A DNA stretch of 64,000 nt from an uncultured Solirubrobacterales bacterium (GCA_963768885.1 CAVYJN010000006.1:757785-821784), one strand, 5' to 3'. Numbered from the stretch's first letter, positions 1 to 64,000 are shown. Program-made: numbers and translations. The notes: generated by a model from the sequence alone, not told the origin.

Positions 1-1957
1 CAGGACGAGTGCGGCCAGCAGGATCGGCACGGCGGCCAGCAAGGGAGACCACCACAGCCCCGCGACGGACAGGGCCGCGAGCGCGGCGAGCGCGAGATGC
101 CACTCCGGCCGGGCGGCCATCGACGAGAGGGCACCCGGGGAGGGCCCGTACAGCGCCTGGAACGGCTGCGAGCCCCAGGTCCCGTAGTACACGCGCCAGC
201 GGCCGAGCGCGGCGGACAAACCGTGGCCGTAGAGCCTTCCCAGCCAGCGCGCGTGGCCGTCGGGACCGTAGCGCTCGGGCCACTTGCGCTCGAGCAGCGC
301 CTCGGCCGCGCCGTAGCCGCGCTGCTGGCGAACAAACGCGCGCACCGACCCGCGCCGCTCGTGCCAGACGAGGGCCGCGGGGCTGAAGCCGAGCGAGTGC
401 CCGGCGTCGCGCAGCCGCCAGCAGATGTCGACATCGTCTCCGGCGACCCGGAACTGGGGGTCGAAGCCGCCGATCGCCGCGAGGCTCCGCTTCACGAAGG
501 CCATGTTGCATCCGGGTATGTGCTCGGCCTCCCGGTCGGAGAGCAGGACGTGAATCGGTCCTCCGGGCGATTCCCCGACGCAGCGCCCGACGGTGTCCTG
601 GTCGGCGGGAGGGAGGTTGGGGCCGCCCGCGCCCGCGAACCCGTGGTCCTGCATCGTGGCGACGAGGTATCGCAGCCAGTGGCGGTCGGGGTGGGCGTCG
701 TCGTCGAGATAGGCGACGATCTCGCCGGTCGCGGCGCGCATGCCGGTGTTCCGCGCGTTGGCGAGGCCGCGGTTGGGCGTCGAGATCAGGCGGCACGCAT
801 GCCGGGCCGCGATCGCGGCGCTCTCGTCGGTCGAGCCGTCGTCCACGACGATCACCTCGAGGTCGGGATAGTCGAGCCGCTCGACCTCCGCGAGGCAGCG
901 CTCGAGCGTGCGTGCCCCGTTGTAGGTGCACACCACGACGCTCACGCGCGGCCAGCGCCGCGCCGTCTCGAAGGGTGTCTGGGCGTACGCCGCGCGCACC
1001 GCGGAGAGGGCCGGCTTCGCTTCGCGGTCGCGGCCCGTCAACCCGAAGTCCCAGTCGAGCAGCTCCACGGTTCCGTTCGAGCTTCCGTCCTCCGAGAGGT
1101 GGGAGACATGCCAGTCGTCCGTCCACGCGAACACGAACGTGCCCGCGCAGCCTTCCGCGAATGCGCCCCGGATCTGCCATTCGAGCGCCTCGGCCTGGCG
1201 CTGCTCGCCCTGCGCGCGGCTGTCGAGACCGAGCTCGGCCATCACCAGCGGCCGGTCTCCCGCGAGGTTCTGCAGCCTTGCCAGGTAGGCGTCGTAGGTG
1301 TCGGGCGACTCCAGGTAGACGTTGAAGCACGCGAGATCGGCGGTGGGTGTCTGGAGGTACTCGGTGGTCGGATAGTTGACGTAGGTGACGAGGCCCTCGG
1401 GGTCCTCGGATCGCGCTGCACGCAGCAGGCGCTCGACGAACCGCTCGACCCGCCGCGGCCCGATCCAGCGCACGACCCGTGCGGGGATCTCGTTGGCGAT
1501 CGTGTGGCACAGCAGCGCCGGATGTCCGGCGCAGGCGGCGACGTCGGCGCGCACGCGGCGCTCGATCGAGTTGGCGCGCCCTCTGTCGGCGAGGAAGTCG
1601 ACATGCTGCTCCCACGCGGTGCCCGCCATGACCCAGATGCCGTGCTCGAGCGCCAGGTCGAGCAGCCAGCGCGGCGGGCGTGTGTAGGTGCGCACCGCGT
1701 TGATCCCGTTCGCCGCCATGTCGCATGAAGTCCGCGCGCACGACGTCCGCCGACGGAAACTGGTGACCGTGCTCGGCGCGCGCGAACGTCCCGTAGGTGA
1801 CCCCGCGCAGATACAGCTTGTCCTCGCCGAGGTGGATGAACTTCCCGCGGACCTCCGGCCGCGCGCCCGACCGGGGGCGGGCCCGGAGGTCGGGTTGGGT
1901 GGCCGCGCGGAACTCGGCGCGGCGCGCGACCGTGCTGCGGCCGATCGTGGCGCTCAT
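1..1957 (-). pseudogene. Large fusion protein: TIM-barrel glycoside-hydrolase-like domain, then a family-2 glycosyltransferase domain, then a C-terminal TM segment. The 3' end runs off the window. One frame break as sequenced at ~1720-1728.
   Basis: Manual minus-strand translation from the ATG at 1957 gives ...KFIHLGEDKLYLRGVTYGTFA...VRADF. One base out of frame it continues MAANGINAVRTYTRPPRWLLDLALEHGIWVMAG...NEIP...FNVYLE...FVFAWTDDW (GH-like). Next comes RVSVVVCTYNGARTLERCL...VIVVDDGSTDES...AYLDDDAHPD (GT2). WHLALAALAALSVAGLWWSPLLAAVPILLAALVL (TM) lies at the left edge. It is absent from the ORF track because there is no stop inside the window. Confidence 0.7.
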
Positions 1958-2087
1958 CGGACGCGCACGCGTACGCCCGGACAATCCATCGTCCCGGCGG
2001 CGCCCTGCCCCGCGTGCTGCCCACAGACCATCCGTGCCTCGGGTAAGACCCTAACGCAAGCAGGGCTTTCTTTCGCGCTGAATTGCA

Positions 2088-3165
2088 TTACAGGTACCGG
2101 TACGCGAGCGTCGCGCCCACGCGCGTGAGCTGGACCGGCGTGTGCCGCCACGCTTTCGCGACGAGGCCCTCTGCGCCCTGCTCGACCTCGTAGGAGGCGG
2201 CCGCCATCGACTCGGCCCGCGAGGGCGCACCGCCGGCGCGCCAGGTGTAGCGGTAGTTGGGCACCGGCTCGGCCCACTGCGACTTGAAGCGTCCGAGCGA
2301 CGTGGTGGGCGACGCCTCGCCGAAGTCGAAGCGCCGCCGGCCGTGCTCGGCGCTCCAGCGGATCATGTTCCAGTACAGCGCGTGGTTCGGCCGCAGGTCG
2401 AGCATGCCGTCGTCGGATCCGTTGTAGATCAGCTCCACCGTGCCGGCGAACACGTGGAAGACGCCGCCCGCGCCGATCCGGCCGTCGCGCTCCACGAGGA
2501 ACAGGCGGAACTCGCCGGGGCCGAGCAGGTCGCGCGTGAGCTCCATCTGGCGCAGGCTGCGCGGCAGCGTGCGGTGCTTACGCATCGTGTGCAGGTAGAG
2601 GCGGTAGAAGCGGCGCAGGTCGCGCGCGGACGTCCGCCTCGCGGAACTCGAAGCCCGCCTTGTCCGCCTTCTTGAGGCTGCGGAAGAGGTTGTTCGACGT
2701 CTTGCGCCAGCCGGCGCGCAGCGTGTCCGGGTCCGCGGGCACGTCCACCATCCAGCGCGGCGGAAGCGCGTCGGTGACGAAGTCCGGCAGCTCGGCGGCG
2801 TAGTCGTTGGGGGAGATCACGGCGAGCGTCTTCGCCTCTCCCACCGTGCGCTCGTGGGCCGCGCGGATCAGCCCGACCTCCTGCTCGTGCGTGTCGGCCA
2901 GCGGCCCGCCGGCGGGGAACACCGGCAGCGAGCGCACGCGCGCGTCCGACAGGATGCCCTTCTTGTAGAGCAGCGGCAGCACGCCGCGGATCGCTCCCGC
3001 ATCGTCCTCGAGCGCCAGGCAGCGGGGCTCGAACCTGTAGGACCGCCTGAGGATCTCGGCCCATGCCGCGAGCTGGTAGAGCGTCGCGCGCGGATGCGCG
3101 CGCACGTAGGCGTCCCAGCGCGGGTCGCCGGCGGGACTCACGGCGATCGTGCGCAGCGCGCTCAT
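2088..3165 (-). pseudogene. FemAB-like / GNAT-fold peptidyl- or aminoacyl-transferase family protein (paralog B). One frame break as sequenced at ~2618-2625.
   Basis: The ATG at 3165 overlaps the upstream stop (ATGA, 3162-3165). The protein reads MSALRTIAVSPAGDPRWDAYVRAHP...WRKTSNNLFRSLKKADKAGFEFREADVRA. In the next frame it continues DLRRFYRLYLHTMRKHRTLPRSL...ELIYNGSDDGMLDLRPNHALYWNMIRWSAEHGRRRFDFG...LAYRYL. The break sits in a CG run. Confidence 0.65.
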
Positions 3166-4243
3166 GCGTACCTGTATGCGAGGTGGGCGCCGAGCCGCAG
3201 CAGTGGCGCGGGCATCCACCGCCATGCGAGGTCGACGATGCCGCGCTCGGAGTCCCCGGCCCCGTACCCGACCGCCGCGAGCGACTCCGTGCGTGTCGCC
3301 TCGCCGCCGGCGCGGTAGGTGAGGCGGAAGCGCGCGCGCGGCGTCGCGCCCCATTGCTGCTTGAACGCGGCCAGCGGCGTGTCGGCGTAGGCGCCGCCGA
3401 GGTCGACCCGGCGCAGCCCGTGGTCGCGCGCCCATTCCATGACACCCCAGTACAGGGCGTGGTTCGGCCGCAGCGCGAGCGCGCCGTCGTCGCTGCCGTT
3501 GTAGAGCAGCTCGATCGTGTCGCCCCACACGTGGTAGGCGCCGCCCGCGACGTCGCGGCCTTCGTGGCTGACGAGGAACAGCCGGAACGCCTCGCCCGAG
3601 CGACTCCGCCGCGAGCTGGAGCTGGCGCAGGTTGCGCGGCAGGGACCGGTGCTTCTTCATCGTGCCGACGTACATGCGGTGGAAGCTGCGCAGGTCGCCC
3701 CGGGACGTGCCGAGCCGCAGCGCGAGGCCCGCCTTGTCCGCCTTCTTGAGGCTGCGGAACAGGTTGTTCGAGGTCTTGCGCCAGGTCGCTCGCAGGGCAT
3801 CGAGGTCCTCCGGCACGTCGACGACCCAGCGCGGCAGGATCTCCTCCACGACGAACCCGTCCGGCGGCTCGAGGCGGCGCTCGCCGGTGTTGATGGTCAT
3901 CCCGGCGATCTCGCCGTCAGCGGCGGCGAGGTCGCGCGCGGCCTCGACCAGCTCACGCTCGAGCGCCGGCGTCGTCGGCGAGCGGCCCGCCGTAGGAGAA
4001 GACCGGGATCGACCGCAGCCGCGCGTCGGAGACGAGGCCCTTCTTGCGGAACAGCGGCAGCACCCCCGTCAGCGACCCGCCCCGCTCGAGCGCGAGGTAG
4101 CGCGGCCGGAAGGCGTAGGCGCGCTCGAGGATCCGGGCCCACGCGGCGAGGTGGTAGACCGACCCGTGCGGATGCGCGCGCACGTAGGGGTCCCAGCGCG
4201 CGTCGGTTGTGGGGTCCACCTCGGGCAAGCTCACGTCAAGCAT
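3162..4243 (-). pseudogene. FemAB-like / GNAT-fold transferase family protein (paralog A). Two frame breaks as sequenced (~3966-3972 and ~3591-3600).
   Basis: Three ORF-track pieces (3953-4243, the start of 2578-3900, and 3162-3530) join into one protein colinear with paralog B. It reads MLDVSLPEVDPTTDARWDPYVRAHP...GGPLADD | ALERELVEAARDL...WRKTSNNLFRSLKKADKAG...MKKHRSLPRNLRQLQLAAESLG | EAFRLFLVSHEG...ELLYNGSDDGALALRPNHALYWGVMEWARDHGLRRVDLG. Confidence 0.65.
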
Positions 4244-4298
4244 ATGGTCGGCCCGCTGGGGCTTCGGGCTGAAAACCGGCCGCTAAGCTGCGCGGCCG

Positions 4299-5734
4299 AT
4301 GTCGTGGCGTGAAGGAATCGTCTACCAGATCTATCCGCGCTCCTTCCAGGACTCGGACGGCGACGGGGTGGGCGACCTTCCGGGCATCACGGCCCGCCTC
4401 GACCACCTCGCGTGGCTCGGCGTCGACGCGCTGTGGGTGTCGCCGTTCTATCCCTCGCCGCTGGCCGACTTCGGCTACGACGTCTCCGACTACACGGACG
4501 TCGACCCGATGTTCGGCTCGCTGCCGGACTTCGACCGGCTGACCGCGGCGGCGCACGCGCGCGGCCTGAAGGTGCTGGTCGACCTGGTCGCGTGCCACAC
4601 CTCCATCCAGCACGCCTGGTTCCGCGACCATCCCGGAGTGGTACATCTGGGCCCGGGGCGAGCGGCCGCCGAACAACTGGACGTCGGCGTTCGGCGGCCC
4701 GGCGTGGACGCGGTTCGACGGCGACCGCTGGTACCTGCACTCGTTCTATCCCGAGCAGCCCGACCTCGACTGGCGCAACCCGGAGGTCGTGGCCGCGATG
4801 CAGGAGGTCGTCCGGTTCTGGGTCGCGCGCGGCGCGGACGGCTTCCGGCTCGACGCGATCGACCGCCTCGCGAAGGACCCGCAGATGCGCGACGACCCCC
4901 CGTCGGACGAGCCCTTCGGGCTCCCCCTGCTGGACCACGAGCGCGGGCGCGACTTCCGTCATTCGCGCAACGCCGCGTGGATCGGCGAGGCGCTCGCGGC
5001 GATCCGCGAGGCCGCGGGCGACGCGCTGCTGATCGGCGAGGTGTACCTCCCGGCGCACAAGCACGCGCCCTACCTCGAGCACCTGGACCGCGCGTTCGTC
5101 TTCGAGCTGATCCAGTCGCCCTGGGAGCCACGGGCGCTGCGGGACGCGGTCGCCGCGGGTGCGGCGGTCGAGGGGCGCAGCGGCCCGGGCGCGACCTGGG
5201 CGCTGTCGAACCACGACTTCGGGCGCTTTCCGACGCGCTTCGGGCGGCGCAACGAGCGCGCCGCAGCGCTGCTGCTGATGACCCTGCCGGGCACCGCGTG
5301 CATCTACCAGGGCGACGAGATCGGCCAGGGGATCGGCCCCGGCGGTGACCCGCCGTACGACCGCGTCGGTCGCGACGTCTTCCGCCACCCGATGCAATGG
5401 GACGCGACGCCGCGCGGCGGGTTCAGCGCGGCGCAGCCCTGGCTGCCCGTGGTCGATCCCGCCGAGCGCAACGTCGCCGACCAGCGCGAGGACCCCGGCT
5501 CGCTGCTGTCGTTCTGGCGCGAGCTGATCGCGCTGCGGAAGGGGCTCGGGCCGGGCTTTCGCATGCTGGACGGCGAGCCCGGGCGTGGTCACGTACGAGC
5601 GCGGCGACGTGCTGGTCGCGATCAACGCGGGCGACGAGCCCGTGGCTGTCCCGCGCGGGCAGGTCGTGCTCGCGACGTCGCCGGGCGCAGGCGTGCTCGC
5701 ACCGGGCGACGGCGTACTGGTCAAGCCCGCCTGA
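4299..5734 (+). pseudogene. GH13 alpha-glucosidase / oligo-1,6-glucosidase family enzyme. Two frame breaks as sequenced (~4632-4636 and ~5578-5584).
   Basis: The protein starts MSWREGIVYQIYPRSFQDSDGDGVGDLPGITARLDHLAWLGVDALWVSPFYPSP..DFGYDVSDY...LVDLVACHTSIQHAWF. In the next frame it continues EWYIWARGERPPNNWTSAFGGPAW...GADGFRLDAIDRL...LIGEVY...LSNHDF...IYQGDEIG. The third frame holds the C-terminus VVTYERGDVLVAINAGDEPVAV...LVKPA and the stop at 5732-5734. Confidence 0.8.
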
Positions 5735-5783
5735 GTGCGTTAGAAACGCGCGTGTCGGGTACTAGTTGCCCGAGAGGAGAGGG

Positions 5784-7038
5784 ATGGGAAAGGTCGCGAT
5801 CACGATCGGGGTCGCACTCGCCGCCCTACTGGGCACCGGCTGCGGGAGCGACGAGAGCTCAGGGGGGTCTCGGACCCTCAACTGGTACGTGTTCGCCGAG
5901 CCCTCCGGCGCGTTCCAGCGAGGCGGCCGACAACTGCACCAAGCAGTCGGGCGGGCGCTACAAGGTCGAGATCGTCGATCTTCCGACGAACGCCGACCAG
6001 CAGCGGGAGCTGGTGGTGCGGCGCCTCGCCGCCGAGGACGACGACATCGACATCATCGGCATGGACGTGATCTGGACCGCCGAGTTCGCGGAGGCGGAGT
6101 GGATCAAGCAGATCGCGGGCAGCGCCCGCGATCGCGCGGAGCGGGGCGTGCTGCCCGGGCCCGCTCGAGACCGCGAAGTACAAGGGCCGCCTGTGGACGA
6201 TCCCGTTCACCACGCAACACGCAGCTGCTGTGGTACCGCAAGGACCTCGTGAAGCAGGTCCCCAAGACCTGGGACGAGATGATCGACGAGGCCGAGCGGC
6301 TGAACACCACGATCCAGGTCCAGGCCGCGCGCTACGAGGGCCTGGTCGTGTGGTTCAACTCGCTGGTCGCATCGGCCGGCGGCGAGATCGTCAACGCCGC
6401 CGGGAAGCCGGTGCTCGGGCCGCCCGCCGTGCAGGCGGCGGAGGTGATGAAGAAGCTCGCGACCTCCTCCGCGGCGCCGCCCGCCCTGACCAACAACCGG
6501 GAGGACCAGGCACGCCTCGGGTTCGAGTCGGGGGCGTCCGCCTTCCAGGTGAACTACACCTTCGTGTACGCGAGCGCGAAGACCGGCGCCGAGACGAATC
6601 CCGAGATCAAGAAGATCTTCGACAACATGGGCTGGGCGCGCTGGCCGGGCGTCGACCCGGGCAAGCCCAGCCGCGTCACGCTCGGCGGCATCAACCTCGG
6701 GATCGGCGCCTTCTCCAAGAACCCGGACCTCGCCACCGAGGCGGCCATCTGCCTGGCGCAGCCCGACAACCAGGTGATCGCGGCGGAGAAGGGCGGCCTG
6801 CCGCCGACCAACAGCGCGCTCTACGAGACCGAGAAGATCAAGAAGGCCTTCCCGTTCGCCCAACTGCTGCGCGACACGCTCGCGGACGGTGTCCCGCGCC
6901 CCGTGACTCCCGCCTACAGCGACATCTCGCTCGCGATCCAGCAGACCCTGCACCCGCCGCAGGACATCGATCCGCAGAAGACGATCGACGACCTCAAGAG
7001 CAACATCGACACGGTCTCCGAACGGGGGGATCTTCTGA
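5784..7038 (+). pseudogene. Sugar ABC transporter substrate-binding lipoprotein (family 1 SBP). About four frame breaks as sequenced (~5919, ~6160, ~6210, and the G6 run at 7024-7029).
   Basis: The ATG at 5784 follows GAGAGGAGAGGG. The signal and lipobox read [22 protein letters not shown]. The frame steps 0 -> 1 -> 2 -> 0 through ...[57 protein letters not shown]..., [17 protein letters not shown] and [12 protein letters not shown].... A natural stop (TGA 7036-7038, overlapping the next ATG as TGATG) is reached only if the G6 run is one base shorter. Confidence 0.7.
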
Positions 7039-7983
7039 TGGCGGCCCAGGCCCCGGCGACTCCGGTGCCGGTCCCGAAGACCGGCGGGCGCAAGCGCCTC
7101 ACGGAGCGCGCGCGCTCGGAGCGGCGGCTCGCGTACATGCTGTGCGCGCCGGCCGTGCTCGCGATGATGGTGGTGACCGGATATCCGATCGTCTACGCGA
7201 TCATCCTCTCGCTGCAGCGCTACGACCTCCGCTTCCCGGACGAGCGGGAGTTCGTGGGGCTGTCCAACTACGGCGAGGTGCTGTCCTCGACCACGTGGTG
7301 GATGGACCTGTCGAACACGATGATCGTGATGGTGTTCTCGGTGGGCATCGAGCTGGTGCTCGGCATGGCGATCGCGCTCGTGATGCACCGCGCGATCTGG
7401 GGCCGCGGCCCCGTGCGCGCCTCGATCCTGATCCCGTACGGAATCGTGACGGTGGTCGCCGCGTTCGCGTGGCGCTACGCGTTCGATCCGACCACGGGTT
7501 TCGTCGCCGGGCTCGGCCCGATCAGCGAGACCTGGGCGCCGCTGACCGAGCGCGCGGGCTCGTTCTTCGTGATCATCAGCACCGAGGTCTGGAAGACCAC
7601 GCCGTTCATGGCGCTGCTGCTGCTGGCGGGCCTGGCGCTCGTCCCCGACGAGCTGCACGAGGCGGCGAAGGTCGACGGCGCGAGCGCCGTGCAGCGCTTC
7701 TTCCGCATCACGCTGCCGTTGATGAAGCCGGCGATCGTGGTGGCGCTGCTGTTCCGCTCGCTCGACGCCTTCCGGATCTTCGACACGATCTTCATCCAGA
7801 CGGCGGGAGCGAACGACACCGAGTCGGTCTCGATCCTGGGCTACAACCAGCTGATCAACAGGGTGAACCTCGGCCTCGGGTCGGCGGTCTCCGTGCTGAT
7901 CTTCGTCTGCGTGATCATCCTCGCGGTCGCTGTTCATCAAGGGCCTCGGCGCCTCGACCGCCCAGCAGAGGGGAGAGCGATGA
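7038..7983 (+). pseudogene. Sugar ABC transporter permease (MalF/UgpA type). One frame break near the 3' end (~7928-7934).
   Basis: The multi-TM sequence carries the EAA loop [28 protein letters not shown]. The expected C-terminus [16 protein letters not shown], with a stop at 7981-7983 (ATGA overlap with the next gene), lies one base out of frame. Confidence 0.75.
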
Positions 7984-8810
7984 CGACGACGGCGCGCGAG
8001 CGCATCCTCTGGACGATCGTGATCCTCGTGGTCGTGTTCTACGCGTTGCTGCCGGTGCTGTGGATCCTCTCGCTCTCGTTCAAGGACCCGGCGACGATCG
8101 GCGACGGGCACTTCCTCCCGCAGACCTGGTCGCTCGACAACTACGACAAGCTGTTCCAGACCGACGCGTTCACCTACGCGCTGCGGAACTCGATCGGCAT
8201 CGCGGCGATCGCGACGCTGATCTCGATCTTCCTCGGCTCGATGACCGCGTACGCGATCGCGCGCCTCGACTTCCCCGGCAAGGGAGCGATCCTCGCGGGG
8301 GCGCTGGCGGTCGCGATGTTCCCGCCGATCTCGATCGTCGGATCGCTCTTCGACCTGTGGCGCCAGATCGGCTTCTTCGACACGTGGATCGGGCTGATCA
8401 TCCCGTACATGACGTTCACCCTGCCGCTCGCGATCTACACGCTGTCCGCGTTCTTCCGCGAGATCCCCTGGGAGCTGGAGCAGGCGGCGCAGATCGACGG
8501 CGCGACCCCGTGGCAGGCCTACCGCAAGGTGATCATCCCGCTGGCGGCGCCGGGCGTGTTCACGGCCGCGATCCTGACCTTCATCTTCGCGTGGAACGAC
8601 TTCCTGTTCGCGAACACGCTGACCTCGACCGACCGGGCGCGCACCGTGCCCGCGACGCTCGCGTTCTTCACGGGCGGGTCGCAGTTCGAGGACCCGACCG
8701 GCGTGATCTCGGCGGCGGCGGTCGTGGTCACGATCCCGATCATCATCATGGTGTTGATATTCCAGCGGCGCATCGTGGCGGGGCTTACCGCCGGCGCAGT
8801 GAAGGGTTAG
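7980..8810 (+). CDS. Sugar ABC transporter permease (MalG/UgpE type)
   Basis: [30 protein letters not shown]...; EAA loop [27 protein letters not shown]. The ATG overlaps the upstream stop. Confidence 0.85.
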
Positions 8811-8822
8811 GGGGCTCGCAAT

Positions 8823-10005
8823 ATGGCCGACATCGTCTTGGACCACATCACGAAGCGCTACGGCGACGGATACGAGGCCGTCAAGGACATGAACCTCGAG
8901 ATCAAGGACGGCGAGTTCGTGATCCTGGTGGGGCCGTCGGGCTGCGGCAAGTCCACCGCGCTGCGCATGATCGCCGGGCTCGAGGACATCACCGAGGGCG
9001 AGCTGAAGATCGGCGGGCAGGTCGTGAACGAGCGCGCTCCGAAGGACCGCGACATCGCGATGGTGTTCCAGAACTACGCCCTGTACCCGCACATGAGCGT
9101 GCGCGAGAACATGGGCTTCGCGCTGAAGCTCGCGAAGGCGCCCAAGGAGGAGATCACCGCGAAGGTCGAGGAGGCGGCGCGCGTGCTCGACCTCACGGAG
9201 CACCTCGATCGCAAGCCGGGACAGTTGTCGGGAGGTCAGCGACAGCGGGTGGCGATGGGCCGCGCGATCGTGCGCGAGCCGTCCGCCTTCCTGATGGACG
9301 AGCCGCTGTCGAACCTCGACGCGAAGCTGCGCGTGCAGATGCGCACCGAGGTGGCGCGCCTGCAGTCGCGGCTCGGCACCACGACGGTCTACGTCACCCA
9401 CGACCAGACCGAGGCGATGACGCTCGGCGACCGCGTCGCGGTGATGCGCGCCGGGGCGCTGCAGCAGGTCGGGTCGCCGTCCGAGCTCTACAACAACCCG
9501 CAGAACCTGTTCGTCGCGGGTTTCATCGGGTCGCCGGCGATGAACTTCATGCCGGCGCAGATCGACGGCGACCGGGTCAAGCTGCCGTTCGGCGAGGTCA
9601 CCCTGGACGGGGATGCGCGCGAGCGGCTGGGACGCGCCGACGGCGCGCGTTCGGTGATCGCCGGCATCCGGCCGGAGAGCTTCGAGGATGCGACCCTCGT
9701 GGGCGACGCGCGCGATCGCGGCTCGACCTTCGTCACGAAGATCGACGTCGTCGAGTCGATGGGATCGGAGCTGTACGCCTACTTCACCGTCGAAGGGCGA
9801 CCGCCTGGAGTCGCAGGAGCTGCAGGAGCTCGCCGAGGACTCCGGCGCCGGCGAGGTGCCGGGAGCGGGCGGGGAGGGTCAGGTCGTCGCGCGGCTCGAC
9901 GCCGCCAGCAAGGCCCGGCGCGGCCAGGAGTCGGAGCTGTGGGTGGACACCACCAAGCTCCACTTCTTCGACGCCGAGACCGGGAAGAACCTGAGCCGCC
10001 GCTAG
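8823..10005 (+). pseudogene. Sugar ABC transporter ATP-binding protein (MalK/UgpC/MsiK family). One frame break at ~9795-9798.
   Basis: Walker A GPSGCGKST, signature LSGGQRQR, Walker B FLMDEPLSNLD. The C-terminal regulatory domain continues in ORF 9688-10005 (...YFTVEG | DRLESQELQELAED...KLHFFDAETGKNL). Confidence 0.85.
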
Positions 10006-10027
10006 CCTCCCGGCGCGGCGACCGCGG

Positions 10028-10894
10028 TCAGCTCAGCTTCGGCCGGAGCTCCGTGAGGATCCGTTCGCTCCACTCGTGCGTGCGCATCAGCCGGTAGCGC
10101 TCGGACACGACGCGCATGTAGCGGTCGGTCTCGTTGGTGTCGTCCGCGAGGCCCGCCTCGCGCAGCATCTCGACCACCGGTATGTAGTCCTCCCGGTACC
10201 AGGCGTCCGCGACCTCCTCGCGGGTCATCAACTCGCCGCGCGCCTGGATCGCGCGCAGCCCCCAGGCCTCCACGCCCTCGGCCAGGGCCCCGAAGTCCCA
10301 CGGGTCCGCGGGACGCACCCGGCGGCGCGCGTCCTCGCTCAGCGGGACGCGCTCGCGGAACAGGCGCTCGTGGCCCTTGAGCGGCAGGTCGCGTGATCGC
10401 AGCTCGCGATCGAGCGGCACCTTCGTCTCCACCTCCGTCACGAAGGCGTCGATGTGGGTCCGGCCCTGGGCGCGGGCGACCGAGACGCGATGATGCCCGT
10501 CCTTCACGAAGTGCAGCTCGCCGATGCGGTACACGGAGATCGGCGGCATGTCGCCGCCGCGGCGCTGCATCTCGGCGATGCGCTGCCAGCGGCCGCGGAC
10601 GCGGCCCGACGTCGGGCGGAAGCTGCGGTCGAACTCCTTGGAGCGGTCGACGGTCCCGACGATCGAGTCGAGCGCGATCGACTGCAGCCCCCGGCTGCGC
10701 TGCCCCGTGCGCCCGAGCGCCGCGACGACCTCCTCGAACGGCAGGATCAGGTCGAAGTCCGACGGCTCCCGGCGGAGCCTCGCGGTGAGGCGGGCGAGCG
10801 CTCCTTCACGGCGCGCTCTCGAGAAGTCCGTCTGGGCGTCGGAGGCTGGGAACCCCGTGTCCATCCCGCCCAGCTTGCGAAGGCGAGGGCTCAT
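10028..10894 (-). CDS. ParB/Srx-fold (ParB N-terminal domain-like) protein of unknown function
   Basis: This is an intact 288-aa ORF. The motif ISVYRIGELHFVKDGHHRVSVARAQG resembles the ParB/sulfiredoxin DGHHR core. It lies 17 nt downstream of the PAS gene on the same strand. Confidence 0.6.
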   Translation of the reverse strand: MSPRLRKLGGMDTGFPASDAQTDFSRARREGALARLTARLRREPSDFDLILPFEEVVAALGRTGQRSRGLQSIALDSIVGTVDRSKEFDRSFRPTSGRVRGRWQRIAEMQRRGGDMPPISVYRIGELHFVKDGHHRVSVARAQGRTHIDAFVTEVETKVPLDRELRSRDLPLKGHERLFRERVPLSEDARRRVRPADPWDFGALAEGVEAWGLRAIQARGELMTREEVADAWYREDYIPVVEMLREAGLADDTNETDRYMRVVSERYRLMRTHEWSERILTELRPKLS

Positions 10895-10911
10895 CGACAG
10901 AGCCTAGCTCC

Positions 10912-12126
10912 CTACTCGTTCAATACCCCGGCGCGCAGCTCCGACAGGCGCACGACCTCGCGCTCGAGGCGCTTGCGATCGGTGATGTCGTGGATGAAGG
11001 CATGGAACGAGAAGCCGCCGCGCACCTTCAGCGCGGTGATGCTGAGCTCGACCGGGAACTCCGTGCCGTCGCGATGGAGCGCGGGCAGCTCGACCCGGCT
11101 GTTGAGCATCGGTCCCTTGCCGGTGCGCAGGAACTGCTCGAGCCCGCGGTTGTGCGCATCGCGATAGCGCTCGGGGATCATCACGTCCGCGAGCTGTCTT
11201 CCGATCGCCTTCGCGGGCGGCCAGCCGAACATTTCCTCCGCTGCCTTGTTCCACGCCGTGATCTTGCCCGTCTGGTCCATCGAGACGAACGCCTCGCGCG
11301 CGCCGTCGATGATCTGGCCGACGCGGTCCTTGCTCTCCTTCAGCGCCTGCTCCGCGACCTTGCGGGCCGTGATGTCCGTGGAGATGCCGCACACGCCGTA
11401 GGCCTTGCCGGTCGCGTCGTGCAGCGGGAACTTCACCGATATATAGGTGTGGTCGCCGTCGTCCTCGCGCGCGATCTCCTCGACCTCGACCGGGGCGTCC
11501 TCCTTCAGCACGCGCCGATCGCTCGCGCGGTAGGCGTCCGCCTGGTAGGTCGGGAACACCTCGCGGTCCTTCTTGCCGACGATCTTCTGGCCCTTGGTGC
11601 CGTACAGCTCCTCGAAGCGCTTGTTGACGAGCATGTACCTGCCGTCGCGGTCCTTCAGGTAGATCACCGCAGTGCTGTTGTCGAGGATCGCCTGGAGCTG
11701 CTGCTCGCGTTTGAGGACGATGTCGTAGGTGGCCTGCAGGCGGGTCGAGAAGTTGCCGAGGATCGACCCGAGCAGGAAGAACGCGACGCCGCGCGTGGTG
11801 TAGCCGATCGCGCTCACGTCCGCGCCCGTGGCGACGTTCGTGACGGCGAACAGGCCGAGCCCGCAGGCGGCAGCGGCGGCGCCGGCGGTCGCGCCGAACT
11901 TGATCGCGACGAGCGCGATCGGCAGCACGTAAAGCACGGCGACGGCCTCGGCGGGGTCGTCGACGAGCAAGCCCAGGCCGAAGATCCCGATGAAGAGGGC
12001 GCCCGCGGAGGCGAGGGTCAGGGCGCGCTCGGTCTGGGATGAGCGCTGGGGCAGCCGCGACAGCAGCCGCTTGTGAGGCGGAGGCTTCTTCGATCCTTTG
12101 TGCAACGACCCGGCTCGTGCGTCCAT
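10912..12126 (-). CDS. Membrane-anchored tandem-PAS sensor protein with no recognisable output domain
   Basis: There are about four N-terminal TM helices (ALTLASAGALFIGIFGLGLLV...), followed by two PAS-like units (LQAILDNSTAVIYLKDRDGRYMLVN... and VGQIIDGAREAFVSMDQTGKITAWNKAAEEMFGW...). The start was chosen at the ATG at 12126 (MDARAGS...), because the ORF-track start at 12270 adds an implausible Arg-rich leader. Confidence 0.7.
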   Translation of the reverse strand: MDARAGSLHKGSKKPPPHKRLLSRLPQRSSQTERALTLASAGALFIGIFGLGLLVDDPAEAVAVLYVLPIALVAIKFGATAGAAAAACGLGLFAVTNVATGADVSAIGYTTRGVAFFLLGSILGNFSTRLQATYDIVLKREQQLQAILDNSTAVIYLKDRDGRYMLVNKRFEELYGTKGQKIVGKKDREVFPTYQADAYRASDRRVLKEDAPVEVEEIAREDDGDHTYISVKFPLHDATGKAYGVCGISTDITARKVAEQALKESKDRVGQIIDGAREAFVSMDQTGKITAWNKAAEEMFGWPPAKAIGRQLADVMIPERYRDAHNRGLEQFLRTGKGPMLNSRVELPALHRDGTEFPVELSITALKVRGGFSFHAFIHDITDRKRLEREVVRLSELRAGVLNE

Positions 12127-12323
12127 GTTCCCCTGCTTGGATGAGCTTACTCCAGCCCTCACCCGTACTACCCGCGACCGCTGCTTAGTGCCTGCATTTT
12201 CCCGATACCCGCGCCCGAACAACTGTCGCGGCCGGACGGGAACCCGGCCTATAATCGAAACGCGGGGCAAGGAGGATCGTCACGCGTCACCCGGCAGCAG
12301 GGGCCTTCGAAGGGGATAACGGA

Positions 12324-14393
12324 TTGTTCGCAACAACTCGTTTCCGCATCTGCGGAATCGCTTTCCTGATCTTGGCATTCGCGTGCGCGGCAGCGCCCGC
12401 GAACGCCGCGCTGCCCTCGGACTGGGGCTCGGGAAGCATGCAGCCCGTGCCCTCCAGCGCGGGAGAGCGCTTCGGCGAGTCGATCGTGAACGCGGGCGAC
12501 CTGAACGGCGACGGCCGGGACGACATCGTGGTGGGCGCCCCCGACTTCGCGGTCGGGCCCGGCATCACCGGGCGCGTCTTCGCATTCGGGTCCAACGGGG
12601 CTGCGATCTGGGATGCGCCGGCCGTGGCGCCCTCGCCCCAGGCCGAGAACCGGCCCGCCAGCACGCCCACCAGATTCGGGGCGAAGGTCGCCCGCCTCGG
12701 CGACATCGGCCGCTGTCAGTCGACCGGTGAGAACTGCACCGTCGGCGCTCCCGACGGCCGCTCGGAGATCGTGGTGGCGGCGCCGGGCACCGACACCGGC
12801 GACGTCGCCGGCGAGGACCAGGGCGCCGTCTACGTGCTCGACGGGGCGACGGGGAAGATCCTGAAGCGGGTTCAGCTGGCGGAGCTTCCCTTCTCCGGCA
12901 GCGCGGGCTTCGGCAAGTCGCTGTCGGCGATGGCGGGCGAGCCGGCGTGCGCCGGCTTCGGCGGTGTCGGGCCGTGTCCGTACCCGCTGGACTCGGCGAT
13001 GGCGATCGGTGACGTCAACGCGGGCGGCGAGGCCGACTTCGCGGTGGGTGCCCCTGACTTCAGCGAGACCGATACGACGCTCGAGGGCGTCTGCCCGAGC
13101 ACCTGCCCGAACGTCGGGCGCGTGTACGTGTTCTTCGGAGAGGCCGTGACCGGTTCGTCTACGGCCCCGCTCACGGAGTCCGACGAGGCCGCGAAGACGA
13201 TCACGTTCCACGGCGAGATCGGCACCGGGGAGCCGCCGCGATTCGGAGCCGCGCTGAGTCCACTGGGCGACGTCGGTACATGTGACCAGGCAACTTTCCC
13301 GTGCTCGCCCTCGGATGCGCTCAACGACCTGCCGGACCTGTCCGTCAGCGCGCCCGGGGACGACACGGCTGTCACCGACGCGGGTGCCGCCTACATCGTG
13401 GACCCGGCGGTGAACGCGGTCTTGACCAGGCTCGCGGACCCGCAGCCCGTCGAGGGCGGCGCGTTCGGGTCCTTCGCGCAGGCCTACCCCGCGATGGGCG
13501 ACCTCGATGACGACGGCTATCCCGACGCCTTCGTGGGCGCGCAGCTCGGTGCAGGCGCCGCCGTCCTGTTCGCGGGCGACGTGCTCGCGCCGTCGGCGAT
13601 CGCGTCCTTCACGGACCCGGCGCCGGTGAGCGGTGGCGCTTTCGGCGCCGCGGCGGCGGGCCTGGGCGACATCGCCGGCGACGCGCCTGCCGAGATCGCG
13701 CTGGGCGCGCCCGGCGGAGCACGCGCGGGCGCGGTGCACATCGCGAGCGCGTGCGCCAACACGATCCTGCGCACGATCGTTCCTCCTGAGAACCCGCCCG
13801 CGGTGGGCTTCGGGACCTCGATCGCCCCGATCGGCGATCGCAACGGCGACGGCTTCATCGACCTCGCGGTGGGCGCGCCGGGCTCCGACGCCGGCGCCGG
13901 CCGCGTCTACACCTTCACGAGCACCGGTTCGGCCGGGGCGCCGTTCGCGGGGTGCGGCGGCCCGACCGGCGGCGGCGACACCGGCGGCGGCACCGCCGCC
14001 GGCGGGTCGGGGTCCACCGGCGCGGGGAAGGCGCCCCCGAAGGTTCGCGCCCGCGTGCTGCGGCGCCTGACGATGAAGCCCAGCAGGCGCTCGCTGAAGC
14101 GTGGCGGGCTGGTGCGGTTCAAGGGAAGCCTGAGAGCCAGCGCGGGCCAGCCGGGTTGCCAGCGCCGCCAGAAGATCGCGATCCAGCGGCGGAAGGTGAG
14201 CGGCGGGCGCTTCCAGACGTTCGACGTCGCGGTCACCGCCCGCAGCGGCGCCTTCACCGCCTCCTTCCGGCCCGGCCGAAGCTACGTCTACCGGGCCCGC
14301 GTCGCGCAGACCAGCGGCTGCATGGGGGCCACGTCGAACCGCGCCAAGGTGGTCGTCAAGCGCGCTTCCCGAGCCTCTCGGGCGCGGCGCTGA
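12324..14393 (+). CDS. Secreted FG-GAP (integrin-alpha-like beta-propeller) repeat protein with a Gly-rich linker and a basic Ig-like C-terminal domain
   Basis: It has a signal peptide (...FLILAFACAAAPANA). FG-GAP motifs recur: FGESIVNAGDLNGDGRDDIVVGAP, IGDVNAGGEADFAVGAP, MGDLDDDGYPDAFVGA, IGDRNGDGFIDLAVGAP. The start is a TTG after an AAGGGGA RBS. Confidence 0.8.
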   Translation: MFATTRFRICGIAFLILAFACAAAPANAALPSDWGSGSMQPVPSSAGERFGESIVNAGDLNGDGRDDIVVGAPDFAVGPGITGRVFAFGSNGAAIWDAPAVAPSPQAENRPASTPTRFGAKVARLGDIGRCQSTGENCTVGAPDGRSEIVVAAPGTDTGDVAGEDQGAVYVLDGATGKILKRVQLAELPFSGSAGFGKSLSAMAGEPACAGFGGVGPCPYPLDSAMAIGDVNAGGEADFAVGAPDFSETDTTLEGVCPSTCPNVGRVYVFFGEAVTGSSTAPLTESDEAAKTITFHGEIGTGEPPRFGAALSPLGDVGTCDQATFPCSPSDALNDLPDLSVSAPGDDTAVTDAGAAYIVDPAVNAVLTRLADPQPVEGGAFGSFAQAYPAMGDLDDDGYPDAFVGAQLGAGAAVLFAGDVLAPSAIASFTDPAPVSGGAFGAAAAGLGDIAGDAPAEIALGAPGGARAGAVHIASACANTILRTIVPPENPPAVGFGTSIAPIGDRNGDGFIDLAVGAPGSDAGAGRVYTFTSTGSAGAPFAGCGGPTGGGDTGGGTAAGGSGSTGAGKAPPKVRARVLRRLTMKPSRRSLKRGGLVRFKGSLRASAGQPGCQRRQKIAIQRRKVSGGRFQTFDVAVTARSGAFTASFRPGRSYVYRARVAQTSGCMGATSNRAKVVVKRASRASRARR

Positions 14394-14499
14394 GCGTGTG
14401 CCGGACGCACGGAACCGGACGAAAAACCGCTGTATATGCGGCTTTGCCTTTGGTACCCTCGTCTTACCCGGGTTGCCCTAGGAGGGGGTCCGTCGATCG

Positions 14500-15945
14500 A
14501 TGAGTAGCCGCCTACGAGCTGGAGTCGCCGTGTGCGCAGTGCTCGTGCCTCTGGTGGCAGGGGCGCAGGCTGCACAGGCATGTACCGAACCTGTCCTTCA
14601 GGACACGTTCCCATACGCGACCGCCGGGCAGCTCGTCCCGCTGGGCCTGACCGGCGTCACGCCGGGCACCGAGTACCTCGTAAAGGTCAACGGCCGTGAG
14701 GTGAAGCAGGGCGTCGCCGAAAGCGACGTGGTGCAGCGCAAGTTCCGCATGCCGAAGCTCGGGGACAAGCGCCGCGACGCGCGCGTCGTCGTGGTGCTCG
14801 CCAACGACGGCTGCGAGAACAGCCCGTGGAAGATGAAGCAGGAGCTTGGATACCGCCCGCCGGCCGCGCAGCCGAAGGCCACGCAGGAGCCCGCGACGCC
14901 GCCGGCGACGCAGCCGCAGCCGCAGCAAAGCAATCCCGCGCCCGCTCCCACGCCGGCACCCGCCATCTCGAGCCCGGCGCCGAAGCCCGTCAAGCCCGTG
15001 CAGACCAAGCCCTTCATCCCGAAGCAGCCCGCCGGGGTGGTCGGCGAGCCGTCGAAGGACGCCCGCGCCTGGCTCACGCCGTTGGACGTCTACTCGCGCA
15101 GCTCGGAGGCTCCGCCCCAACCGGCGCGCGACCCGCTCGACCGCAAGACCGAGGACGCCAACAGCACGGCCGCCTTGATCGGGCTTGCCGGCCTCTTCAT
15201 CCTCGTGTCGGGCATCGCCTCGCTTGCGTGGACGCGGTTCCGCCGCTACGACGACGAGCAGCTCTCCGCCCTCCTCAACCCTGAGGGCAAGCTGCCGGCG
15301 CTGCTCGACGACAAGGCAGCCGACCTCGGCACGGAAGGCATGACCGGCGCGGCCGGAGCGATCGCGGCCGCCGACGCGGACAGGGCCACGGAGGACAAGG
15401 CGGACAGGACGCGCGCAGACGAGATTGCAGCGACGCAGGCGCAGATGACGCCGCGGCCCGCGGTCCCGGCCACGAACATCAAGGCGCCGATCGTGCCGCC
15501 CGCCGGGATCCCGTCCGCCGCACCCGGCGAGGCGCCCACCGAGATGCAGCCGGTCGTCGCTTCGCACGCCGAGAGCGCGCCCGCCAACGGCAACGGTTCG
15601 CACGTGAACGGGACCAACGGCGCACACGTCGCCAACGGCGCGCACGCGGGGAACGGCGGCCACGGGGCCGCATCCTCCTATCGCCAGGAGGTCGAGTCCG
15701 AGCTTCAGCGCATCCTGAACGAGGCCGGCCTGGACACCGAGCTCGAGGGCATCCTCACCGATGCGCGCGCCGAGGCCGAGCGCCAGGGAGTGCCGATGGA
15801 CTCCGACCTGATGCTCCGCGCACTCACCGACGAGACGGGCGGCTCGGCAAAGCTCTCGGACTCCGCCAAGGGCGAGCTGAAGCAGCGCTTCCAGCGGATC
15901 GCCGCCGAGGAGCGCGGCGATATCGGCCCAGCCGGCGACCAGTAG
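14500..15945 (+). CDS. Single-pass membrane protein with a Pro-rich extracellular spacer and an Asn/Gly/His-rich cytoplasmic tail (hypothetical)
   Basis: The ATG follows a GGAGGGGG RBS. It has a signal peptide (AVCAVLVPLVAGAQAAQA), a PAAQPKATQEPATPPATQPQPQQSNPAPAPTPAPA stretch and a TM helix (ALIGLAGLFILVSGIASLAW). Confidence 0.7.
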   Translation: MSSRLRAGVAVCAVLVPLVAGAQAAQACTEPVLQDTFPYATAGQLVPLGLTGVTPGTEYLVKVNGREVKQGVAESDVVQRKFRMPKLGDKRRDARVVVVLANDGCENSPWKMKQELGYRPPAAQPKATQEPATPPATQPQPQQSNPAPAPTPAPAISSPAPKPVKPVQTKPFIPKQPAGVVGEPSKDARAWLTPLDVYSRSSEAPPQPARDPLDRKTEDANSTAALIGLAGLFILVSGIASLAWTRFRRYDDEQLSALLNPEGKLPALLDDKAADLGTEGMTGAAGAIAAADADRATEDKADRTRADEIAATQAQMTPRPAVPATNIKAPIVPPAGIPSAAPGEAPTEMQPVVASHAESAPANGNGSHVNGTNGAHVANGAHAGNGGHGAASSYRQEVESELQRILNEAGLDTELEGILTDARAEAERQGVPMDSDLMLRALTDETGGSAKLSDSAKGELKQRFQRIAAEERGDIGPAGDQ

Positions 15946-16007
15946 AGCAGCGCCGCGCGACCTCGCGCCGCGCGGGCGAGGCTAAGATTCCCGGTCCGCA
16001 CCACCGC

Positions 16008-16091
16008 GCGGGCGTGGTGAAATTGGTAGACACGCGGCGTTCAGGTCGCCGTGGGCGAAAGCCCATGGGGGTTCGAGTCCCTCCGCCCGCA
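16008..16091 (+). tRNA. tRNA-Leu (anticodon CAG), class II with a long variable arm; no encoded CCA
   Basis: Hand-folded. The acceptor is GCGGGCG/CGCCCGC and the D-region is GTGAAATTGGTAGACAC. The anticodon stem-loop is CGGCG-TTCAGGT-CGCCG, the variable arm GGGCGAAAGCCC, and the T arm GGGGG-TTCGAGT-CCCTC. Confidence 0.85.
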
Positions 16092-16141
16092 CTGGAACCG
16101 CCCGCCGCGGGCGGATGTCTAGAATCACCGTTCGCACGCAC

Positions 16142-16216
16142 GGCCCGTTCGTCTAGCCTGGCCTAGGACGCCGCCCTCTCACGGCGGAAACAGGGGTTCG
16201 AATCCCCTACGGGCTA
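16142..16216 (+). tRNA. tRNA-Glu (anticodon CUC)
   Basis: Hand-folded. The acceptor is GGCCCGT/ACGGGCT (G1-U72). The anticodon stem-loop is CCGCC-CTCTCAC-GGCGG and the T arm is AGGGG-TTCGAAT-CCCCT. Confidence 0.8.
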
Positions 16217-16220
16217 CCTC

Positions 16221-16246
16221 GCCCCGCCTACGTGGCGGGGCTTTTC
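16221..16246 (+). terminator. Intrinsic terminator after the tRNA pair
   Basis: The hairpin is GCCCCGCC-TACGT-GGCGGGGC, followed by TTTT. It overlaps the last codons of the convergent OsmC gene. Confidence 0.65.
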
Positions 16247-16737
16247 ATCTCGGCCTCGATCGGCGGCGGCGACACCAGCGTCTGCAGGACGGTGCAGTAG
16301 CGCTCGGTCTTCTCTTCGAGCGCGGCGAGCTGGTCCGGCGTCGCGCCCGGTGCGTCCACGTCGAAGCGCACGCGGATCTTCTCGAACCCGGCGCCGACCG
16401 ACTTGTCCACGCCCAGCGTGCCGCGCAGGTCGAGGTCGCCCTCCACATGGACCGCGATCGACCGGGTGGCTATGCCCATCGCCGTCGCGACCATCTGGCA
16501 CGTGAGCTGCGCGCAGGCGGCGAGCGCCCCGAGCAGCAGGTCGCCCGAGCACGCTGCGGTGCCGGGCCCGCCGACCCCGATGTGGGCCTGGGCCTCGTAG
16601 AGCGCGCGCCCGAGGTCCACGGAGCACGTCACGGGCGCGTCCGCCTGCGCGCCGCTCGCCTTGAGCGTGATGCGCGAGGCGGAGGGGTCCGCCCGGTATT
16701 GCTCCTTGAGCGGCTTCTGGGTCGCGCGCAGGTCCAC
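16228..16737 (-). CDS. OsmC/Ohr family peroxiredoxin-like protein
   Basis: The C-terminal portion of ORF 16228-17808 reads ...CSGDLLLGALAACAQLTCQMVATAMGI...VHVEGDLDLRG...EKTERYCTVLQTL, which is typical of OsmC. The GTG start at 16737 is a guess. Confidence 0.7.
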   Translation of the reverse strand: MDLRATQKPLKEQYRADPSASRITLKASGAQADAPVTCSVDLGRALYEAQAHIGVGGPGTAACSGDLLLGALAACAQLTCQMVATAMGIATRSIAVHVEGDLDLRGTLGVDKSVGAGFEKIRVRFDVDAPGATPDQLAALEEKTERYCTVLQTLVSPPPIEAEMKSPAT

Positions 16738-16763
16738 CGCTTGCGAGCGTAGCGCCTCGGCGG

Positions 16764-17676
16764 TTACGAGACCACCGACGCCACCAGCCCCCAGGCGAGC
16801 ACCGCGGCGGTCGAGTACACGATCGCCCCCGCGATGATCATGCGGTCGAGGCTGTAGGCGGCGACGAGCAGCAGGAGGTTGAGCCCGGTCGGCATCGCGG
16901 CCTGCACCAGGAACGCGTCCGGCACGTCGTGGATCAGCTCCGCGCACGCCGCAACCACCGCGACCGGCACGGTCAGCTTGACCGCGACAGCGGCGGCAAC
17001 CGGTCTCGTGAACGCGGGCGGGAAGCGGATCCGCGCGCCCGCTCCGGCGGTCGCGTAGACGCCGAGCGCGAAGAAGCCGAGCGGGGCGAGCGCGACGACC
17101 AGGACGTTGGCGGCGTCCACGGCCCAGTCCGGCGCGAGCGCATCGGGCGCCAGCAGGCCCGCGACGAGCGCGTACAGCGCCGGGTTGCGGGTGAGGAACG
17201 CGCGCAGCCCGCTCTCGCTCACGTGGCGCCGGTCGCGATGCGTCGCCCCGATCGCGAAGGCCACGAACAGCAACCACGGCGTCGACACGAGCTGGTCGTA
17301 GGTGATCGCCGCCGGGAGCGCGCCGGTCCCCAGCAGCGCGGCCGTGAACGGCAGCCCGAGGAAGCCCGTGTTCGCGTGGAACGTCGCGCACATGAACGCG
17401 CCGCGGGTGTGGCCCTCGAGCCGCAGCGGCCCGCGCGCGAGCAGCAACCCGGCGCCGAGCGCGGTCGCCAGCCCGAGGTAGGCGAACGCGAGCCCCGCTC
17501 CCACCTCGGCCGTCGGCTCGAACCGGGCGAAGTTGAAGAACGTCACGACGGGGACGATCGTCCAGAGGCTCACCCACAGCATCCCGTCGGCGATTCGCGG
17601 CGCGTTCGCGCGCCGCCGCGCGGTCAGCACGCCGGCGGCCGAGCCCGCGAGGATGACGGCGACGACGGCGAGCACC
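16764..17676 (-). CDS. AEC (auxin efflux carrier) family transporter
   Basis: About 10 TM segments throughout ORF 16764-17837. The GTG start at 17676 (VLAVVAVILAGSAAGV...) was chosen so that the CDS does not run into the riboswitch. Confidence 0.7.
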
Positions 17677-17724
17677 GTGGCAGGGTAGTGGCAGCGGGTC
17701 GCCGCGGCCGGTGCCGCGCGGGTA

Positions 17725-17910
17725 GACTGCGCGCCGAAGGTCGGTGGAAGGGAAGCCGGTGAGAATCCGGCGCGGTCCCGCCACTGTGACCGGGAGTGTC
17801 CGTCGCACCCGCGCCCCTCAGGACGGGCCGGAGCCACTGGGAAGCATCGCTTCCACGGGAAGGCGCGGCGGAATCAGCCCGGGAGCCAGGATACCTGCCT
17901 CCGGCCGACG
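17725..17910 (+). promoter_or_regulatory. Cobalamin (B12) riboswitch
   Basis: Conserved core GGUGGAAGGGAAGCCGGUGAGAAUCCGGCGCGGUCCCGCCACUGUGA (from 17743), GAGCCACUGGGAAG...CGGGAAGGCG, and B12-box-like AGCCCGGGAGCCAGGAUACCUGCC (~17875-17899). It lies 35-40 nt upstream of the ATG at 17944. Confidence 0.85.
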
Positions 17911-17943
17911 CCAATACGACCCTCGAGGAAGGGAAGGCTCAGA

Positions 17944-19731
17944 ATGCTCGTGAGGTTTTGCGCGCCGGCGGTGCTCGTCGCGCTCTTCGCATGCGCGGCC
18001 GCGCAGGCCGCTCCGGTCACGGTCAACCTCCGCGTGGAGGGCTCGTCCGCGACGATCTTCGAAGGCCCGGTCACGACCGACGGCAAGCAGATCGACAAGG
18101 GCGACGGCCCGCATCCCTGCGACGGCACCAACCTGGGAGCGAATCCCTCCGCGGGGCCGACGATGACCTCCGCGCTCGACGATGCGCCGATCACCGGCGG
18201 GTGGGGAGGCACATGGAACGCCGGCTTCCAGGACTTCGCCGTGGAGCGGATCGGCGGTGAGGCGCAGGACCCGGCGAGCTTGCGCTATTGGGGCTACGCG
18301 CTCAACTACCAGCTCCCGCAGGTGGGCGGCTGCCAGCAGCGCGTCGGCACCGGCGACGAGGTCCTCTACACGTTCGACTCGTTCGGCAAGCCGTTGCTGA
18401 GGCTGGACGGGCCCGTGCGTGCGGTGGTCGGCCAACCCGCGATCCTGACCGTCACCGACGGCACGACCGGTGCGCCGCTCGCCGGCGCCTCCATCGCCGG
18501 AGTGCCGGGTTCCACCGGCGCGGACGGCAGGGTCGGCGTCGCGTTTGCAACCGATGGCTTCAAGTCGCTCAAGGCCGAGCGCGCCGGATCCGTCCGCTCG
18601 AGCGCCCTGCGGATCTGCGTCGAGCAGCCAGGGTCGGGAACATGCGGCGGTGTCACGCGCGCGAATGACTCGGCAGCTCCGTCGGCCCGCATCAGCGGGC
18701 CGCGCGACAAGCGCACCTACCGCCGCGGGCCGCGCCTGCTGAAGGGCGTCGTCGGCGACGACCCGAGCGGCGTGCGCGACGTGAAGATCGCGCTGCGCAG
18801 GCACGCGCCGGGGCGCAGCTGCCAATGGTGGAGCGGCCGTCGCGAGCGCTTCGTCGGCACGAGCTGCAGGAAGGTGTTCTTCTTCTCGATCGGCTCGAAC
18901 CGCAAGTGGTCGTACCTGTTGCCGCGCGCGCTCCCGCGGGGCCGTTACGTGCTCGACGTGAAGGCGTTCGACGGGCGGCGCAACCGCGACGAGCGGTTCG
19001 TCCCGGGCCGCAACCGCGTCGAGTTCGAGGTGGTGCCGCGTCGCCGCGGCGCCGCCTCGGCTGCGCGCAGCGCCGGCGCGAAGGTGCAGGTGATGGTGGT
19101 GGGGAGGGCCGGCACGGTCGCCGAGGCCCGCACCGTGCGTGCGCGCCCGACGGTGGTCCGGGCGTCGGGGCGCGCCTGCAGGGTCTCGGGGTCGACCCCC
19201 CTGGCGGCGCTCGCGGCCGCCCTGAAGCTGCGCGGTGTGGGCTGGCACGTGAAGGACTTCGGGCGCTGCGCGCGCCGCGATGCGCGCAGCTCCGGTCAAT
19301 TGTTCGTGGACCGCGTCCGCGGCGAGCGCAACAAGGCCCAGGACGGCTGGGTCTACAAGGTCAACGACCTCGCGCGCAGCGCCGGCGCGGCCGACGTCGC
19401 GGGCGGCCGCCTGCGCGGGGGTGACCGCGTGCTGTGGTTCTACTGCTCGCTCGACCCGGCCGCCCGCAGCTGCCAGCGGTCGCTGCGAGTCGTCGCGGAC
19501 GAGGTCGATGGGCCGCCCGGCAGCACGCTGCCGGTGCGCGTCGAGGGATACGACGACCAGCGGCACAGGACGCCGGTGGCCGGCGCGACCGTCGCGCTCG
19601 GCTCCGAGACCGCGGTCTCGGACGCGGCCGGGCGCGCCGTGCTGAGGCGCCCCGCGCGCGGCTCGTATTCCCTCGTCGCGAGCGCGCCCGGCACGGCTCC
19701 TTCCTTTCCCGTGAAGGTCGTGGTGGGGTGA
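17944..19731 (+). CDS. Secreted multi-domain protein with DUF4430 (transcobalamin beta-domain-like) modules
   Basis: It has a signal peptide (...ALFACAAAQA/AP). DUF4430-type motifs are YWGYALNYQLPQVGGCQQRVGTGDEVLYTF and GWVYKVNDLARSAGAADVAGGRLRGGDRVLWFY. It is the first gene after the B12 riboswitch. Confidence 0.75.
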   Translation: MLVRFCAPAVLVALFACAAAQAAPVTVNLRVEGSSATIFEGPVTTDGKQIDKGDGPHPCDGTNLGANPSAGPTMTSALDDAPITGGWGGTWNAGFQDFAVERIGGEAQDPASLRYWGYALNYQLPQVGGCQQRVGTGDEVLYTFDSFGKPLLRLDGPVRAVVGQPAILTVTDGTTGAPLAGASIAGVPGSTGADGRVGVAFATDGFKSLKAERAGSVRSSALRICVEQPGSGTCGGVTRANDSAAPSARISGPRDKRTYRRGPRLLKGVVGDDPSGVRDVKIALRRHAPGRSCQWWSGRRERFVGTSCRKVFFFSIGSNRKWSYLLPRALPRGRYVLDVKAFDGRRNRDERFVPGRNRVEFEVVPRRRGAASAARSAGAKVQVMVVGRAGTVAEARTVRARPTVVRASGRACRVSGSTPLAALAAALKLRGVGWHVKDFGRCARRDARSSGQLFVDRVRGERNKAQDGWVYKVNDLARSAGAADVAGGRLRGGDRVLWFYCSLDPAARSCQRSLRVVADEVDGPPGSTLPVRVEGYDDQRHRTPVAGATVALGSETAVSDAAGRAVLRRPARGSYSLVASAPGTAPSFPVKVVVG

Positions 19732-20670
19732 TGCGCGTCCGCGCCGCCGCTCTGGTGGTTCTGGCGTCGCTGGTGCTGGGCGCGTGCAGCGTCGGCGCCG
19801 AGGACCCCAAGGAAGGCAGCGCGACGCTCACGGTGACGCGCGACTTCGGGGCGAAGCGGCTGCTCGCGGCGCGCGAGGACCCGATCCCCGGCGGCGAGAC
19901 CGTGATCAGGGCACTTTCGCGCAAGGCCGACGTGGAGACGCGCTACGGCGGGAGGTTCGTGAACGCGATCGAGGGGACCCGCTCGGCCGCCGGGGGCGGC
20001 GCGCGGCGCGACTGGTTCTACTTCGTGAACGGCATCGAGGCGGACAAGGGCGCGGCGGAGCAGGAGGTCGTACGCGGGCGATCGCATCTGGTGGGACTAC
20101 CGCGACTGGGGCGCGGCGATGCGCGTGCCCGCGGTGGTGGGATCGTTCCCCGAGCCGTTCGTGCACGGCCTCGAGGGCAAGCGCTTCCCGGTGCGCCTGG
20201 ATTGCGCGTCGGACGCGCAGGACCAGTGCGACGCGGTCCGCGACCGCCTCGAGGCGGTCGGGATCGAGACCGCGATCGCGGCGCTCGGCACGGCGGCGGG
20301 CAAGGACCTCCTGCGCGTGGTCGTCGGGGAGTGGGGGGACGTGCGCGACGATGCGGCCGCGAGCGAGCTCGAGGAGGGCCCGCAGAAGAGCGGCGTGTTC
20401 GCACGCCTGCGCCCGTCCGGGGGCGGATACCGGCTCGAGCTGCTCGACGCGCGCGGGCGGCCGGCCGGCGTGCTGGGCGGCGGGGCGGGGATCGTCGCGG
20501 CGACGCGCTTCGAGGAGCAGCAGCCGACGTGGGTCGTGTCCGGGACCGACGAGGCCGGGCTCGACCGCGCGGTCGCGCTGCTCGACAGGGCCGCGCTGCG
20601 CGACCGCTTCGCCGTCGCCACCTCCGCCGCCGGGCCGCAGCCGCTGCCGGTGACAGGCGCGAGCCGATGA
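19731..20670 (+). pseudogene. DUF4430-domain lipoprotein. One frame break as sequenced at ~20068-20071.
   Basis: The ATG overlaps the upstream stop (TGATG). The lipobox is LVLGAC. The DUF4430 motif DWFYFVNGIEADKGAAEQEV | YAGDRIWWDYRDWG is split by the break and continues in ORF 20119-20670. Confidence 0.75.
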
Positions 20671-21614
20671 CGGCGATCGTCGCGACCTACCGCGACACGG
20701 GCTCGCCGCTGCACGCGGCGCGCGCCGGCGTGGCGGCCGCGTTCGCGCTCGCGCCGTGCGTCGCGGCGCTCGTCAGCGGGCATCCCCTGATGCTTGCCGC
20801 CGCGCTTTGCTGCGTGGTCGTGTCCGGCGTGGCGGCGGGGGTGGGCCCGGAGCTGCGCGGCGCGGCGCGGTTCGCGATACCGCTCGCGCTCGTGGTCGCG
20901 GCGATCAACCCGCTCGTCTCGCGCGAGGGGCTCACGCTGATCGCCCAGGGACCGGTCGTCCCGCTCTACGGCACGCTCGACGTGACGCTCGAGGCGGTCG
21001 TGTTCGGCGCGCTCGCCGGTCTGCGCGTGATCGTCGTGATACTCGCGTTCGCGCTCTACTCGGCCGTCGTGGACCCCGACCGGGTGCTGCGGGCGCTGCG
21101 CCGCATCGCGCCTCGCTCCGCGCTGACCGCCTCGCTCGCGACGCGCATGGTCCCCCTGCTCGCGCGCGACGCCGCGCGCATGCGCGAGGCCTACGGCCTG
21201 CGCGCGGGCGTCCCCGTCGACGGCGGGCGGACCGCGGCGCTGCGGCGGGCGGGCATCATGACGCGCGCGCTTGCCGCGGGTGGGCTCGAGCGCGCGATGG
21301 ACGCGGCCGCGTCGCTCGAGGTCCGCGGCTACGGCCTGCGCGCGCCCGCGCGGGTGCCGGCCCGCGCGCGGGCGCCGTGGTCGCGCGACGATCGCGCGTT
21401 CGCGCTCGCGGCCGTGGTGATCGCCGGCGTCGCGGTCGCGCTGCGCGTCGCAGGCGGAGCATGGTTCGATCCCTATCCCACTCTGCGCGCGGACGCCGGC
21501 GAGGCCGTCCTGCTGGCCGCCGCCGCGCTGCCGGCGATCGCGGGCACGCCCTTCGCGCTCGCTCGCCGCCGGCGGATGCGCCGCAGGATGCGCACGAGGT
21601 CCGCCGATGCCTGA
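20667..21614 (+). CDS. ECF transporter transmembrane (T) component, EcfT/CbiQ family
   Basis: ATGA overlap with the upstream gene. It is a multi-TM protein with ...RIAPRSALTASLATRMVPLLARDAARMREAYGLRG... (the Ala-Arg-Gly coupling region typical of EcfT). Confidence 0.75.
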   Translation: MTAIVATYRDTGSPLHAARAGVAAAFALAPCVAALVSGHPLMLAAALCCVVVSGVAAGVGPELRGAARFAIPLALVVAAINPLVSREGLTLIAQGPVVPLYGTLDVTLEAVVFGALAGLRVIVVILAFALYSAVVDPDRVLRALRRIAPRSALTASLATRMVPLLARDAARMREAYGLRAGVPVDGGRTAALRRAGIMTRALAAGGLERAMDAAASLEVRGYGLRAPARVPARARAPWSRDDRAFALAAVVIAGVAVALRVAGGAWFDPYPTLRADAGEAVLLAAAALPAIAGTPFALARRRRMRRRMRTRSADA

Positions 21615-23293
21615 CGTCCTGCGGGTGGAGCGCGTCACGTATCGCTACGCCGGCAGCGAGGCAGCGGCGCTCGACGACGTCAGCCTGTCGCTCGCCGAGG
21701 GCGAGCTGACCGTGCTCGCGGGAGTGTCGGGCAGCGGCAAGTCGACGCTGATGCGCGCGGCCTGCGGTCTCGTGCCCCACTTCTTCGGCGGCGAGATCGC
21801 CGGGAGGGTCGAGGCGTGCGGCCGCGACACCCGCACGCACGGCCCGGCGGGCGTCGCCGACGTGGTCGCGATGGTCTTCCAGGATCCCGAGTCGCAGGTG
21901 GTCATGAACGGGGTGCGCGCGGAGCTCGAGCTCTCGCTCGAGACACGCGGCCACGGCGGCGCGGGGGCCGCGCGCGCCGTCGAGGAGGCCGCACTCGCGC
22001 TGGGCATCCAGGATCTGCTCGACCGGCAGGTGCACACGCTCTCCGGGGGAGAGCTGCAGCGCGTCGCGCTTGCCGCCGCGCTCGTCGCAGGGCCGCGCCT
22101 GCTGCTGCTGGACGAGCCGACCTCGCAGCTCGACCCGGTGGCGGGCGAGGAGCTCGTCTCCCAGCTGCGGCGCCTGAACGAGGAGTGGGGCACGACGGTG
22201 CTGATCGGCGAGCACCGCCTGGAGCGGTGCCTCGCGGCGGCCGACCGCGTGATCGTGCTCGACCGCGGCCGTGTCGCATGCGACGACTCGCCCGCGGCCT
22301 TCCTGCGGTGGGCGGCGCGCGCGCAGCCCGACCTCCTTCCGCCGGCGGCGCGCATGTTCTCGCTTGCGGGGATCGGCCCGCTGCCCGCGACCGTCAAGGA
22401 CGCCCGGTCGGGCCTGGGGGAGCGGGCGCCGGCGTCCCCGGCGCGAGCGCCCGCCGCGCCGCGACGACCACGCCTCAGGCGCGGGCGGCGCGGCGACCCT
22501 CGTACGGCGCTCCGCATGACGGACGTCTGGGTCGAATGGGACGACGGCTCGCGGTCGCCGACGGTCGCCCTGCGGGGCCTCTCGTTCGAGGCCGGCGCGG
22601 GGGAGACGGTCGCGCTGATGGGCCGAAACGGCGCCGGGAAGAGCACGCTCCTGCGCGTCGCCGCCGGTGTCGCCTGCGCCGAGCGCGGGGACGTCCGCGC
22701 GGCCGGGGAGGTCGCGCTCCTGCTGCAGACGCCCGCCGACTACCTGCTGCACGAGCGCGTCGCCGACGAGCTCCCGGGCGCCGTGGCCGATGCCGCGCTA
22801 CGCGAGCTCGGCCTGGCCGGCCTCGCCGAGCGTGACCCGCGCGACATGTCCGGCGGCGCGCGGCAGCGGCTGGCGCTCGGGATCGTGCTGGCCGGACGCG
22901 GGATCGGCGGCGGGGAGCCGCCCGCGGTGGTGGCGCTCGACGAGCCGACACGCGGGATGGACCCCGCGCGCAAGCGCGAGCTCGCGGAGCGCGTGCGAGC
23001 GCCTCGCGGCCGCCGGGGCCGCGGTGCTGGTCGCGACCCACGACGTCGAGTTCGCGGCGCGGGCGTGTCGGCGCTGCGTGCTGCTCGGGCGCGGTCAGGT
23101 GGTCGCCGACGGCCCGACGCGGGAGGTCCTCTCGGGCGGGCGCTACTTCACGACCGAGACCGCGCGCGTGCTCGGCCCCGGCGCGGGCGTGGTGCTCCCC
23201 GAGGAGGGGGCGGAGCTGCTCCTCGCGGGCGCCGGGACGGGCGACTTCCTCGCTGCGGGCGCCGCACGGCCGGGAAGCGTGGTGAGCGCGTGA
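21607..23293 (+). pseudogene. ECF transporter duplicated ATPase (fused EcfA-EcfA'). One frame break at ~22995-23002.
   Basis: There are two ABC cassettes. The first has GVSGSGKST / LSGGELQRVALA / LLLLDEPTSQLD. The second has GRNGAGKST / MSGGARQRLALG / VVALDEPTRGMD. The C-terminus continues in ORF 22667-23293 (...ALAAAGAAVLVATHDVEFAA...). Confidence 0.85.
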
Positions 23294-25128
23294 GCTGGCA
23301 GGGCGGCAGCGCGCTGGTCGTCGTGCTCGCGGCCACGGCCGGCGTGCTCTGGTTCGAGCGGGGCCGCCCGGACGCGAAGCTGGTCGCGCTGGTCGCGGCG
23401 CTTGCCGCGCTCGCGGTCGCGGCGCGCGTGCTGTTCGCCGCCGTGCCCAACGTGCAGGGCACCACGGACGTCGCGCTGCTGTCGGGATACGTGCTCGGTC
23501 CCGCGCCGGGCCTGATGGTGGGCGCGCTCGGCGCGCTCGCCTCGAACCTGTTCCTGGGGCAGGGACCGTGGACCCCGTGGCAGATGGTGGGCTGGGGCGC
23601 GGCCGGCCTGTTCGGCGCCGGCCTGGCGAGGCTGTGGGGCCGGCAGCTGGGCCGGCGCTCGCTGGCGCTGGCCTGCGGGCTGGCGGGCCTCGCGTTCGGC
23701 GCGTGGATGGACCTGTTCACGCTCACGAGCTTCGCCGCGCAGACCTCCGCGGGCGGATACGTGGCGATCGCGACGCTCTCGCTGCCCTTCAACGTCGCCC
23801 ACGCGATCGGGAACGTCGCCCTGTGCCTCGTCTTCGGGCCGTCGTTCGTGCGCGTCCTCGAGCGCTTCAGCCGCCGCCTGCAGGTGCGATGGGTCCCGCT
23901 CGCTCCGCGGCGCGCCCCCGGCGCCGCGACGCTCACGACGCTGCTGGTCGCGGCGGCGGCGCTCGCGGCCCTCGCCCCGGCCGCGGGCGCGTCCACGGGC
24001 GAGGTGCGCGACGGGCTGAGGTATCTGGAGCGCGCACAGAATCGCGACGGCGGCTTCGGCGGCGCCCCGGGGGAGGCCTCCAGCCAGCTCGTGAGCGGGT
24101 GGGCGGCGCTCGGGCTCGAGGCCGCGGGCAGGCATCCGCTCGACGTGCGCCGCGCGGGCCGGACGCCGCTGGACTTCATCCGCGCGGGCGTCGGATCGCT
24201 GAGCGAGACCGGAGAGCTCGAGCGCACGATCCTCGCGGTGCGCGGCGCCGGCCTCGACCCGCGGCGGTTCGGCGGCCGGGACCTGATCGCCGACCTCGAG
24301 CGCAAGCGCCGCCCGGACGGGTCGTTCTCGGGGCTGGCGAACTGGACGGCCTTCGGGATCATGGCGTTGCGCGCGTCCGGGCGCTCGCCGGGCTCGGCGG
24401 CGGTGCGCCGCGCGGGAGCGTGGCTTGCGGCACAGCAGAACGACGACGGCGGGTTCGCGTTCGCGACGCGCGCGGGCGGGAGCTTCGTGGACGAGACGGG
24501 CGCCGCGCTCCAGGGCCTCGCGGCCGCGCGGCGCGGCGGCGCGGTCGTGAGGCGCGCGCTCTCGTACCTGCGCCGCGCGCAGAACGCGGACGGCGGCTTC
24601 GGCCAGACCTCGGGTTACAAGTCGAACGCGCAGTCCACCGCGTGGGCCGTGCAGGGGATCGTCGCGGGCGGGGGAAGGCCCGCGTCGTTTCGCAAAGGGG
24701 GGCGCTCGCCGCTGCGCTACCTCGCCACGCTCCAGCAGGACGACGGCAGCTTCCGCTACTCGCGCTCGAGCGCCCAGACCCCGGTGTGGGTCACGGCGCA
24801 GGTGATCACCGCGCTGCGGCGCAAGGCTTTTCCGGTCGAGGAGCCGCCCCGGCGCCGCCGCGCGAAGCGGCGTGCCGCGGCCGTCGCGGCGAAGCCCGTC
24901 GCACGCGAGCGCGACCGTCCGGAGCCGGTGCACGCGGCCGCGGCCCCGCGGCGCCCGCGCCGCGGAGCGGCCGAAGCCGCGCCGCCGGCCGTCGCGGCAC
25001 GCTCCGTTGCGGCGCGGGCGCCGGAGGACGAGGGCGGCGTTCCCGCCGCCGTGCCGATCGGCGCAGGCATCGCCGCCCTCGGCGGCGGCGCCGCCTACGT
25101 GCTGCGCCGGCGGCGCCCCGCCGGATAG
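23290..25128 (+). CDS. ECF S-component-like six-TM core fused (as sequenced) to an extracytoplasmic alpha/alpha-toroid (prenyltransferase / squalene-cyclase-repeat) domain and a C-terminal TM anchor
   Basis: GTGA overlap with the ATPase stop. The TM core reads ...FAAVPNVQGTTDVALLSGYVLGPAPGLMVGALGALASNLF.... Five repeats follow: RYLERAQNRDGGFGG, LERKRRPDGSFSG, AWLAAQQNDDGGFAF, SYLRRAQNADGGFGQ, YLATLQQDDGSFRY. The terminal sequence is VPIGAGIAALGGGAAYVLRRRRP. It could instead be two genes (internal in-frame GTG at 23884). Confidence 0.65.
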   Translation: MSWQGGSALVVVLAATAGVLWFERGRPDAKLVALVAALAALAVAARVLFAAVPNVQGTTDVALLSGYVLGPAPGLMVGALGALASNLFLGQGPWTPWQMVGWGAAGLFGAGLARLWGRQLGRRSLALACGLAGLAFGAWMDLFTLTSFAAQTSAGGYVAIATLSLPFNVAHAIGNVALCLVFGPSFVRVLERFSRRLQVRWVPLAPRRAPGAATLTTLLVAAAALAALAPAAGASTGEVRDGLRYLERAQNRDGGFGGAPGEASSQLVSGWAALGLEAAGRHPLDVRRAGRTPLDFIRAGVGSLSETGELERTILAVRGAGLDPRRFGGRDLIADLERKRRPDGSFSGLANWTAFGIMALRASGRSPGSAAVRRAGAWLAAQQNDDGGFAFATRAGGSFVDETGAALQGLAAARRGGAVVRRALSYLRRAQNADGGFGQTSGYKSNAQSTAWAVQGIVAGGGRPASFRKGGRSPLRYLATLQQDDGSFRYSRSSAQTPVWVTAQVITALRRKAFPVEEPPRRRRAKRRAAAVAAKPVARERDRPEPVHAAAAPRRPRRGAAEAAPPAVAARSVAARAPEDEGGVPAAVPIGAGIAALGGGAAYVLRRRRPAG

Positions 25129-25170
25129 GACGGGAGACCTGCCCCGCAGGGGTTACAGTGGGGATCGAGT

Positions 25171-26896
25171 GTGCGCGGTCTGCATACGGGGTTCGCGGTG
25201 ATCTCCCGCGCGAATGCGCTCGCGGCGATGCACCGCGACACCTTCGACGTGGTCGTGATCGGCGGCGGCATCACCGGCGCGGGCGTCGCGCTCGACGCGG
25301 CCACGCGGGGGTACTCGGTCGCGCTCGTCGAGCGCGACGACTTCTCGTGCGGCACCTCGAGCCGCTCCTCGAAGATGGTGCACGGCGGACTGCGCTACCT
25401 GCAGAACTTCGACCTCGGGCTCGTGCGCGAAGCGCTGCTCGAGCGCCAGTTGATGGTGCGGCTCGCGCCGCACCTCGTCAAGCCGCTGCCGTTCCTCGTG
25501 CCCGCGCTCGAGGGCGCGCGCCGGGACTACCGGATCGGCGTGGGGCTGAACATGTACGACGTCATGTCGATGCGCAACCCGCGCGCCCGCCGGCGCGCGC
25601 GGCGCGAGGCCGAGACCGAGGGCGGGGAGTACTGGAGCCCCGACCGCCACCGCACGATCGACGCCGCCGAGGTCGTGAGCATGATCCCTCCGCTCGAGGC
25701 CCGCGACCCGTCTTCGGCGTACCTGTTCTACGACTGTCAGACCGACGACTCGCGCCTCGTCCTGACCGTGCTCGGGGAAGCCGAGCGCTTCGGCGCGATC
25801 TGCGTGAACGGCGCGGAGGCGGTCGAGCTGATCGAGGAGGACGGCAAGGCGGCAGGCGTCGTGTGCCGAGGAGGCCGAGTCGGGGGAGCGCTTCCCGATC
25901 TCGGCCGCGAACGTCGTCAACGCCACCGGCGTGTGGGCGGACCGCATCCGTCCCGAGGAGCTGCACGGCGAGGAGGACGAGCAGGTGCCGGTGATCCGGC
26001 CGAGCCGCGGCACCCACATCCTGATCGACCGCGAGCGCCTGCCGATGAACGCGGCCGCGGTGCTCCCGGCCGGTGAGGACCGCACGATCTTCGCCCTCCC
26101 GTGGCTGGGGCAGACCCTCGTCGGGACCACCGACAACGACTACGAGGGCAGCCTCGAGCATCCGGCCGTGCCGGGCTCCGACGTGCGCTATCTGCTCGAC
26201 GCGGTCAACTCGTACTTCGAGACGTCCTTCGGCCCGGGCGACCTCGCCGGGGCCTACGCCGGCGTGCGCCCGCTGATCTCCACCGCGGACCCCAAGAAGA
26301 GCGTCGACATCTCCCGCAAGGCCGAGCTCTACGAGACGTCGTCGGGGCTGATCACGATCACCGGCGGCAAGCTGACGACCTGGCGACGGATGGCGAAGAT
26401 GGTCGTCGACCGCCTCGTCCTGCGCGAGTTCCGCGAGGCGCCCTGCCGCACGCACGAGATCCCGCTGGGCCATCCGGTCGATCCCGCCGAGCTGCCCGCC
26501 TCACCGGCCCTCGACGACGACGCCCGCGCGCACCTCGCCGGGCGCTACGGGCTGTTCGCGGAGCGCGTGCTCGAGATCTGCGCCGAGGACCCGCAGCTGG
26601 GCCGCCCGATCTGCGAGGGCATGCCGGACCTCTTGGTCGAGGCGGTCGTCGCGGCCCGCCACGAGCAGGCCCGTAGCGTCGCCGACGTCCTGCTGCGCCG
26701 CACGCGGCTCGGCCTGCTGGCCGGGCGCCGCATGCTCGAGGACCGCGAGGGCGTGCTGCGCGTCGCGCGGGCGATGGCGCCGGAGCGGGGGTGGGACGAA
26801 GCCGCGGTCGAGCGCGCCGCGGACGAGTGGCCCGCCGCGGTCGCAGCCGAGCGGCTGGTCACCGGCGAGGAGGAAGAGGTGCCGGTCCGCAGCTAG
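25171..26896 (+). pseudogene. glpD: Glycerol-3-phosphate dehydrogenase (FAD-dependent). One frame break at ~25868-25871.
   Basis: FAD fold DVVVIGGGITGAGVALDAATRGYSVALVERDDFSCGTSSRSSKMVHGGLRYL. It continues in ORF 25931-26896 (...NATGVWADRIRP...IRPSRGTHI...ITITGGKLTTWRRMA...). Confidence 0.85.
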
Positions 26897-28456
26897 GGGA
26901 CGAACAGTCCCTGAACGGCGAACACGAGGTTGTCCTGCGTCTGGGCCAGTCCGTCCGGGCCGCCGTCCCAGACCTGCATCGCCCCCAGTTCCATGATCGC
27001 GCGCCCGCCCTCCTTGACCGCGCCGGGGTTGACCGCATCGACCGACGTGACGAGCTTGCAGGTGGATCCCGTGTTGGTGGCCGCGGTGGCGGCGCAGGGC
27101 AGGACGAATCCCCATGTCGTGTCGGTGCCGGTCGCGGGCTCGGTGCCGCCGCTCGCGGTGGGCCCGCTTGCGCGATCGGTCTGGCGCCGGTAGGCCGCCC
27201 GCACGCGCAGCTCACCCGTGTAGTCGGACAGGTCGGAGCTCTTGCGGACATCCGCCAGTGAGATGACCACGTTGACATCGGCCTCGTCGGCCGGCGTTGC
27301 GGGGTTGCCGACCACCACCCTCGCCACGAACCTGCCCGCGAAGTTGGGAGGCTGCTGGTTGGCGTCGGCCGTGCCGACCGTCAGGTAGCGCGACATCGGC
27401 CGCGGCGGGTTGCACGAGGGGTGGTCGAGCGGCGGTCCGTGCGTGCGGTTCGGGTAGCTGCACGGCCGGTAGGCGGGCACGAACGCGACCTTGAACGGGC
27501 TTGCGCCCTTCGGTCGCGGGTAGCCGGATGGAGGCGGCGGCGGCAGCGGCACCGGCTGCCAGGCCGGCTGAGCGTCCATCACGGTGTTGTTGGTGATCCG
27601 CGTCTGGCTCGTTCCGTCGGGATTCATGACGTAGACCTCGGCGCTGGTGAACGCGCCGCGCACGAACGCGATCTTGTCGCCCGCCGGCGACCACGACGGC
27701 CGCTCGTCCACGACGGCGCCGTTGTTGGTGAGGTTGGCCGGCGCGCTGCCGTTCGAGTTCATCTTCCAGATCTCGTCACTGGAGCCATAGCCGCTGTGGA
27801 ACACGATCTGGTTGCCGTCCGGCGACCAGTCGGGCTCGACGTCGACCGCCGGGGTCGCGGTCAGCGCGGCGGGCGACGTCCCGTCCGCGTTCGCGGTGTA
27901 GATGTCGCCGTCGCGCGAGAAGGCGAGCTTCGTGCCGCCGGGCGACCAGCTCGGATAGTCCTCGTTGACCCCCGGCGTGTTCGTGATGTTCAGCCTCGGC
28001 CGAGCCGTCCGCGTTCATCACGAACAGGTCGGAGGTGCCCTGGGCGTCGTCGCGATCGCTCGCGAACACGATCTTCGCCCCGCTCGGGGCCCAGGCCGGG
28101 TGGTAGTCCCCGGCGGCGTCCTGCGTGAGCTGGGTGGCGTTGGACCCGTCGGCGTTGGCGACCCAGACGTCGGGCCGCAGGCCGGGGTTGCGCTCGAACA
28201 CGATCTTCGTGCCGTCCTTCGACCACGACGGAAAGAGCTCGTCCCCGTCGAAGCTGGTGATGCGCGTCTGGGCGGCGCCGTCGCCCGCCATCGTGTAGAG
28301 GTCGGAGTCCGCGGGAAAGCCGTCGCGCGCGCTCGAGAAGGCGAGCTTCCCGTTGGTCCCGGGGAACGCCGCCTGGACCGCGGCGGGCGCCAGCGCGCAC
28401 GCCGTCAGCACGACGGCGGCGACCATGATCGTGCGCGTTGCCCTGGCCACGGTCAC
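26893..28456 (-). pseudogene. Secreted TolB/PD40-like beta-propeller protein ending in the conserved ~210-aa C-terminal domain (CTD). One frame break at ~27997-28000.
   Basis: Signal MTVARATRTIMVAAVVLTACALAPAAVQA. PD40 repeats (FPSWSKDGTKIVF, HPAWAPSGAKIVFAS, ...). The extra C in CAGCCTCGG is absent from the paralogous copy at 36875. The CTD (26893-27525) starts GYPRPKGASPFKVAFVPAYRPC and ends QGLFVP. Confidence 0.75.
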
Positions 28457-29958
28457 GTGCCTAGCGCGTCCGGCAGGGACGCTTCTGCTTCCAGCCTGCC
28501 TGCTCGCAGACAGCGGGTCGCGAGCTGCCCTGCACCCGCACGATCTCGGTCTCGTCGGTGGCCTTCCCGTCGTCGTCGGACACGCGCACCGTGACGGTCA
28601 CCTGCTCGGGCGCGGTGAACGACTTCGAGGTGGTCGGGTCCGCCCCGGTGTCGCGCTCGAACGTGCCGTCGCCGTTGAGGTCCCACTGGTAGCGCGTGAC
28701 GGAGCCGTCGGGGTCGGAGGACGCCGAGGCGTCGAAGGCGACCGTGTCGCCCACGGACGCCGTGCGGGTCGAGGCCGTGAGGGCCGCGGAGGGGCCGCCC
28801 GCCTGCTGGTTGGAGAACTCGATCGGGATCCGCAGCATGTCGCGGTCGAGCGTCCCGGCGCAGCCGCTGAGGTGCTGCACCGTGTAGAAGAGGTATGCGC
28901 TCTGACCGACGGTCTCGAAGTTGCGGGACGTGCTGTTGGGGTCGATCAGCGACGGGTCACGGATCGGGTCCGGCGGCACGCAGTCCTTCGTCCAGGTCAG
29001 CTCGGCCGCCATCAGGAGCTCTACGTTCGTCCAGTTCACGAGGTCGTCGGAGAGGGCGTAGTAGAAGCCCGGCGGCCGGCCGTATTGCGCGCCGCCCACC
29101 GAGGACCCGACCAGCATCCACTTGCGCAGGTAGGTGTTGTAGGTGAGGCTCTCGGTGATCGTCCCGATGTGGAGGAAGTCCACCGGCGCGCAGACGTGCT
29201 GGGAGGGGTCCAGGGTCGCGAGGTAGGGGTTGCGGAACTGCGTGTTGAACCCGGTCCCGTTCCAGGCCCGCCACGAGGTGTGGTCGGCCAGGTTGCGGGT
29301 CCGCATCAGGCAGGTGCCGAGCTGCTGGAACCCCTTGTCCTCGGCTCTGATGAACGCGTAGAAGTAGCCGTCGCCCGAGCGCACGATGTTGCTCGGCGTG
29401 AAGTATCCGTTCGGGCCGTCCTTCGCGTATTGGTAGGGCAGCGCGGCGACCAGGTGCGACGGCGCGGCGGCCTGCGTGAAGGTCGCGCCCGAGTTGCTCG
29501 AGTAGGCGCTCGTGATCGCGTTGAACCAGCACTGGTAGCGCTCGGCCTGGGACTCGCCCGAGCGAATGCAGTTGCCGCCCGTGAAGAGGTGGCCCTGGTA
29601 CTCGTTGTGGACGAGCGCGTAGACGTTCTTGCCGTCCGGCGTCCAGGGCGAGGCGAGCCACTCCTTGGCGTCGTACTTGGCGGGGTCCGAGTTGTTGGAC
29701 GACGACATCGTCTTCGTGCACGGGTGGGTGAGCGTCTCGAGGGTGTTCCCGATGAACCGGTAGTTGACGAAGTGCGTCGCCATCAGCTGCACCTTGCCGC
29801 TGTCGTCGCGGAACGCGCGGGCGGATTCGTCGGAGATGTCGTTGTCCTCGCAGCGCTGGGCGCTCCAGTCGTAGACCATCACCTCCGGCGCGGTCTGCCG
29901 CACGAAGGGCTCGTTGAACTGGAAGGCGCCGGCGGCGGCCGGCTGCAGGAGGGCGGCG
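27548..29958. repeat. Segmental duplication, copy 1 (~2.41 kb; propeller-encoding 5' part of one gene plus almost the whole upstream PKD-protein gene)
   Basis: It matches 36428-38837 at offset 8880/8879. I found only 4 substitutions (27955, 28405, 29281, 29439) and one 1-nt indel (~27998). Confidence 0.85.
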
Positions 29959-30044
29959 GCCACCACGAGCAGGCACGTGACGAGCACGTGCCGATGCGTA
30001 ATTCGCCCAGACCCGAAGGTCGTCCGGATGATCCGTTCTCCCAT
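28461..30044 (-). CDS. Secreted protein: unassigned ~390-aa domain plus a C-terminal PKD domain (copy 1)
   Basis: Start at the ATG at 30044 (MGERIIRTTFGSGRITHRHVLVTCLLVVAAALLQPAAAGA). PKD motif DPDGSVTRYQWDLNGDGTFERDTG...VTVRVSDDDGKATDETEIVRV. It lies 4 nt upstream of the propeller gene. Confidence 0.7.
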   Translation of the reverse strand: MGERIIRTTFGSGRITHRHVLVTCLLVVAAALLQPAAAGAFQFNEPFVRQTAPEVMVYDWSAQRCEDNDISDESARAFRDDSGKVQLMATHFVNYRFIGNTLETLTHPCTKTMSSSNNSDPAKYDAKEWLASPWTPDGKNVYALVHNEYQGHLFTGGNCIRSGESQAERYQCWFNAITSAYSSNSGATFTQAAAPSHLVAALPYQYAKDGPNGYFTPSNIVRSGDGYFYAFIRAEDKGFQQLGTCLMRTRNLADHTSWRAWNGTGFNTQFRNPYLATLDPSQHVCAPVDFLHIGTITESLTYNTYLRKWMLVGSSVGGAQYGRPPGFYYALSDDLVNWTNVELLMAAELTWTKDCVPPDPIRDPSLIDPNSTSRNFETVGQSAYLFYTVQHLSGCAGTLDRDMLRIPIEFSNQQAGGPSAALTASTRTASVGDTVAFDASASSDPDGSVTRYQWDLNGDGTFERDTGADPTTSKSFTAPEQVTVTVRVSDDDGKATDETEIVRVQGSSRPAVCEQAGWKQKRPCRTR

Positions 30045-30817
30045 GCTCCCGCCGGCGGCTAGAGGTTTGCGCGGAGGCAGGACTCCCACCCGCCTTGAGT
30101 GCCAGATTACTATGGACTTCGCCGGGATGCGACAGGGCTTTTCGCCCGGCTGTCCGCGCGAAGCGTCCGGCCGACATCCAGGCACGTCGAGCGTCAGGGC
30201 ACGAAGAGGCCCTGACGCAGGTAGGGCGAGTTGTCCGGCGTGGAGGCCTGCCCGTCTGGCCCTCCGTCCGAGACTCGCACGTCGGCCATCTGCCAGATCG
30301 AGCGCTTGCTCTCGGTCACCGTGCCGGGCAGGATCGCGTCCGCCGTGGTGGTCACCGCGCACGTCGAGCCGATGTTCGTGCTCCCCGATGTCCCGCTGCA
30401 CGGGATCGCAAACGTGAACGGCAGGTCCGAGACCGTCGCGATCTCGTTCTGCCCCGGTCCGTTGCCCCGGTCCGTGATCCGCAGGACGACCGCCCCCTGG
30501 AGCTCGCCGAGGTAGTCCTGGTTGTTGGAGCGCAGGCGCACGTCGGTGATGCTGGTCCTGATCTCGACATCCGCTTCGTCAGCCGGCGTGCCGGGGTCGC
30601 CCACCAGGACCTTGAAGGTGAGGTTGGCGGCCATGTTCGCGGCCAGGCCATTCGCGTCGGGCGTGCCGACGGTGAGATACGGCGATGACAGCGAATGCGG
30701 GTTGCACGAAGGGGAGGCGAGGGGCGGTCCGTGCGTGCGGTTGGGAGAGGTGCACTCGTCGTACGCCGGCACGAAGGCGACCTTCAGGGGCGTGCCGCTG
30801 CGCGGACGGGGGTAGCC

Positions 30818-33800
30818 GCGCTGGTTGACAAAGGTGCACGTCACGGACTCCGCGGCGGCGACGCTCACATTCGAGACCGGGCTGCCGTTCGAGCATGCCG
30901 CGCTGATCTGCACCCAGCCGAGCGGCAGCGCCTGCGACACCGAGTAGCCGGAGCGCGGCGACAGCCCTCCGAACGTGCGGGTGTTCGAGAGCGTCGCGTT
31001 CGCGTCGTCGTCGAGCGAGAAGCTCGCCGGGCTGAGTCCGCCGCCCGCGGTGAAGCTGAAGTCCTGCGGGTCGTCTGGCTGAGAGTCCTGGACGACGGTG
31101 ATGCTTCCCTGCTTCTCGTGCCTGAAGGTGCAGGTGACCGTCTCGGCGGCCGCGACCGCGATGTCGGAGACGGGACTGCCGTCGTCGCACGTGGCCGATG
31201 CGAGGTCCCAGCCGGCCGGCGGTGTCTGCGACAGCGAGTAGCCCGAGCCCGGCACCACGTCGTCGAGCGTGCGCGAGTTGCCGAGGGTGCCGTCGGAGTC
31301 GTCGTCGAGCGAGAAGCTCGCCGGGCTGAGGCCCCCGCCCGCGGTGAAGGCGAAGTCCTGCGGGTCGTCGGGCACGGAGTCCTCGACGACTATCACCCGG
31401 CCGCGTCTCTCGTTCGTGACCGTGCACGTGACGGCCTCGCCCGCCGCGACGCTCACGTTGGAGATCGGGCTGCCGTCGTCACACGTCGTACTTGCCTGGT
31501 TCCAGCCCGGGGGCAACGGCCCTTGCGAGAACGAGTAGCCGGAGCCCGGCAGGACGTTGGCGAACGTGCGTGTGTTGGAGAGGGTCGCGTTCGCGTCGTC
31601 GTCGAGCGAGAAGCTCGCCGGCGACAGCCCGCCGCCCGCGCTGAAGGCGAAGTCCTGGGGGTCGTCGGGCACGGCGTTGAGCACCAGCGCGACCTGGCCC
31701 CGCTTGCGGTTGGTGAAGGTGCAGGTCACCTGCTCGCCCGCCGACAGCCCGATGCTCGCGACCGCGCTGCCGTCGTCACAGCTCGCCCCGGTCTGGTCCC
31801 AGCCGGCCGGCAGCGCCTGCGACAGCGAATAGCCCGAGCCCGGCACCACGCCCGCGAACGTGCGCGTGTTGGAGAGCGTCGCGTTGGCGTCGTCGTCGAG
31901 CGAGAAGCTCGCCGGGCGAGAGCCCGCCGCCCGCGGTGAACGCGAAGTCCTGGGGGTCGTCGGGCTGGGAGTCCTCGACCACGACCAGGGTCGCGCGCTT
32001 GCGGTTGGAGAACGTGCAGGTGACGGTCTCCCCGGCCGAGACGCTCACGTTCGCGACCGGGCTCGCGTCGTCGCAGCTCGCGCCGGTCTGGTCCCAGCCG
32101 GCGGGCAGCGCCTGCGCCAGCGAATAGCCCGAGCCCGGCGCGACGTCGTTGAAGGTGCGCGTGTTGGCGAGCGTCGCGTCGGCGTCGTCGTCGAGCGAGA
32201 AGCTCGCCGGGCTGAGGCCCCCGCCCGCGGTGAAGGCGAAGTCCTGGGCGTCGTCGGGGGTCGCGTCCATCACGACCACGACCCGCCCGCGCTTGCGGTT
32301 GGAGAAGGTGCAGGTGACCGCCTCCCCGGGCGCCACGCTCATGTTCGCCACAGGGCTGCCGTCGTCACACGTGGCGGCGGTCTGGTCCCAGCCGGCCGGC
32401 AGCGCCTCCGACAGCGAGTAGCCCGAGCCGGGCGCGAGGTTCGAGAAGGTGCGCGTGTTGGAGAGCGTCGCGTTGGCGTCGTCGTCGAGCGAGAAGCTCG
32501 CCGGGCGAGAGGCCCCCGCCCGCGGTGAAGGCGAAGTCCTGGGCGTCGTCGGGAGTCGCGTCCTTCACGAGCGTGATCGAGCCCCGCTTGTTGTTGGTGA
32601 GCGTGCACGTCACGTTCTCGCCGGCGGACACGCTGATGTTCGACAGCGGGCTGCCGTCGTCGCAGCTCGCGCTGGCCTGGTCCCAGCCGGCGGGCAGCGC
32701 GCCCTGCGCGAGCGAGTAGCCCGAGCCGACCGCCACGTTCGCGAAGGTGCGCGTGTTCGAGAGCGCGAGGTCGAGGTCGTCGTCGAGCGAGAAGCTCGCC
32801 GGCGACAGCCCGCCGCCCGCGCTGAAGGCGAAGTCCTGGGGGTCGTCGGGCACGGCGTTGAGCACCAGCGCGACCTGGCCCCGCTTGCGGTTGGTGAAGG
32901 TGCAGGTCACCTGCTCGCCCGCCGCCAGCCCGATGCTCGCGACCGCGCTGCCGTCGTCACAGCTCGCCCCGGTCTGGTCCCAGCCGGCCGGCAGCGCCTG
33001 CGACAGCGAATAGCCCGAGCCCGGCACCACGCCCGCGAACGTGCGCGTGTTGGAGAGCGTCGCGTTGGCGTCGTCGTCGAGCGAGAAGCTCGCCGGGCGA
33101 GAGCCCGCCGCCCGCGGTGAACGCGAAGTCCTGGGGGTCGTCGGGCTGGGAGTCCTCGACCACGACCAGGGTCGCGCGCTTGCGGTTGGAGAACGTGCAG
33201 GTGACGGTCTCCCCGGCCGAGACGCTCACGTTCGCGACCGGGCTCGCGTCGTCGCAGCTCGCGCCGGTCTGGTCCCAGCCGGCGGGCAGCGCCTGCGCCA
33301 GCGAATAGCCCGAGCCCGGCGCGACGTCGTTGAAGGTGCGCGTGTTGGCGAGCGTCGCGTCGGCGTCGTCGTCGAGCGAGAAGCTCGCCGGGCTGAGGCC
33401 CCCGCCCGCGGTGAAGGCGAAGTCCTGGGCGTCGTCGGGGGTCGCGTCCATCACGACCACGACCCGCCCGCGCTTGCGGTTGGAGAAGGTGCAGGTGACC
33501 GCCTCCCCGGGCGACACACTGATGTTCGCCACCGGGCTGGCGTCGTCACACGTGGCGGCGGTCTGGTCCCAGCCGGCCGGCAGCGCCTCCGAGAGCGAGT
33601 AGCCCGAGCCGGGCGCGAGGTTCGAGAAGGTGCGCGTGTTGGAGAGCGTCGCGTTGGCGTCGTCGTCGAGCGAGAAGCTCGCCGGGCGAGAGGCCGCCGC
33701 CCGCGGTGAAGGCGAAGTCCTGGGGGTCGTCGGGAGTCGCGTCCTTCACGAGCGTGATCGAGCCCCGCTTGTTGTTGGTGACGCGTGCACGTCACGTTCT

Positions 33801-36417
33801 CGCCGGCGGACACGCTGATGTTCGACAGCGGGCTGCCGTCGTCGCAGCTCGCGCTGGCCTGGTCCCAGCCGGCGGGCAGCGCGCCCTGCGCGAGCGAGTA
33901 GCCCGAGCCGACCGCCACGTTCGCGAAGGTGCGCGTGTTCGAGAGCGCGAGGTCGAGGTCGTCGTCGAGCGAGAAGCTCGCCGGCGACAGCCCGCCGCCC
34001 GCGCTGAAGGCGAAGTCCTGGGCGTCGTCGGGCACGGCGTTGAGCACCAGCGCGACCTGGCCCCGCTTGCGGTTGGTGAAGGTGCAGGTCACCTGCTCGC
34101 CCGCCGCCAGCCCGATGCTCGCGACCGCGCTGCCGTCGTCACAGCTCGCCCCGGTCTGGTCCCAGCCGGCCGGCAGCGCCTGCGACAGCGAATAGCCCGA
34201 GCCCGGCACCACGCCCGCGAACGTGCGCGTGTTGGAGAGCGTCGCGTTGGCGTCGTCGTCGAGCGAGAAGCTCGCCGGGCGAGAGCCCGCCGCCCGCGGT
34301 GAACGCGAAGTCCTGGGGGTCGTCGGGCTGGGAGTCCTCGACCACGACCAGGGTCGCGCGCTTGCGGTTGGAGAACGTGCAGGTGACGGTCTCCCCGGCC
34401 GAGACGCTCACGTTCGCGACCGGGCTCGCGTCGTCGCAGCTCGCGCCGGTCTGGTCCCAGCCGGCGGGCAGCGCCTGCGCCAGCGAATAGCCCGAGCCCG
34501 GCGCGACGTCGTTGAAGGTGCGCGTGTTGGCGAGCGTCGCGTCGGCGTCGTCGTCGAGCGAGAAGCTCGCCGGGCTGAGGCCCCCGCCCGCGGTGAAGGC
34601 GAAGTCCTGGGCGTCGTCGGGGGTCGCGTCCATCACGACCACGACCCGCCCGCGCTTGCGGTTGGAGAAGGTGCAGGTGACCGCCTCCCCGGGCGACACA
34701 CTGATGTTCGCCACCGGGCTGGCGTCGTCACACGTGGCGGCGGTCTGGTCCCAGCCGGCCGGCAGCGCCTCCGAGAGCGAGTAGCCCGAGCCGGGCGCGA
34801 GGTTCGAGAAGGTGCGCGTGTTGGAGAGCGTCGCGTTGGCGTCGTCGTCGAGCGAGAAGCTCGCCGGCGAGAGGCCGCCGCCCGCGGTGAAGGCGAAGTC
34901 CTGGGGGTCGTCGGGAGTCGCGTCCTTCACGAGCGTGATCGAGCCCCGCTTGTTGTTGGTGACGCGTGCACGTCACGTTCTCGCCGGCGGACACGCTGAT
35001 GTTCGACAGCGGGCTGCCGTCGTCGCAGCTCGCGCTGGCCTGGTCCCAGCCGGCGGGCAGCGCGCCCTGCGCGAGCGAGTAGCCCGAGCCGACCGCCACG
35101 TTCGCGAAGGTGCGCGTGTTCGAGAGCGCGAGGTCGAGGTCGTCGTCGAGCGAGAAGCTCGCCGGCGACAGCCCGCCGCCCGCGCTGAAGGCGAAGTCCT
35201 GGGGGTCGTCGGGCACGGCGTTGAGCACCAGCGCGACCTGGCCCCGCTTGCGGTTGGTGAAGGTGCAGGTCACCTGCTCGCCCGCCGCCAGCCCGATGCT
35301 CGCGACCGCGCTGCCGTCGTCACAGCTCGCCCCGGTCTGGTCCCAGCCGGCCGGCAGCGCCTGCGACAGCGAGTAGCCCGAGCCCGGCACCACGCCCGCG
35401 AACGTGCGCGTGTTGGAGAGCGTCGCGTTGGCGTCGTCGTCGAGCGAGAAGCTCGCCGGGCGAGAGCCCGCCGCCCGCGGTGAACGCGAAGTCCTGGGGG
35501 TCGTCGGGCTGGGAGTCCTCGACCACGACCAGGGTCGCGCGCTTGCGGTTGGAGAACGTGCAGGTGACGGTCTCCCCGGCCGAGACGCTCACGTTCGCGA
35601 CAGGGCTCGCGTCGTCGCAGGTCGCGCCGGTCTGGTCCCAGCCGGCGGGCAGCGCCTGCGCCAGCGAATAGCCCGAGCCCGGCGCGACGTCGTTGAAGGT
35701 GCGCGTGTTGGCGAGCGTCGCGTCGGCGTCGTCGTCGAGCGAGAAGCTCGCCGGGCTGAGGCCCCCGCCCGCGGTGAAGGCGAAGTCCTGGGCGTCGTCG
35801 GGGGTCGCGTCCATCACGACCACGACCCGCCCGCGCTTGCGGTTGGAGAAGGTGCAGGTGACCGCCTCCCCGGGCGACACACTGATGTTCGCCACCGGGC
35901 TGGCGTCGTCACACGTCGCGGCGGTCTGGTCCCAGCCGGCCGGCAGCGCCTCCGAGAGCGAGTAGCCCGAGCCGGGCGCGAGGTTCGAGAAGGTGCGCGT
36001 GTTGGAGAGCGTCGCGTTGGCGTCGTCGTCGAGCGAGAAGCTCGCCGGCGAGAGGCCGCCGCCCGCGGTGAAGGCGAAGTCCTGGGCGTCGTCGGGAGTC
36101 GCGTCCTTCACGAGCGTGATCGAGCCCCGCTTGTTGTTGGTGACCGTGCACGTCACGTTCTCGCCGGCGGACACGCTGATGTTCGACAGCGGGCTGCCGT
36201 CGTCGCAGCTCGCGCTGGCCTGGTCCCAGCCGGCGGGCAGCGCGCCCTGCGCGAGCGAGTAGCCCGAGCCGACCGCCACGTTCGCGAAGGTGCGCGTGTT
36301 CGAGAGCGCGAGGTCGAGGTCGTCGTCGAGCGAGAAGCTCGCCGGCGACAGCCCGCCGCCCGCGCTGAAGGCGAAGTCCTGGGGGTCGTCGGGCACGGCG
36401 TTGAGCTGCACCGTGAC
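30818..36417. repeat. Coding tandem array of 19 units of ~294-297 bp (~98 aa each) inside the giant gene
   Basis: The protein modules are listed in the findings. The same periodicity appears in mirrored antisense ORFs in the track. Confidence 0.85.
31595..36405. repeat. Higher-order repeat: ~4.07 copies of a 1,181-1,182-bp unit (four modules, A-B-C-D), near-identical between copies
   Basis: Identical antisense ORFs recur at 31860/33041/34223/35404 and at 32449/33630/34812/35993 (spacing 1181, 1182, 1181). Direct comparison of 31621ff with 32802ff shows matching sequence. Confidence 0.85.
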
Positions 36418-36427
36418 GGTGCCGGCG

Positions 36428-38837
36428 GGCACCGGCTGCCAGGCCGGCTGAGCGTCCATCACGGTGTTGTTGGTGATCCGCGTCTGGCTCGTTCCGTCGG
36501 GATTCATGACGTAGACCTCGGCGCTGGTGAACGCGCCGCGCACGAACGCGATCTTGTCGCCCGCCGGCGACCACGACGGCCGCTCGTCCACGACGGCGCC
36601 GTTGTTGGTGAGGTTGGCCGGCGCGCTGCCGTTCGAGTTCATCTTCCAGATCTCGTCACTGGAGCCATAGCCGCTGTGGAACACGATCTGGTTGCCGTCC
36701 GGCGACCAGTCGGGCTCGACGTCGACCGCCGGGGTCGCGGTCAGCGCGGCGGGCGACGTCCCGTCCGCGTTCGCGGTGTAGATGTCGCCGTCGCGCGAGA
36801 AGGCGAGCTTCGTGCCGCCGGGCGACCAGCTCGGGTAGTCCTCGTTGACCCCCGGCGTGTTCGTGATGTTCAGCTCGGCCGAGCCGTCCGCGTTCATCAC
36901 GAACAGGTCGGAGGTGCCCTGGGCGTCGTCGCGATCGCTCGCGAACACGATCTTCGCCCCGCTCGGGGCCCAGGCCGGGTGGTAGTCCCCGGCGGCGTCC
37001 TGCGTGAGCTGGGTGGCGTTGGACCCGTCGGCGTTGGCGACCCAGACGTCGGGCCGCAGGCCGGGGTTGCGCTCGAACACGATCTTCGTGCCGTCCTTCG
37101 ACCACGACGGAAAGAGCTCGTCCCCGTCGAAGCTGGTGATGCGCGTCTGGGCGGCGCCGTCGCCCGCCATCGTGTAGAGGTCGGAGTCCGCGGGAAAGCC
37201 GTCGCGCGCGCTCGAGAAGGCGAGCTTCCCGTTGGTCCCGGGGAACGCCGCCTGGACCGCGGCGGGCGCCAGCGCGCACGCCGCCAGCACGACGGCGGCG
37301 ACCATGATCGTGCGCGTTGCCCTGGCCACGGTCACGTGCCTAGCGCGTCCGGCAGGGACGCTTCTGCTTCCAGCCTGCCTGCTCGCAGACAGCGGGTCGC
37401 GAGCTGCCCTGCACCCGCACGATCTCGGTCTCGTCGGTGGCCTTCCCGTCGTCGTCGGACACGCGCACCGTGACGGTCACCTGCTCGGGCGCGGTGAACG
37501 ACTTCGAGGTGGTCGGGTCCGCCCCGGTGTCGCGCTCGAACGTGCCGTCGCCGTTGAGGTCCCACTGGTAGCGCGTGACGGAGCCGTCGGGGTCGGAGGA
37601 CGCCGAGGCGTCGAAGGCGACCGTGTCGCCCACGGACGCCGTGCGGGTCGAGGCCGTGAGGGCCGCGGAGGGGCCGCCCGCCTGCTGGTTGGAGAACTCG
37701 ATCGGGATCCGCAGCATGTCGCGGTCGAGCGTCCCGGCGCAGCCGCTGAGGTGCTGCACCGTGTAGAAGAGGTATGCGCTCTGACCGACGGTCTCGAAGT
37801 TGCGGGACGTGCTGTTGGGGTCGATCAGCGACGGGTCACGGATCGGGTCCGGCGGCACGCAGTCCTTCGTCCAGGTCAGCTCGGCCGCCATCAGGAGCTC
37901 TACGTTCGTCCAGTTCACGAGGTCGTCGGAGAGGGCGTAGTAGAAGCCCGGCGGCCGGCCGTATTGCGCGCCGCCCACCGAGGACCCGACCAGCATCCAC
38001 TTGCGCAGGTAGGTGTTGTAGGTGAGGCTCTCGGTGATCGTCCCGATGTGGAGGAAGTCCACCGGCGCGCAGACGTGCTGGGAGGGGTCCAGGGTCGCGA
38101 GGTAGGGGTTGCGGAACTGCGTGTTGAACCCGGTCCCGTTCCAGGCCCGCCACGAGGTGGGGTCGGCCAGGTTGCGGGTCCGCATCAGGCAGGTGCCGAG
38201 CTGCTGGAACCCCTTGTCCTCGGCTCTGATGAACGCGTAGAAGTAGCCGTCGCCCGAGCGCACGATGTTGCTCGGCGTGAAGTATCCGTTCGGGCCGTCC
38301 TTCGCGTATTGGTAGGGGAGCGCGGCGACCAGGTGCGACGGCGCGGCGGCCTGCGTGAAGGTCGCGCCCGAGTTGCTCGAGTAGGCGCTCGTGATCGCGT
38401 TGAACCAGCACTGGTAGCGCTCGGCCTGGGACTCGCCCGAGCGAATGCAGTTGCCGCCCGTGAAGAGGTGGCCCTGGTACTCGTTGTGGACGAGCGCGTA
38501 GACGTTCTTGCCGTCCGGCGTCCAGGGCGAGGCGAGCCACTCCTTGGCGTCGTACTTGGCGGGGTCCGAGTTGTTGGACGACGACATCGTCTTCGTGCAC
38601 GGGTGGGTGAGCGTCTCGAGGGTGTTCCCGATGAACCGGTAGTTGACGAAGTGCGTCGCCATCAGCTGCACCTTGCCGCTGTCGTCGCGGAACGCGCGGG
38701 CGGATTCGTCGGAGATGTCGTTGTCCTCGCAGCGCTGGGCGCTCCAGTCGTAGACCATCACCTCCGGCGCGGTCTGCCGCACGAAGGGCTCGTTGAACTG
38801 GAAGGCGCCGGCGGCGGCCGGCTGCAGGAGGGCGGCG
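36428..38837. repeat. Segmental duplication, copy 2
   Basis: See copy 1. Confidence 0.85.
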
Positions 38838-38893
38838 AGCGTTGCGAACGAGGCCAGGAGCAGCCCGCGCCACGCCCAGCCCTTAGTCCCCAT
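37340..38893 (-). CDS. Secreted protein: unassigned ~390-aa domain plus a C-terminal PKD domain (copy 2)
   Basis: Start at the ATG at 38893 (MGTKGWAWRGLLLASFATLAALLQPAAAGA). From LLQPAAAGA onward it is identical to copy 1 except for one residue (P vs H). Confidence 0.75.
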   Translation of the reverse strand: MGTKGWAWRGLLLASFATLAALLQPAAAGAFQFNEPFVRQTAPEVMVYDWSAQRCEDNDISDESARAFRDDSGKVQLMATHFVNYRFIGNTLETLTHPCTKTMSSSNNSDPAKYDAKEWLASPWTPDGKNVYALVHNEYQGHLFTGGNCIRSGESQAERYQCWFNAITSAYSSNSGATFTQAAAPSHLVAALPYQYAKDGPNGYFTPSNIVRSGDGYFYAFIRAEDKGFQQLGTCLMRTRNLADPTSWRAWNGTGFNTQFRNPYLATLDPSQHVCAPVDFLHIGTITESLTYNTYLRKWMLVGSSVGGAQYGRPPGFYYALSDDLVNWTNVELLMAAELTWTKDCVPPDPIRDPSLIDPNSTSRNFETVGQSAYLFYTVQHLSGCAGTLDRDMLRIPIEFSNQQAGGPSAALTASTRTASVGDTVAFDASASSDPDGSVTRYQWDLNGDGTFERDTGADPTTSKSFTAPEQVTVTVRVSDDDGKATDETEIVRVQGSSRPAVCEQAGWKQKRPCRTR

Positions 38894-39045
38894 CGTGGCT
38901 GTGATGCTCAGAATGTCCTGGTCTCCCGGACGGATGAGTCCCCCGACGCTGCCCACCCGCTGAGCACGAGGTTACCGAGGCTGCGATCGAAAGGCAAAGC
39001 CGCACGAGCCGAGGGGAGCCGTGCCGTACCCTGAGGACCAGGCAA

Positions 39046-39990
39046 ATGACTCGAGCAGCGGGCCACACCCTGGTTGCACGGGACCGCCGGTTCGGCCTCG
39101 GCCGGATCCCGCTCGTGATGGGGATCCTCAACGCCACCCCTGACTCGTTCTCGGACGCCGGCGACCACCCGGACCTTCCGTCCAGGGTGGAGCGGGGCCT
39201 GCGCCTGCTCGCCGACGGAGCGGACCTCCTCGACGTCGGCGGGGAGTCGGGCGTCACGAACCGCCCGCCCGTCGCGGCCGCCGAGGAGGTCGATCGGGTC
39301 GTGCCCGTGGTCGAGCGCCTTGCCGCCGCCGGCGCGGCGGTCTCCGTCGACACGTACAAGCCCGCCGTCGCGCGCGCCGCCGTCGAGGCCGGCGCGGTGA
39401 TGGTCAACGACCCGAGCGGGCTGATCGACGCCGACGTCGCCGCCGTCTGCGCGGACACGGGCGCGGCGCTCGTCGTCACCCACACGCGCGCGCGCCCGAA
39501 GGAGAAGCTCCACCGCCCCCGCTACGACGACGTGGTCGACGACGTCAGGCGGCTGCTGTCCGAGCGGCTCGAGGTCGCACGCGCGGCCGGCGTCCCCGAC
39601 GACCGGCTGCTCGTGTGCCCGGGCCCGGACCTCGGCAAGGACCCGGCCCAGACGGTCGAGCTGCTGCGGCGCCTCGACGAGCTGTGGGACCTCGGCGTGC
39701 CGATCCTGCTCGCCGTCTCGCGCAAGGACTTCGTGGGCGCGCTCACCGGGCGTGCGCCGCGCGAGCGCCTCGGCGGGAGCCTCGCCGCGGTGGGACACGG
39801 GCTGGACCGGGGCGCCCGCGTGCTGCGGGTCCACGACGTGGCCGCCACCCACGACTTCGTCGCGGTGCGCGCGGCGCTGCGGGGCGACGCGCCGGTGCCC
39901 GCGGACCTGCTGCTCGCGGACGAGCTGCGGCGCGAGCCGGTCGCGGTGCAGGAGGGAGCCGCGGGGGTGGCGAAGGGAGCCGGTGGATGA
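39046..39990 (+). CDS. Dihydropteroate synthase-like (pterin-binding) protein, divergent FolP paralog type
   Basis: It carries VMGILNATPDSFSDAG, LLDVGGESG, VSVDTYKP, ILLAVSRKDF and ARVLRVHDV. However, the canonical DPGxGFxK motif reads CPGPDLGK. Confidence 0.7.
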   Translation: MTRAAGHTLVARDRRFGLGRIPLVMGILNATPDSFSDAGDHPDLPSRVERGLRLLADGADLLDVGGESGVTNRPPVAAAEEVDRVVPVVERLAAAGAAVSVDTYKPAVARAAVEAGAVMVNDPSGLIDADVAAVCADTGAALVVTHTRARPKEKLHRPRYDDVVDDVRRLLSERLEVARAAGVPDDRLLVCPGPDLGKDPAQTVELLRRLDELWDLGVPILLAVSRKDFVGALTGRAPRERLGGSLAAVGHGLDRGARVLRVHDVAATHDFVAVRAALRGDAPVPADLLLADELRREPVAVQEGAAGVAKGAGG

Positions 39991-40778
39991 CCGAGGACGC
40001 CCTGCGGATCGCGCACATCTCAGACCTCCACTGCGGCTCGCCGCATTTCCAGGCCGACCTGCTCGAGCGCGCGATCGAGGAGATCAACGAGCTGCGGCCC
40101 GGCGTCACCGTGATCAGCGGCGACCTGACGGCTGACGGCTTCCGCGGCGAGTACCAGATCGCGCGGGAGTTCGTCGACCGGATCGAGTGCGAGCGGCTGA
40201 TCGTGGTGCCGGGCAACCACGACTCGCGCAACGTCGGCTACGTGCACTTCGAGGAGATGTTCGGCCCGCGCCATTCCGAGCTGCACTCGAACGGCGTCAC
40301 GATCGTGGCGGAGGACTCCTCCGAGCCCGACCTCAACCACGGCCAGGTCGGGCGCAACCGCTACCCGGTGATCGAGCAGAGCTTCCGCCACCACGCGGGA
40401 CTGCGGATCTTCGTCCTGCACCACCACCTGCTGCCGGTGCCCGGGACCGGCCGCGAGCGCAACATCGTCCACGACGCGGGCGACCTGCTCGAGGTCCTGC
40501 TGCGCTCGCGCGTCAACCTCGTGCTCGCCGGTCACAAGCACGTGCCCTACGCGTGGCGGCTCGAGGACCTGTTCGTGGTGACCACCGGCACGGTCTCGAC
40601 GCTGCGGCTGCGGGGGCACACGCGCCCCTGTTACAACGTGATCGAGATCGACCCTGAGACCGTGCGGATCGTGCGCCGCTACCCGTTCGACGGGGAGGAG
40701 CCGATCATCGAGTGGTCACGCGAGACGCCGCACGAGTACGAGAAGGCGGGGCTGCGCCGGGAGGAAGTCGGCGGGTGA
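39987..40778 (+). CDS. Calcineurin-like metallophosphoesterase
   Basis: The ATG overlaps the folP-like stop (ATGA). Motifs are HISDLHCG, ISGDLTADG, VPGNHD, VLHHHL and LAGHKHV. Confidence 0.8.
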   Translation: MTEDALRIAHISDLHCGSPHFQADLLERAIEEINELRPGVTVISGDLTADGFRGEYQIAREFVDRIECERLIVVPGNHDSRNVGYVHFEEMFGPRHSELHSNGVTIVAEDSSEPDLNHGQVGRNRYPVIEQSFRHHAGLRIFVLHHHLLPVPGTGRERNIVHDAGDLLEVLLRSRVNLVLAGHKHVPYAWRLEDLFVVTTGTVSTLRLRGHTRPCYNVIEIDPETVRIVRRYPFDGEEPIIEWSRETPHEYEKAGLRREEVGG

Positions 40779-40788
40779 GGCGGGTCCC

Positions 40789-42156
40789 TTGCGCGTCATC
40801 GCGCTCATAGACGGCGAGCACCATCCCGCGGTGGCGCGCGCGGCGCTCGATGCGCTCGAGCAGGAACACGAGATCGCCGCGGTGCTGTTCGCCGGCGGCG
40901 AGGAGAAGGTCGCGGCGGGGGTGAAGTCCGATCCACGTGCGCACTACGGTCGCCCGGTCGTGATGCCCGGCCCCGACCTGGTCGAGGCGCTGCGCTCGCT
41001 GATCCCGGCCGCCGGGGCCGACGCCCTGGTCGACCTCTCCGGCGAGCCGGTGCTCGATCCACCGAGGCGCTTCGAGCTCGCGGCGGTCGCGCTCGACCGT
41101 GGGCTGGCTTACCGGGCACCCGGCATGACGCTCGAGCCGCCCCTCGCGGTCGGGGAACCGACGAACGGGGTTCCCGTGATCGCCGTGATCGGGACCGGGA
41201 AGCGGACCGGCAAGACGGCGCTCGGCACCCATCTCGCCGCGCTCCTGCGCGACGCCGGTGAGAACCCGGTGGTGGTGTCGATGGGGCGGGGCGGCCCGCC
41301 GGAGCCGGTCGTCGTGCGCGCCGCCCAGCATGTCGGCCTGGACGGCCTGCTCGAGATCGCGCGGAGCGGGGGCCATGCCGCATCGGACTACCTCGAGGAC
41401 GCGGTGCTCGCCGGCGTGACGACCGTCGGCTGCCGCCGCTGCGGCGAGGGGCCGGCGGGGGAGACCTTCATGTCGAACGTCGTCGAGGGGTTTCGCGTCG
41501 CGCTCGCGGAGGCGCCGGGCGTGCTCGTGCTCGAGGGAAGCGGCGCGGCGCTCCCGCCCGTCGAGGCCCATGCGACCGTATGCGTCACCGCCGCGCGGCA
41601 TGCCCGGACGCAGGCGCTCGGCCACCTCGGCCCGCTGCGCCTCCTGCGGGCAGACCTGGTCGTCCTGCTCGGCGCGGCCGCGCTGGCGGCGCCCGAGCGG
41701 CGCGACCTCGAGGCCGGCCTCGCGCGCTGGGTCGCCCCCGAGCGCGTCCTCGCCTGCAGCCTGCGGCCCGAGCCCGCGGAGCCGCTGCCCGCCGGGTCGC
41801 GCGTCGCCTGTTTCGTGACGGCCTCGCCCGACGCGGCGGCCCCGATGAACGCGGAGCTGGCGGTGCAGGGCGTCGACGTCGTGCGGTTCTCCTCGAACCT
41901 GGCCCGGCGCGAGGCGCTCGAACGCGACGTGGAGGCGGCTGTGCGCGAGCGCTGCGACGTATTCCTGACCGAGTTGAAGGCGGCCGCGATCGACGTGGTC
42001 GCCGAGGCCGCGACGCGATCCGGCGCACGCCTCGCCTTCCTGCGCAACCGTCCCGTCGCCGACGATCCCGGGGCGCCGCTCGACGACGCGCTGCACGCGC
42101 TGCTCGGCACCGCTCGCGCGCGCGCGTCGGCGGGGGTCACGGAGGCGCGCCGGTGA
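40789..42156 (+). CDS. Cyclic 2,3-diphosphoglycerate synthetase (cDPGS) family protein
   Basis: 455 aa. It begins MRVIALIDGEHHPAVARAALDAL..., with P-loop VIGTGKRTGKT. Length and motifs match my recollection of the archaeal cDPGS family. The start is a TTG. Confidence 0.65.
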   Translation: MRVIALIDGEHHPAVARAALDALEQEHEIAAVLFAGGEEKVAAGVKSDPRAHYGRPVVMPGPDLVEALRSLIPAAGADALVDLSGEPVLDPPRRFELAAVALDRGLAYRAPGMTLEPPLAVGEPTNGVPVIAVIGTGKRTGKTALGTHLAALLRDAGENPVVVSMGRGGPPEPVVVRAAQHVGLDGLLEIARSGGHAASDYLEDAVLAGVTTVGCRRCGEGPAGETFMSNVVEGFRVALAEAPGVLVLEGSGAALPPVEAHATVCVTAARHARTQALGHLGPLRLLRADLVVLLGAAALAAPERRDLEAGLARWVAPERVLACSLRPEPAEPLPAGSRVACFVTASPDAAAPMNAELAVQGVDVVRFSSNLARREALERDVEAAVRERCDVFLTELKAAAIDVVAEAATRSGARLAFLRNRPVADDPGAPLDDALHALLGTARARASAGVTEARR

Positions 42157-42185
42157 GCGACGCACCGCGGTCGCGTGGCGCGCCG

Positions 42186-43133
42186 ATGGTCAGGGTCCGC
42201 AGCGACTACGGCCTGCCGTACTCCAAGGGCCTGATGGCGCAGTCGCTGATGGCGACGGGCCTGCCCTCGGAGCGCTCGTTCGCGCTCGCGCAGCAGATCG
42301 AGGAGCGGCTGGCCGCGCGCCGGTCGGCCGAGGTCGGCGTCGACGAGCTGCGGGCGGTCGCCGAGGACGTCGTGGCGGCCGCGGAGAGCGGGCAGGTGGT
42401 GGCGCGCCTGCGCCAGTGGTGGCGGGTGCGCAACCTCGATCGTCCGCTGCTGGTGCTGCTGGGCGGCGTGACAGGCGTCGGCAAGTCGACGGTCGCGACC
42501 CAGCTGGCGGGCCGGCTCGGGATCTCGCACGTGATGGCGACCGACCAGGTGCGGCAGGTCGTGCGCGCCTTCTTCTCGCACGAGTTCATGCCGTCGGTGC
42601 ACCACTCGTCCTTCGACGTCTCGAAGGCGATGTCGTCCCTGCCGCCCGACCCCTCCGGGACCGTCGCCGGCTACGTTCTCCAGGCCCAGGACATCGCGCC
42701 CGGCCTCGACGCGGTGGTCGAGCGCGCGATCTCGGACCGCACGCCGATGGTCGTCGAGGGCGTTCACCTGCTGCCGGAGATCCCGAGCGCGCACCTCTGC
42801 GAGCGCGCGACGACCGTGCGCGCGCTGATCGCGGTGCGCGACGAGGCCGAGCACCGCCAGCATTTCCACACCCGCGGGGTGCAGACGCTGCGCGCGCCCG
42901 AGCGCTACCTCGAGGCGCTGGACCGGATCCGCGTCCTGCAGGCGTACCTGATCGAGCGCGCGGAGGCTGCGGGGGTGCCGGTGATCGAGGCGCAGGGCCT
43001 CGAGGCGATGCTGCGGCGGGTGCTCGAGGTGGTGCTCGACGCGGTCGGAACCGCCTCGGGCGCTAGTCTTGCGGAGGAGTCCGGATCGGCCGGGCGCGAG
43101 CGGCGAGCGGGTCAGAAGGGAACGGGCCAATGA
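42186..43133 (+). CDS. 2-phosphoglycerate kinase (2PGK, COG2074-type) family protein
   Basis: The N-terminus is ATP-cone-like (MVRVRSDYGLPYSKGLMAQSLMATGLPSERSFALAQQIEERL). The P-loop is LLGGVTGVGKSTVATQLAGRLGI and the Walker-B-like motif is MVVEGVHL. An alternative GTG start at 42153 overlaps the cDPGS stop. Confidence 0.65.
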   Translation: MVRVRSDYGLPYSKGLMAQSLMATGLPSERSFALAQQIEERLAARRSAEVGVDELRAVAEDVVAAAESGQVVARLRQWWRVRNLDRPLLVLLGGVTGVGKSTVATQLAGRLGISHVMATDQVRQVVRAFFSHEFMPSVHHSSFDVSKAMSSLPPDPSGTVAGYVLQAQDIAPGLDAVVERAISDRTPMVVEGVHLLPEIPSAHLCERATTVRALIAVRDEAEHRQHFHTRGVQTLRAPERYLEALDRIRVLQAYLIERAEAAGVPVIEAQGLEAMLRRVLEVVLDAVGTASGASLAEESGSAGRERRAGQKGTGQ

Positions 43134-43822
43134 GATTCTTCATAGACACGGGATCTGTCGCAGAGGTCGAGGAGATCGCGGCATGGGGCATCCTCTCGGG
43201 AGCGACCACGAACCCGTCGCTGCTCGCCAAGGAGAAGGGCGAGCCCGGTGAGATCGTGCGCCGCATCTGCGACCTCGTCGGCGGCCCCGTGAGCGCCGAG
43301 GTCGTGTCCGACGACGCCGCGGGCATGATCGAGGAGGGCCACGCGCTCGCGACGCTGCACGAGCACGTCGTGGTGAAGGTGCCCTTCTCGCACGAGGGGC
43401 TGGCCGCGACCCGGGCGCTCTCGGACGACGGCATCCGGGTCAACATGACCCTGGTCTTCTCGGCCAACCAGGCTCTGCTCACGGCGCAGGCCGGCGCGGC
43501 GTTCGCGTCCTGCTTCATGGGCCGGCTCGACGACATCTCGATCGACTCCACCACCGTGGTTCGCGAGATCGTCGAGACGCTGCGCCCCGGTGGCACGACG
43601 ACCGAGGTGCTCGCCGCCTCGATCCGCCACCCCGAACACGTCGTGACGGCCGCGCGGCTCGGCTGCGAGGTCGCGACCGTGCCCACCAAGGTGTTTCGCC
43701 AGATGCTCTCGCACCCGCTCACCGAGCAGGGTCGCGAGCGCTTCAAGTCGGACTGGGAGTCCAGGCCAGAGTTCGTCGAATGGCTTCGTGAGCTGGTTTC
43801 GAAGCAGCCGGCGTCGGCTTAG
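43130..43822 (+). CDS. fsa: Fructose-6-phosphate aldolase / transaldolase (TalC/MipB subfamily)
   Basis: MRFFIDTGSVAEVEEIAAWGILSGATTNPSLL...VVKVP...NMTLVFS...SCFMGRLDD. ATGA overlap with the 2PGK stop. Confidence 0.85.
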   Translation: MRFFIDTGSVAEVEEIAAWGILSGATTNPSLLAKEKGEPGEIVRRICDLVGGPVSAEVVSDDAAGMIEEGHALATLHEHVVVKVPFSHEGLAATRALSDDGIRVNMTLVFSANQALLTAQAGAAFASCFMGRLDDISIDSTTVVREIVETLRPGGTTTEVLAASIRHPEHVVTAARLGCEVATVPTKVFRQMLSHPLTEQGRERFKSDWESRPEFVEWLRELVSKQPASA

Positions 43823-45245
43823 CGCCGAGTCGCCGGGGGCCGAGGCGGCCCCGGCGCTGGCGCTCGAGGAGGTGGAGGGCAGGCCCCTCGCGGACCTGCA
43901 CGCGCTGGCCGCGCAGGCCGGCATCCCGCGCTACCGGCTGATGCGCAGGGAGCAGCTCGTCTCCGCGCTCACCGGCGGCGCCGTCGCGACCCCCGAGCCG
44001 GCCGTCGCCCGCCGCGTCGAGCCCGTTCCCGCGGAGGCCCGCAGGCAGGAGACCGAGGACCTGCTCGAGGAGCACGCGGTCGCCGAGGAGATCGAGGAGC
44101 CCGAGCCGGAGCCGGAGCCCGAGCCGGAGGAAGCGGAGCCCGAGCCGGAGCCGGAGATCGAGGCCGAAGCCGAGGTCGAGGCAGCGCCCGAGGACGAGGA
44201 TCTCGAGGGAGAGCTGCGGTCCGGGGTGCTCGACCTGGTCGCGGACGGGTACGGGTTCCTGCGCGTCTCCGGGCTGCTGCGCTCACCGGAGGACCCCTAT
44301 GTCTCGCGGGACCTGGTGCGCCGCCACGGCCTGCGACGCGGCGAACGGGTGGCGGGCATCGTCGGCGGCGGCCCGCACGAGCGGCGACCGCGCCTGTCGA
44401 ACGTGGAGACGATCGAGGGCCGGCCGGTGACCGAGTCGCGCGACGTCCCGCCCGCGCTCGAGGAGCTGCCCGCGCGACGCCCGTCCCGGCCGCTGAGCTT
44501 CGGCGACTCCGATGCGGCGCGGATGGTGGAGCTGGTGGCACCGCTCGGATACGGCCAGCGGGTGCTCGTCTCGGGGCCGCCGGGCAGCGGCGCCACGGCG
44601 CTGCTGCGCCAGATTGCGGAGGGGATCGAGAGCGGCGGGACGCGCGTGCTGGTCGCGCTCGTCGACGTGCGCCCGGAGGAGGTGGGCGAATGGCCCGCCG
44701 CCGTGGAGGTCGCCGCAGCGGATGCGGGCAGCTCGCCTCGCGAGCAGGTCGCGCTGGCCGAGCTCGCGCTGGAGCGGGCCAAGCGGATCGCGGAGCGGGG
44801 CGAGGACGTCGTGCTCGTGCTCGATTCGATCAGCCGGCTGACCCGCGCCTACGGGCTCGCGCGCGGCGCGGGCACCGGGGAGGCGCATGCGGTGGGCCCG
44901 GTGGCCGTCGAATCGGTGAAGCGCTGGTTCGCCGCGGCCCGGGACGCCGGCGACGGCTCGCTGACGATCATCGCGGCCGCGCGCGTGGAGTCGGAGTCCG
45001 CCTTCGAGACGCTCGTCCACGAGGCGCTCGAGGACAGCGCCGGCAGCGTCGTGCGGCTCAGCCCCGAGCTGGCCGCGAAGGGCATGCGCCCGGCGATCGA
45101 CCCCGCCCGCTCGCGGACCCTGGGCGAGGAGGCGCTGATCGACGACGAGCGCCGCCGCACGCTCGAGAACATGCGCGGGGTTGCCCGCTCGCTCGATCCA
45201 GCCGAGGCCTGGGAGTTCCTGGCCGAGCGCGCACGTGAGGCCTGA
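43788..45245 (+). CDS. rho: Transcription termination factor Rho homologue with an acidic (EP)n insertion and degenerate ATPase motifs
   Basis: Rho_N region (LADLHALAAQAGIPRYRLMRREQLVSAL). OB/RNP motif GVLDLVADGYGFLRV...YVSRDLVRRHGLRRGERVAG. ATPase core VLVSGPPGSGATALL...LVDVRPEEV...VVLVLDSISRLTRAY...GSLTIIAAA. The start is uncertain: the GTG at 43788 overlaps fsa by 35 nt. Confidence 0.75.
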   Translation: MSWFRSSRRRLSAESPGAEAAPALALEEVEGRPLADLHALAAQAGIPRYRLMRREQLVSALTGGAVATPEPAVARRVEPVPAEARRQETEDLLEEHAVAEEIEEPEPEPEPEPEEAEPEPEPEIEAEAEVEAAPEDEDLEGELRSGVLDLVADGYGFLRVSGLLRSPEDPYVSRDLVRRHGLRRGERVAGIVGGGPHERRPRLSNVETIEGRPVTESRDVPPALEELPARRPSRPLSFGDSDAARMVELVAPLGYGQRVLVSGPPGSGATALLRQIAEGIESGGTRVLVALVDVRPEEVGEWPAAVEVAAADAGSSPREQVALAELALERAKRIAERGEDVVLVLDSISRLTRAYGLARGAGTGEAHAVGPVAVESVKRWFAAARDAGDGSLTIIAAARVESESAFETLVHEALEDSAGSVVRLSPELAAKGMRPAIDPARSRTLGEEALIDDERRRTLENMRGVARSLDPAEAWEFLAERAREA

Positions 45246-45275
45246 GGGCCGCCGCCGGCGACTTCGCCGGTCCGC

Positions 45276-45746
45276 TCAGCCCGGGTAGGCGACGGGCTTC
45301 CAGGAGGGCTCGGGCGAGAGCTCGATCAGCTCGGAGTCGCGATCGGGCTGCACGTAGCCGAAGCTGTGCGTGTCCGCGTGGAAGAAGATGTCGAGCTCGC
45401 CTTCCTTGACGCGCTGGTCGAGCCAGGCGCCGCGGAACACGAGCCGCCGCAGCCAGTGCACGAGCGAACGGTCCGCCGGGCCGACGAGGTCGTACCAGCG
45501 CTCGTTGACGTGCTCGCCCAGCGGGGAGGAGGGCTCGCGTATGTCGCCGTTCACGGCGAGGTTGACGAGATCGTCCAGCTCCTCGACCGCAAGCCCCGGC
45601 TGCACGAAGCAGAGCTTCACGGCGGCCTGCTCGACGCGCTGCCGGAAGTCCTCCTCGTTGAAGGTGAAGCGCAACTCCCCGTATTCGAGGACGTAGTCCT
45701 CCCCGGAGTTGTAGTTGCCCCGCTTCTTGGTGTCGTCTCGTGACAT
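45276..45746 (-). CDS. Hypothetical protein (156 aa)
   Basis: The coding-looking part of ORF 45276-46133 begins at the ATG at 45746 (MSRDDTKKRGNYNSGEDYVLEYGELRFTFNEEDF...). I recognise no family. Confidence 0.5.
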   Translation of the reverse strand: MSRDDTKKRGNYNSGEDYVLEYGELRFTFNEEDFRQRVEQAAVKLCFVQPGLAVEELDDLVNLAVNGDIREPSSPLGEHVNERWYDLVGPADRSLVHWLRRLVFRGAWLDQRVKEGELDIFFHADTHSFGYVQPDRDSELIELSPEPSWKPVAYPG

Positions 45747-45887
45747 GGTGTGGGTGCGGCCCCGCCTCGGAGCGCGTCTGAATCTTACGTGCGAGTCCTG
45801 CCCGGGCGCGACCACGTGACAGGTGTTTTGCACAGGACCGCCCAGCGGCCCACGATCAGTTTCGGGTTCCCGGGCCTTCTTCTTGAA

Positions 45888-46334
45888 ATGCGGCGGTTTC
45901 GAGTCGAACAGTCCCTCACGCTGGAGGCGCCCGGCGGCGCGATCGAGGCCTGGATCGCGGAGTCGTTTCGCGCGCGGCTGCTGGGGTGGGGGGGACTGGC
46001 CGCCGTCGATCCCGGCCGAGGCCTCGTGATCCCGCGCTGCCGCTCGGTGCACACCTTCGGCATGCGGTTCCCGATCGACGTCGCGTTCGTCGACTGGCCG
46101 CCCGTCCCGCGGGGCGCCGTGCTCGCGCTCCACGAGGCGGTGGGCGCGATGCGGGTCCTGCGCTGCGGCGGAGGGCGCGCCGGCCGCGTCGCCGCGCTCG
46201 AGGCGCCCCCCGGCACGCTCGCCGCGCTTGGGTTGCGTCCCGGGGCGTCGGTCCTGCTGCCCGTCGGGGAGCGGCTGTTAACTTCACGACGTGAGCGCCG
46301 ATGCGCCGATCGAGGTCTGGCAGGCCCCCGTTGA
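45888..46334 (+). CDS. DUF192 (COG1430) family protein
   Basis: ...RARLLGWGGLAAVDPGRGLVIPRCRSVHTFGMRFPIDVAFVD... matches the DUF192 core. The ATG at 45888 is in the frame of ORF 45750-46334. The 3' end overlaps the next gene and is uncertain. Confidence 0.55.
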   Translation: MRRFRVEQSLTLEAPGGAIEAWIAESFRARLLGWGGLAAVDPGRGLVIPRCRSVHTFGMRFPIDVAFVDWPPVPRGAVLALHEAVGAMRVLRCGGGRAGRVAALEAPPGTLAALGLRPGASVLLPVGERLLTSRRERRCADRGLAGPR

Positions 46335-46995
46335 CGTGCATGCGCGGGATTCGCGTTCACTGCTTCGCACGCTCGCACCCGAGGAGCGGCGGCGGGCCGC
46401 GTCCGGCACGTCACGGGCGCTGCGCTGGGCCGCGGGGCGCTCCGCGCTGCGGGTGATCCTTGCGGGGTATCTCGGCTCCGATCCCGCCACGATCGCCTTC
46501 GAGCACGGGCCGCACGGCAAGCCCTCCGTGACCGGCGGGCCCGAGTTCAGCTTCTCGGCCTCCGGTGGCATGGCGCTCGTCGCCGTCTCGCCGGCCGGGC
46601 CGGTCGGCGTGGACGTCGAGCGCATCCGGCCGCGGCGAGCCGCCGGGCGCATCGCGCGCAGCCGGTTCGCGGCGGCGGAGCGCACGGCGCTCGCCGCGCG
46701 CGGCCCGCGCGCCGGGCAGGCGGCCTTCCACCGCTGCTGGGCCGCCAAGGAGGCATACGCGAAGGGCCTCGGGCGCGGCCTCGCCCTGGGCCTCGACCGC
46801 TACTCGGTCGCCGGCCTCGTTGGCCCGGAGGCGACGGCTCGCTGCGCGGTCGAGCACCCTGGCCGGTCCGGCGAGCCGTGGGAGGTCGAGCGGCTGCCGG
46901 CGGCGGCGGGATACGCCGCGGCGATCGCGGCCGCGGGGCCGGCCTGGCGGGCCGAGCTGCGCCCCTACCCCGGGCCGGAGGGCCGCGATGGCTGA
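46291..46995 (+). CDS. 4'-phosphopantetheinyl transferase (Sfp type)
   Basis: GKPSV...FSFSASGGMALVAVSPAGPVGVDVERIR...FHRCWAAKEAYAKGLG (PPTase motifs 2 and 3). Confidence 0.75.
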   Translation: MSADAPIEVWQAPVDVHARDSRSLLRTLAPEERRRAASGTSRALRWAAGRSALRVILAGYLGSDPATIAFEHGPHGKPSVTGGPEFSFSASGGMALVAVSPAGPVGVDVERIRPRRAAGRIARSRFAAAERTALAARGPRAGQAAFHRCWAAKEAYAKGLGRGLALGLDRYSVAGLVGPEATARCAVEHPGRSGEPWEVERLPAAAGYAAAIAAAGPAWRAELRPYPGPEGRDG

Positions 46996-47440
46996 GCGTG
47001 CCGAACGGGAGCAGGTCCTGTCGGAGCGCAACATCGCCCTGCTGCGCGAGGCCTACGAGGCGATCGGCGAGGACGGGCTCGAGGGCGCGGCCGCATGGGA
47101 GCTGATCGACGACGACATCCTGATCCGGGACCGCCCCGAGGCCCCCGACCCGCAGACCTACCGCGGCCGCGAAGGCGCGCGCAAGGCGCTCGCCGTCAGC
47201 GACGAGAGCTTCGAGTCGTTCGCGATGGTTCCGGTCGAGATGATCGGGGTCGGCGACCAGCACGTCGTCGTGGTGCTGAGGATGTCGGGCCGCGGCCGCG
47301 GGAGCGGCGTCCCCGTCGAGGAGACGATCGCGCACCTCTGGACGGTGCGCGGCGGCAAGGCGGTCGCGCTCCAGGTCTACACCGACCCCGCGGACGCGCT
47401 GCGCGACGCGCGCGCGGCCGGCGACGCGGACGGGGGATAG
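46988..47440 (+). CDS. SnoaL/NTF2-like small protein
   Basis: MAERAEREQVLSERNIALLREAYEAIGEDG...ETIAHLWTVRGGKAVALQVYTD. The ATG at 46988 overlaps the PPTase 3' end. Confidence 0.55.
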   Translation: MAERAEREQVLSERNIALLREAYEAIGEDGLEGAAAWELIDDDILIRDRPEAPDPQTYRGREGARKALAVSDESFESFAMVPVEMIGVGDQHVVVVLRMSGRGRGSGVPVEETIAHLWTVRGGKAVALQVYTDPADALRDARAAGDADGG

Positions 47441-47449
47441 GCTCCGCCG

Positions 47450-48544
47450 ATGGCGCGGATCGTGGTCTTCGGGGCAACGGGGTACACCGGCCGGCTCACC
47501 GCCGAGGCGCTCGTGGCGCGGGGCGAGCGGCCCGTGCTCGCGGCCCGCGGCGCCGACCGGGTGGCCGCGCTCGCCGCCGAGCTCGGCGGCCTCGATACCG
47601 CGGTCGCCGACGTGGGGAGGCCGGAGACGGTTCGCGCGCTCGTCGAGCGCGGCGACGTGCTCGTCGCCACGGTCGGCCCGTTCGTGCGCTACGGCCACCC
47701 GGCCGTCGAGGCGGCCGTCGGCGCCGGTGCGGCCTACATCGACTCGACCGGCGAGCCGGTCTTCATCCGCGAGGTCTTCGAGCGCTACGGCCCCGCCGCC
47801 GCGCGCAGCGGCGCCGCGCTGATGACGGCGATGGGCTACGACTGGGTGCCCGGCAACCTCGCCGGGGCGCTCGCCGCGGAGCGCGCCGGCCCGGCGGCCG
47901 TGCGCGTCGACACGGGCTACTTCCTCACCGGCAGCGCGGGAATGAGCGGCGGCACCCGCGCCACGACCGCCGCCGGGTTCAGCGCGCCGGGGTTCGCGTG
48001 GCGCGACGGCCGCATCGTCACCGAGCGCGCGGCCAAGCGCGTGCGCGCGTTCGAGGTGGGCGGCGCGAGCCGGCAGGCCGTGAGCGCCGGTGCATCAGAC
48101 CACTTCGGGATCCCGCGCTTCGCGCCGGGTGTGCGGGAGGTGAACGCCTACCTCGGCTGGTTCGGCGGGATGTCGCGTCCCCTGCAGGTCTTCTCGGCGG
48201 CCGGGTCGGCCGCGATGTCGGTCCCCGGCGCACGCGCGCTCACCGAGGCGGCGACCAAGCGCTTCGTGAAGGGGTCGACGGGCGGCCCGGGCGAGCAGGA
48301 GCGCGCGAACAGCGGCTCCCACGTCGTCGCGATCGCCTACGACGCCGGGGGCAGCGAGCTCGCGGAGGTGCACCTCACCGGCGTCAACGCCTACACGTTC
48401 ACGGCGGGGATGATGGCGTGGGCTGCGGGGCGCGCACGCGCGGGCGCCGTGCAGGGCACCGGCGCGCTCGCCCCGGTCGAGGCCTTCGGGCTGCGGGAGC
48501 TCGAGGCCGGTGCCGCCGAGGCCGGCCTCGCCGAGGCCGGCTAG
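47450..48544 (+). CDS. Saccharopine dehydrogenase-like NAD(P)-binding oxidoreductase
   Basis: Rossmann N-terminus MARIVVFGATGYTGRLTAEALVARG. The family-typical stretch is ...VATVGPFVRYGHPAVEAAVGAGAAYIDSTGE.... Confidence 0.7.
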   Translation: MARIVVFGATGYTGRLTAEALVARGERPVLAARGADRVAALAAELGGLDTAVADVGRPETVRALVERGDVLVATVGPFVRYGHPAVEAAVGAGAAYIDSTGEPVFIREVFERYGPAAARSGAALMTAMGYDWVPGNLAGALAAERAGPAAVRVDTGYFLTGSAGMSGGTRATTAAGFSAPGFAWRDGRIVTERAAKRVRAFEVGGASRQAVSAGASDHFGIPRFAPGVREVNAYLGWFGGMSRPLQVFSAAGSAAMSVPGARALTEAATKRFVKGSTGGPGEQERANSGSHVVAIAYDAGGSELAEVHLTGVNAYTFTAGMMAWAAGRARAGAVQGTGALAPVEAFGLRELEAGAAEAGLAEAG

Positions 48545-48550
48545 CGAGGA

Positions 48551-50326
48551 TTACGGGACGAACACGCCCTGGGTCGCGAAGAGCGTGTTCGGCGTGGTGG
48601 AGGCCTGGCCGTCCGCGCCCCCGTCGAACACCTGTACCTGGCCGAGCTGCCAGATCGAGCGCATCCCCTCCTTGATCACGCCGGGCGTGACGGCGTCCGC
48701 GGACGTGGTGACGGCGCAGGTCGCGCCGACGGTGGTGTCGGCGGTCGCAGAGCACGGCACGGTCCATGCGAAGGCGGCATCCTGCACGGTCGCCGCCGCG
48801 GAGCCACCCGCGGGAGGCGGGTTGTCGCGGTCCGTGATCCTGATCGGCGCCCTCGCCTCGAGTTGCCCGGTGTAGTCGGCGAGGTCACTGCGGCGCCGCA
48901 CGTCGGTCAGCTCGACCCGTAGCGTCACGTCGGCCTCGTCGGCCGGCGTGCTCGGAACGCCGATCAGCGTGCTGAAGCGCACGTAACCCGCGGAGTTCGC
49001 GGCATTCGAGTTCGCATCGGGCGTTCCGACGGTCAGCTGCGCGGACTGCTGCGCGGGCGGGTTGCACGACGCGAAGGCGAGCGCGGGCCCGTGCGTGCGG
49101 TTGGGCGAGGTGCACTGGCTGAACGCGGGCACGAGCGACACCCGCGTGGGCGTGGCGCCCTTGGGGCGCGGGTAGTTCGGCACGAGCTTGCGGACCTCGC
49201 CGGTGTTGATCGCGACCCAGTAGAGCGCCTCGTCGGGGCCGCTCACGATGTCCACCGGGCCACCGGCGCCGGTCACGAGGTCGGTCGGGGCGGCGATGTC
49301 GTCGCGCGCGGCGTTCGGCGCCGCGGCCCACAGCTTGCTCGCCGTGTAGTCACCGAAGACGTAGTAGCCGCCGATGAACCCGAAGCTGCGCGAGACGAAC
49401 GCGCCCCCGGTCACCGACCGGCCGGAGACGCCCGCGCCCGAATGCAGGTACTCGAACACCGGGTCCACGTCCCCGGGCTGCTGGCAGCCGGCCGGCTGCG
49501 TGCCCTCGCAACGGGGCCAGGCGTAGTTGCCGGCGGACTGCACCACGTCGATCTCCTCGACCGTGCCCTGCCCGACGTCGCCCGCCCAGAGTCGACCGGT
49601 CTGGGGGTCGAAGCCCATCCGGAAGGGGTTGCGGAACCCGAGCGCGTACACCTCCGGCCGCTTGCCCGCCTGGCCGATGAACGGGTTCCCGGCGGCCGGG
49701 CTGCCGTCCAGCTCGAGGCGCAGGATCTTGCCCTCGAGCGCGTTCGGGTCCTGCGAGTAGGGATTGGTCGACTCCCCGGGGAGCCCGCCGTCCCCGATGC
49801 CGGTGTCGCCCACGGAGACCCACAGCTTGCCGTCCGGGCCGACCCGCAGCGCGCCGCCGTCGTGGTTGCCGCCGTCGGTGCGGATGCCGGTCAGCAGCTC
49901 GGTGAGCGAGCCGGCCACGACCGCGTTCCCCGACATCGTGACCCGCACGACCTGGTTGAAGCGCCCGGTGGGGCTGGCGCACCCGCCCGCGGCGGGCTTG
50001 GAGCGGTACAGGTAGACGAAGCCGTTGGAGTCGAAGCCGGGATCGGCGGCGACGCCGAGCAGTCCCATCTCCGACGCCGTGCAGACGGGGATCGTCGTGA
50101 GCGTCGTCACCGTTCCCCCTTGCACGAGCTTGAGCGCGCCGGCCTTCTCGGTCACGAGCATCCGCCCGCCGGGAAGGAACGCGATCGCGGTGGGCTGGGT
50201 CAGCCCGCTCGCGACCACCTGCTCGCTGTAGCCGTCATTCGCGGGCGTCGCGGCGGCGCCCGGCGCGCAAAGCGCCAGCAGCACCACCGCGGCAGCGGCC
50301 GCGTATCTCACCCGTGCACCACCCAC
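48551..50326 (-). CDS. Secreted PQQ-dependent sugar (glucose/sorbosone) dehydrogenase-like beta-propeller fused to the conserved ~208-aa CTD
   Basis: It has a signal peptide. GSDH-like motifs are PTAIAFLPGGRMLVTEKAG, GLLGVAADP, GNHDGGALRVGPDGKLWVSVGD and GFRNPFRMGFDP. The CTD (48551-49177) starts NYPRPKGATPTRVSLVPAFSQC and ends QGVFVP. Confidence 0.75.
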   Translation of the reverse strand: MGGARVRYAAAAAVVLLALCAPGAAATPANDGYSEQVVASGLTQPTAIAFLPGGRMLVTEKAGALKLVQGGTVTTLTTIPVCTASEMGLLGVAADPGFDSNGFVYLYRSKPAAGGCASPTGRFNQVVRVTMSGNAVVAGSLTELLTGIRTDGGNHDGGALRVGPDGKLWVSVGDTGIGDGGLPGESTNPYSQDPNALEGKILRLELDGSPAAGNPFIGQAGKRPEVYALGFRNPFRMGFDPQTGRLWAGDVGQGTVEEIDVVQSAGNYAWPRCEGTQPAGCQQPGDVDPVFEYLHSGAGVSGRSVTGGAFVSRSFGFIGGYYVFGDYTASKLWAAAPNAARDDIAAPTDLVTGAGGPVDIVSGPDEALYWVAINTGEVRKLVPNYPRPKGATPTRVSLVPAFSQCTSPNRTHGPALAFASCNPPAQQSAQLTVGTPDANSNAANSAGYVRFSTLIGVPSTPADEADVTLRVELTDVRRRSDLADYTGQLEARAPIRITDRDNPPPAGGSAAATVQDAAFAWTVPCSATADTTVGATCAVTTSADAVTPGVIKEGMRSIWQLGQVQVFDGGADGQASTTPNTLFATQGVFVP

Positions 50327-50408
50327 TTCGGTTCCCCCCTACCCGGGAAGACACTGCGTCAAGCCCCTGTGGCCGGCAGTGTAGACGTATGGACAGGGTG
50401 CGCCGGTC

Positions 50409-51245
50409 TCAGATCCCGGCGACGCGGTCTGCGCCCGCATAGACGTTGAAGCCCCCGTCGCGCAGGAACCCGACGAGCGTCATGCCGGATTCCCGCGCCA
50501 GGCGCACCGCCAGGCTCGAGGGGGCCGACACCGCGGCGAGCACCGTCACGCCGGCGACGAGCGCCTTCTGGGTGATCTCGAACGACGCCCGCCCCGACAC
50601 GAGCAGCACCAGGCGGTCGAGCGGGTGAAGCTCGTCCATCGCCGCGCGCCCCACCAGCTTGTCCACGGCGTTGTGGCGCCCGACGTCCTCGCGCAATTCG
50701 ACGAGGCCACCGTCCGGGGTGAAGAGGCCGGCCGCGTGCAGGCCGCCCGTGCGCGCGAACCCGCGCTGGCGCTCGCGCATCTCGCCCGGCATGGAGTGCA
50801 GGTGCGCGGCCTCGACGCGCGGCCCGTCGCCGAGCGGGGCCGCCGCGACGCGCACGGCCTCGATGCTCTGCTTGCCGCAGATCCCACAGGAGGATGTCGT
50901 GTAGAAGCGGCGCTGCAGGCCGTGCGCGGAGGCCGTCCCGGTGCGCGTGCGCACGTCGGCGATGCCTCCGTCGCCCTCGGGAGCGCGGCACTCGGCCACC
51001 CGGGCGACGTCCTCCATCGCCACGATCGCCTCGCCGAGGAGGAAGCCGAGCGCGAGCTCCGCGTCCTCGCCGGGAGCCGGCGTGCGCATCGTCACCGCCA
51101 CGCGCTCTCCGTCGAGCCGGATCTCGAGCGGCTCCTCCGTCGCCACGGCGTCGGACGTGCGACGCGTCTCCCCGCCGCGCACGTGCACGACCGGCAGCCG
51201 CTCGACCGGCCGGCCGTCGCGCAGCTCGCGCTCCGCCGTGCTCAT
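50409..51245 (-). CDS. fdhD: Formate dehydrogenase accessory sulfurtransferase FdhD
   Basis: MSTAERELRDGRPVERLPV...YTTSSCGICGKQSIE...GGLHAAGLF...VGRHNAVDKLVG...LLVSGRASFE. ATGA overlap with the upstream stop. Confidence 0.85.
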   Translation of the reverse strand: MSTAERELRDGRPVERLPVVHVRGGETRRTSDAVATEEPLEIRLDGERVAVTMRTPAPGEDAELALGFLLGEAIVAMEDVARVAECRAPEGDGGIADVRTRTGTASAHGLQRRFYTTSSCGICGKQSIEAVRVAAAPLGDGPRVEAAHLHSMPGEMRERQRGFARTGGLHAAGLFTPDGGLVELREDVGRHNAVDKLVGRAAMDELHPLDRLVLLVSGRASFEITQKALVAGVTVLAAVSAPSSLAVRLARESGMTLVGFLRDGGFNVYAGADRVAGI

Positions 51246-52147
51246 CCCCGCGCCTCGCGGCGCGCGCGCTGCGGGCCCACCGTGAACGCAGGGTCGCGCG
51301 CCGAGTCGACCCCCGCCTTGAAGACCGACCAGCGCTCGGCGGCGGCGCCCATGAGGACCGCGAGCCCACCCGACGTGACCGCGACGCGGCTGCGCCGTGA
51401 TCCCGCGATCATGCCCGCGCCGGCGAGCATCGAGACCCGCGCGAGCCGCGCATACCGCCCGGCCTCGCCGCGGTGGTAGGGGGCGGCCAGCGGCCCGAGG
51501 CGGCGCTCCATCCTGGCCGCGGACACCTGCGCCCCGAGCGCGCCGATCACGGCGAGCCGGCGCGCCGGGCGGGCGTCGCGGGCCGGGGTCGCAATCGCGA
51601 CGGCGGCTCCCGCGCTCGCGGCCGCGCTCGAGGCGAACACGAACGGCAGGTCGTGGCGCGCCTCGCGCCAGGCCGGGACGGCGGTGTTGGCGATCAGCAC
51701 GGCCGTGTACGTCGCCATCGGCAGCCCGCTGAGCCCCGCTCCCACGCGGGCCGCCGCCCCGGCGCGCGGCATCACGCCGAGCACGCGCGACGCGGTGGCC
51801 AGCCCGTTCGTGGCGCCCGACGCGGCGACCACCCAAGATCCGACGCTCATCGGCGAGGTGACCTTGAAGACGCGCAGCATGTTGAGGAAGCGCTCCGGGC
51901 GGCCGAGGTCGGTGATCAGGAGGGCGGGGCTCGCGGTGCCCGCGAGCATCGCGACGGCCGACGCGCGCCGCGCGAGCCGGTCGTGGCCGGCGATCTCCGC
52001 CAGGAGCGCGAACGTCGATGCGGCGCCGGTCAACCCGCCCGTGAAGAAGTACCACGGGACCTGCGGCTTCCACACCGGCGGCTTGATCACGGGGCGGCCG
52101 TAGTAGGAGCGCGGCTCGACGCGCTCGACCATGCGCAGCTCCTTCAC
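51242..52147 (-). CDS. NrfD/PsrC-type integral membrane subunit of the formate dehydrogenase complex
   Basis: ...SYYGRPVIKPPVWKPQVPWYFFTGGLTGAAS..., followed by about 8 TM helices. The GTG at 52147 was chosen; the ATG at 52132 is an alternative. Confidence 0.7.
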   Translation of the reverse strand: MKELRMVERVEPRSYYGRPVIKPPVWKPQVPWYFFTGGLTGAASTFALLAEIAGHDRLARRASAVAMLAGTASPALLITDLGRPERFLNMLRVFKVTSPMSVGSWVVAASGATNGLATASRVLGVMPRAGAAARVGAGLSGLPMATYTAVLIANTAVPAWREARHDLPFVFASSAAASAGAAVAIATPARDARPARRLAVIGALGAQVSAARMERRLGPLAAPYHRGEAGRYARLARVSMLAGAGMIAGSRRSRVAVTSGGLAVLMGAAAERWSVFKAGVDSARDPAFTVGPQRARREARG

Positions 52148-52937
52148 CTGCGCGCCCCCGATCAGCGAGACCGCGATGCCGGCCGCCGAGCGCGCCCGCA
52201 GCGAGCCCGGCCGACCGCCAGATCGCCGGGAGGTCGCGCGTCGTGACGACCGGGTCGGGCGGCAGCCCGTAGACCTCGGGGTCGTCGGTCAGCAGGAAGA
52301 ACGCCCCGGCGCCGCCGACGCCGTCGCCCGGGTCGTCCCCGTACAGCTGCGCGCGCTGCTCGCCCGACACCCGCACGCGCTCCAGCCTCGCCGCGGCACG
52401 CTCGCGCAGCTCGTCGAGCGGGCCGAACTTGATCGACTCGGTCGGGCATGCCTTCGCGCACGCCGGCTGCTCGCCTCCCTTGAGGCGGTCGTAGCAGAGC
52501 GTGCACTTCCACACCCGCCCGTCCCCGCGGCGCTGGTCGAGCACGCCGAACGGGCACGCGACGACGCAGTAGCCGCAGCCGTTGCACACGTCCGGCTGCA
52601 CCACGACGGTCCCGAACTCCGTCCGGAACAGCGCGCCGGTCGGGCACACGTCCAGACACGCCGCCTCGGTGCAGTGCTTGCAGACGTCCGAGCTCATCAG
52701 CCAGCGCAGGTCAGCTTCCTCGCGTTGCTCCACGAACTGCACGTGGCGCCAGCGGTTCGCGCCGAGCGACCCGGAGTTGTCGTAGGACTCTCCCGTGAAC
52801 CCGAGCGGGTCGTCGGGCACCTCGTTCCATTCCTTGCACGCCACCTCGCACGCCTTGCAGCCGATGCAGACGGTCGTGTCGGTGAAGAACCCGACGCGCT
52901 CGCGCGCCTCCTCGCCGTAGGCCTCGTGTCCTCTCAC
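52144..52937 (-). pseudogene. 4Fe-4S ferredoxin-type (FdhB/HybA-like) subunit. The 3' end probably carries two single-base frame breaks (~52185 and the G5 run at ~52156-52160).
   Basis: Four Cys clusters: CIGCKACEVACKEWN, CKHCTEAACLDVCP, CNGCGYCVVACP, CTLCYDRL...CAKACP. As sequenced, the frame never stops before 50409. With two corrections it ends ...AAGIAVSLIGGARR, stopping at 52144-52146 (GTGA overlap with nrfD). The 3' end is inferred. Confidence 0.65.
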
Positions 52938-55900
52938 CGCTGCTCCTTCTCCCGCCCGACGCCCGCGCGCCGGCGATAGCCCTCGACGAGCGCGGGGAGC
53001 GCGGGTCCGCGCGGGCGCCGCCCGGCCCGCACGTCGCAGGTCGCAGCCTTCGCCTCCTGGATGTGGACGTTCGGGTCGAGCGCGAGATGCAGCAGGTCGT
53101 TGGCCGAGTCTCCGCTCGAGATGCCGCGGCCCCCCCAGTGGTAGGGGAGGCCGACCTGGTGCACGATGCGGCCGTCGACCCGCAGCGACGGGATCCGGTC
53201 GGTCACCAGCACGCGCGCCTCGATCGCCGTGCGCGCGGTCACGATCGTCGCCCAGTCGCCGTGCGCGAGGCCGCGCTCCTCGGCGAGCTGTGGGCCCACC
53301 TCGCAGAACATCTCCGGTTGCAGCTCCGCGAGGTAGGGCAGCGTGCGCGACATCGCGCCCGCGGTGTGGTGCTCGGTCAGGCGGTAGGTCGTGACCACGT
53401 AGGGGAAGACGTCGGCGCCCGGCTCGCCCGCGCTCGGGTTGAAGTCGCTCTCGCGGCGGCGGTAGGGCGTGCGTGCGGGATTGGCCTGCTGCGCGTAGAG
53501 CACGTTGGGGAACGGCGACTCGTGGGGCTCGTAGTGGGCGGGGAGCGGTCCGTCGACCACGCCGGTGGGCGCGAACAGCCAGCCGCGGCCGTCCGCCTGG
53601 AGGACGAACGGCGCGTCACCGCGCAGCGCGTCCTCGGCCGCGGCTCCGGGCGGAGGCTCGTAGCCGGGGGGCATGTCGGCCTTGAAGTCGGGCACGTCGT
53701 CCCCCGTCCACCGCTCGCGTGCCGCGTCCCACCAGACGTAGCGCTTGCGCTCCGACCACGGGCGGCCGGCGGGGTCGGCGGAGGCGCGGTTGTAGAGCAT
53801 GCGGCGGTTGAGCGGCCAGGCCCATCCCCACTCGGGGGCGACGGCGCTCTGCGCGGCGCCGGGCACGCGGCGCGCGGTCTGGTTCACGCCGTCCGCGAAG
53901 CAGCCGCAGTAGATCCAGCACCCGCACGCGGTCGACCCGTCCGCGCGCAGCTGCGTGTAGGAGGAGAGCGCGCCGTCGGGCCCGTAGCCGTTCACCTCCG
54001 CGAGCACCGCCTCGGCCTCGGGCTCGGCGTGCGGCCCGCGGGTCGGGTAGTCCCAGGTGAGGTCGAGCAGCGGCCTGTCTCGGGCCTCGGCCGAGCCCGC
54101 GAGCCGCTCCCGGATGAGGCGGCCGAGGTGGTAGGCGAACCACAGCTCGGAGCGGCTGTCGCCGCGCGGCGCGACCGCCTCGTGGTGCCACTGCAGCAGC
54201 CGCTGGGTGTTGGTGAACGTGCCGCTCTTCTCGGTGTGCGTGGCGGCCGGCATCAGGAAGACCTCGGTCGCGATGTCCTCGGGCCGCAGCTCGCCGGTCT
54301 CGATCTCCGGTCCGTCGCGCCAGAACGACGCGCTCTCGATCTCCTGGAAGTCGCGCACCACGAGCCAGTCGAGCTGCGCCATCGCGAGCCGGTGCAGGCG
54401 CGAGTTCGCCGAGCCCACCGCCGGGTTCTCGCCGAGCAGGAAGAAGCCCTGCACGTCGCCGTCGAGCATCCGCAGCGTGGTCGCGTAGGTCGAGTGGTCG
54501 CCGTCGATGCGCGGCAGGTAGTCGAAGCACCAGTCGTTCGCGGCGGTCGCGGCGTCGCCCCACCACGCCTTCAGCAGGCTCGTGACGTACGCGTCCGCGT
54601 GACCCCAGTAGCCGGTCGGCGGGGTGTTGTTCGAAACGAAGTCGGCGACCGTGTCCTCGGCGCCGGCGCGCGGCATCGGCAGGTAGCCGGGCAGGATGTT
54701 GTAGAGCGTCGGTATGTCGGTGGAGCCCTGGATCGACGCGTGCCCGCGCAGCGCGAGGATCCCGCCGCCCGGGCGGCCGATGTTGCCGAGCAGCAGCTGG
54801 AGGATCGCGGCCGTGCGGATGTACTGCACGCCGACCGTGTGCTGCGTCCAGCCGACCGAGTACACGAAGGCGGTGGTGCGCTCGCGTCCCGAGTTCGCGC
54901 ACACGGCATCGGCGACCTCGAGGAAGGCCGCGCGCGGGACGCCGCACACGCGTTCGACCATCTCGGGCGTGTAGCGGCGGAAATGGCGCCGCAGGACCTG
55001 GAACACGCAGCGCGGGTGCTGGAGCGTGGGGTCCTCGCGCGGCTCGCGACCCTCCTCGACCTGGCCGCCGTGCGCCCCGTGCGCCTGCTCGCCGCGCGCC
55101 TGCGGCCCGGACGTCGGCATCCCCTCCAGCTGCCAGGAGTCCGGGTCGTAGGCGCCGCGCTCCGGGTCCCAGCCCGAGAAGAGGCCGTCGAGGTCCTCGG
55201 TGTCCGCGAACCGCTCGTCGACGATCGCGGGCGCGTTCGTGTAGTGGCGCACGTACTCGTCGAACCACAGGTCGTGCTCGAGCACGTGGTTGATGAGCCC
55301 GCCCAGGAACGCGATGTCGGTGCCCGCGCGCAGCGGGACGTGCAGGTCGGAGACGGCGCTCGTGCGCGTGAAGCGCGGGTCGACGTGGATCACCTTCGCG
55401 CCGCGCTGCTGCGCCTCGACGACCCACTGGAACCCGACGGGGTGGCACTCCGCCATGTTCGACCCCTGGATCACGATGCAGTCGGAGTTACGGAGGTCCT
55501 GCTGGAACGTGGTCGCCCCACCGCGGCCGAACGAGGTCCCCAGACCGGGGACCGTGGAGGAGTGTCATATGCGTGCCTGGTTCTCGATCTGGATCGCGCC
55601 CAGCGCGGTGAAGAGCTTCTTGATCAGGTAGTTCTCCTCGTTGTCCAGGGTCGCGCCGCCGAGGCTCGCGAACCCGCGCGTGCGCCGCAGGGCGTTTGCG
55701 CCGGCGTCGGCGTCCTCCCACGTCGCGGCGCGCGTCGCGATCACGCGCTCGGCGATCATGTCCATCGCCTGCTCGAGCGGCAGCTCCTCCCACTCGGTGC
55801 CGTGGGGGCGCCTGTAGAGGACGCGGTCGAGCCGCGTCGGGCTGGTCACGAGCTGGCGCGAGGCCGAGCCCTTCGGGCACAGGCGCCCGCGCGAGATCGG

Positions 55901-56131
55901 AGAGTCCGGGTCGCCCTCGATCTGGATCACCTGCTCGTCGCGCACGTACACGCGCTGGCCGCATCCCACGGCGCAGTAGGGGCACACCGACCGCACGACG
56001 CGATCGGCGCCGGCGGTGCGGGGCGCGAGGCGCTGCGAGCGCCCGGAGCGGGCCGCCGGGCCCGCCGCGAGCCGATCGCCGCGCACCTGGCGCAGCAGCG
56101 GGATCGACCGCGGGCGCCCGGGCACGGACAT
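52934..56131 (-). CDS. Formate dehydrogenase alpha subunit (molybdopterin oxidoreductase) containing selenocysteine
   Basis: ORFs 55565-56131 and 52934-55474 are in the same frame and are joined by one TGA: ...AIQIENQARI-U-HSSTVPGLGTSFGRGGATTFQQDLRNSDCIVIQGSNMAECHP.... The N-terminal FeS motif is CPYCAVGCG. Confidence 0.85.
55535..55553 (-). promoter_or_regulatory. SECIS-like hairpin
   Basis: On the mRNA, GGUCCCC-GGUCU-GGGGACC (7-bp stem) begins 11 nt after the UGA. Confidence 0.65.
55565..55567 (-). other. In-frame UGA read as selenocysteine
   Basis: Its position matches the conserved U/C of FDH-alpha (ARI-U-HSSTV), and a SECIS-like hairpin follows. Confidence 0.8.
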
Positions 56132-56137
56132 CCCGCG

Positions 56138-56951
56138 CTACTCGCCCCCGGGGTCCTTGGGCGTGGCGTCGCCCGAGAGGTCCTTGCGCGGGTCCCGCGC
56201 GCCGACGCCGCCGCGCACGTTGCGCAGGTCCTCGGGCGGCGGCCCGCACAGCAGCCACGCGCCGTCGTCGGTGCGCAGGATCGAACCCTGGTCGCGCAGC
56301 TTGCCCATCGCGGTCGTGACCGTGGGCCGGCGCGACCCGACGAGCTTGGCGATCATCCCGTGCGAGAGCGGGAGCGACACGCGGACCCCCTGCGGAGGTC
56401 ACCTTCCCCCACCGGTCGGCGAGGTGCCAGAAGAGGATCATGAGCCGCTTCTCGATGCCCACGACGTGGCAGACGGCGAGGTGGAAGGAGAGCCAGCGCG
56501 CCCGGATCAGGGCGCGGTCGACGATCGTCGCGGACACCTGCGGCCAGCGCGCGATCTGGAGCGCGAAGCGCGGGTCGAGCACCGCGAGCCGCACGTCCTC
56601 GAGCGCCTCCCACTTGGCCTCGGCCTGGATCGACGCCTGCTCGCCCGAGGATGCCGTCCACGGCCGCATCACGTCGCCGAAGCCGAGCAGCTCGGCGCAG
56701 GCGACGTCGCCCACCACGACCTCGCGCAGCAGCAGGCCTTCGACGATCAGCAGGCCGAGATGGGACTCCAGCTTGGACGGGTCGGCCTTGAAGTCCCAGG
56801 CGCCCCGGGGGACGCGCAGGACCGGCGCGGTGATCTGCTCGGCGGCGGCGAGCGCCTCGGGGTCGAGGCCGCTCGCAAGCTCGGGGTCCTCGACGAACAC
56901 GCGCACGCGCTCGCGGCTCGAGGGGGCTCGGGCTGCGGTGGGAGTGGACAC
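56138..56951 (-). pseudogene. Crp/Fnr family transcriptional regulator. One frame break in a G5/C5 run (56386-56390).
   Basis: cNMP-like region ...ESHLGLLIVEGLLLREVVVGDVACAELLGFGDV.... The HTH lies in the next frame: RVSLPLSHGMIAKLVGSRRPTVTTAMGKLRDQG. It ends 6 nt upstream of the FDH-alpha ATG. Confidence 0.7.
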
Positions 56952-57017
56952 CCCTCGCACACTACATGGCCCGTAACCGTCCACCGGCGATCCGCGGCCC
57001 GCCCATATGCTGGCGCC

Positions 57018-58577
57018 GTGAGCTGGGAGCAGGAGCTCGATGAGCTGAGGCGTCGCGAGGCGCTCGCCCGTCGCATGGGGGGCGAGGAGCGCGTCCAGCG
57101 CCAGCACGCCAGCGGGCGCCTGACGGTGCGCGAGCGGGTCGAGCGGCTGTTCGACGCCGGGACGTTCCACGAGACCGGCGCGCTCGCCGGGTGGGGCACC
57201 TACGAGGACGGGGAGCTGGCCGACTTCGTGCCCGCGAACGTGATCGTGGGGCAGGGCCGGATCGAGGGACGGCGCGCGATCGTCCAGGGCGACGACTTCA
57301 CGGTCCGCGGCGGCGCCGCGGACGCGGCGATCTGGGAGAAGATGGTCTACGCCGAGCGGATGGCGAACGAGCTGCGCGTTCCGCTCGTACGGCTGGTCGA
57401 CGGCACCGGGGGCGGCGGCAGCGTCAAGTCGCTCGAGACCATGGGGTTCACCTATGTGCCGTTCATCCCCGGCTGGGACGTCGCGACCGCGAACCTTTCG
57501 GAGGTGCCGGTCGTGGCTGCCGCGCTCGGGCCCGTCGCGGGCCTCGGCGCCGCGCGCGTCGTGGCCTCGCACTTCTCGGTGATCGTGCGCGGCACGGCCC
57601 AGCTGTTCGTGGCCGGGCCCCCCGTGGTGGCCGCGGCGATGGGGGAGTCCCCGGACAAGGAGGAGCTCGGAGGGTCTCGCGCGCAGACCCGCGCCGGCGC
57701 GGTCGACAACGAGGCCGTCGACGAGGACGACGCGCTCGCGCAGCTGCGGCGCTTCCTCTCCTATATGCCGCCCAACGTCTGGGAGGCGCCGCCGATCGCC
57801 GCGTGCTCGGACCCGCGCGACCGCCGCGAGCAGGACCTGCTGTCGATCGTCCCGCGCGAGCGCCGCCGTCCCTACAAGGCGCGGCGCATCCTCGCGGCCG
57901 TGCTGGACGAGGGCTCGCTGTTCGAGGTCGGTCGGCCGTTCGGGCGTTCGCTGATCACGGCCCTGGGACGACTCGACGGCCGGCCGGTCGGCGTGCTCGC
58001 CTCGGACCCGAACACCTACGGCGGCGGTCTGACCGCCGACGCGTCCGAGAAGCTCACCCGCTTCGCCGACGTCTGCGACCAGTTCCGGCTGCCCGTCGTG
58101 AACTTCGTCGACCAGCCGGGGTTCGTGATCGGCACCGAGGCCGAGCGGCGCGGGACGATCCGCCGCGGCACCCGTGCCCTCGTGGCGGTCTATCAGGGGA
58201 CCGTGCCCTGGGTCTCGGTGCTCGTGCGCAAGGTCTTCGGCGTCGCGGGCGCGGCGCACGGCCAGGCCCACGGCTTGAACCTGCGCTACGCGTGGCCGTC
58301 GGGCGACTGGGGCTCGCTGCCGATCGAGGGCGGGATCGAGGCCGCCTACCGGCGCGAGCTCGAGGCGGCCGACGACCCGGCCGCGCTGCGCGACGAGATC
58401 GAGGCGCGCCTCAACGCGGTGCGCTCGCCCTTCCGCACCGCGGAGCGCTTCGGCGTAGAGGAGATCATCGACCCGCGCGACACGCGGCCGCTGCTGTGCG
58501 ACTGGGCCGAGCGCGCGCATGAGCTGGTCCGCTACGACGTCCACGCCGGCCCGAAGCGCCGCGGCCTGCGACCGTGA
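57018..58577 (+). CDS. Acyl-CoA carboxylase beta subunit (carboxyltransferase, propionyl/methylcrotonyl-CoA type)
   Basis: GTG start at 57018. The sequence reads ...GRLTVRERVERLFDAGTFHE...RAIVQGDDFTVRGGA...DGTGGGG...LASDPNTYGGGLTADASEKLTRFADVCDQFRLPVVNFVDQPGF.... Confidence 0.8.
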   Translation: MSWEQELDELRRREALARRMGGEERVQRQHASGRLTVRERVERLFDAGTFHETGALAGWGTYEDGELADFVPANVIVGQGRIEGRRAIVQGDDFTVRGGAADAAIWEKMVYAERMANELRVPLVRLVDGTGGGGSVKSLETMGFTYVPFIPGWDVATANLSEVPVVAAALGPVAGLGAARVVASHFSVIVRGTAQLFVAGPPVVAAAMGESPDKEELGGSRAQTRAGAVDNEAVDEDDALAQLRRFLSYMPPNVWEAPPIAACSDPRDRREQDLLSIVPRERRRPYKARRILAAVLDEGSLFEVGRPFGRSLITALGRLDGRPVGVLASDPNTYGGGLTADASEKLTRFADVCDQFRLPVVNFVDQPGFVIGTEAERRGTIRRGTRALVAVYQGTVPWVSVLVRKVFGVAGAAHGQAHGLNLRYAWPSGDWGSLPIEGGIEAAYRRELEAADDPAALRDEIEARLNAVRSPFRTAERFGVEEIIDPRDTRPLLCDWAERAHELVRYDVHAGPKRRGLRP

Positions 58578-59254
58578 ACGGCGCCGAGCAGCGGCCGGAC
58601 GCGCTCGAGCGGCGTCTCGGCGAGCACCGCTACGGCGTCACGCTGTTCCTCACGCTCGCGGTCGTGATGTTCGCGGTGTCGGCGCCCGATACGCGCTGGG
58701 CGCGGGCGGTGGGGATCGCCCTGCAGGGCACGATGCTCGTGGTCGTGATCATCACCTCGGGGGTACGCCTGGACGAGCGCAGGCGGATGGCGGTGCTGGT
58801 GGCGGTCACGGTCACCGCGCTTGCGGCGGTGATCGCGTTTCGGGACGTGCGCCAGGCACTCGCGCTCGGTCTCGCGGGCGTGCTCGTGATCGCTGCCCTC
58901 CCGACGCTGACCCGGGGAGTCGTGCGGCTGCTGCGCACGCAGGGAGTCACGATCCAGGCGGTCTTCGGCGCGCTCACGATCTATCTGATGCTGGGCCTCG
59001 TGTTCGCCTTCGCGATCGGGGTGACCGCCGACCTCTCGTCCGCGCCCTTCTTCGGGGTCGACGGCGACGGCGACGTCAGCGACCACGTCTACTTCAGCTT
59101 CACGTCGCTCACGACCACGGGCTTCGGGGACCTCGCGGCCGCCACGCGCTTCGGCCGCGGCCTGACGGTGCTCGAGACCCTGCTCGGCACGATCTATCTC
59201 GTGACGGTGATCGCGCTGCTCGTCAGCAACCTGCGCCCCGGCCGCCGGGCCTGA
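58574..59254 (+). CDS. Small potassium-channel family membrane protein
   Basis: TM helices plus the selectivity-filter-like motif SFTSLTTTGFGD. GTGA overlap with the upstream stop. Confidence 0.65.
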   Translation: MNGAEQRPDALERRLGEHRYGVTLFLTLAVVMFAVSAPDTRWARAVGIALQGTMLVVVIITSGVRLDERRRMAVLVAVTVTALAAVIAFRDVRQALALGLAGVLVIAALPTLTRGVVRLLRTQGVTIQAVFGALTIYLMLGLVFAFAIGVTADLSSAPFFGVDGDGDVSDHVYFSFTSLTTTGFGDLAAATRFGRGLTVLETLLGTIYLVTVIALLVSNLRPGRRA

Positions 59255-59285
59255 GCCGCGCGGCCGCTCGGGTATCCTCGCGCGC

Positions 59286-60674
59286 ATGCCCGAGGCGCCG
59301 CAGCCGATGACGACCAACCCGTTCGCGGTGCTCTGGAGCGACGTCCGCAGCGACCGCGCCGCGAAGGCGTGGCCGCCGGGCGAGACGGAGCTTCAGCCTC
59401 GCCCGCACGCGTCGCTTCGAGCGCGACCCGCTGGGCCTGCTGCTCGAGTCCTACGAGCGCTACGGCCCGGTGTTCACGCTCAAGGTCTTCCACCACAACG
59501 CGGTCTTCATGCTGGGCCCCGAGGCCAACCACTACATACTGGTGTCCCACGCCAAGAACTTCCTCTGGCGCACGGGCCACCTGCGCGACCTGATCCCGCT
59601 GCTGGGCGACGGGCTGCTGACGACCGACGGGGACTTCCACCGCACGCATCGCAAGCTGATGCTGCCGGCGTTCCACCGCGAGCACATCGCGGCGGCCACG
59701 ACGGTGATGCGCGACGAGGTCGACCGGGCGCTTGCCGAGTTGCGGCCCGGCGCCGTGATCGACCTCTACGAATGGACCCGCCGCGTGGCGCTGCGCGTCG
59801 CGCTGCGTGCCCTGTTCGGCATCGACCCCGACACCGCGCGCGCCGGCGACCTGAACGCCGCGGCCGAGTTCGAGTCCGCCCTGTCCTTCTACGGGACCGA
59901 CATCCTGCTGCAGATCCCGCGCGGGCCCGTTCACGCCGTTCAGGCGGCTGATGCGCTCCCGCGCGACGGCTCGACGCGCTGATCTACTCCGAGATCGACC
60001 GCCGCCGCGCGACGGGGGAGCGCGGGAGCGACATCCTCTCGCTGCTGCTCGACGCGAGCGACGAGGACGGCAACCGGCTCGAGCGCCGTCACGTGCGCGA
60101 CGAGGTCATGACGCTGCTGTTCGCCGGCCACGACACGACGACCTCGACGGTCTCCTTCATGTTCTACGAGCTGGCGCGCAACCCGGAGGTCGTCGACGAC
60201 CCGGGCACCACGGTCGAGATGATCCTCGACGAGACGCTGCGCAAGTACCCGCCGGCCTACATCGGGCCGCGGCGCGCGGTCGAGTCGTTCGAGTTCGCCG
60301 GCGCGACCGTGCCCGGCGGCGCGCACGTCGAGTACTGCTCGTGGGCCAGCCACCACCTGCCCGACGTGTGGCCCGCGCCCGAGCGCTTCGACCCCGGGCG
60401 CTTCAGCGAGGAGAACAAGGCGAAGATCCCCCAGGGCGCCTACGTCCCGTTCGGCGGCGGGTCGCGCACGTGCATCGGCATGCGCTTCGGGCAGGCCGAG
60501 CTGGCGATCATCGCGCGCGCGATCCTCGAGCGCCACCGGCTCGAGCTGCTGCCCGGCTTCGAGCTCGACATCCGCCACGCCCCCACGATCTCCCCGCGCG
60601 CCGGGCTGCCCGTGCGCGTGCTCGCCGCGGACCCCGCGCCCGTGCTGTCGGCGGGCGTCCCCGTCCCCGCGTAG
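59286..60674 (+). pseudogene. Cytochrome P450. Three frame breaks as sequenced (~59380, ~59927, ~59968).
   Basis: The frames step 0 -> 1 -> 2 -> 0 through ...FERDPLGLLLESYERYGPVF...GDGLLTTDGDFHRTHRKLMLPAF... | TPFRRLMRSRAT | LDALIYSEI...LLFAGHDTTTST...ETLRKYPP.... The heme loop is FGGGSRTCIGMRFG. Confidence 0.8.
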
Positions 60675-60744
60675 GGGCCGTCCCGATCCGAGCGGCTGCG
60701 ATACTCAGGGCTGAGGTGCCGCTCCCCAGAGGACCCGAAGAACC

Positions 60745-62949
60745 GTGCTGACCGCGGGCCGCGCCCTGCTGATCCTGGCGTTGGCGATCGCCGCGTACGG
60801 CGTGCTGGCATCGCTCTACGGGGCGCGCATCTCGAACGCGATCGGCCTCGGGGGGCGCAGCGGCCGCGCCTGGATCGCCTCGGGCCGGCGCTCGGTCTAC
60901 GCGCTGTTCGGGACGCTCGGAGTCTGCTTCGTCGTGCTCGAGGCCGCGTTCCTGCGCTCCGACTTCTCGTTCGAGCTGGTCGCCGCCCATTCCTCGACCA
61001 CGACCTCGTCGTTCTACCGCGCGACGTCGATCTGGTCGTCGCAGGAGGGCTCGCTGCTGCTGTGGGTGACGCTGCTGAGCGCGTGGTCGAGCGCGATCCT
61101 CTATCTGAGCCGCCACCGCGCGCGCGAGGTCGCGCCCTACGCGACCGCGGTCCTGCTCGCGATCGCCGCCTTCTTCGTGGCCCTGCTCGTGTTCCTCGAG
61201 ACGCCCTTCGGCCGGCTCGACCCGGCGCCGATCGAGGGCGCGGGCCTCAATCCGCTGCTGCGCCACCCGGCCATGATGTTCCACCCCCCGATGCTGTACT
61301 CGGGCTACACGCTGTTCACGATCCCGTTCGCGTTCGCGATCGGGGCGCTCGTGACGCGGCGGCTCGGCAGCGACTGGCTGCGCACCGTGCGGCCCTTCGC
61401 GCTGGCCGCGTGGCTGTGCCTCGGCGTCGGGATCGTGCTCGGCGCGCGCTGGTCGTACTCGGAGCTCGGATGGGGCGGGTACTGGGGATGGGACGCGGTC
61501 GAGAACGCGTCGCTGATGCCGTGGCTGATCGGCACCGCGTTCCTGCACTCGATGATGGTGCAGGAGAAGCGCGGCATGCTGAAGGTCTGGAACGTCTCGC
61601 TGATCCTCGCCGCCGGGATCCTCGCGATCCTCGGCACGTTCCTGGTGCGCTCGGGCATCCTCAACTCGATCCACGCGTTCGGCGCGTCGACCCTCGGGCT
61701 CCCGTTCCTGATCCTGATCGCGGTGATGGTGGTGGGATCGGCCGTGCTCGTGATCACGCGCGCGCCGCAGCTGGCCTCCGAGCACCGCCTCGACTCGCTG
61801 CTCTCGCGCGAGACGGTGTTCCTGCTCAACAACCTCGCGCTCGTGGGCCTGTGCTTCGTGATCCTGTGGGGGACGTTCTTCCCGCTGATCTCGGAGGCGT
61901 TCACCGGCAAGCAGTCGTCGGTCGGCCCGCCGTGGTTCGGGCGCTACACGGTCCCGCTCGCGCTGCTGCTCGTGCTGCTCTCCGGCCTCGGCCCCGCGAT
62001 GGCGTGGCGGCGCACCACCGCGGCGAGCCTGCGGCGGGAGCTGTTCGGGCCGGTCGCGATCGGAGCGGCGACGCTCGTCGTGCTGCTCGTCGCGGACGTG
62101 GAGCGGCGGCCCGCCGCGCTCGCGATGTTCGCGCTCGGCGCCTTCGTGATCGCGGTGGTCGCGCAGGAGTTCGCGCGCGGCGTGCGGGCCCGGCGCGCGA
62201 TGACCAGCGAGGGGGTCTGGGTCGCGGCCGTGTCGCTCGTGCGCCGCAACCGGCGACGCTACGGCGGCTACCTCGTGCACGTGGGCGTGACGGTGCTGCT
62301 CGTCGGCGTGGCCGCGTCGTCGACCTTCCAGGACGCCCGCGACGTGAAGCTCAGCCCGGGCGAGCGGGCCCAGGTCGGCGGCTACGAGATCCAGTACACG
62401 CGCCCGACCGGCAGCATCGACGTCGCCGACAACGGGTCGCTGGAGAAGATCAACCTCGGCGCGGACCTGCGCGTGCGCCGCGACGGGGAGGTCAGCACGC
62501 TGCACACCGAGCGCAGCTACTTCCCGTCCACCTCGGCCGGGCTCGGAGCGGTGTCGCGCTTCTTCGAGGGCGAGGCGACGAGCGAGGTCGGGCTGCAGTC
62601 CGGGCTGCGCAGGGACCTGTGGACCGTCGTGGCGCCGGACACCTCGCTGCTCGACGACACGATCAAGCGCGGCGACCGCGTGTTCGAGCTGGCGGCCAAG
62701 CTGCCCGCGGCGGAGCGCTCGGCGGCGCTCGGCGAGACCCTGCGCCGGCTGGTCCAGCGCTACCCGGCCGACGCGCCGCCGGCGACCTTCCGCGTGCTGG
62801 TCTCGCCGCTGGTCACCTGGATCTGGCTGGGCGCCCTGATCGTCTTCTTCGGCGGCGTGATCGCGATCTGGCCTCCGCCGGCGGGCGCCACGCGCACCGT
62901 CACCGCGACCCAGGCGGCGCGGCTCGCGCGCGATCTCGGCCGGGCTTGA
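60745..62949 (+). CDS. ccmF: Cytochrome c-type biogenesis protein CcmF (System I heme lyase) family
   Basis: 734 aa, multi-TM. WWD motif GWGGYWGWDAVENASLMPW. Conserved histidines are in FLHSMMVQEKRGML. Confidence 0.8.
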   Translation: MLTAGRALLILALAIAAYGVLASLYGARISNAIGLGGRSGRAWIASGRRSVYALFGTLGVCFVVLEAAFLRSDFSFELVAAHSSTTTSSFYRATSIWSSQEGSLLLWVTLLSAWSSAILYLSRHRAREVAPYATAVLLAIAAFFVALLVFLETPFGRLDPAPIEGAGLNPLLRHPAMMFHPPMLYSGYTLFTIPFAFAIGALVTRRLGSDWLRTVRPFALAAWLCLGVGIVLGARWSYSELGWGGYWGWDAVENASLMPWLIGTAFLHSMMVQEKRGMLKVWNVSLILAAGILAILGTFLVRSGILNSIHAFGASTLGLPFLILIAVMVVGSAVLVITRAPQLASEHRLDSLLSRETVFLLNNLALVGLCFVILWGTFFPLISEAFTGKQSSVGPPWFGRYTVPLALLLVLLSGLGPAMAWRRTTAASLRRELFGPVAIGAATLVVLLVADVERRPAALAMFALGAFVIAVVAQEFARGVRARRAMTSEGVWVAAVSLVRRNRRRYGGYLVHVGVTVLLVGVAASSTFQDARDVKLSPGERAQVGGYEIQYTRPTGSIDVADNGSLEKINLGADLRVRRDGEVSTLHTERSYFPSTSAGLGAVSRFFEGEATSEVGLQSGLRRDLWTVVAPDTSLLDDTIKRGDRVFELAAKLPAAERSAALGETLRRLVQRYPADAPPATFRVLVSPLVTWIWLGALIVFFGGVIAIWPPPAGATRTVTATQAARLARDLGRA

Positions 62950-62983
62950 CGCGGGGCAGCCGGCCGCCCGCGCGACGAACCTG

Positions 62984-63283
62984 ATGGACGTGCTGCTCGT
63001 GCTCGCCGTGCTGGTCGTGGTGGTGCTGCTGATCGCGGCGCCCCTGCGCGCCGGTCGCGCGGCCGAGGAGGAGGCCGAGCCGGCCGCCCGGCGCGCCGAC
63101 CTCGAGGCCGCGAAGGAGGCCAAGTACCGCGAGATCCGCGACGCCGAGCTCGACCATCGCACCGGCAAGCTGACCCGCGAGGACTGGGAGCGGCTCGACG
63201 CGTCGCTGCGCTCGGAGGCGCTCGACATCCTTCACCGGATCGACGCGCTCGATGCCGGCGCGCGTTCACCAAGTCGGGGTTGA
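62984..63283 (+). CDS. Small single-TM protein with a charged coiled-coil-like tail (hypothetical)
   Basis: MDVLLVLAVLVVVVLLIAAPL... followed by a Glu/Arg/Ala-rich stretch. It lies immediately downstream of ccmF. Confidence 0.5.
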   Translation: MDVLLVLAVLVVVVLLIAAPLRAGRAAEEEAEPAARRADLEAAKEAKYREIRDAELDHRTGKLTREDWERLDASLRSEALDILHRIDALDAGARSPSRG

Positions 63284-63322
63284 CACGGCACCCGGGCCGG
63301 TGAGAGGGTCGCGCTGCTCCTC

Positions 63323-64000
63323 ATGCTGTCGCGCGAGACTCCCCGGAGAGGGACGGGCCGCCGCGTCGCCGTCGGCCTCTTCGCGCTGCTCGCCCTGATC
63401 CTCGCGCTCGCCGGTCCGGCGGAGGCGCGGAAGTACTCGTCGGCGACCTACTCGAGCCCGATCGCGCTGTCCGCGGACGGGAAGTACGTGTGGAGCGTGA
63501 ACCCGGGCGCCGACAACGTGTCCGTGATCTACGCCAGGACGAACAAGGTCGTCGCCAAGGTCAAGGTCGGCGACGAGCCGCAGAGCGTCGCGCTCGACCC
63601 GAACAACCGCTACGCGTACGTCGCCAACGCGGCGTCCGGGACGGTCACGGTGATCCGCATCACGAGGGCGAGAGGGAGCCGCGTGAAGGCGAAGGCCGAC
63701 CGGCGCGCGGGCAAGAAGGGGCAGATCGTCACCGGGTCCGAGCCCTGGAACGTCGTGGTGTCGCCCAACGGACGGCGCGTGTACGTCGCGAACTCCGGCC
63801 AGGACACGATCACGGTGATCGACGGGACGAAGCCCCGGCGCAAGCGCGGGGTGATCGGCCACGTGAACCTGCGGAGCAGCGTCTGCAACGACCCCGATCG
63901 CACGCGGCACTTCCAGCCCCGCGGCCTCGCGGTCACCAAGAACAACAAGCGGCTGCTCGTGACCAGCTTCTTCTCGTGGACCCTGCCCGGCGGCGCGCAG
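63323..64000 (+). CDS. Secreted YVTN-type beta-propeller repeat protein (5' part; runs off the window)
   Basis: Manual translation from the ATG at 63323: signal LFALLALILALAGPAEA. Repeats are DGKYVWSVNPGADNVSVI, PNNRYAYVANAASGTVTVI and SPNGRRVYVANSGQDTITVI. The frame stays open to position 64000. Confidence 0.65.
   Translation, partial: MLSRETPRRGTGRRVAVGLFALLALILALAGPAEARKYSSATYSSPIALSADGKYVWSVNPGADNVSVIYARTNKVVAKVKVGDEPQSVALDPNNRYAYVANAASGTVTVIRITRARGSRVKAKADRRAGKKGQIVTGSEPWNVVVSPNGRRVYVANSGQDTITVIDGTKPRRKRGVIGHVNLRSSVCNDPDRTRHFQPRGLAVTKNNKRLLVTSFFSWTLPGGAQ

Follow-up and report, generated by a model that had tools for sequence, protein, structure and literature searches.

The closest described system is the pathway by which the methanogens Methanothermus fervidus and Methanothermobacter make cyclic 2,3-diphosphoglycerate (cDPG), a "heat-protection" solute (PDB 8ORK/8ORU). 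Both of its enzyme families, the cDPG synthetase (cDPGS, or CpgS) and the 2-phosphoglycerate kinase (2PGK), are also encoded in the window, by which we mean the whole 64,000-nucleotide stretch of DNA that was analyzed, from an uncultured Solirubrobacterales bacterium (GCA_963768885.1 CAVYJN010000006.1:757785-821784). The window CpgS is like the methanogen cDPGS in its two-domain length and in its Walker A sequence (GTGKRxGKT), and the two have in common the motifs DGEH, GGxEK, MGRGGP, HAASD, GCRRCG, EGSGA, and TELKAAA. Unlike the methanogens, the host is a soil-type actinobacterium of the Solirubrobacterales kind, rich in GC and apparently mesophilic, and while cDPG is proven in Methanobacteriales, its production by the window enzymes is predicted. 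The gene arrangements also differ. In the window, cpgS and the 2PGK gene are adjacent and translationally coupled, with a metallophosphoesterase (MPE) gene ahead of them, whereas cpgS of Methanobacteriales lies away from both of these genes and has a RimB-like gene after it.

ArcE (TK2200) of Thermococcus kodakarensis also represents a P-loop family, distantly related, that many bacteria possess and whose annotation used to be wrong or missing (PMC11032458). The class III MPEs GpdQ of Enterobacter aerogenes and Rv0805 of M. tuberculosis have their fold and metal-binding motifs in common with the window MPE, but at ∼19 to 23% identity and a TM score of ∼0.65, the latter forms a distinct subfamily. 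The cDPG hydrolase of Methanothermobacter catalyzes the same step that we propose for the MPE, from cDPG to 2,3-diphosphoglycerate (2,3-DPG). A review describes this activity and a link to gluconeogenesis and names no gene (PMC1224877). The hydrolase is membrane-bound, whereas inspection of the window MPE by eye revealed no obvious signal or membrane segment; moreover, no MPE adjoins cpgS in Methanothermobacter, unlike in the window. On balance, we consider it probable that the block described here is a bacterial two-step cDPG pathway in which the MPE acts on the same metabolites and which is tied to the 2-phosphoglycerate (2-PG) pool.

Locus layout and gene junctions

The positions of the genes are given in Table 1. 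The folP-like and MPE genes are joined by an ATGA overlap (39987 to 39990), and the MPE and cpgS genes are separated by a gap of 10 nt containing a GAGG, 8 nt ahead of the cpgS start. The junction between cpgS and the kinase gene has GTGA at 42153 to 42156 and an ATG at 42186, and the kinase and transaldolase genes are translationally coupled by another ATGA overlap (43130 to 43133). Read directly from the sequence, all four junctions fall where the original prediction had placed them, as do both P-loops, GTGKRTGKT in the 455-amino-acid (aa) ORF and GGVTGVGKST in the kinase-like ORF. The five-gene block had been given in the right order but with too small an extent, since the co-directional rho gene also belongs to the conserved block. 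Dozens of independent genomes show the identical collinear order, and thus the gene order is not a matter of chance.

Table 1. Genes of the conserved block and its downstream flank (positions in the window)
Feature	Position	Strand	Remarks
folP-like (DHPS-family) gene	39046..39990	+	Leads co-directional block
Metallophosphoesterase (MPE) gene, 263 aa	39987..40778	+	Stop TGA 40776-40778
CpgS-family homologue, 455 aa, TTG start	40789..42156	+	PDB cDPGS match
2PGK-family gene	GTG 42153 (326 aa) or ATG 42186 (315 aa)..43133	+	NF003259/NF008994
Small (TalC-type) transaldolase gene	43130..43822	+	Stop TAG; PF00923, TIGR00875
rho (transcription terminator Rho), syntenic downstream flank	43788..45245	+	Rho_N, Rho_RNA_bind, ATP-synt_ab

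The CpgS homologue

The 455-aa ORF (beginning MRVIALIDGEHHP...) was compared with proteins of known structure using phmmer. It matched the cDPGS entries 8oru/8ork with an E value of 3.4e-71, residues 2 to 436 of the query aligning to residues 5 to 445 of the chain, and 9sxb with an E value of 3.8e-60. Its identity to the M. fervidus enzyme was 34 to 35%. The CpgS_N domain PF27272 is present in its close homologues, which are as much as 90% identical to it; the window protein itself had no hit in the Pfam set searched, which lacks this model. The P-loop ligands K138, R139, K142, and T143, equivalent to the published K145, R146, K149, and T150, were invariant in alignment A1. The same was true outside the P-loop for E39(/K40), D200, T344, E395, and K397, which answer to the published E45, D208, T353, E404, and K406. 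Across the 16 sequences, 9 of the 9 placeable ligands of 2,3-DPG, Mg, and nucleotide were invariant, a tally that left out E305 and P335 in a poorly aligned stretch. In cDPGS, E45 is contributed by the partner subunit. By the PDB search and the ligand residues, the protein belongs to the cDPGS family, as had been proposed, and not to another P-loop family; it is a cDPG synthetase homologue, with catalysis predicted.

One alternative is that the 455-aa protein belongs with the arginine synthetases of the ArcE type, a distant cDPGS paralogue family described in 2024. ArcE is detectably similar to cDPGS, and its homologues occur widely in bacteria, Actinomycetota among them (PMC11032458). However, this similarity is described as "low" (PMC11032458), yet the window protein aligns with cDPGS from end to end (3e-71), keeps the 2,3-DPG ligands of cDPGS, and has close homologues with the cDPGS-specific N-terminal domain. 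Its steady partner is a 2PGK-family kinase, and neither ornithine transcarbamoylase nor carbamate kinase was found among the operon genes and the immediate flanking ORFs scanned. Thus, we consider this alternative extremely improbable, the window CpgS being set apart from ArcE, by the latter's published description, in its 2PGK and MPE context without arcB/arcC.

The 2PGK-family kinase

The kinase matched the 2-phosphoglycerate kinase models NF003259 (9e-74; 248.6 bits; residues 5 to 290 of 315) and NF008994 (3e-74; 250.2 bits), in both cases over the full length. This NCBIfam search places it in the 2PGK family rather than in another P-loop family, in agreement with the original prediction. 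Because the 455-aa protein and the kinase fall in the cDPGS and 2PGK families, the concern that they might belong to other P-loop families does not hold. The two scores are nevertheless below the curated 2PGK cutoffs of 343 bits (NF003259) and 603 bits (NF008994), and we therefore file the protein as a member of the 2PGK family rather than as an established equivalog. Kinases encoded next to cpgS in a haloarchaeon, in an Asgard archaeon, and in Cloacimonadota and other bacteria scored 296 to 313 bits, with the same ranking of models, and likewise miss the NF003259 cutoff. The 2PGK model family includes kinases for other substrates; for instance, the model of mevalonate-3-phosphate 5-kinase scored the window kinase at just 77 bits, ∼170 bits below the 2PGK models.

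When aligned, the kinase and its homologues have in common the motifs PYSKG, GGxxGxGKST, TDxxRE, and GVHxxP, and Pfam matches to AAA_33/17/18 mark the core together with the P-loop. An ATP-cone-like N terminus had also been suggested. Pfam reported no ATP-cone in the window kinase at an E value of ≤0.01 but did report one in aligned homologues (L073, 1.4e-4; L090, faint; L093, weak). Of the two candidate starts, the GTG is more likely than the ATG because it has a GGAGG 7 nt upstream and gives a 4-nt overlap with cpgS, an overlapped arrangement that is also found in the relative L093.

The enzyme pair could perform the same chemistry on another substrate, doubly phosphorylating and cyclizing a different small phospho-acid or polyol, or it could stop at a linear bis- or pyrophosphate. 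In either case, the MPE would be a biosynthetic trimming step and the product would not be cDPG. The window CpgS sits in the clade farthest from the assayed enzyme (NJ tree), the subcutoff kinase belongs to a family that has members with other substrates, and an MPE is conserved next to the pair in bacteria and in Asgard archaea though not in the known cDPG makers, all of which would suit such a pathway. We regard it as unlikely, since the residues reported to contact 2,3-DPG are invariant among those placeable in the alignment, the CpgS of L081, a bacterial locus with this type of operon, has 50% identity with the M. fervidus enzyme, and the neighboring ApgM, GlpX, and transaldolase genes point to triose-/hexose-phosphate metabolism.

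The metallophosphoesterase and the FolP-like protein

The MPE matched PF00149 (Metallophos) with an E value of 6e-17, and its five metal motifs (SDLH, GD, GNHD, HHH, and GHKH) are invariant in alignment A2. It carries the subfamily motif HHHLLPVPGTGRER; the subfamily is marked by HHHLxPxPxTGRER together with linkage to cpgS. Identity between the window MPE and other cpgS-linked MPEs was 56% for L081 (1e-101), 34% for Cloacimonadota, and 31 to 33% for Asgard archaea. Its best PDB sequence match was Rv0805, at 6e-8 only, and its AF2 model (pLDDT, 86.2) was nearest to GpdQ and Rv0805 (probability, 1.0), a generic fold that by itself does not point to a substrate.

In 60 of 80 loci, an MPE gene immediately precedes cpgS. 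In the reverse test, the MPE homologues on long contigs (3 of 3) sit in the order MPE-CpgS-2PGK-Tal-rho. Cloacimonadota and one Asgard archaeon have the same MPE subfamily, in tandem copies adjoining cpgS-2PGK, and in one haloarchaeon a nonhomologous PHP phosphoesterase comes after the cpgS-2PGK pair. The phosphoesterase context, which had been described as unlike the archaeal one, is thus the rule outside the methanogens, Asgard archaea included, and no peculiarity of this operon. In Methanobacteriales, where cDPG is proven, neither an MPE nor a 2PGK gene lies beside cpgS; it follows that synthesis does not require the MPE, and the role we give the latter is a guess. Moreover, insertions part the folP-MPE pair from cpgS in some Thermoleophilaceae, so that the MPE could be tied to folP instead. 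We treat the MPE as a candidate cDPG or 2,3-DPG hydrolase.

The FolP-like protein matched PF00809 (Pterin_bind; 7e-64) and scored 254.9 bits against the DHPS model TIGR01496 (cutoff, 162.6). Among PDB entries, it is closest to genuine DHPS (6day, 204 bits), with FolP2 (2vp8) far lower at 138 bits. It keeps the equivalents of N22, D96, N115, SRK, and RVHDV. Its loop 2 is atypical (GGESGVTNRPP versus the canonical GGESTRPG), and its D185 motif reads CPGPDLGK versus the canonical DPGFGFGK, with DPG[IPLV]D[LFI][AG]K in related operon copies. These motif deviations are conserved in the operon-linked copies (28 loci), and folP linkage is found only in loci of the Solirubrobacterales/Thermoleophilaceae type (Thermoleophilia).

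In the Thermoleophilia, the FolP-like protein, the MPE, and both kinases might constitute one pterin-related pathway, with a pyrophosphate ester made by the kinases being used by the DHPS-like enzyme. The translational coupling of folP and MPE, their persistence as a pair when insertions part them from cpgS, and the consistently altered motifs at the pABA and pterin sites are in keeping with such a pathway. It is very improbable, however, given that most lineages (Coriobacteriia, Aquicultor-type, Gaiellaceae, Cloacimonadota, and Asgard) have MPE-CpgS-2PGK with no folP and that the FolP-like protein is above the DHPS equivalog cutoff and closest to genuine DHPS.

Central-carbon neighbors and rho

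The transaldolase matched PF00923 (6e-53) and TIGR00875 (253.8 bits against a cutoff of 245.95), and its nearest PDB entries were 1wx0 (235 bits), 1vpx, and 3r8r (range, 201 to 235 bits). The gene had been labeled an F6P aldolase/transaldolase; only the second half of this label stands, and F6P aldolase was rejected on the PDB bit scores (∼110 for FSA 1l6w versus 235 for the transaldolase 1wx0). We also take Glu57 and the Phe in CFMGR to be transaldolase-type residues.

In 44 of 73 loci, the gene after the kinase gene encodes a transaldolase, and in 7, GlpX takes its place; in loci of the Gaiellaceae type, glpX overlaps the kinase gene. ApgM (phosphoglycerate mutase) adjoins cpgS in L085 and is nearby in L081. 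These recurrent neighbors are central-carbon enzymes, and they suggest that the substrates are intermediates of glycolysis or gluconeogenesis. The downstream Rho matched NF006886 (7e-67), and its translation probably begins at some point after the ORF's first GTG. Downstream of the module, rho is found in 60 of 86 loci, and in other Actinomycetota the block is placed between thrB and rho-rpmE.

Proposed pathway

From homology, ligand-residue conservation, and gene linkage, we infer the substrates, the product, and the role of the MPE as follows. The kinase would convert 2-phosphoglycerate and ATP to 2,3-diphosphoglycerate, and the CpgS homologue would use a second ATP to close an intramolecular pyrophosphate ring, giving cDPG. 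The MPE would most likely act on the same metabolites, either returning cDPG to 2,3-DPG or dephosphorylating 2,3-DPG, which would let the pool be built and drawn down. The transaldolase gene would be co-transcribed, with GlpX or ApgM taking that place in other lineages, and these enzymes would connect the module with the pool, gluconeogenic or lower-glycolytic, from which 2-PG is drawn. An IVYWREL estimate of ∼22°C over 27 ORFs of the window suggests that the host is a mesophile. In such a host, the product would be an osmo- or desiccation protectant or a reserve of phosphate, carbon, or energy and not a thermoprotectant.

The same protein composition would also fit a low-level product, 2,3-DPG and cDPG serving to regulate or to supply a cofactor rather than accumulating as a bulk solute, as would the placement of the module among housekeeping genes (thrB ... 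rho-rpmE) and the hydrolase-type partner beside the pair. The product might then supply cofactor-dependent phosphoglycerate mutase with 2,3-BPG or act as a signal gating gluconeogenesis, with the MPE keeping its level low. The sequence carries nothing on concentration, and a route that spends two ATP on each molecule and employs a dedicated cyclase would be an odd way to obtain a cofactor. Phosphoglycerate mutase can obtain its 2,3-BPG cofactor by other routes. We consider this explanation quite unlikely.

Distribution of the module

The CpgS family comprises >7,000 database proteins, with relatives in at least 581 species genomes, mostly of nonmethanogens. It is thus a large family, and the view of the window genes as a rare import of archaeal type does not survive. 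Many of its members are already auto-annotated as cDPG synthetase in databases. Our search turned up no open-access paper about cDPG in bacteria, consistent with the original prediction that its synthesis there had not been demonstrated; the same module, including the dedicated phosphoesterase, is widespread in bacteria in which cDPG is not known to have been sought. The two genes are nearly always neighbors: in 81 of 83 loci, cpgS is immediately followed by a 2PGK-like gene, and in one more locus such a gene immediately precedes it.

Organization of the gene block

Six ORFs, all on the + strand, occupy 39046-45245 of the window (G+C content, ~72%), and every gene junction in the block was inspected directly in the sequence. 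The TTG start of the CpgS-like ORF is backed by homologues that begin at the same residues. For the kinase we favor GTG 42153 as the probable start because GGAGG lies 7 nt upstream and an equivalent overlapped start is found in a relative (locus L093); ATG 42186 is also compatible with the N termini of homologues. Genes for secreted PKD/SpaA-repeat proteins lie upstream of folP on the opposite strand, which makes folP the first gene of the block. A promoter and terminator scan of 38800-45600 returned zero sigma-70-like sites and a single terminator-like match, within the kinase gene and at chance level, and an Rfam search of 38700-39300 gave no match, hence no riboswitch ahead of folP. The Rho protein carries a Pro-Glu/Glu-Ala-rich insert at about residues 100 to 140, positioned between its N-terminal and RNA-binding domains.

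Positions of the gene block and of other features of the window
Feature	Position	Strand	Remark
tRNA genes	16008-16091; 16142-16216	+	upstream of the cobalamin riboswitch
Cobalamin riboswitch	17721-17916	+	72 bits; just before ORF 17944-19731
1,173-aa ORF	21607-25128	+	ABC ATPase/toroid fusion
Secreted-looking proteins	28461-38956	-	run of large proteins
191-aa ORFs	31776-32351; 32957-33532	-	near duplicates within the preceding run
folP-like gene (gene 1)	39046-39990	+	ATGA overlap with MPE gene
Metallophosphoesterase (MPE) gene (gene 2)	39987-40778	+	10 bases, including GAGG, between stop and next start
CpgS-like 455-aa ORF, MRVIALIDGEHHP... (gene 3)	from TTG 40789	+	stop overlaps GTG as GTGA, 42153-42156
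Kinase-like ORF (gene 4)	GTG 42153 or ATG 42186, to 43133	+	ATGA overlap with gene 5, 43130-43133
Transaldolase (gene 5)	to 43822	+	Rho ORF next
Rho ORF	43788-45245	+	acidic low-complexity insert EEIEEPEPEPEPEPEEAEPEPEPEIEAEAEVEAAPEDEDLE
NrfD-like membrane subunit	51242-52147	-	downstream of the molybdopterin oxidoreductase gene
Molybdopterin oxidoreductase	52934-56131	-	in-frame TGA 55565-55567
Cytochrome P450, two ORFs	59470-59982; 60093-60674	+	different frames

The CpgS homologue and its distribution

The original prediction was of archaeal-type cyclic 2,3-diphosphoglycerate (cDPG) pathway genes in a five-gene operon. For gene 3 the predicted family was borne out, as the protein matches the crystal-structure sequences of the M. 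fervidus cDPG synthetase (cDPGS, gene cpgS) over its whole length (E, 3.4e-71). The structure identifies E45 (from the partner subunit), K145, R146, K149, T150, D208, T353, E404, and K406 as ligands (PMC10690619); in a 16-sequence alignment including the archaeal enzyme, all equivalent positions are invariant, as are the other CpgS-family signature motifs. PF27272 (CpgS_N) is present in close homologues of gene 3. The local Pfam and NCBIfam libraries held no family for the protein and gave only a subthreshold LpxK match, which reflects the content of the libraries rather than a lack of homology. Distant paralogues of cDPGS, the ArcE arginine synthetases, have been described recently (PMC11032458), and gene 3 might be thought to encode such an enzyme; strong evidence to the contrary comes from how well and how completely it matches cDPGS, from the 2,3-diphosphoglycerate (2,3-DPG) ligand residues that it keeps, and from its gene context.

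In a neighbor-joining tree, midpoint rooted with no ArcE outgroup or support values and giving no direction of transfer, Methanobacteriales CpgS formed one small tight clade within a broad radiation, and the window CpgS fell in a divergent Solirubrobacterales/Thermoleophilia clade. PDB 9sxb, a second "cDPGS," was considered as a possible characterized bacterial enzyme and set aside. It lies outside the window clade and shares ∼62% identity with P0163, a protein from a metagenome (JGI 3300003509), and ∼50% with Methanobacteriales proteins.

More than 7,000 relatives of gene 3 were found in a big protein collection, many of them named "cyclic 2,3-diphosphoglycerate synthetase" automatically by JGI or NCBI, and 50% clustering (E ≤ 1e-30) yielded 177 clusters. 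With one genome scanned per GTDB species, at least 581 genomes had a relative. The best 80 of these comprised 29 Thermoleophilaceae, 4 Solirubrobacterales, 9 Coriobacteriia, 1 Gaiellaceae, 34 otherwise-labeled Actinomycetota or uncultured MAGs, 2 probable misbinnings, and 1 haloarchaeon. The genome nearest to the window is a Solirubrobacterales MAG, L001 (MPE, 90%; kinase, 84%; folP, 80%). Amino acid composition of 27 window ORFs gave a crude estimate of ∼22 °C for optimal growth temperature, and on this rough measure the composition does not appear to be that of a thermophile. Thermoleophilia are abundant among soil bacteria.

The kinase and the transaldolase

Gene 4 matched both NCBIfam 2-phosphoglycerate kinase (2PGK) models end to end (E, ∼1e-74), yet its scores were under their strict cut-offs; the predicted family is thus upheld by full-length matches and falls short of the curated thresholds. 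The model for the paralogous mevalonate-3-phosphate 5-kinase scored far lower. Kinases adjacent to cpgS in a haloarchaeon, an Asgard archaeon, Cloacimonadota, and other bacteria ranked the models in the same way and were also under the cut-off. A sequence search of the PDB found no solved structure for the gene 4 family. Gene 5 had been called a fructose-6-phosphate aldolase/transaldolase; its nearest relatives are small transaldolases rather than fructose-6-phosphate aldolases.

Conserved linkage of MPE, cpgS, and 2PGK

Linkage was counted by tblastn of the window proteins against 86 loci. A 2PGK-like gene directly follows cpgS in 81 of the 83 loci that had room for one and directly precedes it in 1; only in Methanothermobacter is it missing nearby. 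The MPE gene directly precedes cpgS in 60 of 80 loci; a further 14 have it at another place in the locus, and 6 lack it. The gene after the kinase encodes a transaldolase in 44 of 73 loci and GlpX in 7, and rho was found in 60 of the 86 loci. Gene contexts drawn from the assembly index add further arrangements. In L081, a bacterium with 44% G+C and a CpgS that shares 50% identity with the M. fervidus enzyme, the order is ApgM...MPE-CpgS-kinase-Tal-Rho (Tal, transaldolase), and in locus L085 it is kinase-CpgS-ApgM-CBS. The Cloacimonadota locus has a 5'-nucleotidase-type MPE, CpgS-kinase-CBS, and a tandem MPE; the Asgard (Borrarchaeum) locus has GDPD-CpgS-kinase and then a tandem MPE; and the Natronorubrum locus has CpgS-kinase and then a PHP-domain phosphoesterase. 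Unlike these loci, M. fervidus and Methanothermobacter have a RimB-like gene after cpgS, with no kinase or MPE nearby.

In the reverse direction, three MPE homologues selected solely for long contigs all lay in hom-(thrC)-thrB-[MPE-CpgS-kinase-Tal]-rho-rpmE. The position of the three-gene module (MPE-cpgS-2PGK) is therefore fixed in deep-branching Actinomycetota and is probably old.

A mannosylglycerate-synthase-like glycosyltransferase (PF21969) adjoins the module in locus L088 (2007-3149), as does a GDE/MGH1-like glycoside hydrolase of the mannosylglycerate hydrolase family in L026 (10-2211) and L090 (2540-4771). Judging from these families, other genes of compatible-solute type adjoin the module in some genomes.

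The folP-like gene

Gene 1 matched Pterin_bind (7e-64), passed the dihydropteroate synthase (DHPS) equivalog model TIGR01496, and has genuine DHPS as its best solved relatives. Two of its substrate-site motifs are altered, a tendency common to operon-linked copies in related genomes, and the operon-linked Thermoleophilia proteins may not be ordinary dihydropteroate synthases. These proteins (the window copy and those of loci L001 to L076) share GGESG[RV]T[DN] and DPG[IPLV]D[LFI][AG]K, except that in the window clade the second motif reads C[PA]GPDLGK, with Cys in place of the pterin-binding Asp. Identification as a FolP2 (Rv1207)-type paralogue was rejected as unproven because the window protein and one from Thermoleophilaceae both match genuine DHPS with higher scores than they do 2vp8; the literature on a folP2/gpgS link yielded nothing usable. 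The presence of folP in the block might suggest a pterin-related role for the module, which we consider unlikely, since most lineages have the module without folP: the folP gene was found in 28 of the 86 loci, all of Solirubrobacterales/Thermoleophilaceae type.

The phosphoesterase partner

Gene 2 encodes a calcineurin-like MPE with five of five metal motifs. The cpgS-linked MPEs of L081, Cloacimonadota, Asgard, and the window are mutually 31 to 56% identical (E, 1e-34 to 1e-101), and among solved structures the window protein matches best to Rv0805, at only 6e-8, indicating that one MPE subfamily travels with the cpgS-kinase pair. An AF2 model (pLDDT, 86) had only a generic GpdQ/Rv0805-like fold, and a structural search with it found nothing beyond the MPE fold in general and gave no hint of the substrate. 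From its metal motifs and linkage, the MPE appears catalytically intact and co-inherited, yet it is absent beside cpgS where two enzymes suffice for synthesis; we therefore propose a degradative or regulatory role and infer that it could hydrolyze cDPG or dephosphorylate 2,3-DPG. We know of no gene assigned to cDPG hydrolase. Such an activity has been described in Methanothermobacter, and the review names no gene for it (PMC1224877).

The cpgS-linked MPEs of the Cloacimonadota (L082, 8733-10232) and Asgard (L083, 8367-9902) loci consist of two MPE domains fused in tandem. In the C-terminal domain the metal motifs are degenerate (e.g., SNTF, GG, and GTSSH in L082), so this domain is probably a pseudoenzyme.

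Proposed function and significance

The known cDPG pathway would be the simplest reading of the module, given the ligand conservation, the near-obligate cpgS-kinase pairing, and the ApgM, GlpX, and transaldolase neighbors. The kinase would convert 2-phosphoglycerate to 2,3-DPG and CpgS would convert 2,3-DPG to cDPG, while ApgM, GlpX, and transaldolase would feed or draw on the pool of triose and hexose phosphates. These neighbors are consistent with the published link between cDPG and gluconeogenesis (PMC1224877). With the window clade so divergent, it is conceivable that the pair acts on a different substrate or gives a different product. Building on the cDPG pathway, we offer a broader and rather doubtful proposal: that cDPG is common in mesophilic deep-branching Actinomycetota, including Thermoleophilia, and in other phyla, rather than a speciality of hyperthermophilic methanogens; that the three-gene module makes and consumes it, with the MPE as hydrolase; and that the pool stores phosphate, carbon, or energy or protects against desiccation.

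Automatic annotation already gives the cDPGS name to thousands of bacterial proteins, and the window genes are new, uncharacterized members of known families. Three observations from comparing sequences are new: the conserved three-gene organization with a putatively dedicated phosphoesterase, the module's fixed place beside rho in deep Actinomycetota, and the fact that bacteria which appear mesophilic carry it. Full-text searches of the literature turned up no paper that deals with cDPG or its synthetase in Actinomycetota or any other bacteria, save for heterologous production in Thermus; cDPG is stated in recent papers to occur only in (hyper)thermophilic methanogens (PMC10690619; bioRxiv 10.1101/2025.02.21.639460). 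Ancestral reconstructions also take the presence of cDPGS to indicate a thermophilic past (PMC7554672), a use undermined by the finding that hundreds of bacterial genomes, apparently of mesophiles, carry the module conserved and intact. The MPE is a candidate for an enzyme without a named gene in the reviewed literature. cDPG is a sought commercial extremolyte; moderate-temperature bacterial enzymes would be useful, as would a hydrolase as a deletion target in production hosts. If cDPG accumulates in soil Actinomycetota, it would constitute an unrecognized pool of organic phosphorus.

Other features of the window

The molybdopterin oxidoreductase has Fe4S4, Molybdopterin, and Molydop_binding domains, and its in-frame TGA lies within "IENQARI*HSSTVPGLG," which we take to be the selenocysteine site of formate-dehydrogenase-type enzymes; the region is thus probably a single selenoprotein gene rather than two ORFs. 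The N-terminal P450 ORF covers profile positions 36 to 170 and the C-terminal ORF covers 324 to 439, which points to a frameshift, to a pseudogene, or to an error in the assembly. The cobalamin riboswitch scored above its gathering score. The run of large secreted-looking proteins contains PKD, SpaA-like prealbumin-fold, and PD40 repeats. The 1,173-aa ORF joins two ABC ATPase domains and an ECF-transporter-like membrane part to a C-terminal prenyltransferase/squalene-hopene-cyclase-like toroid, an unusual fusion.
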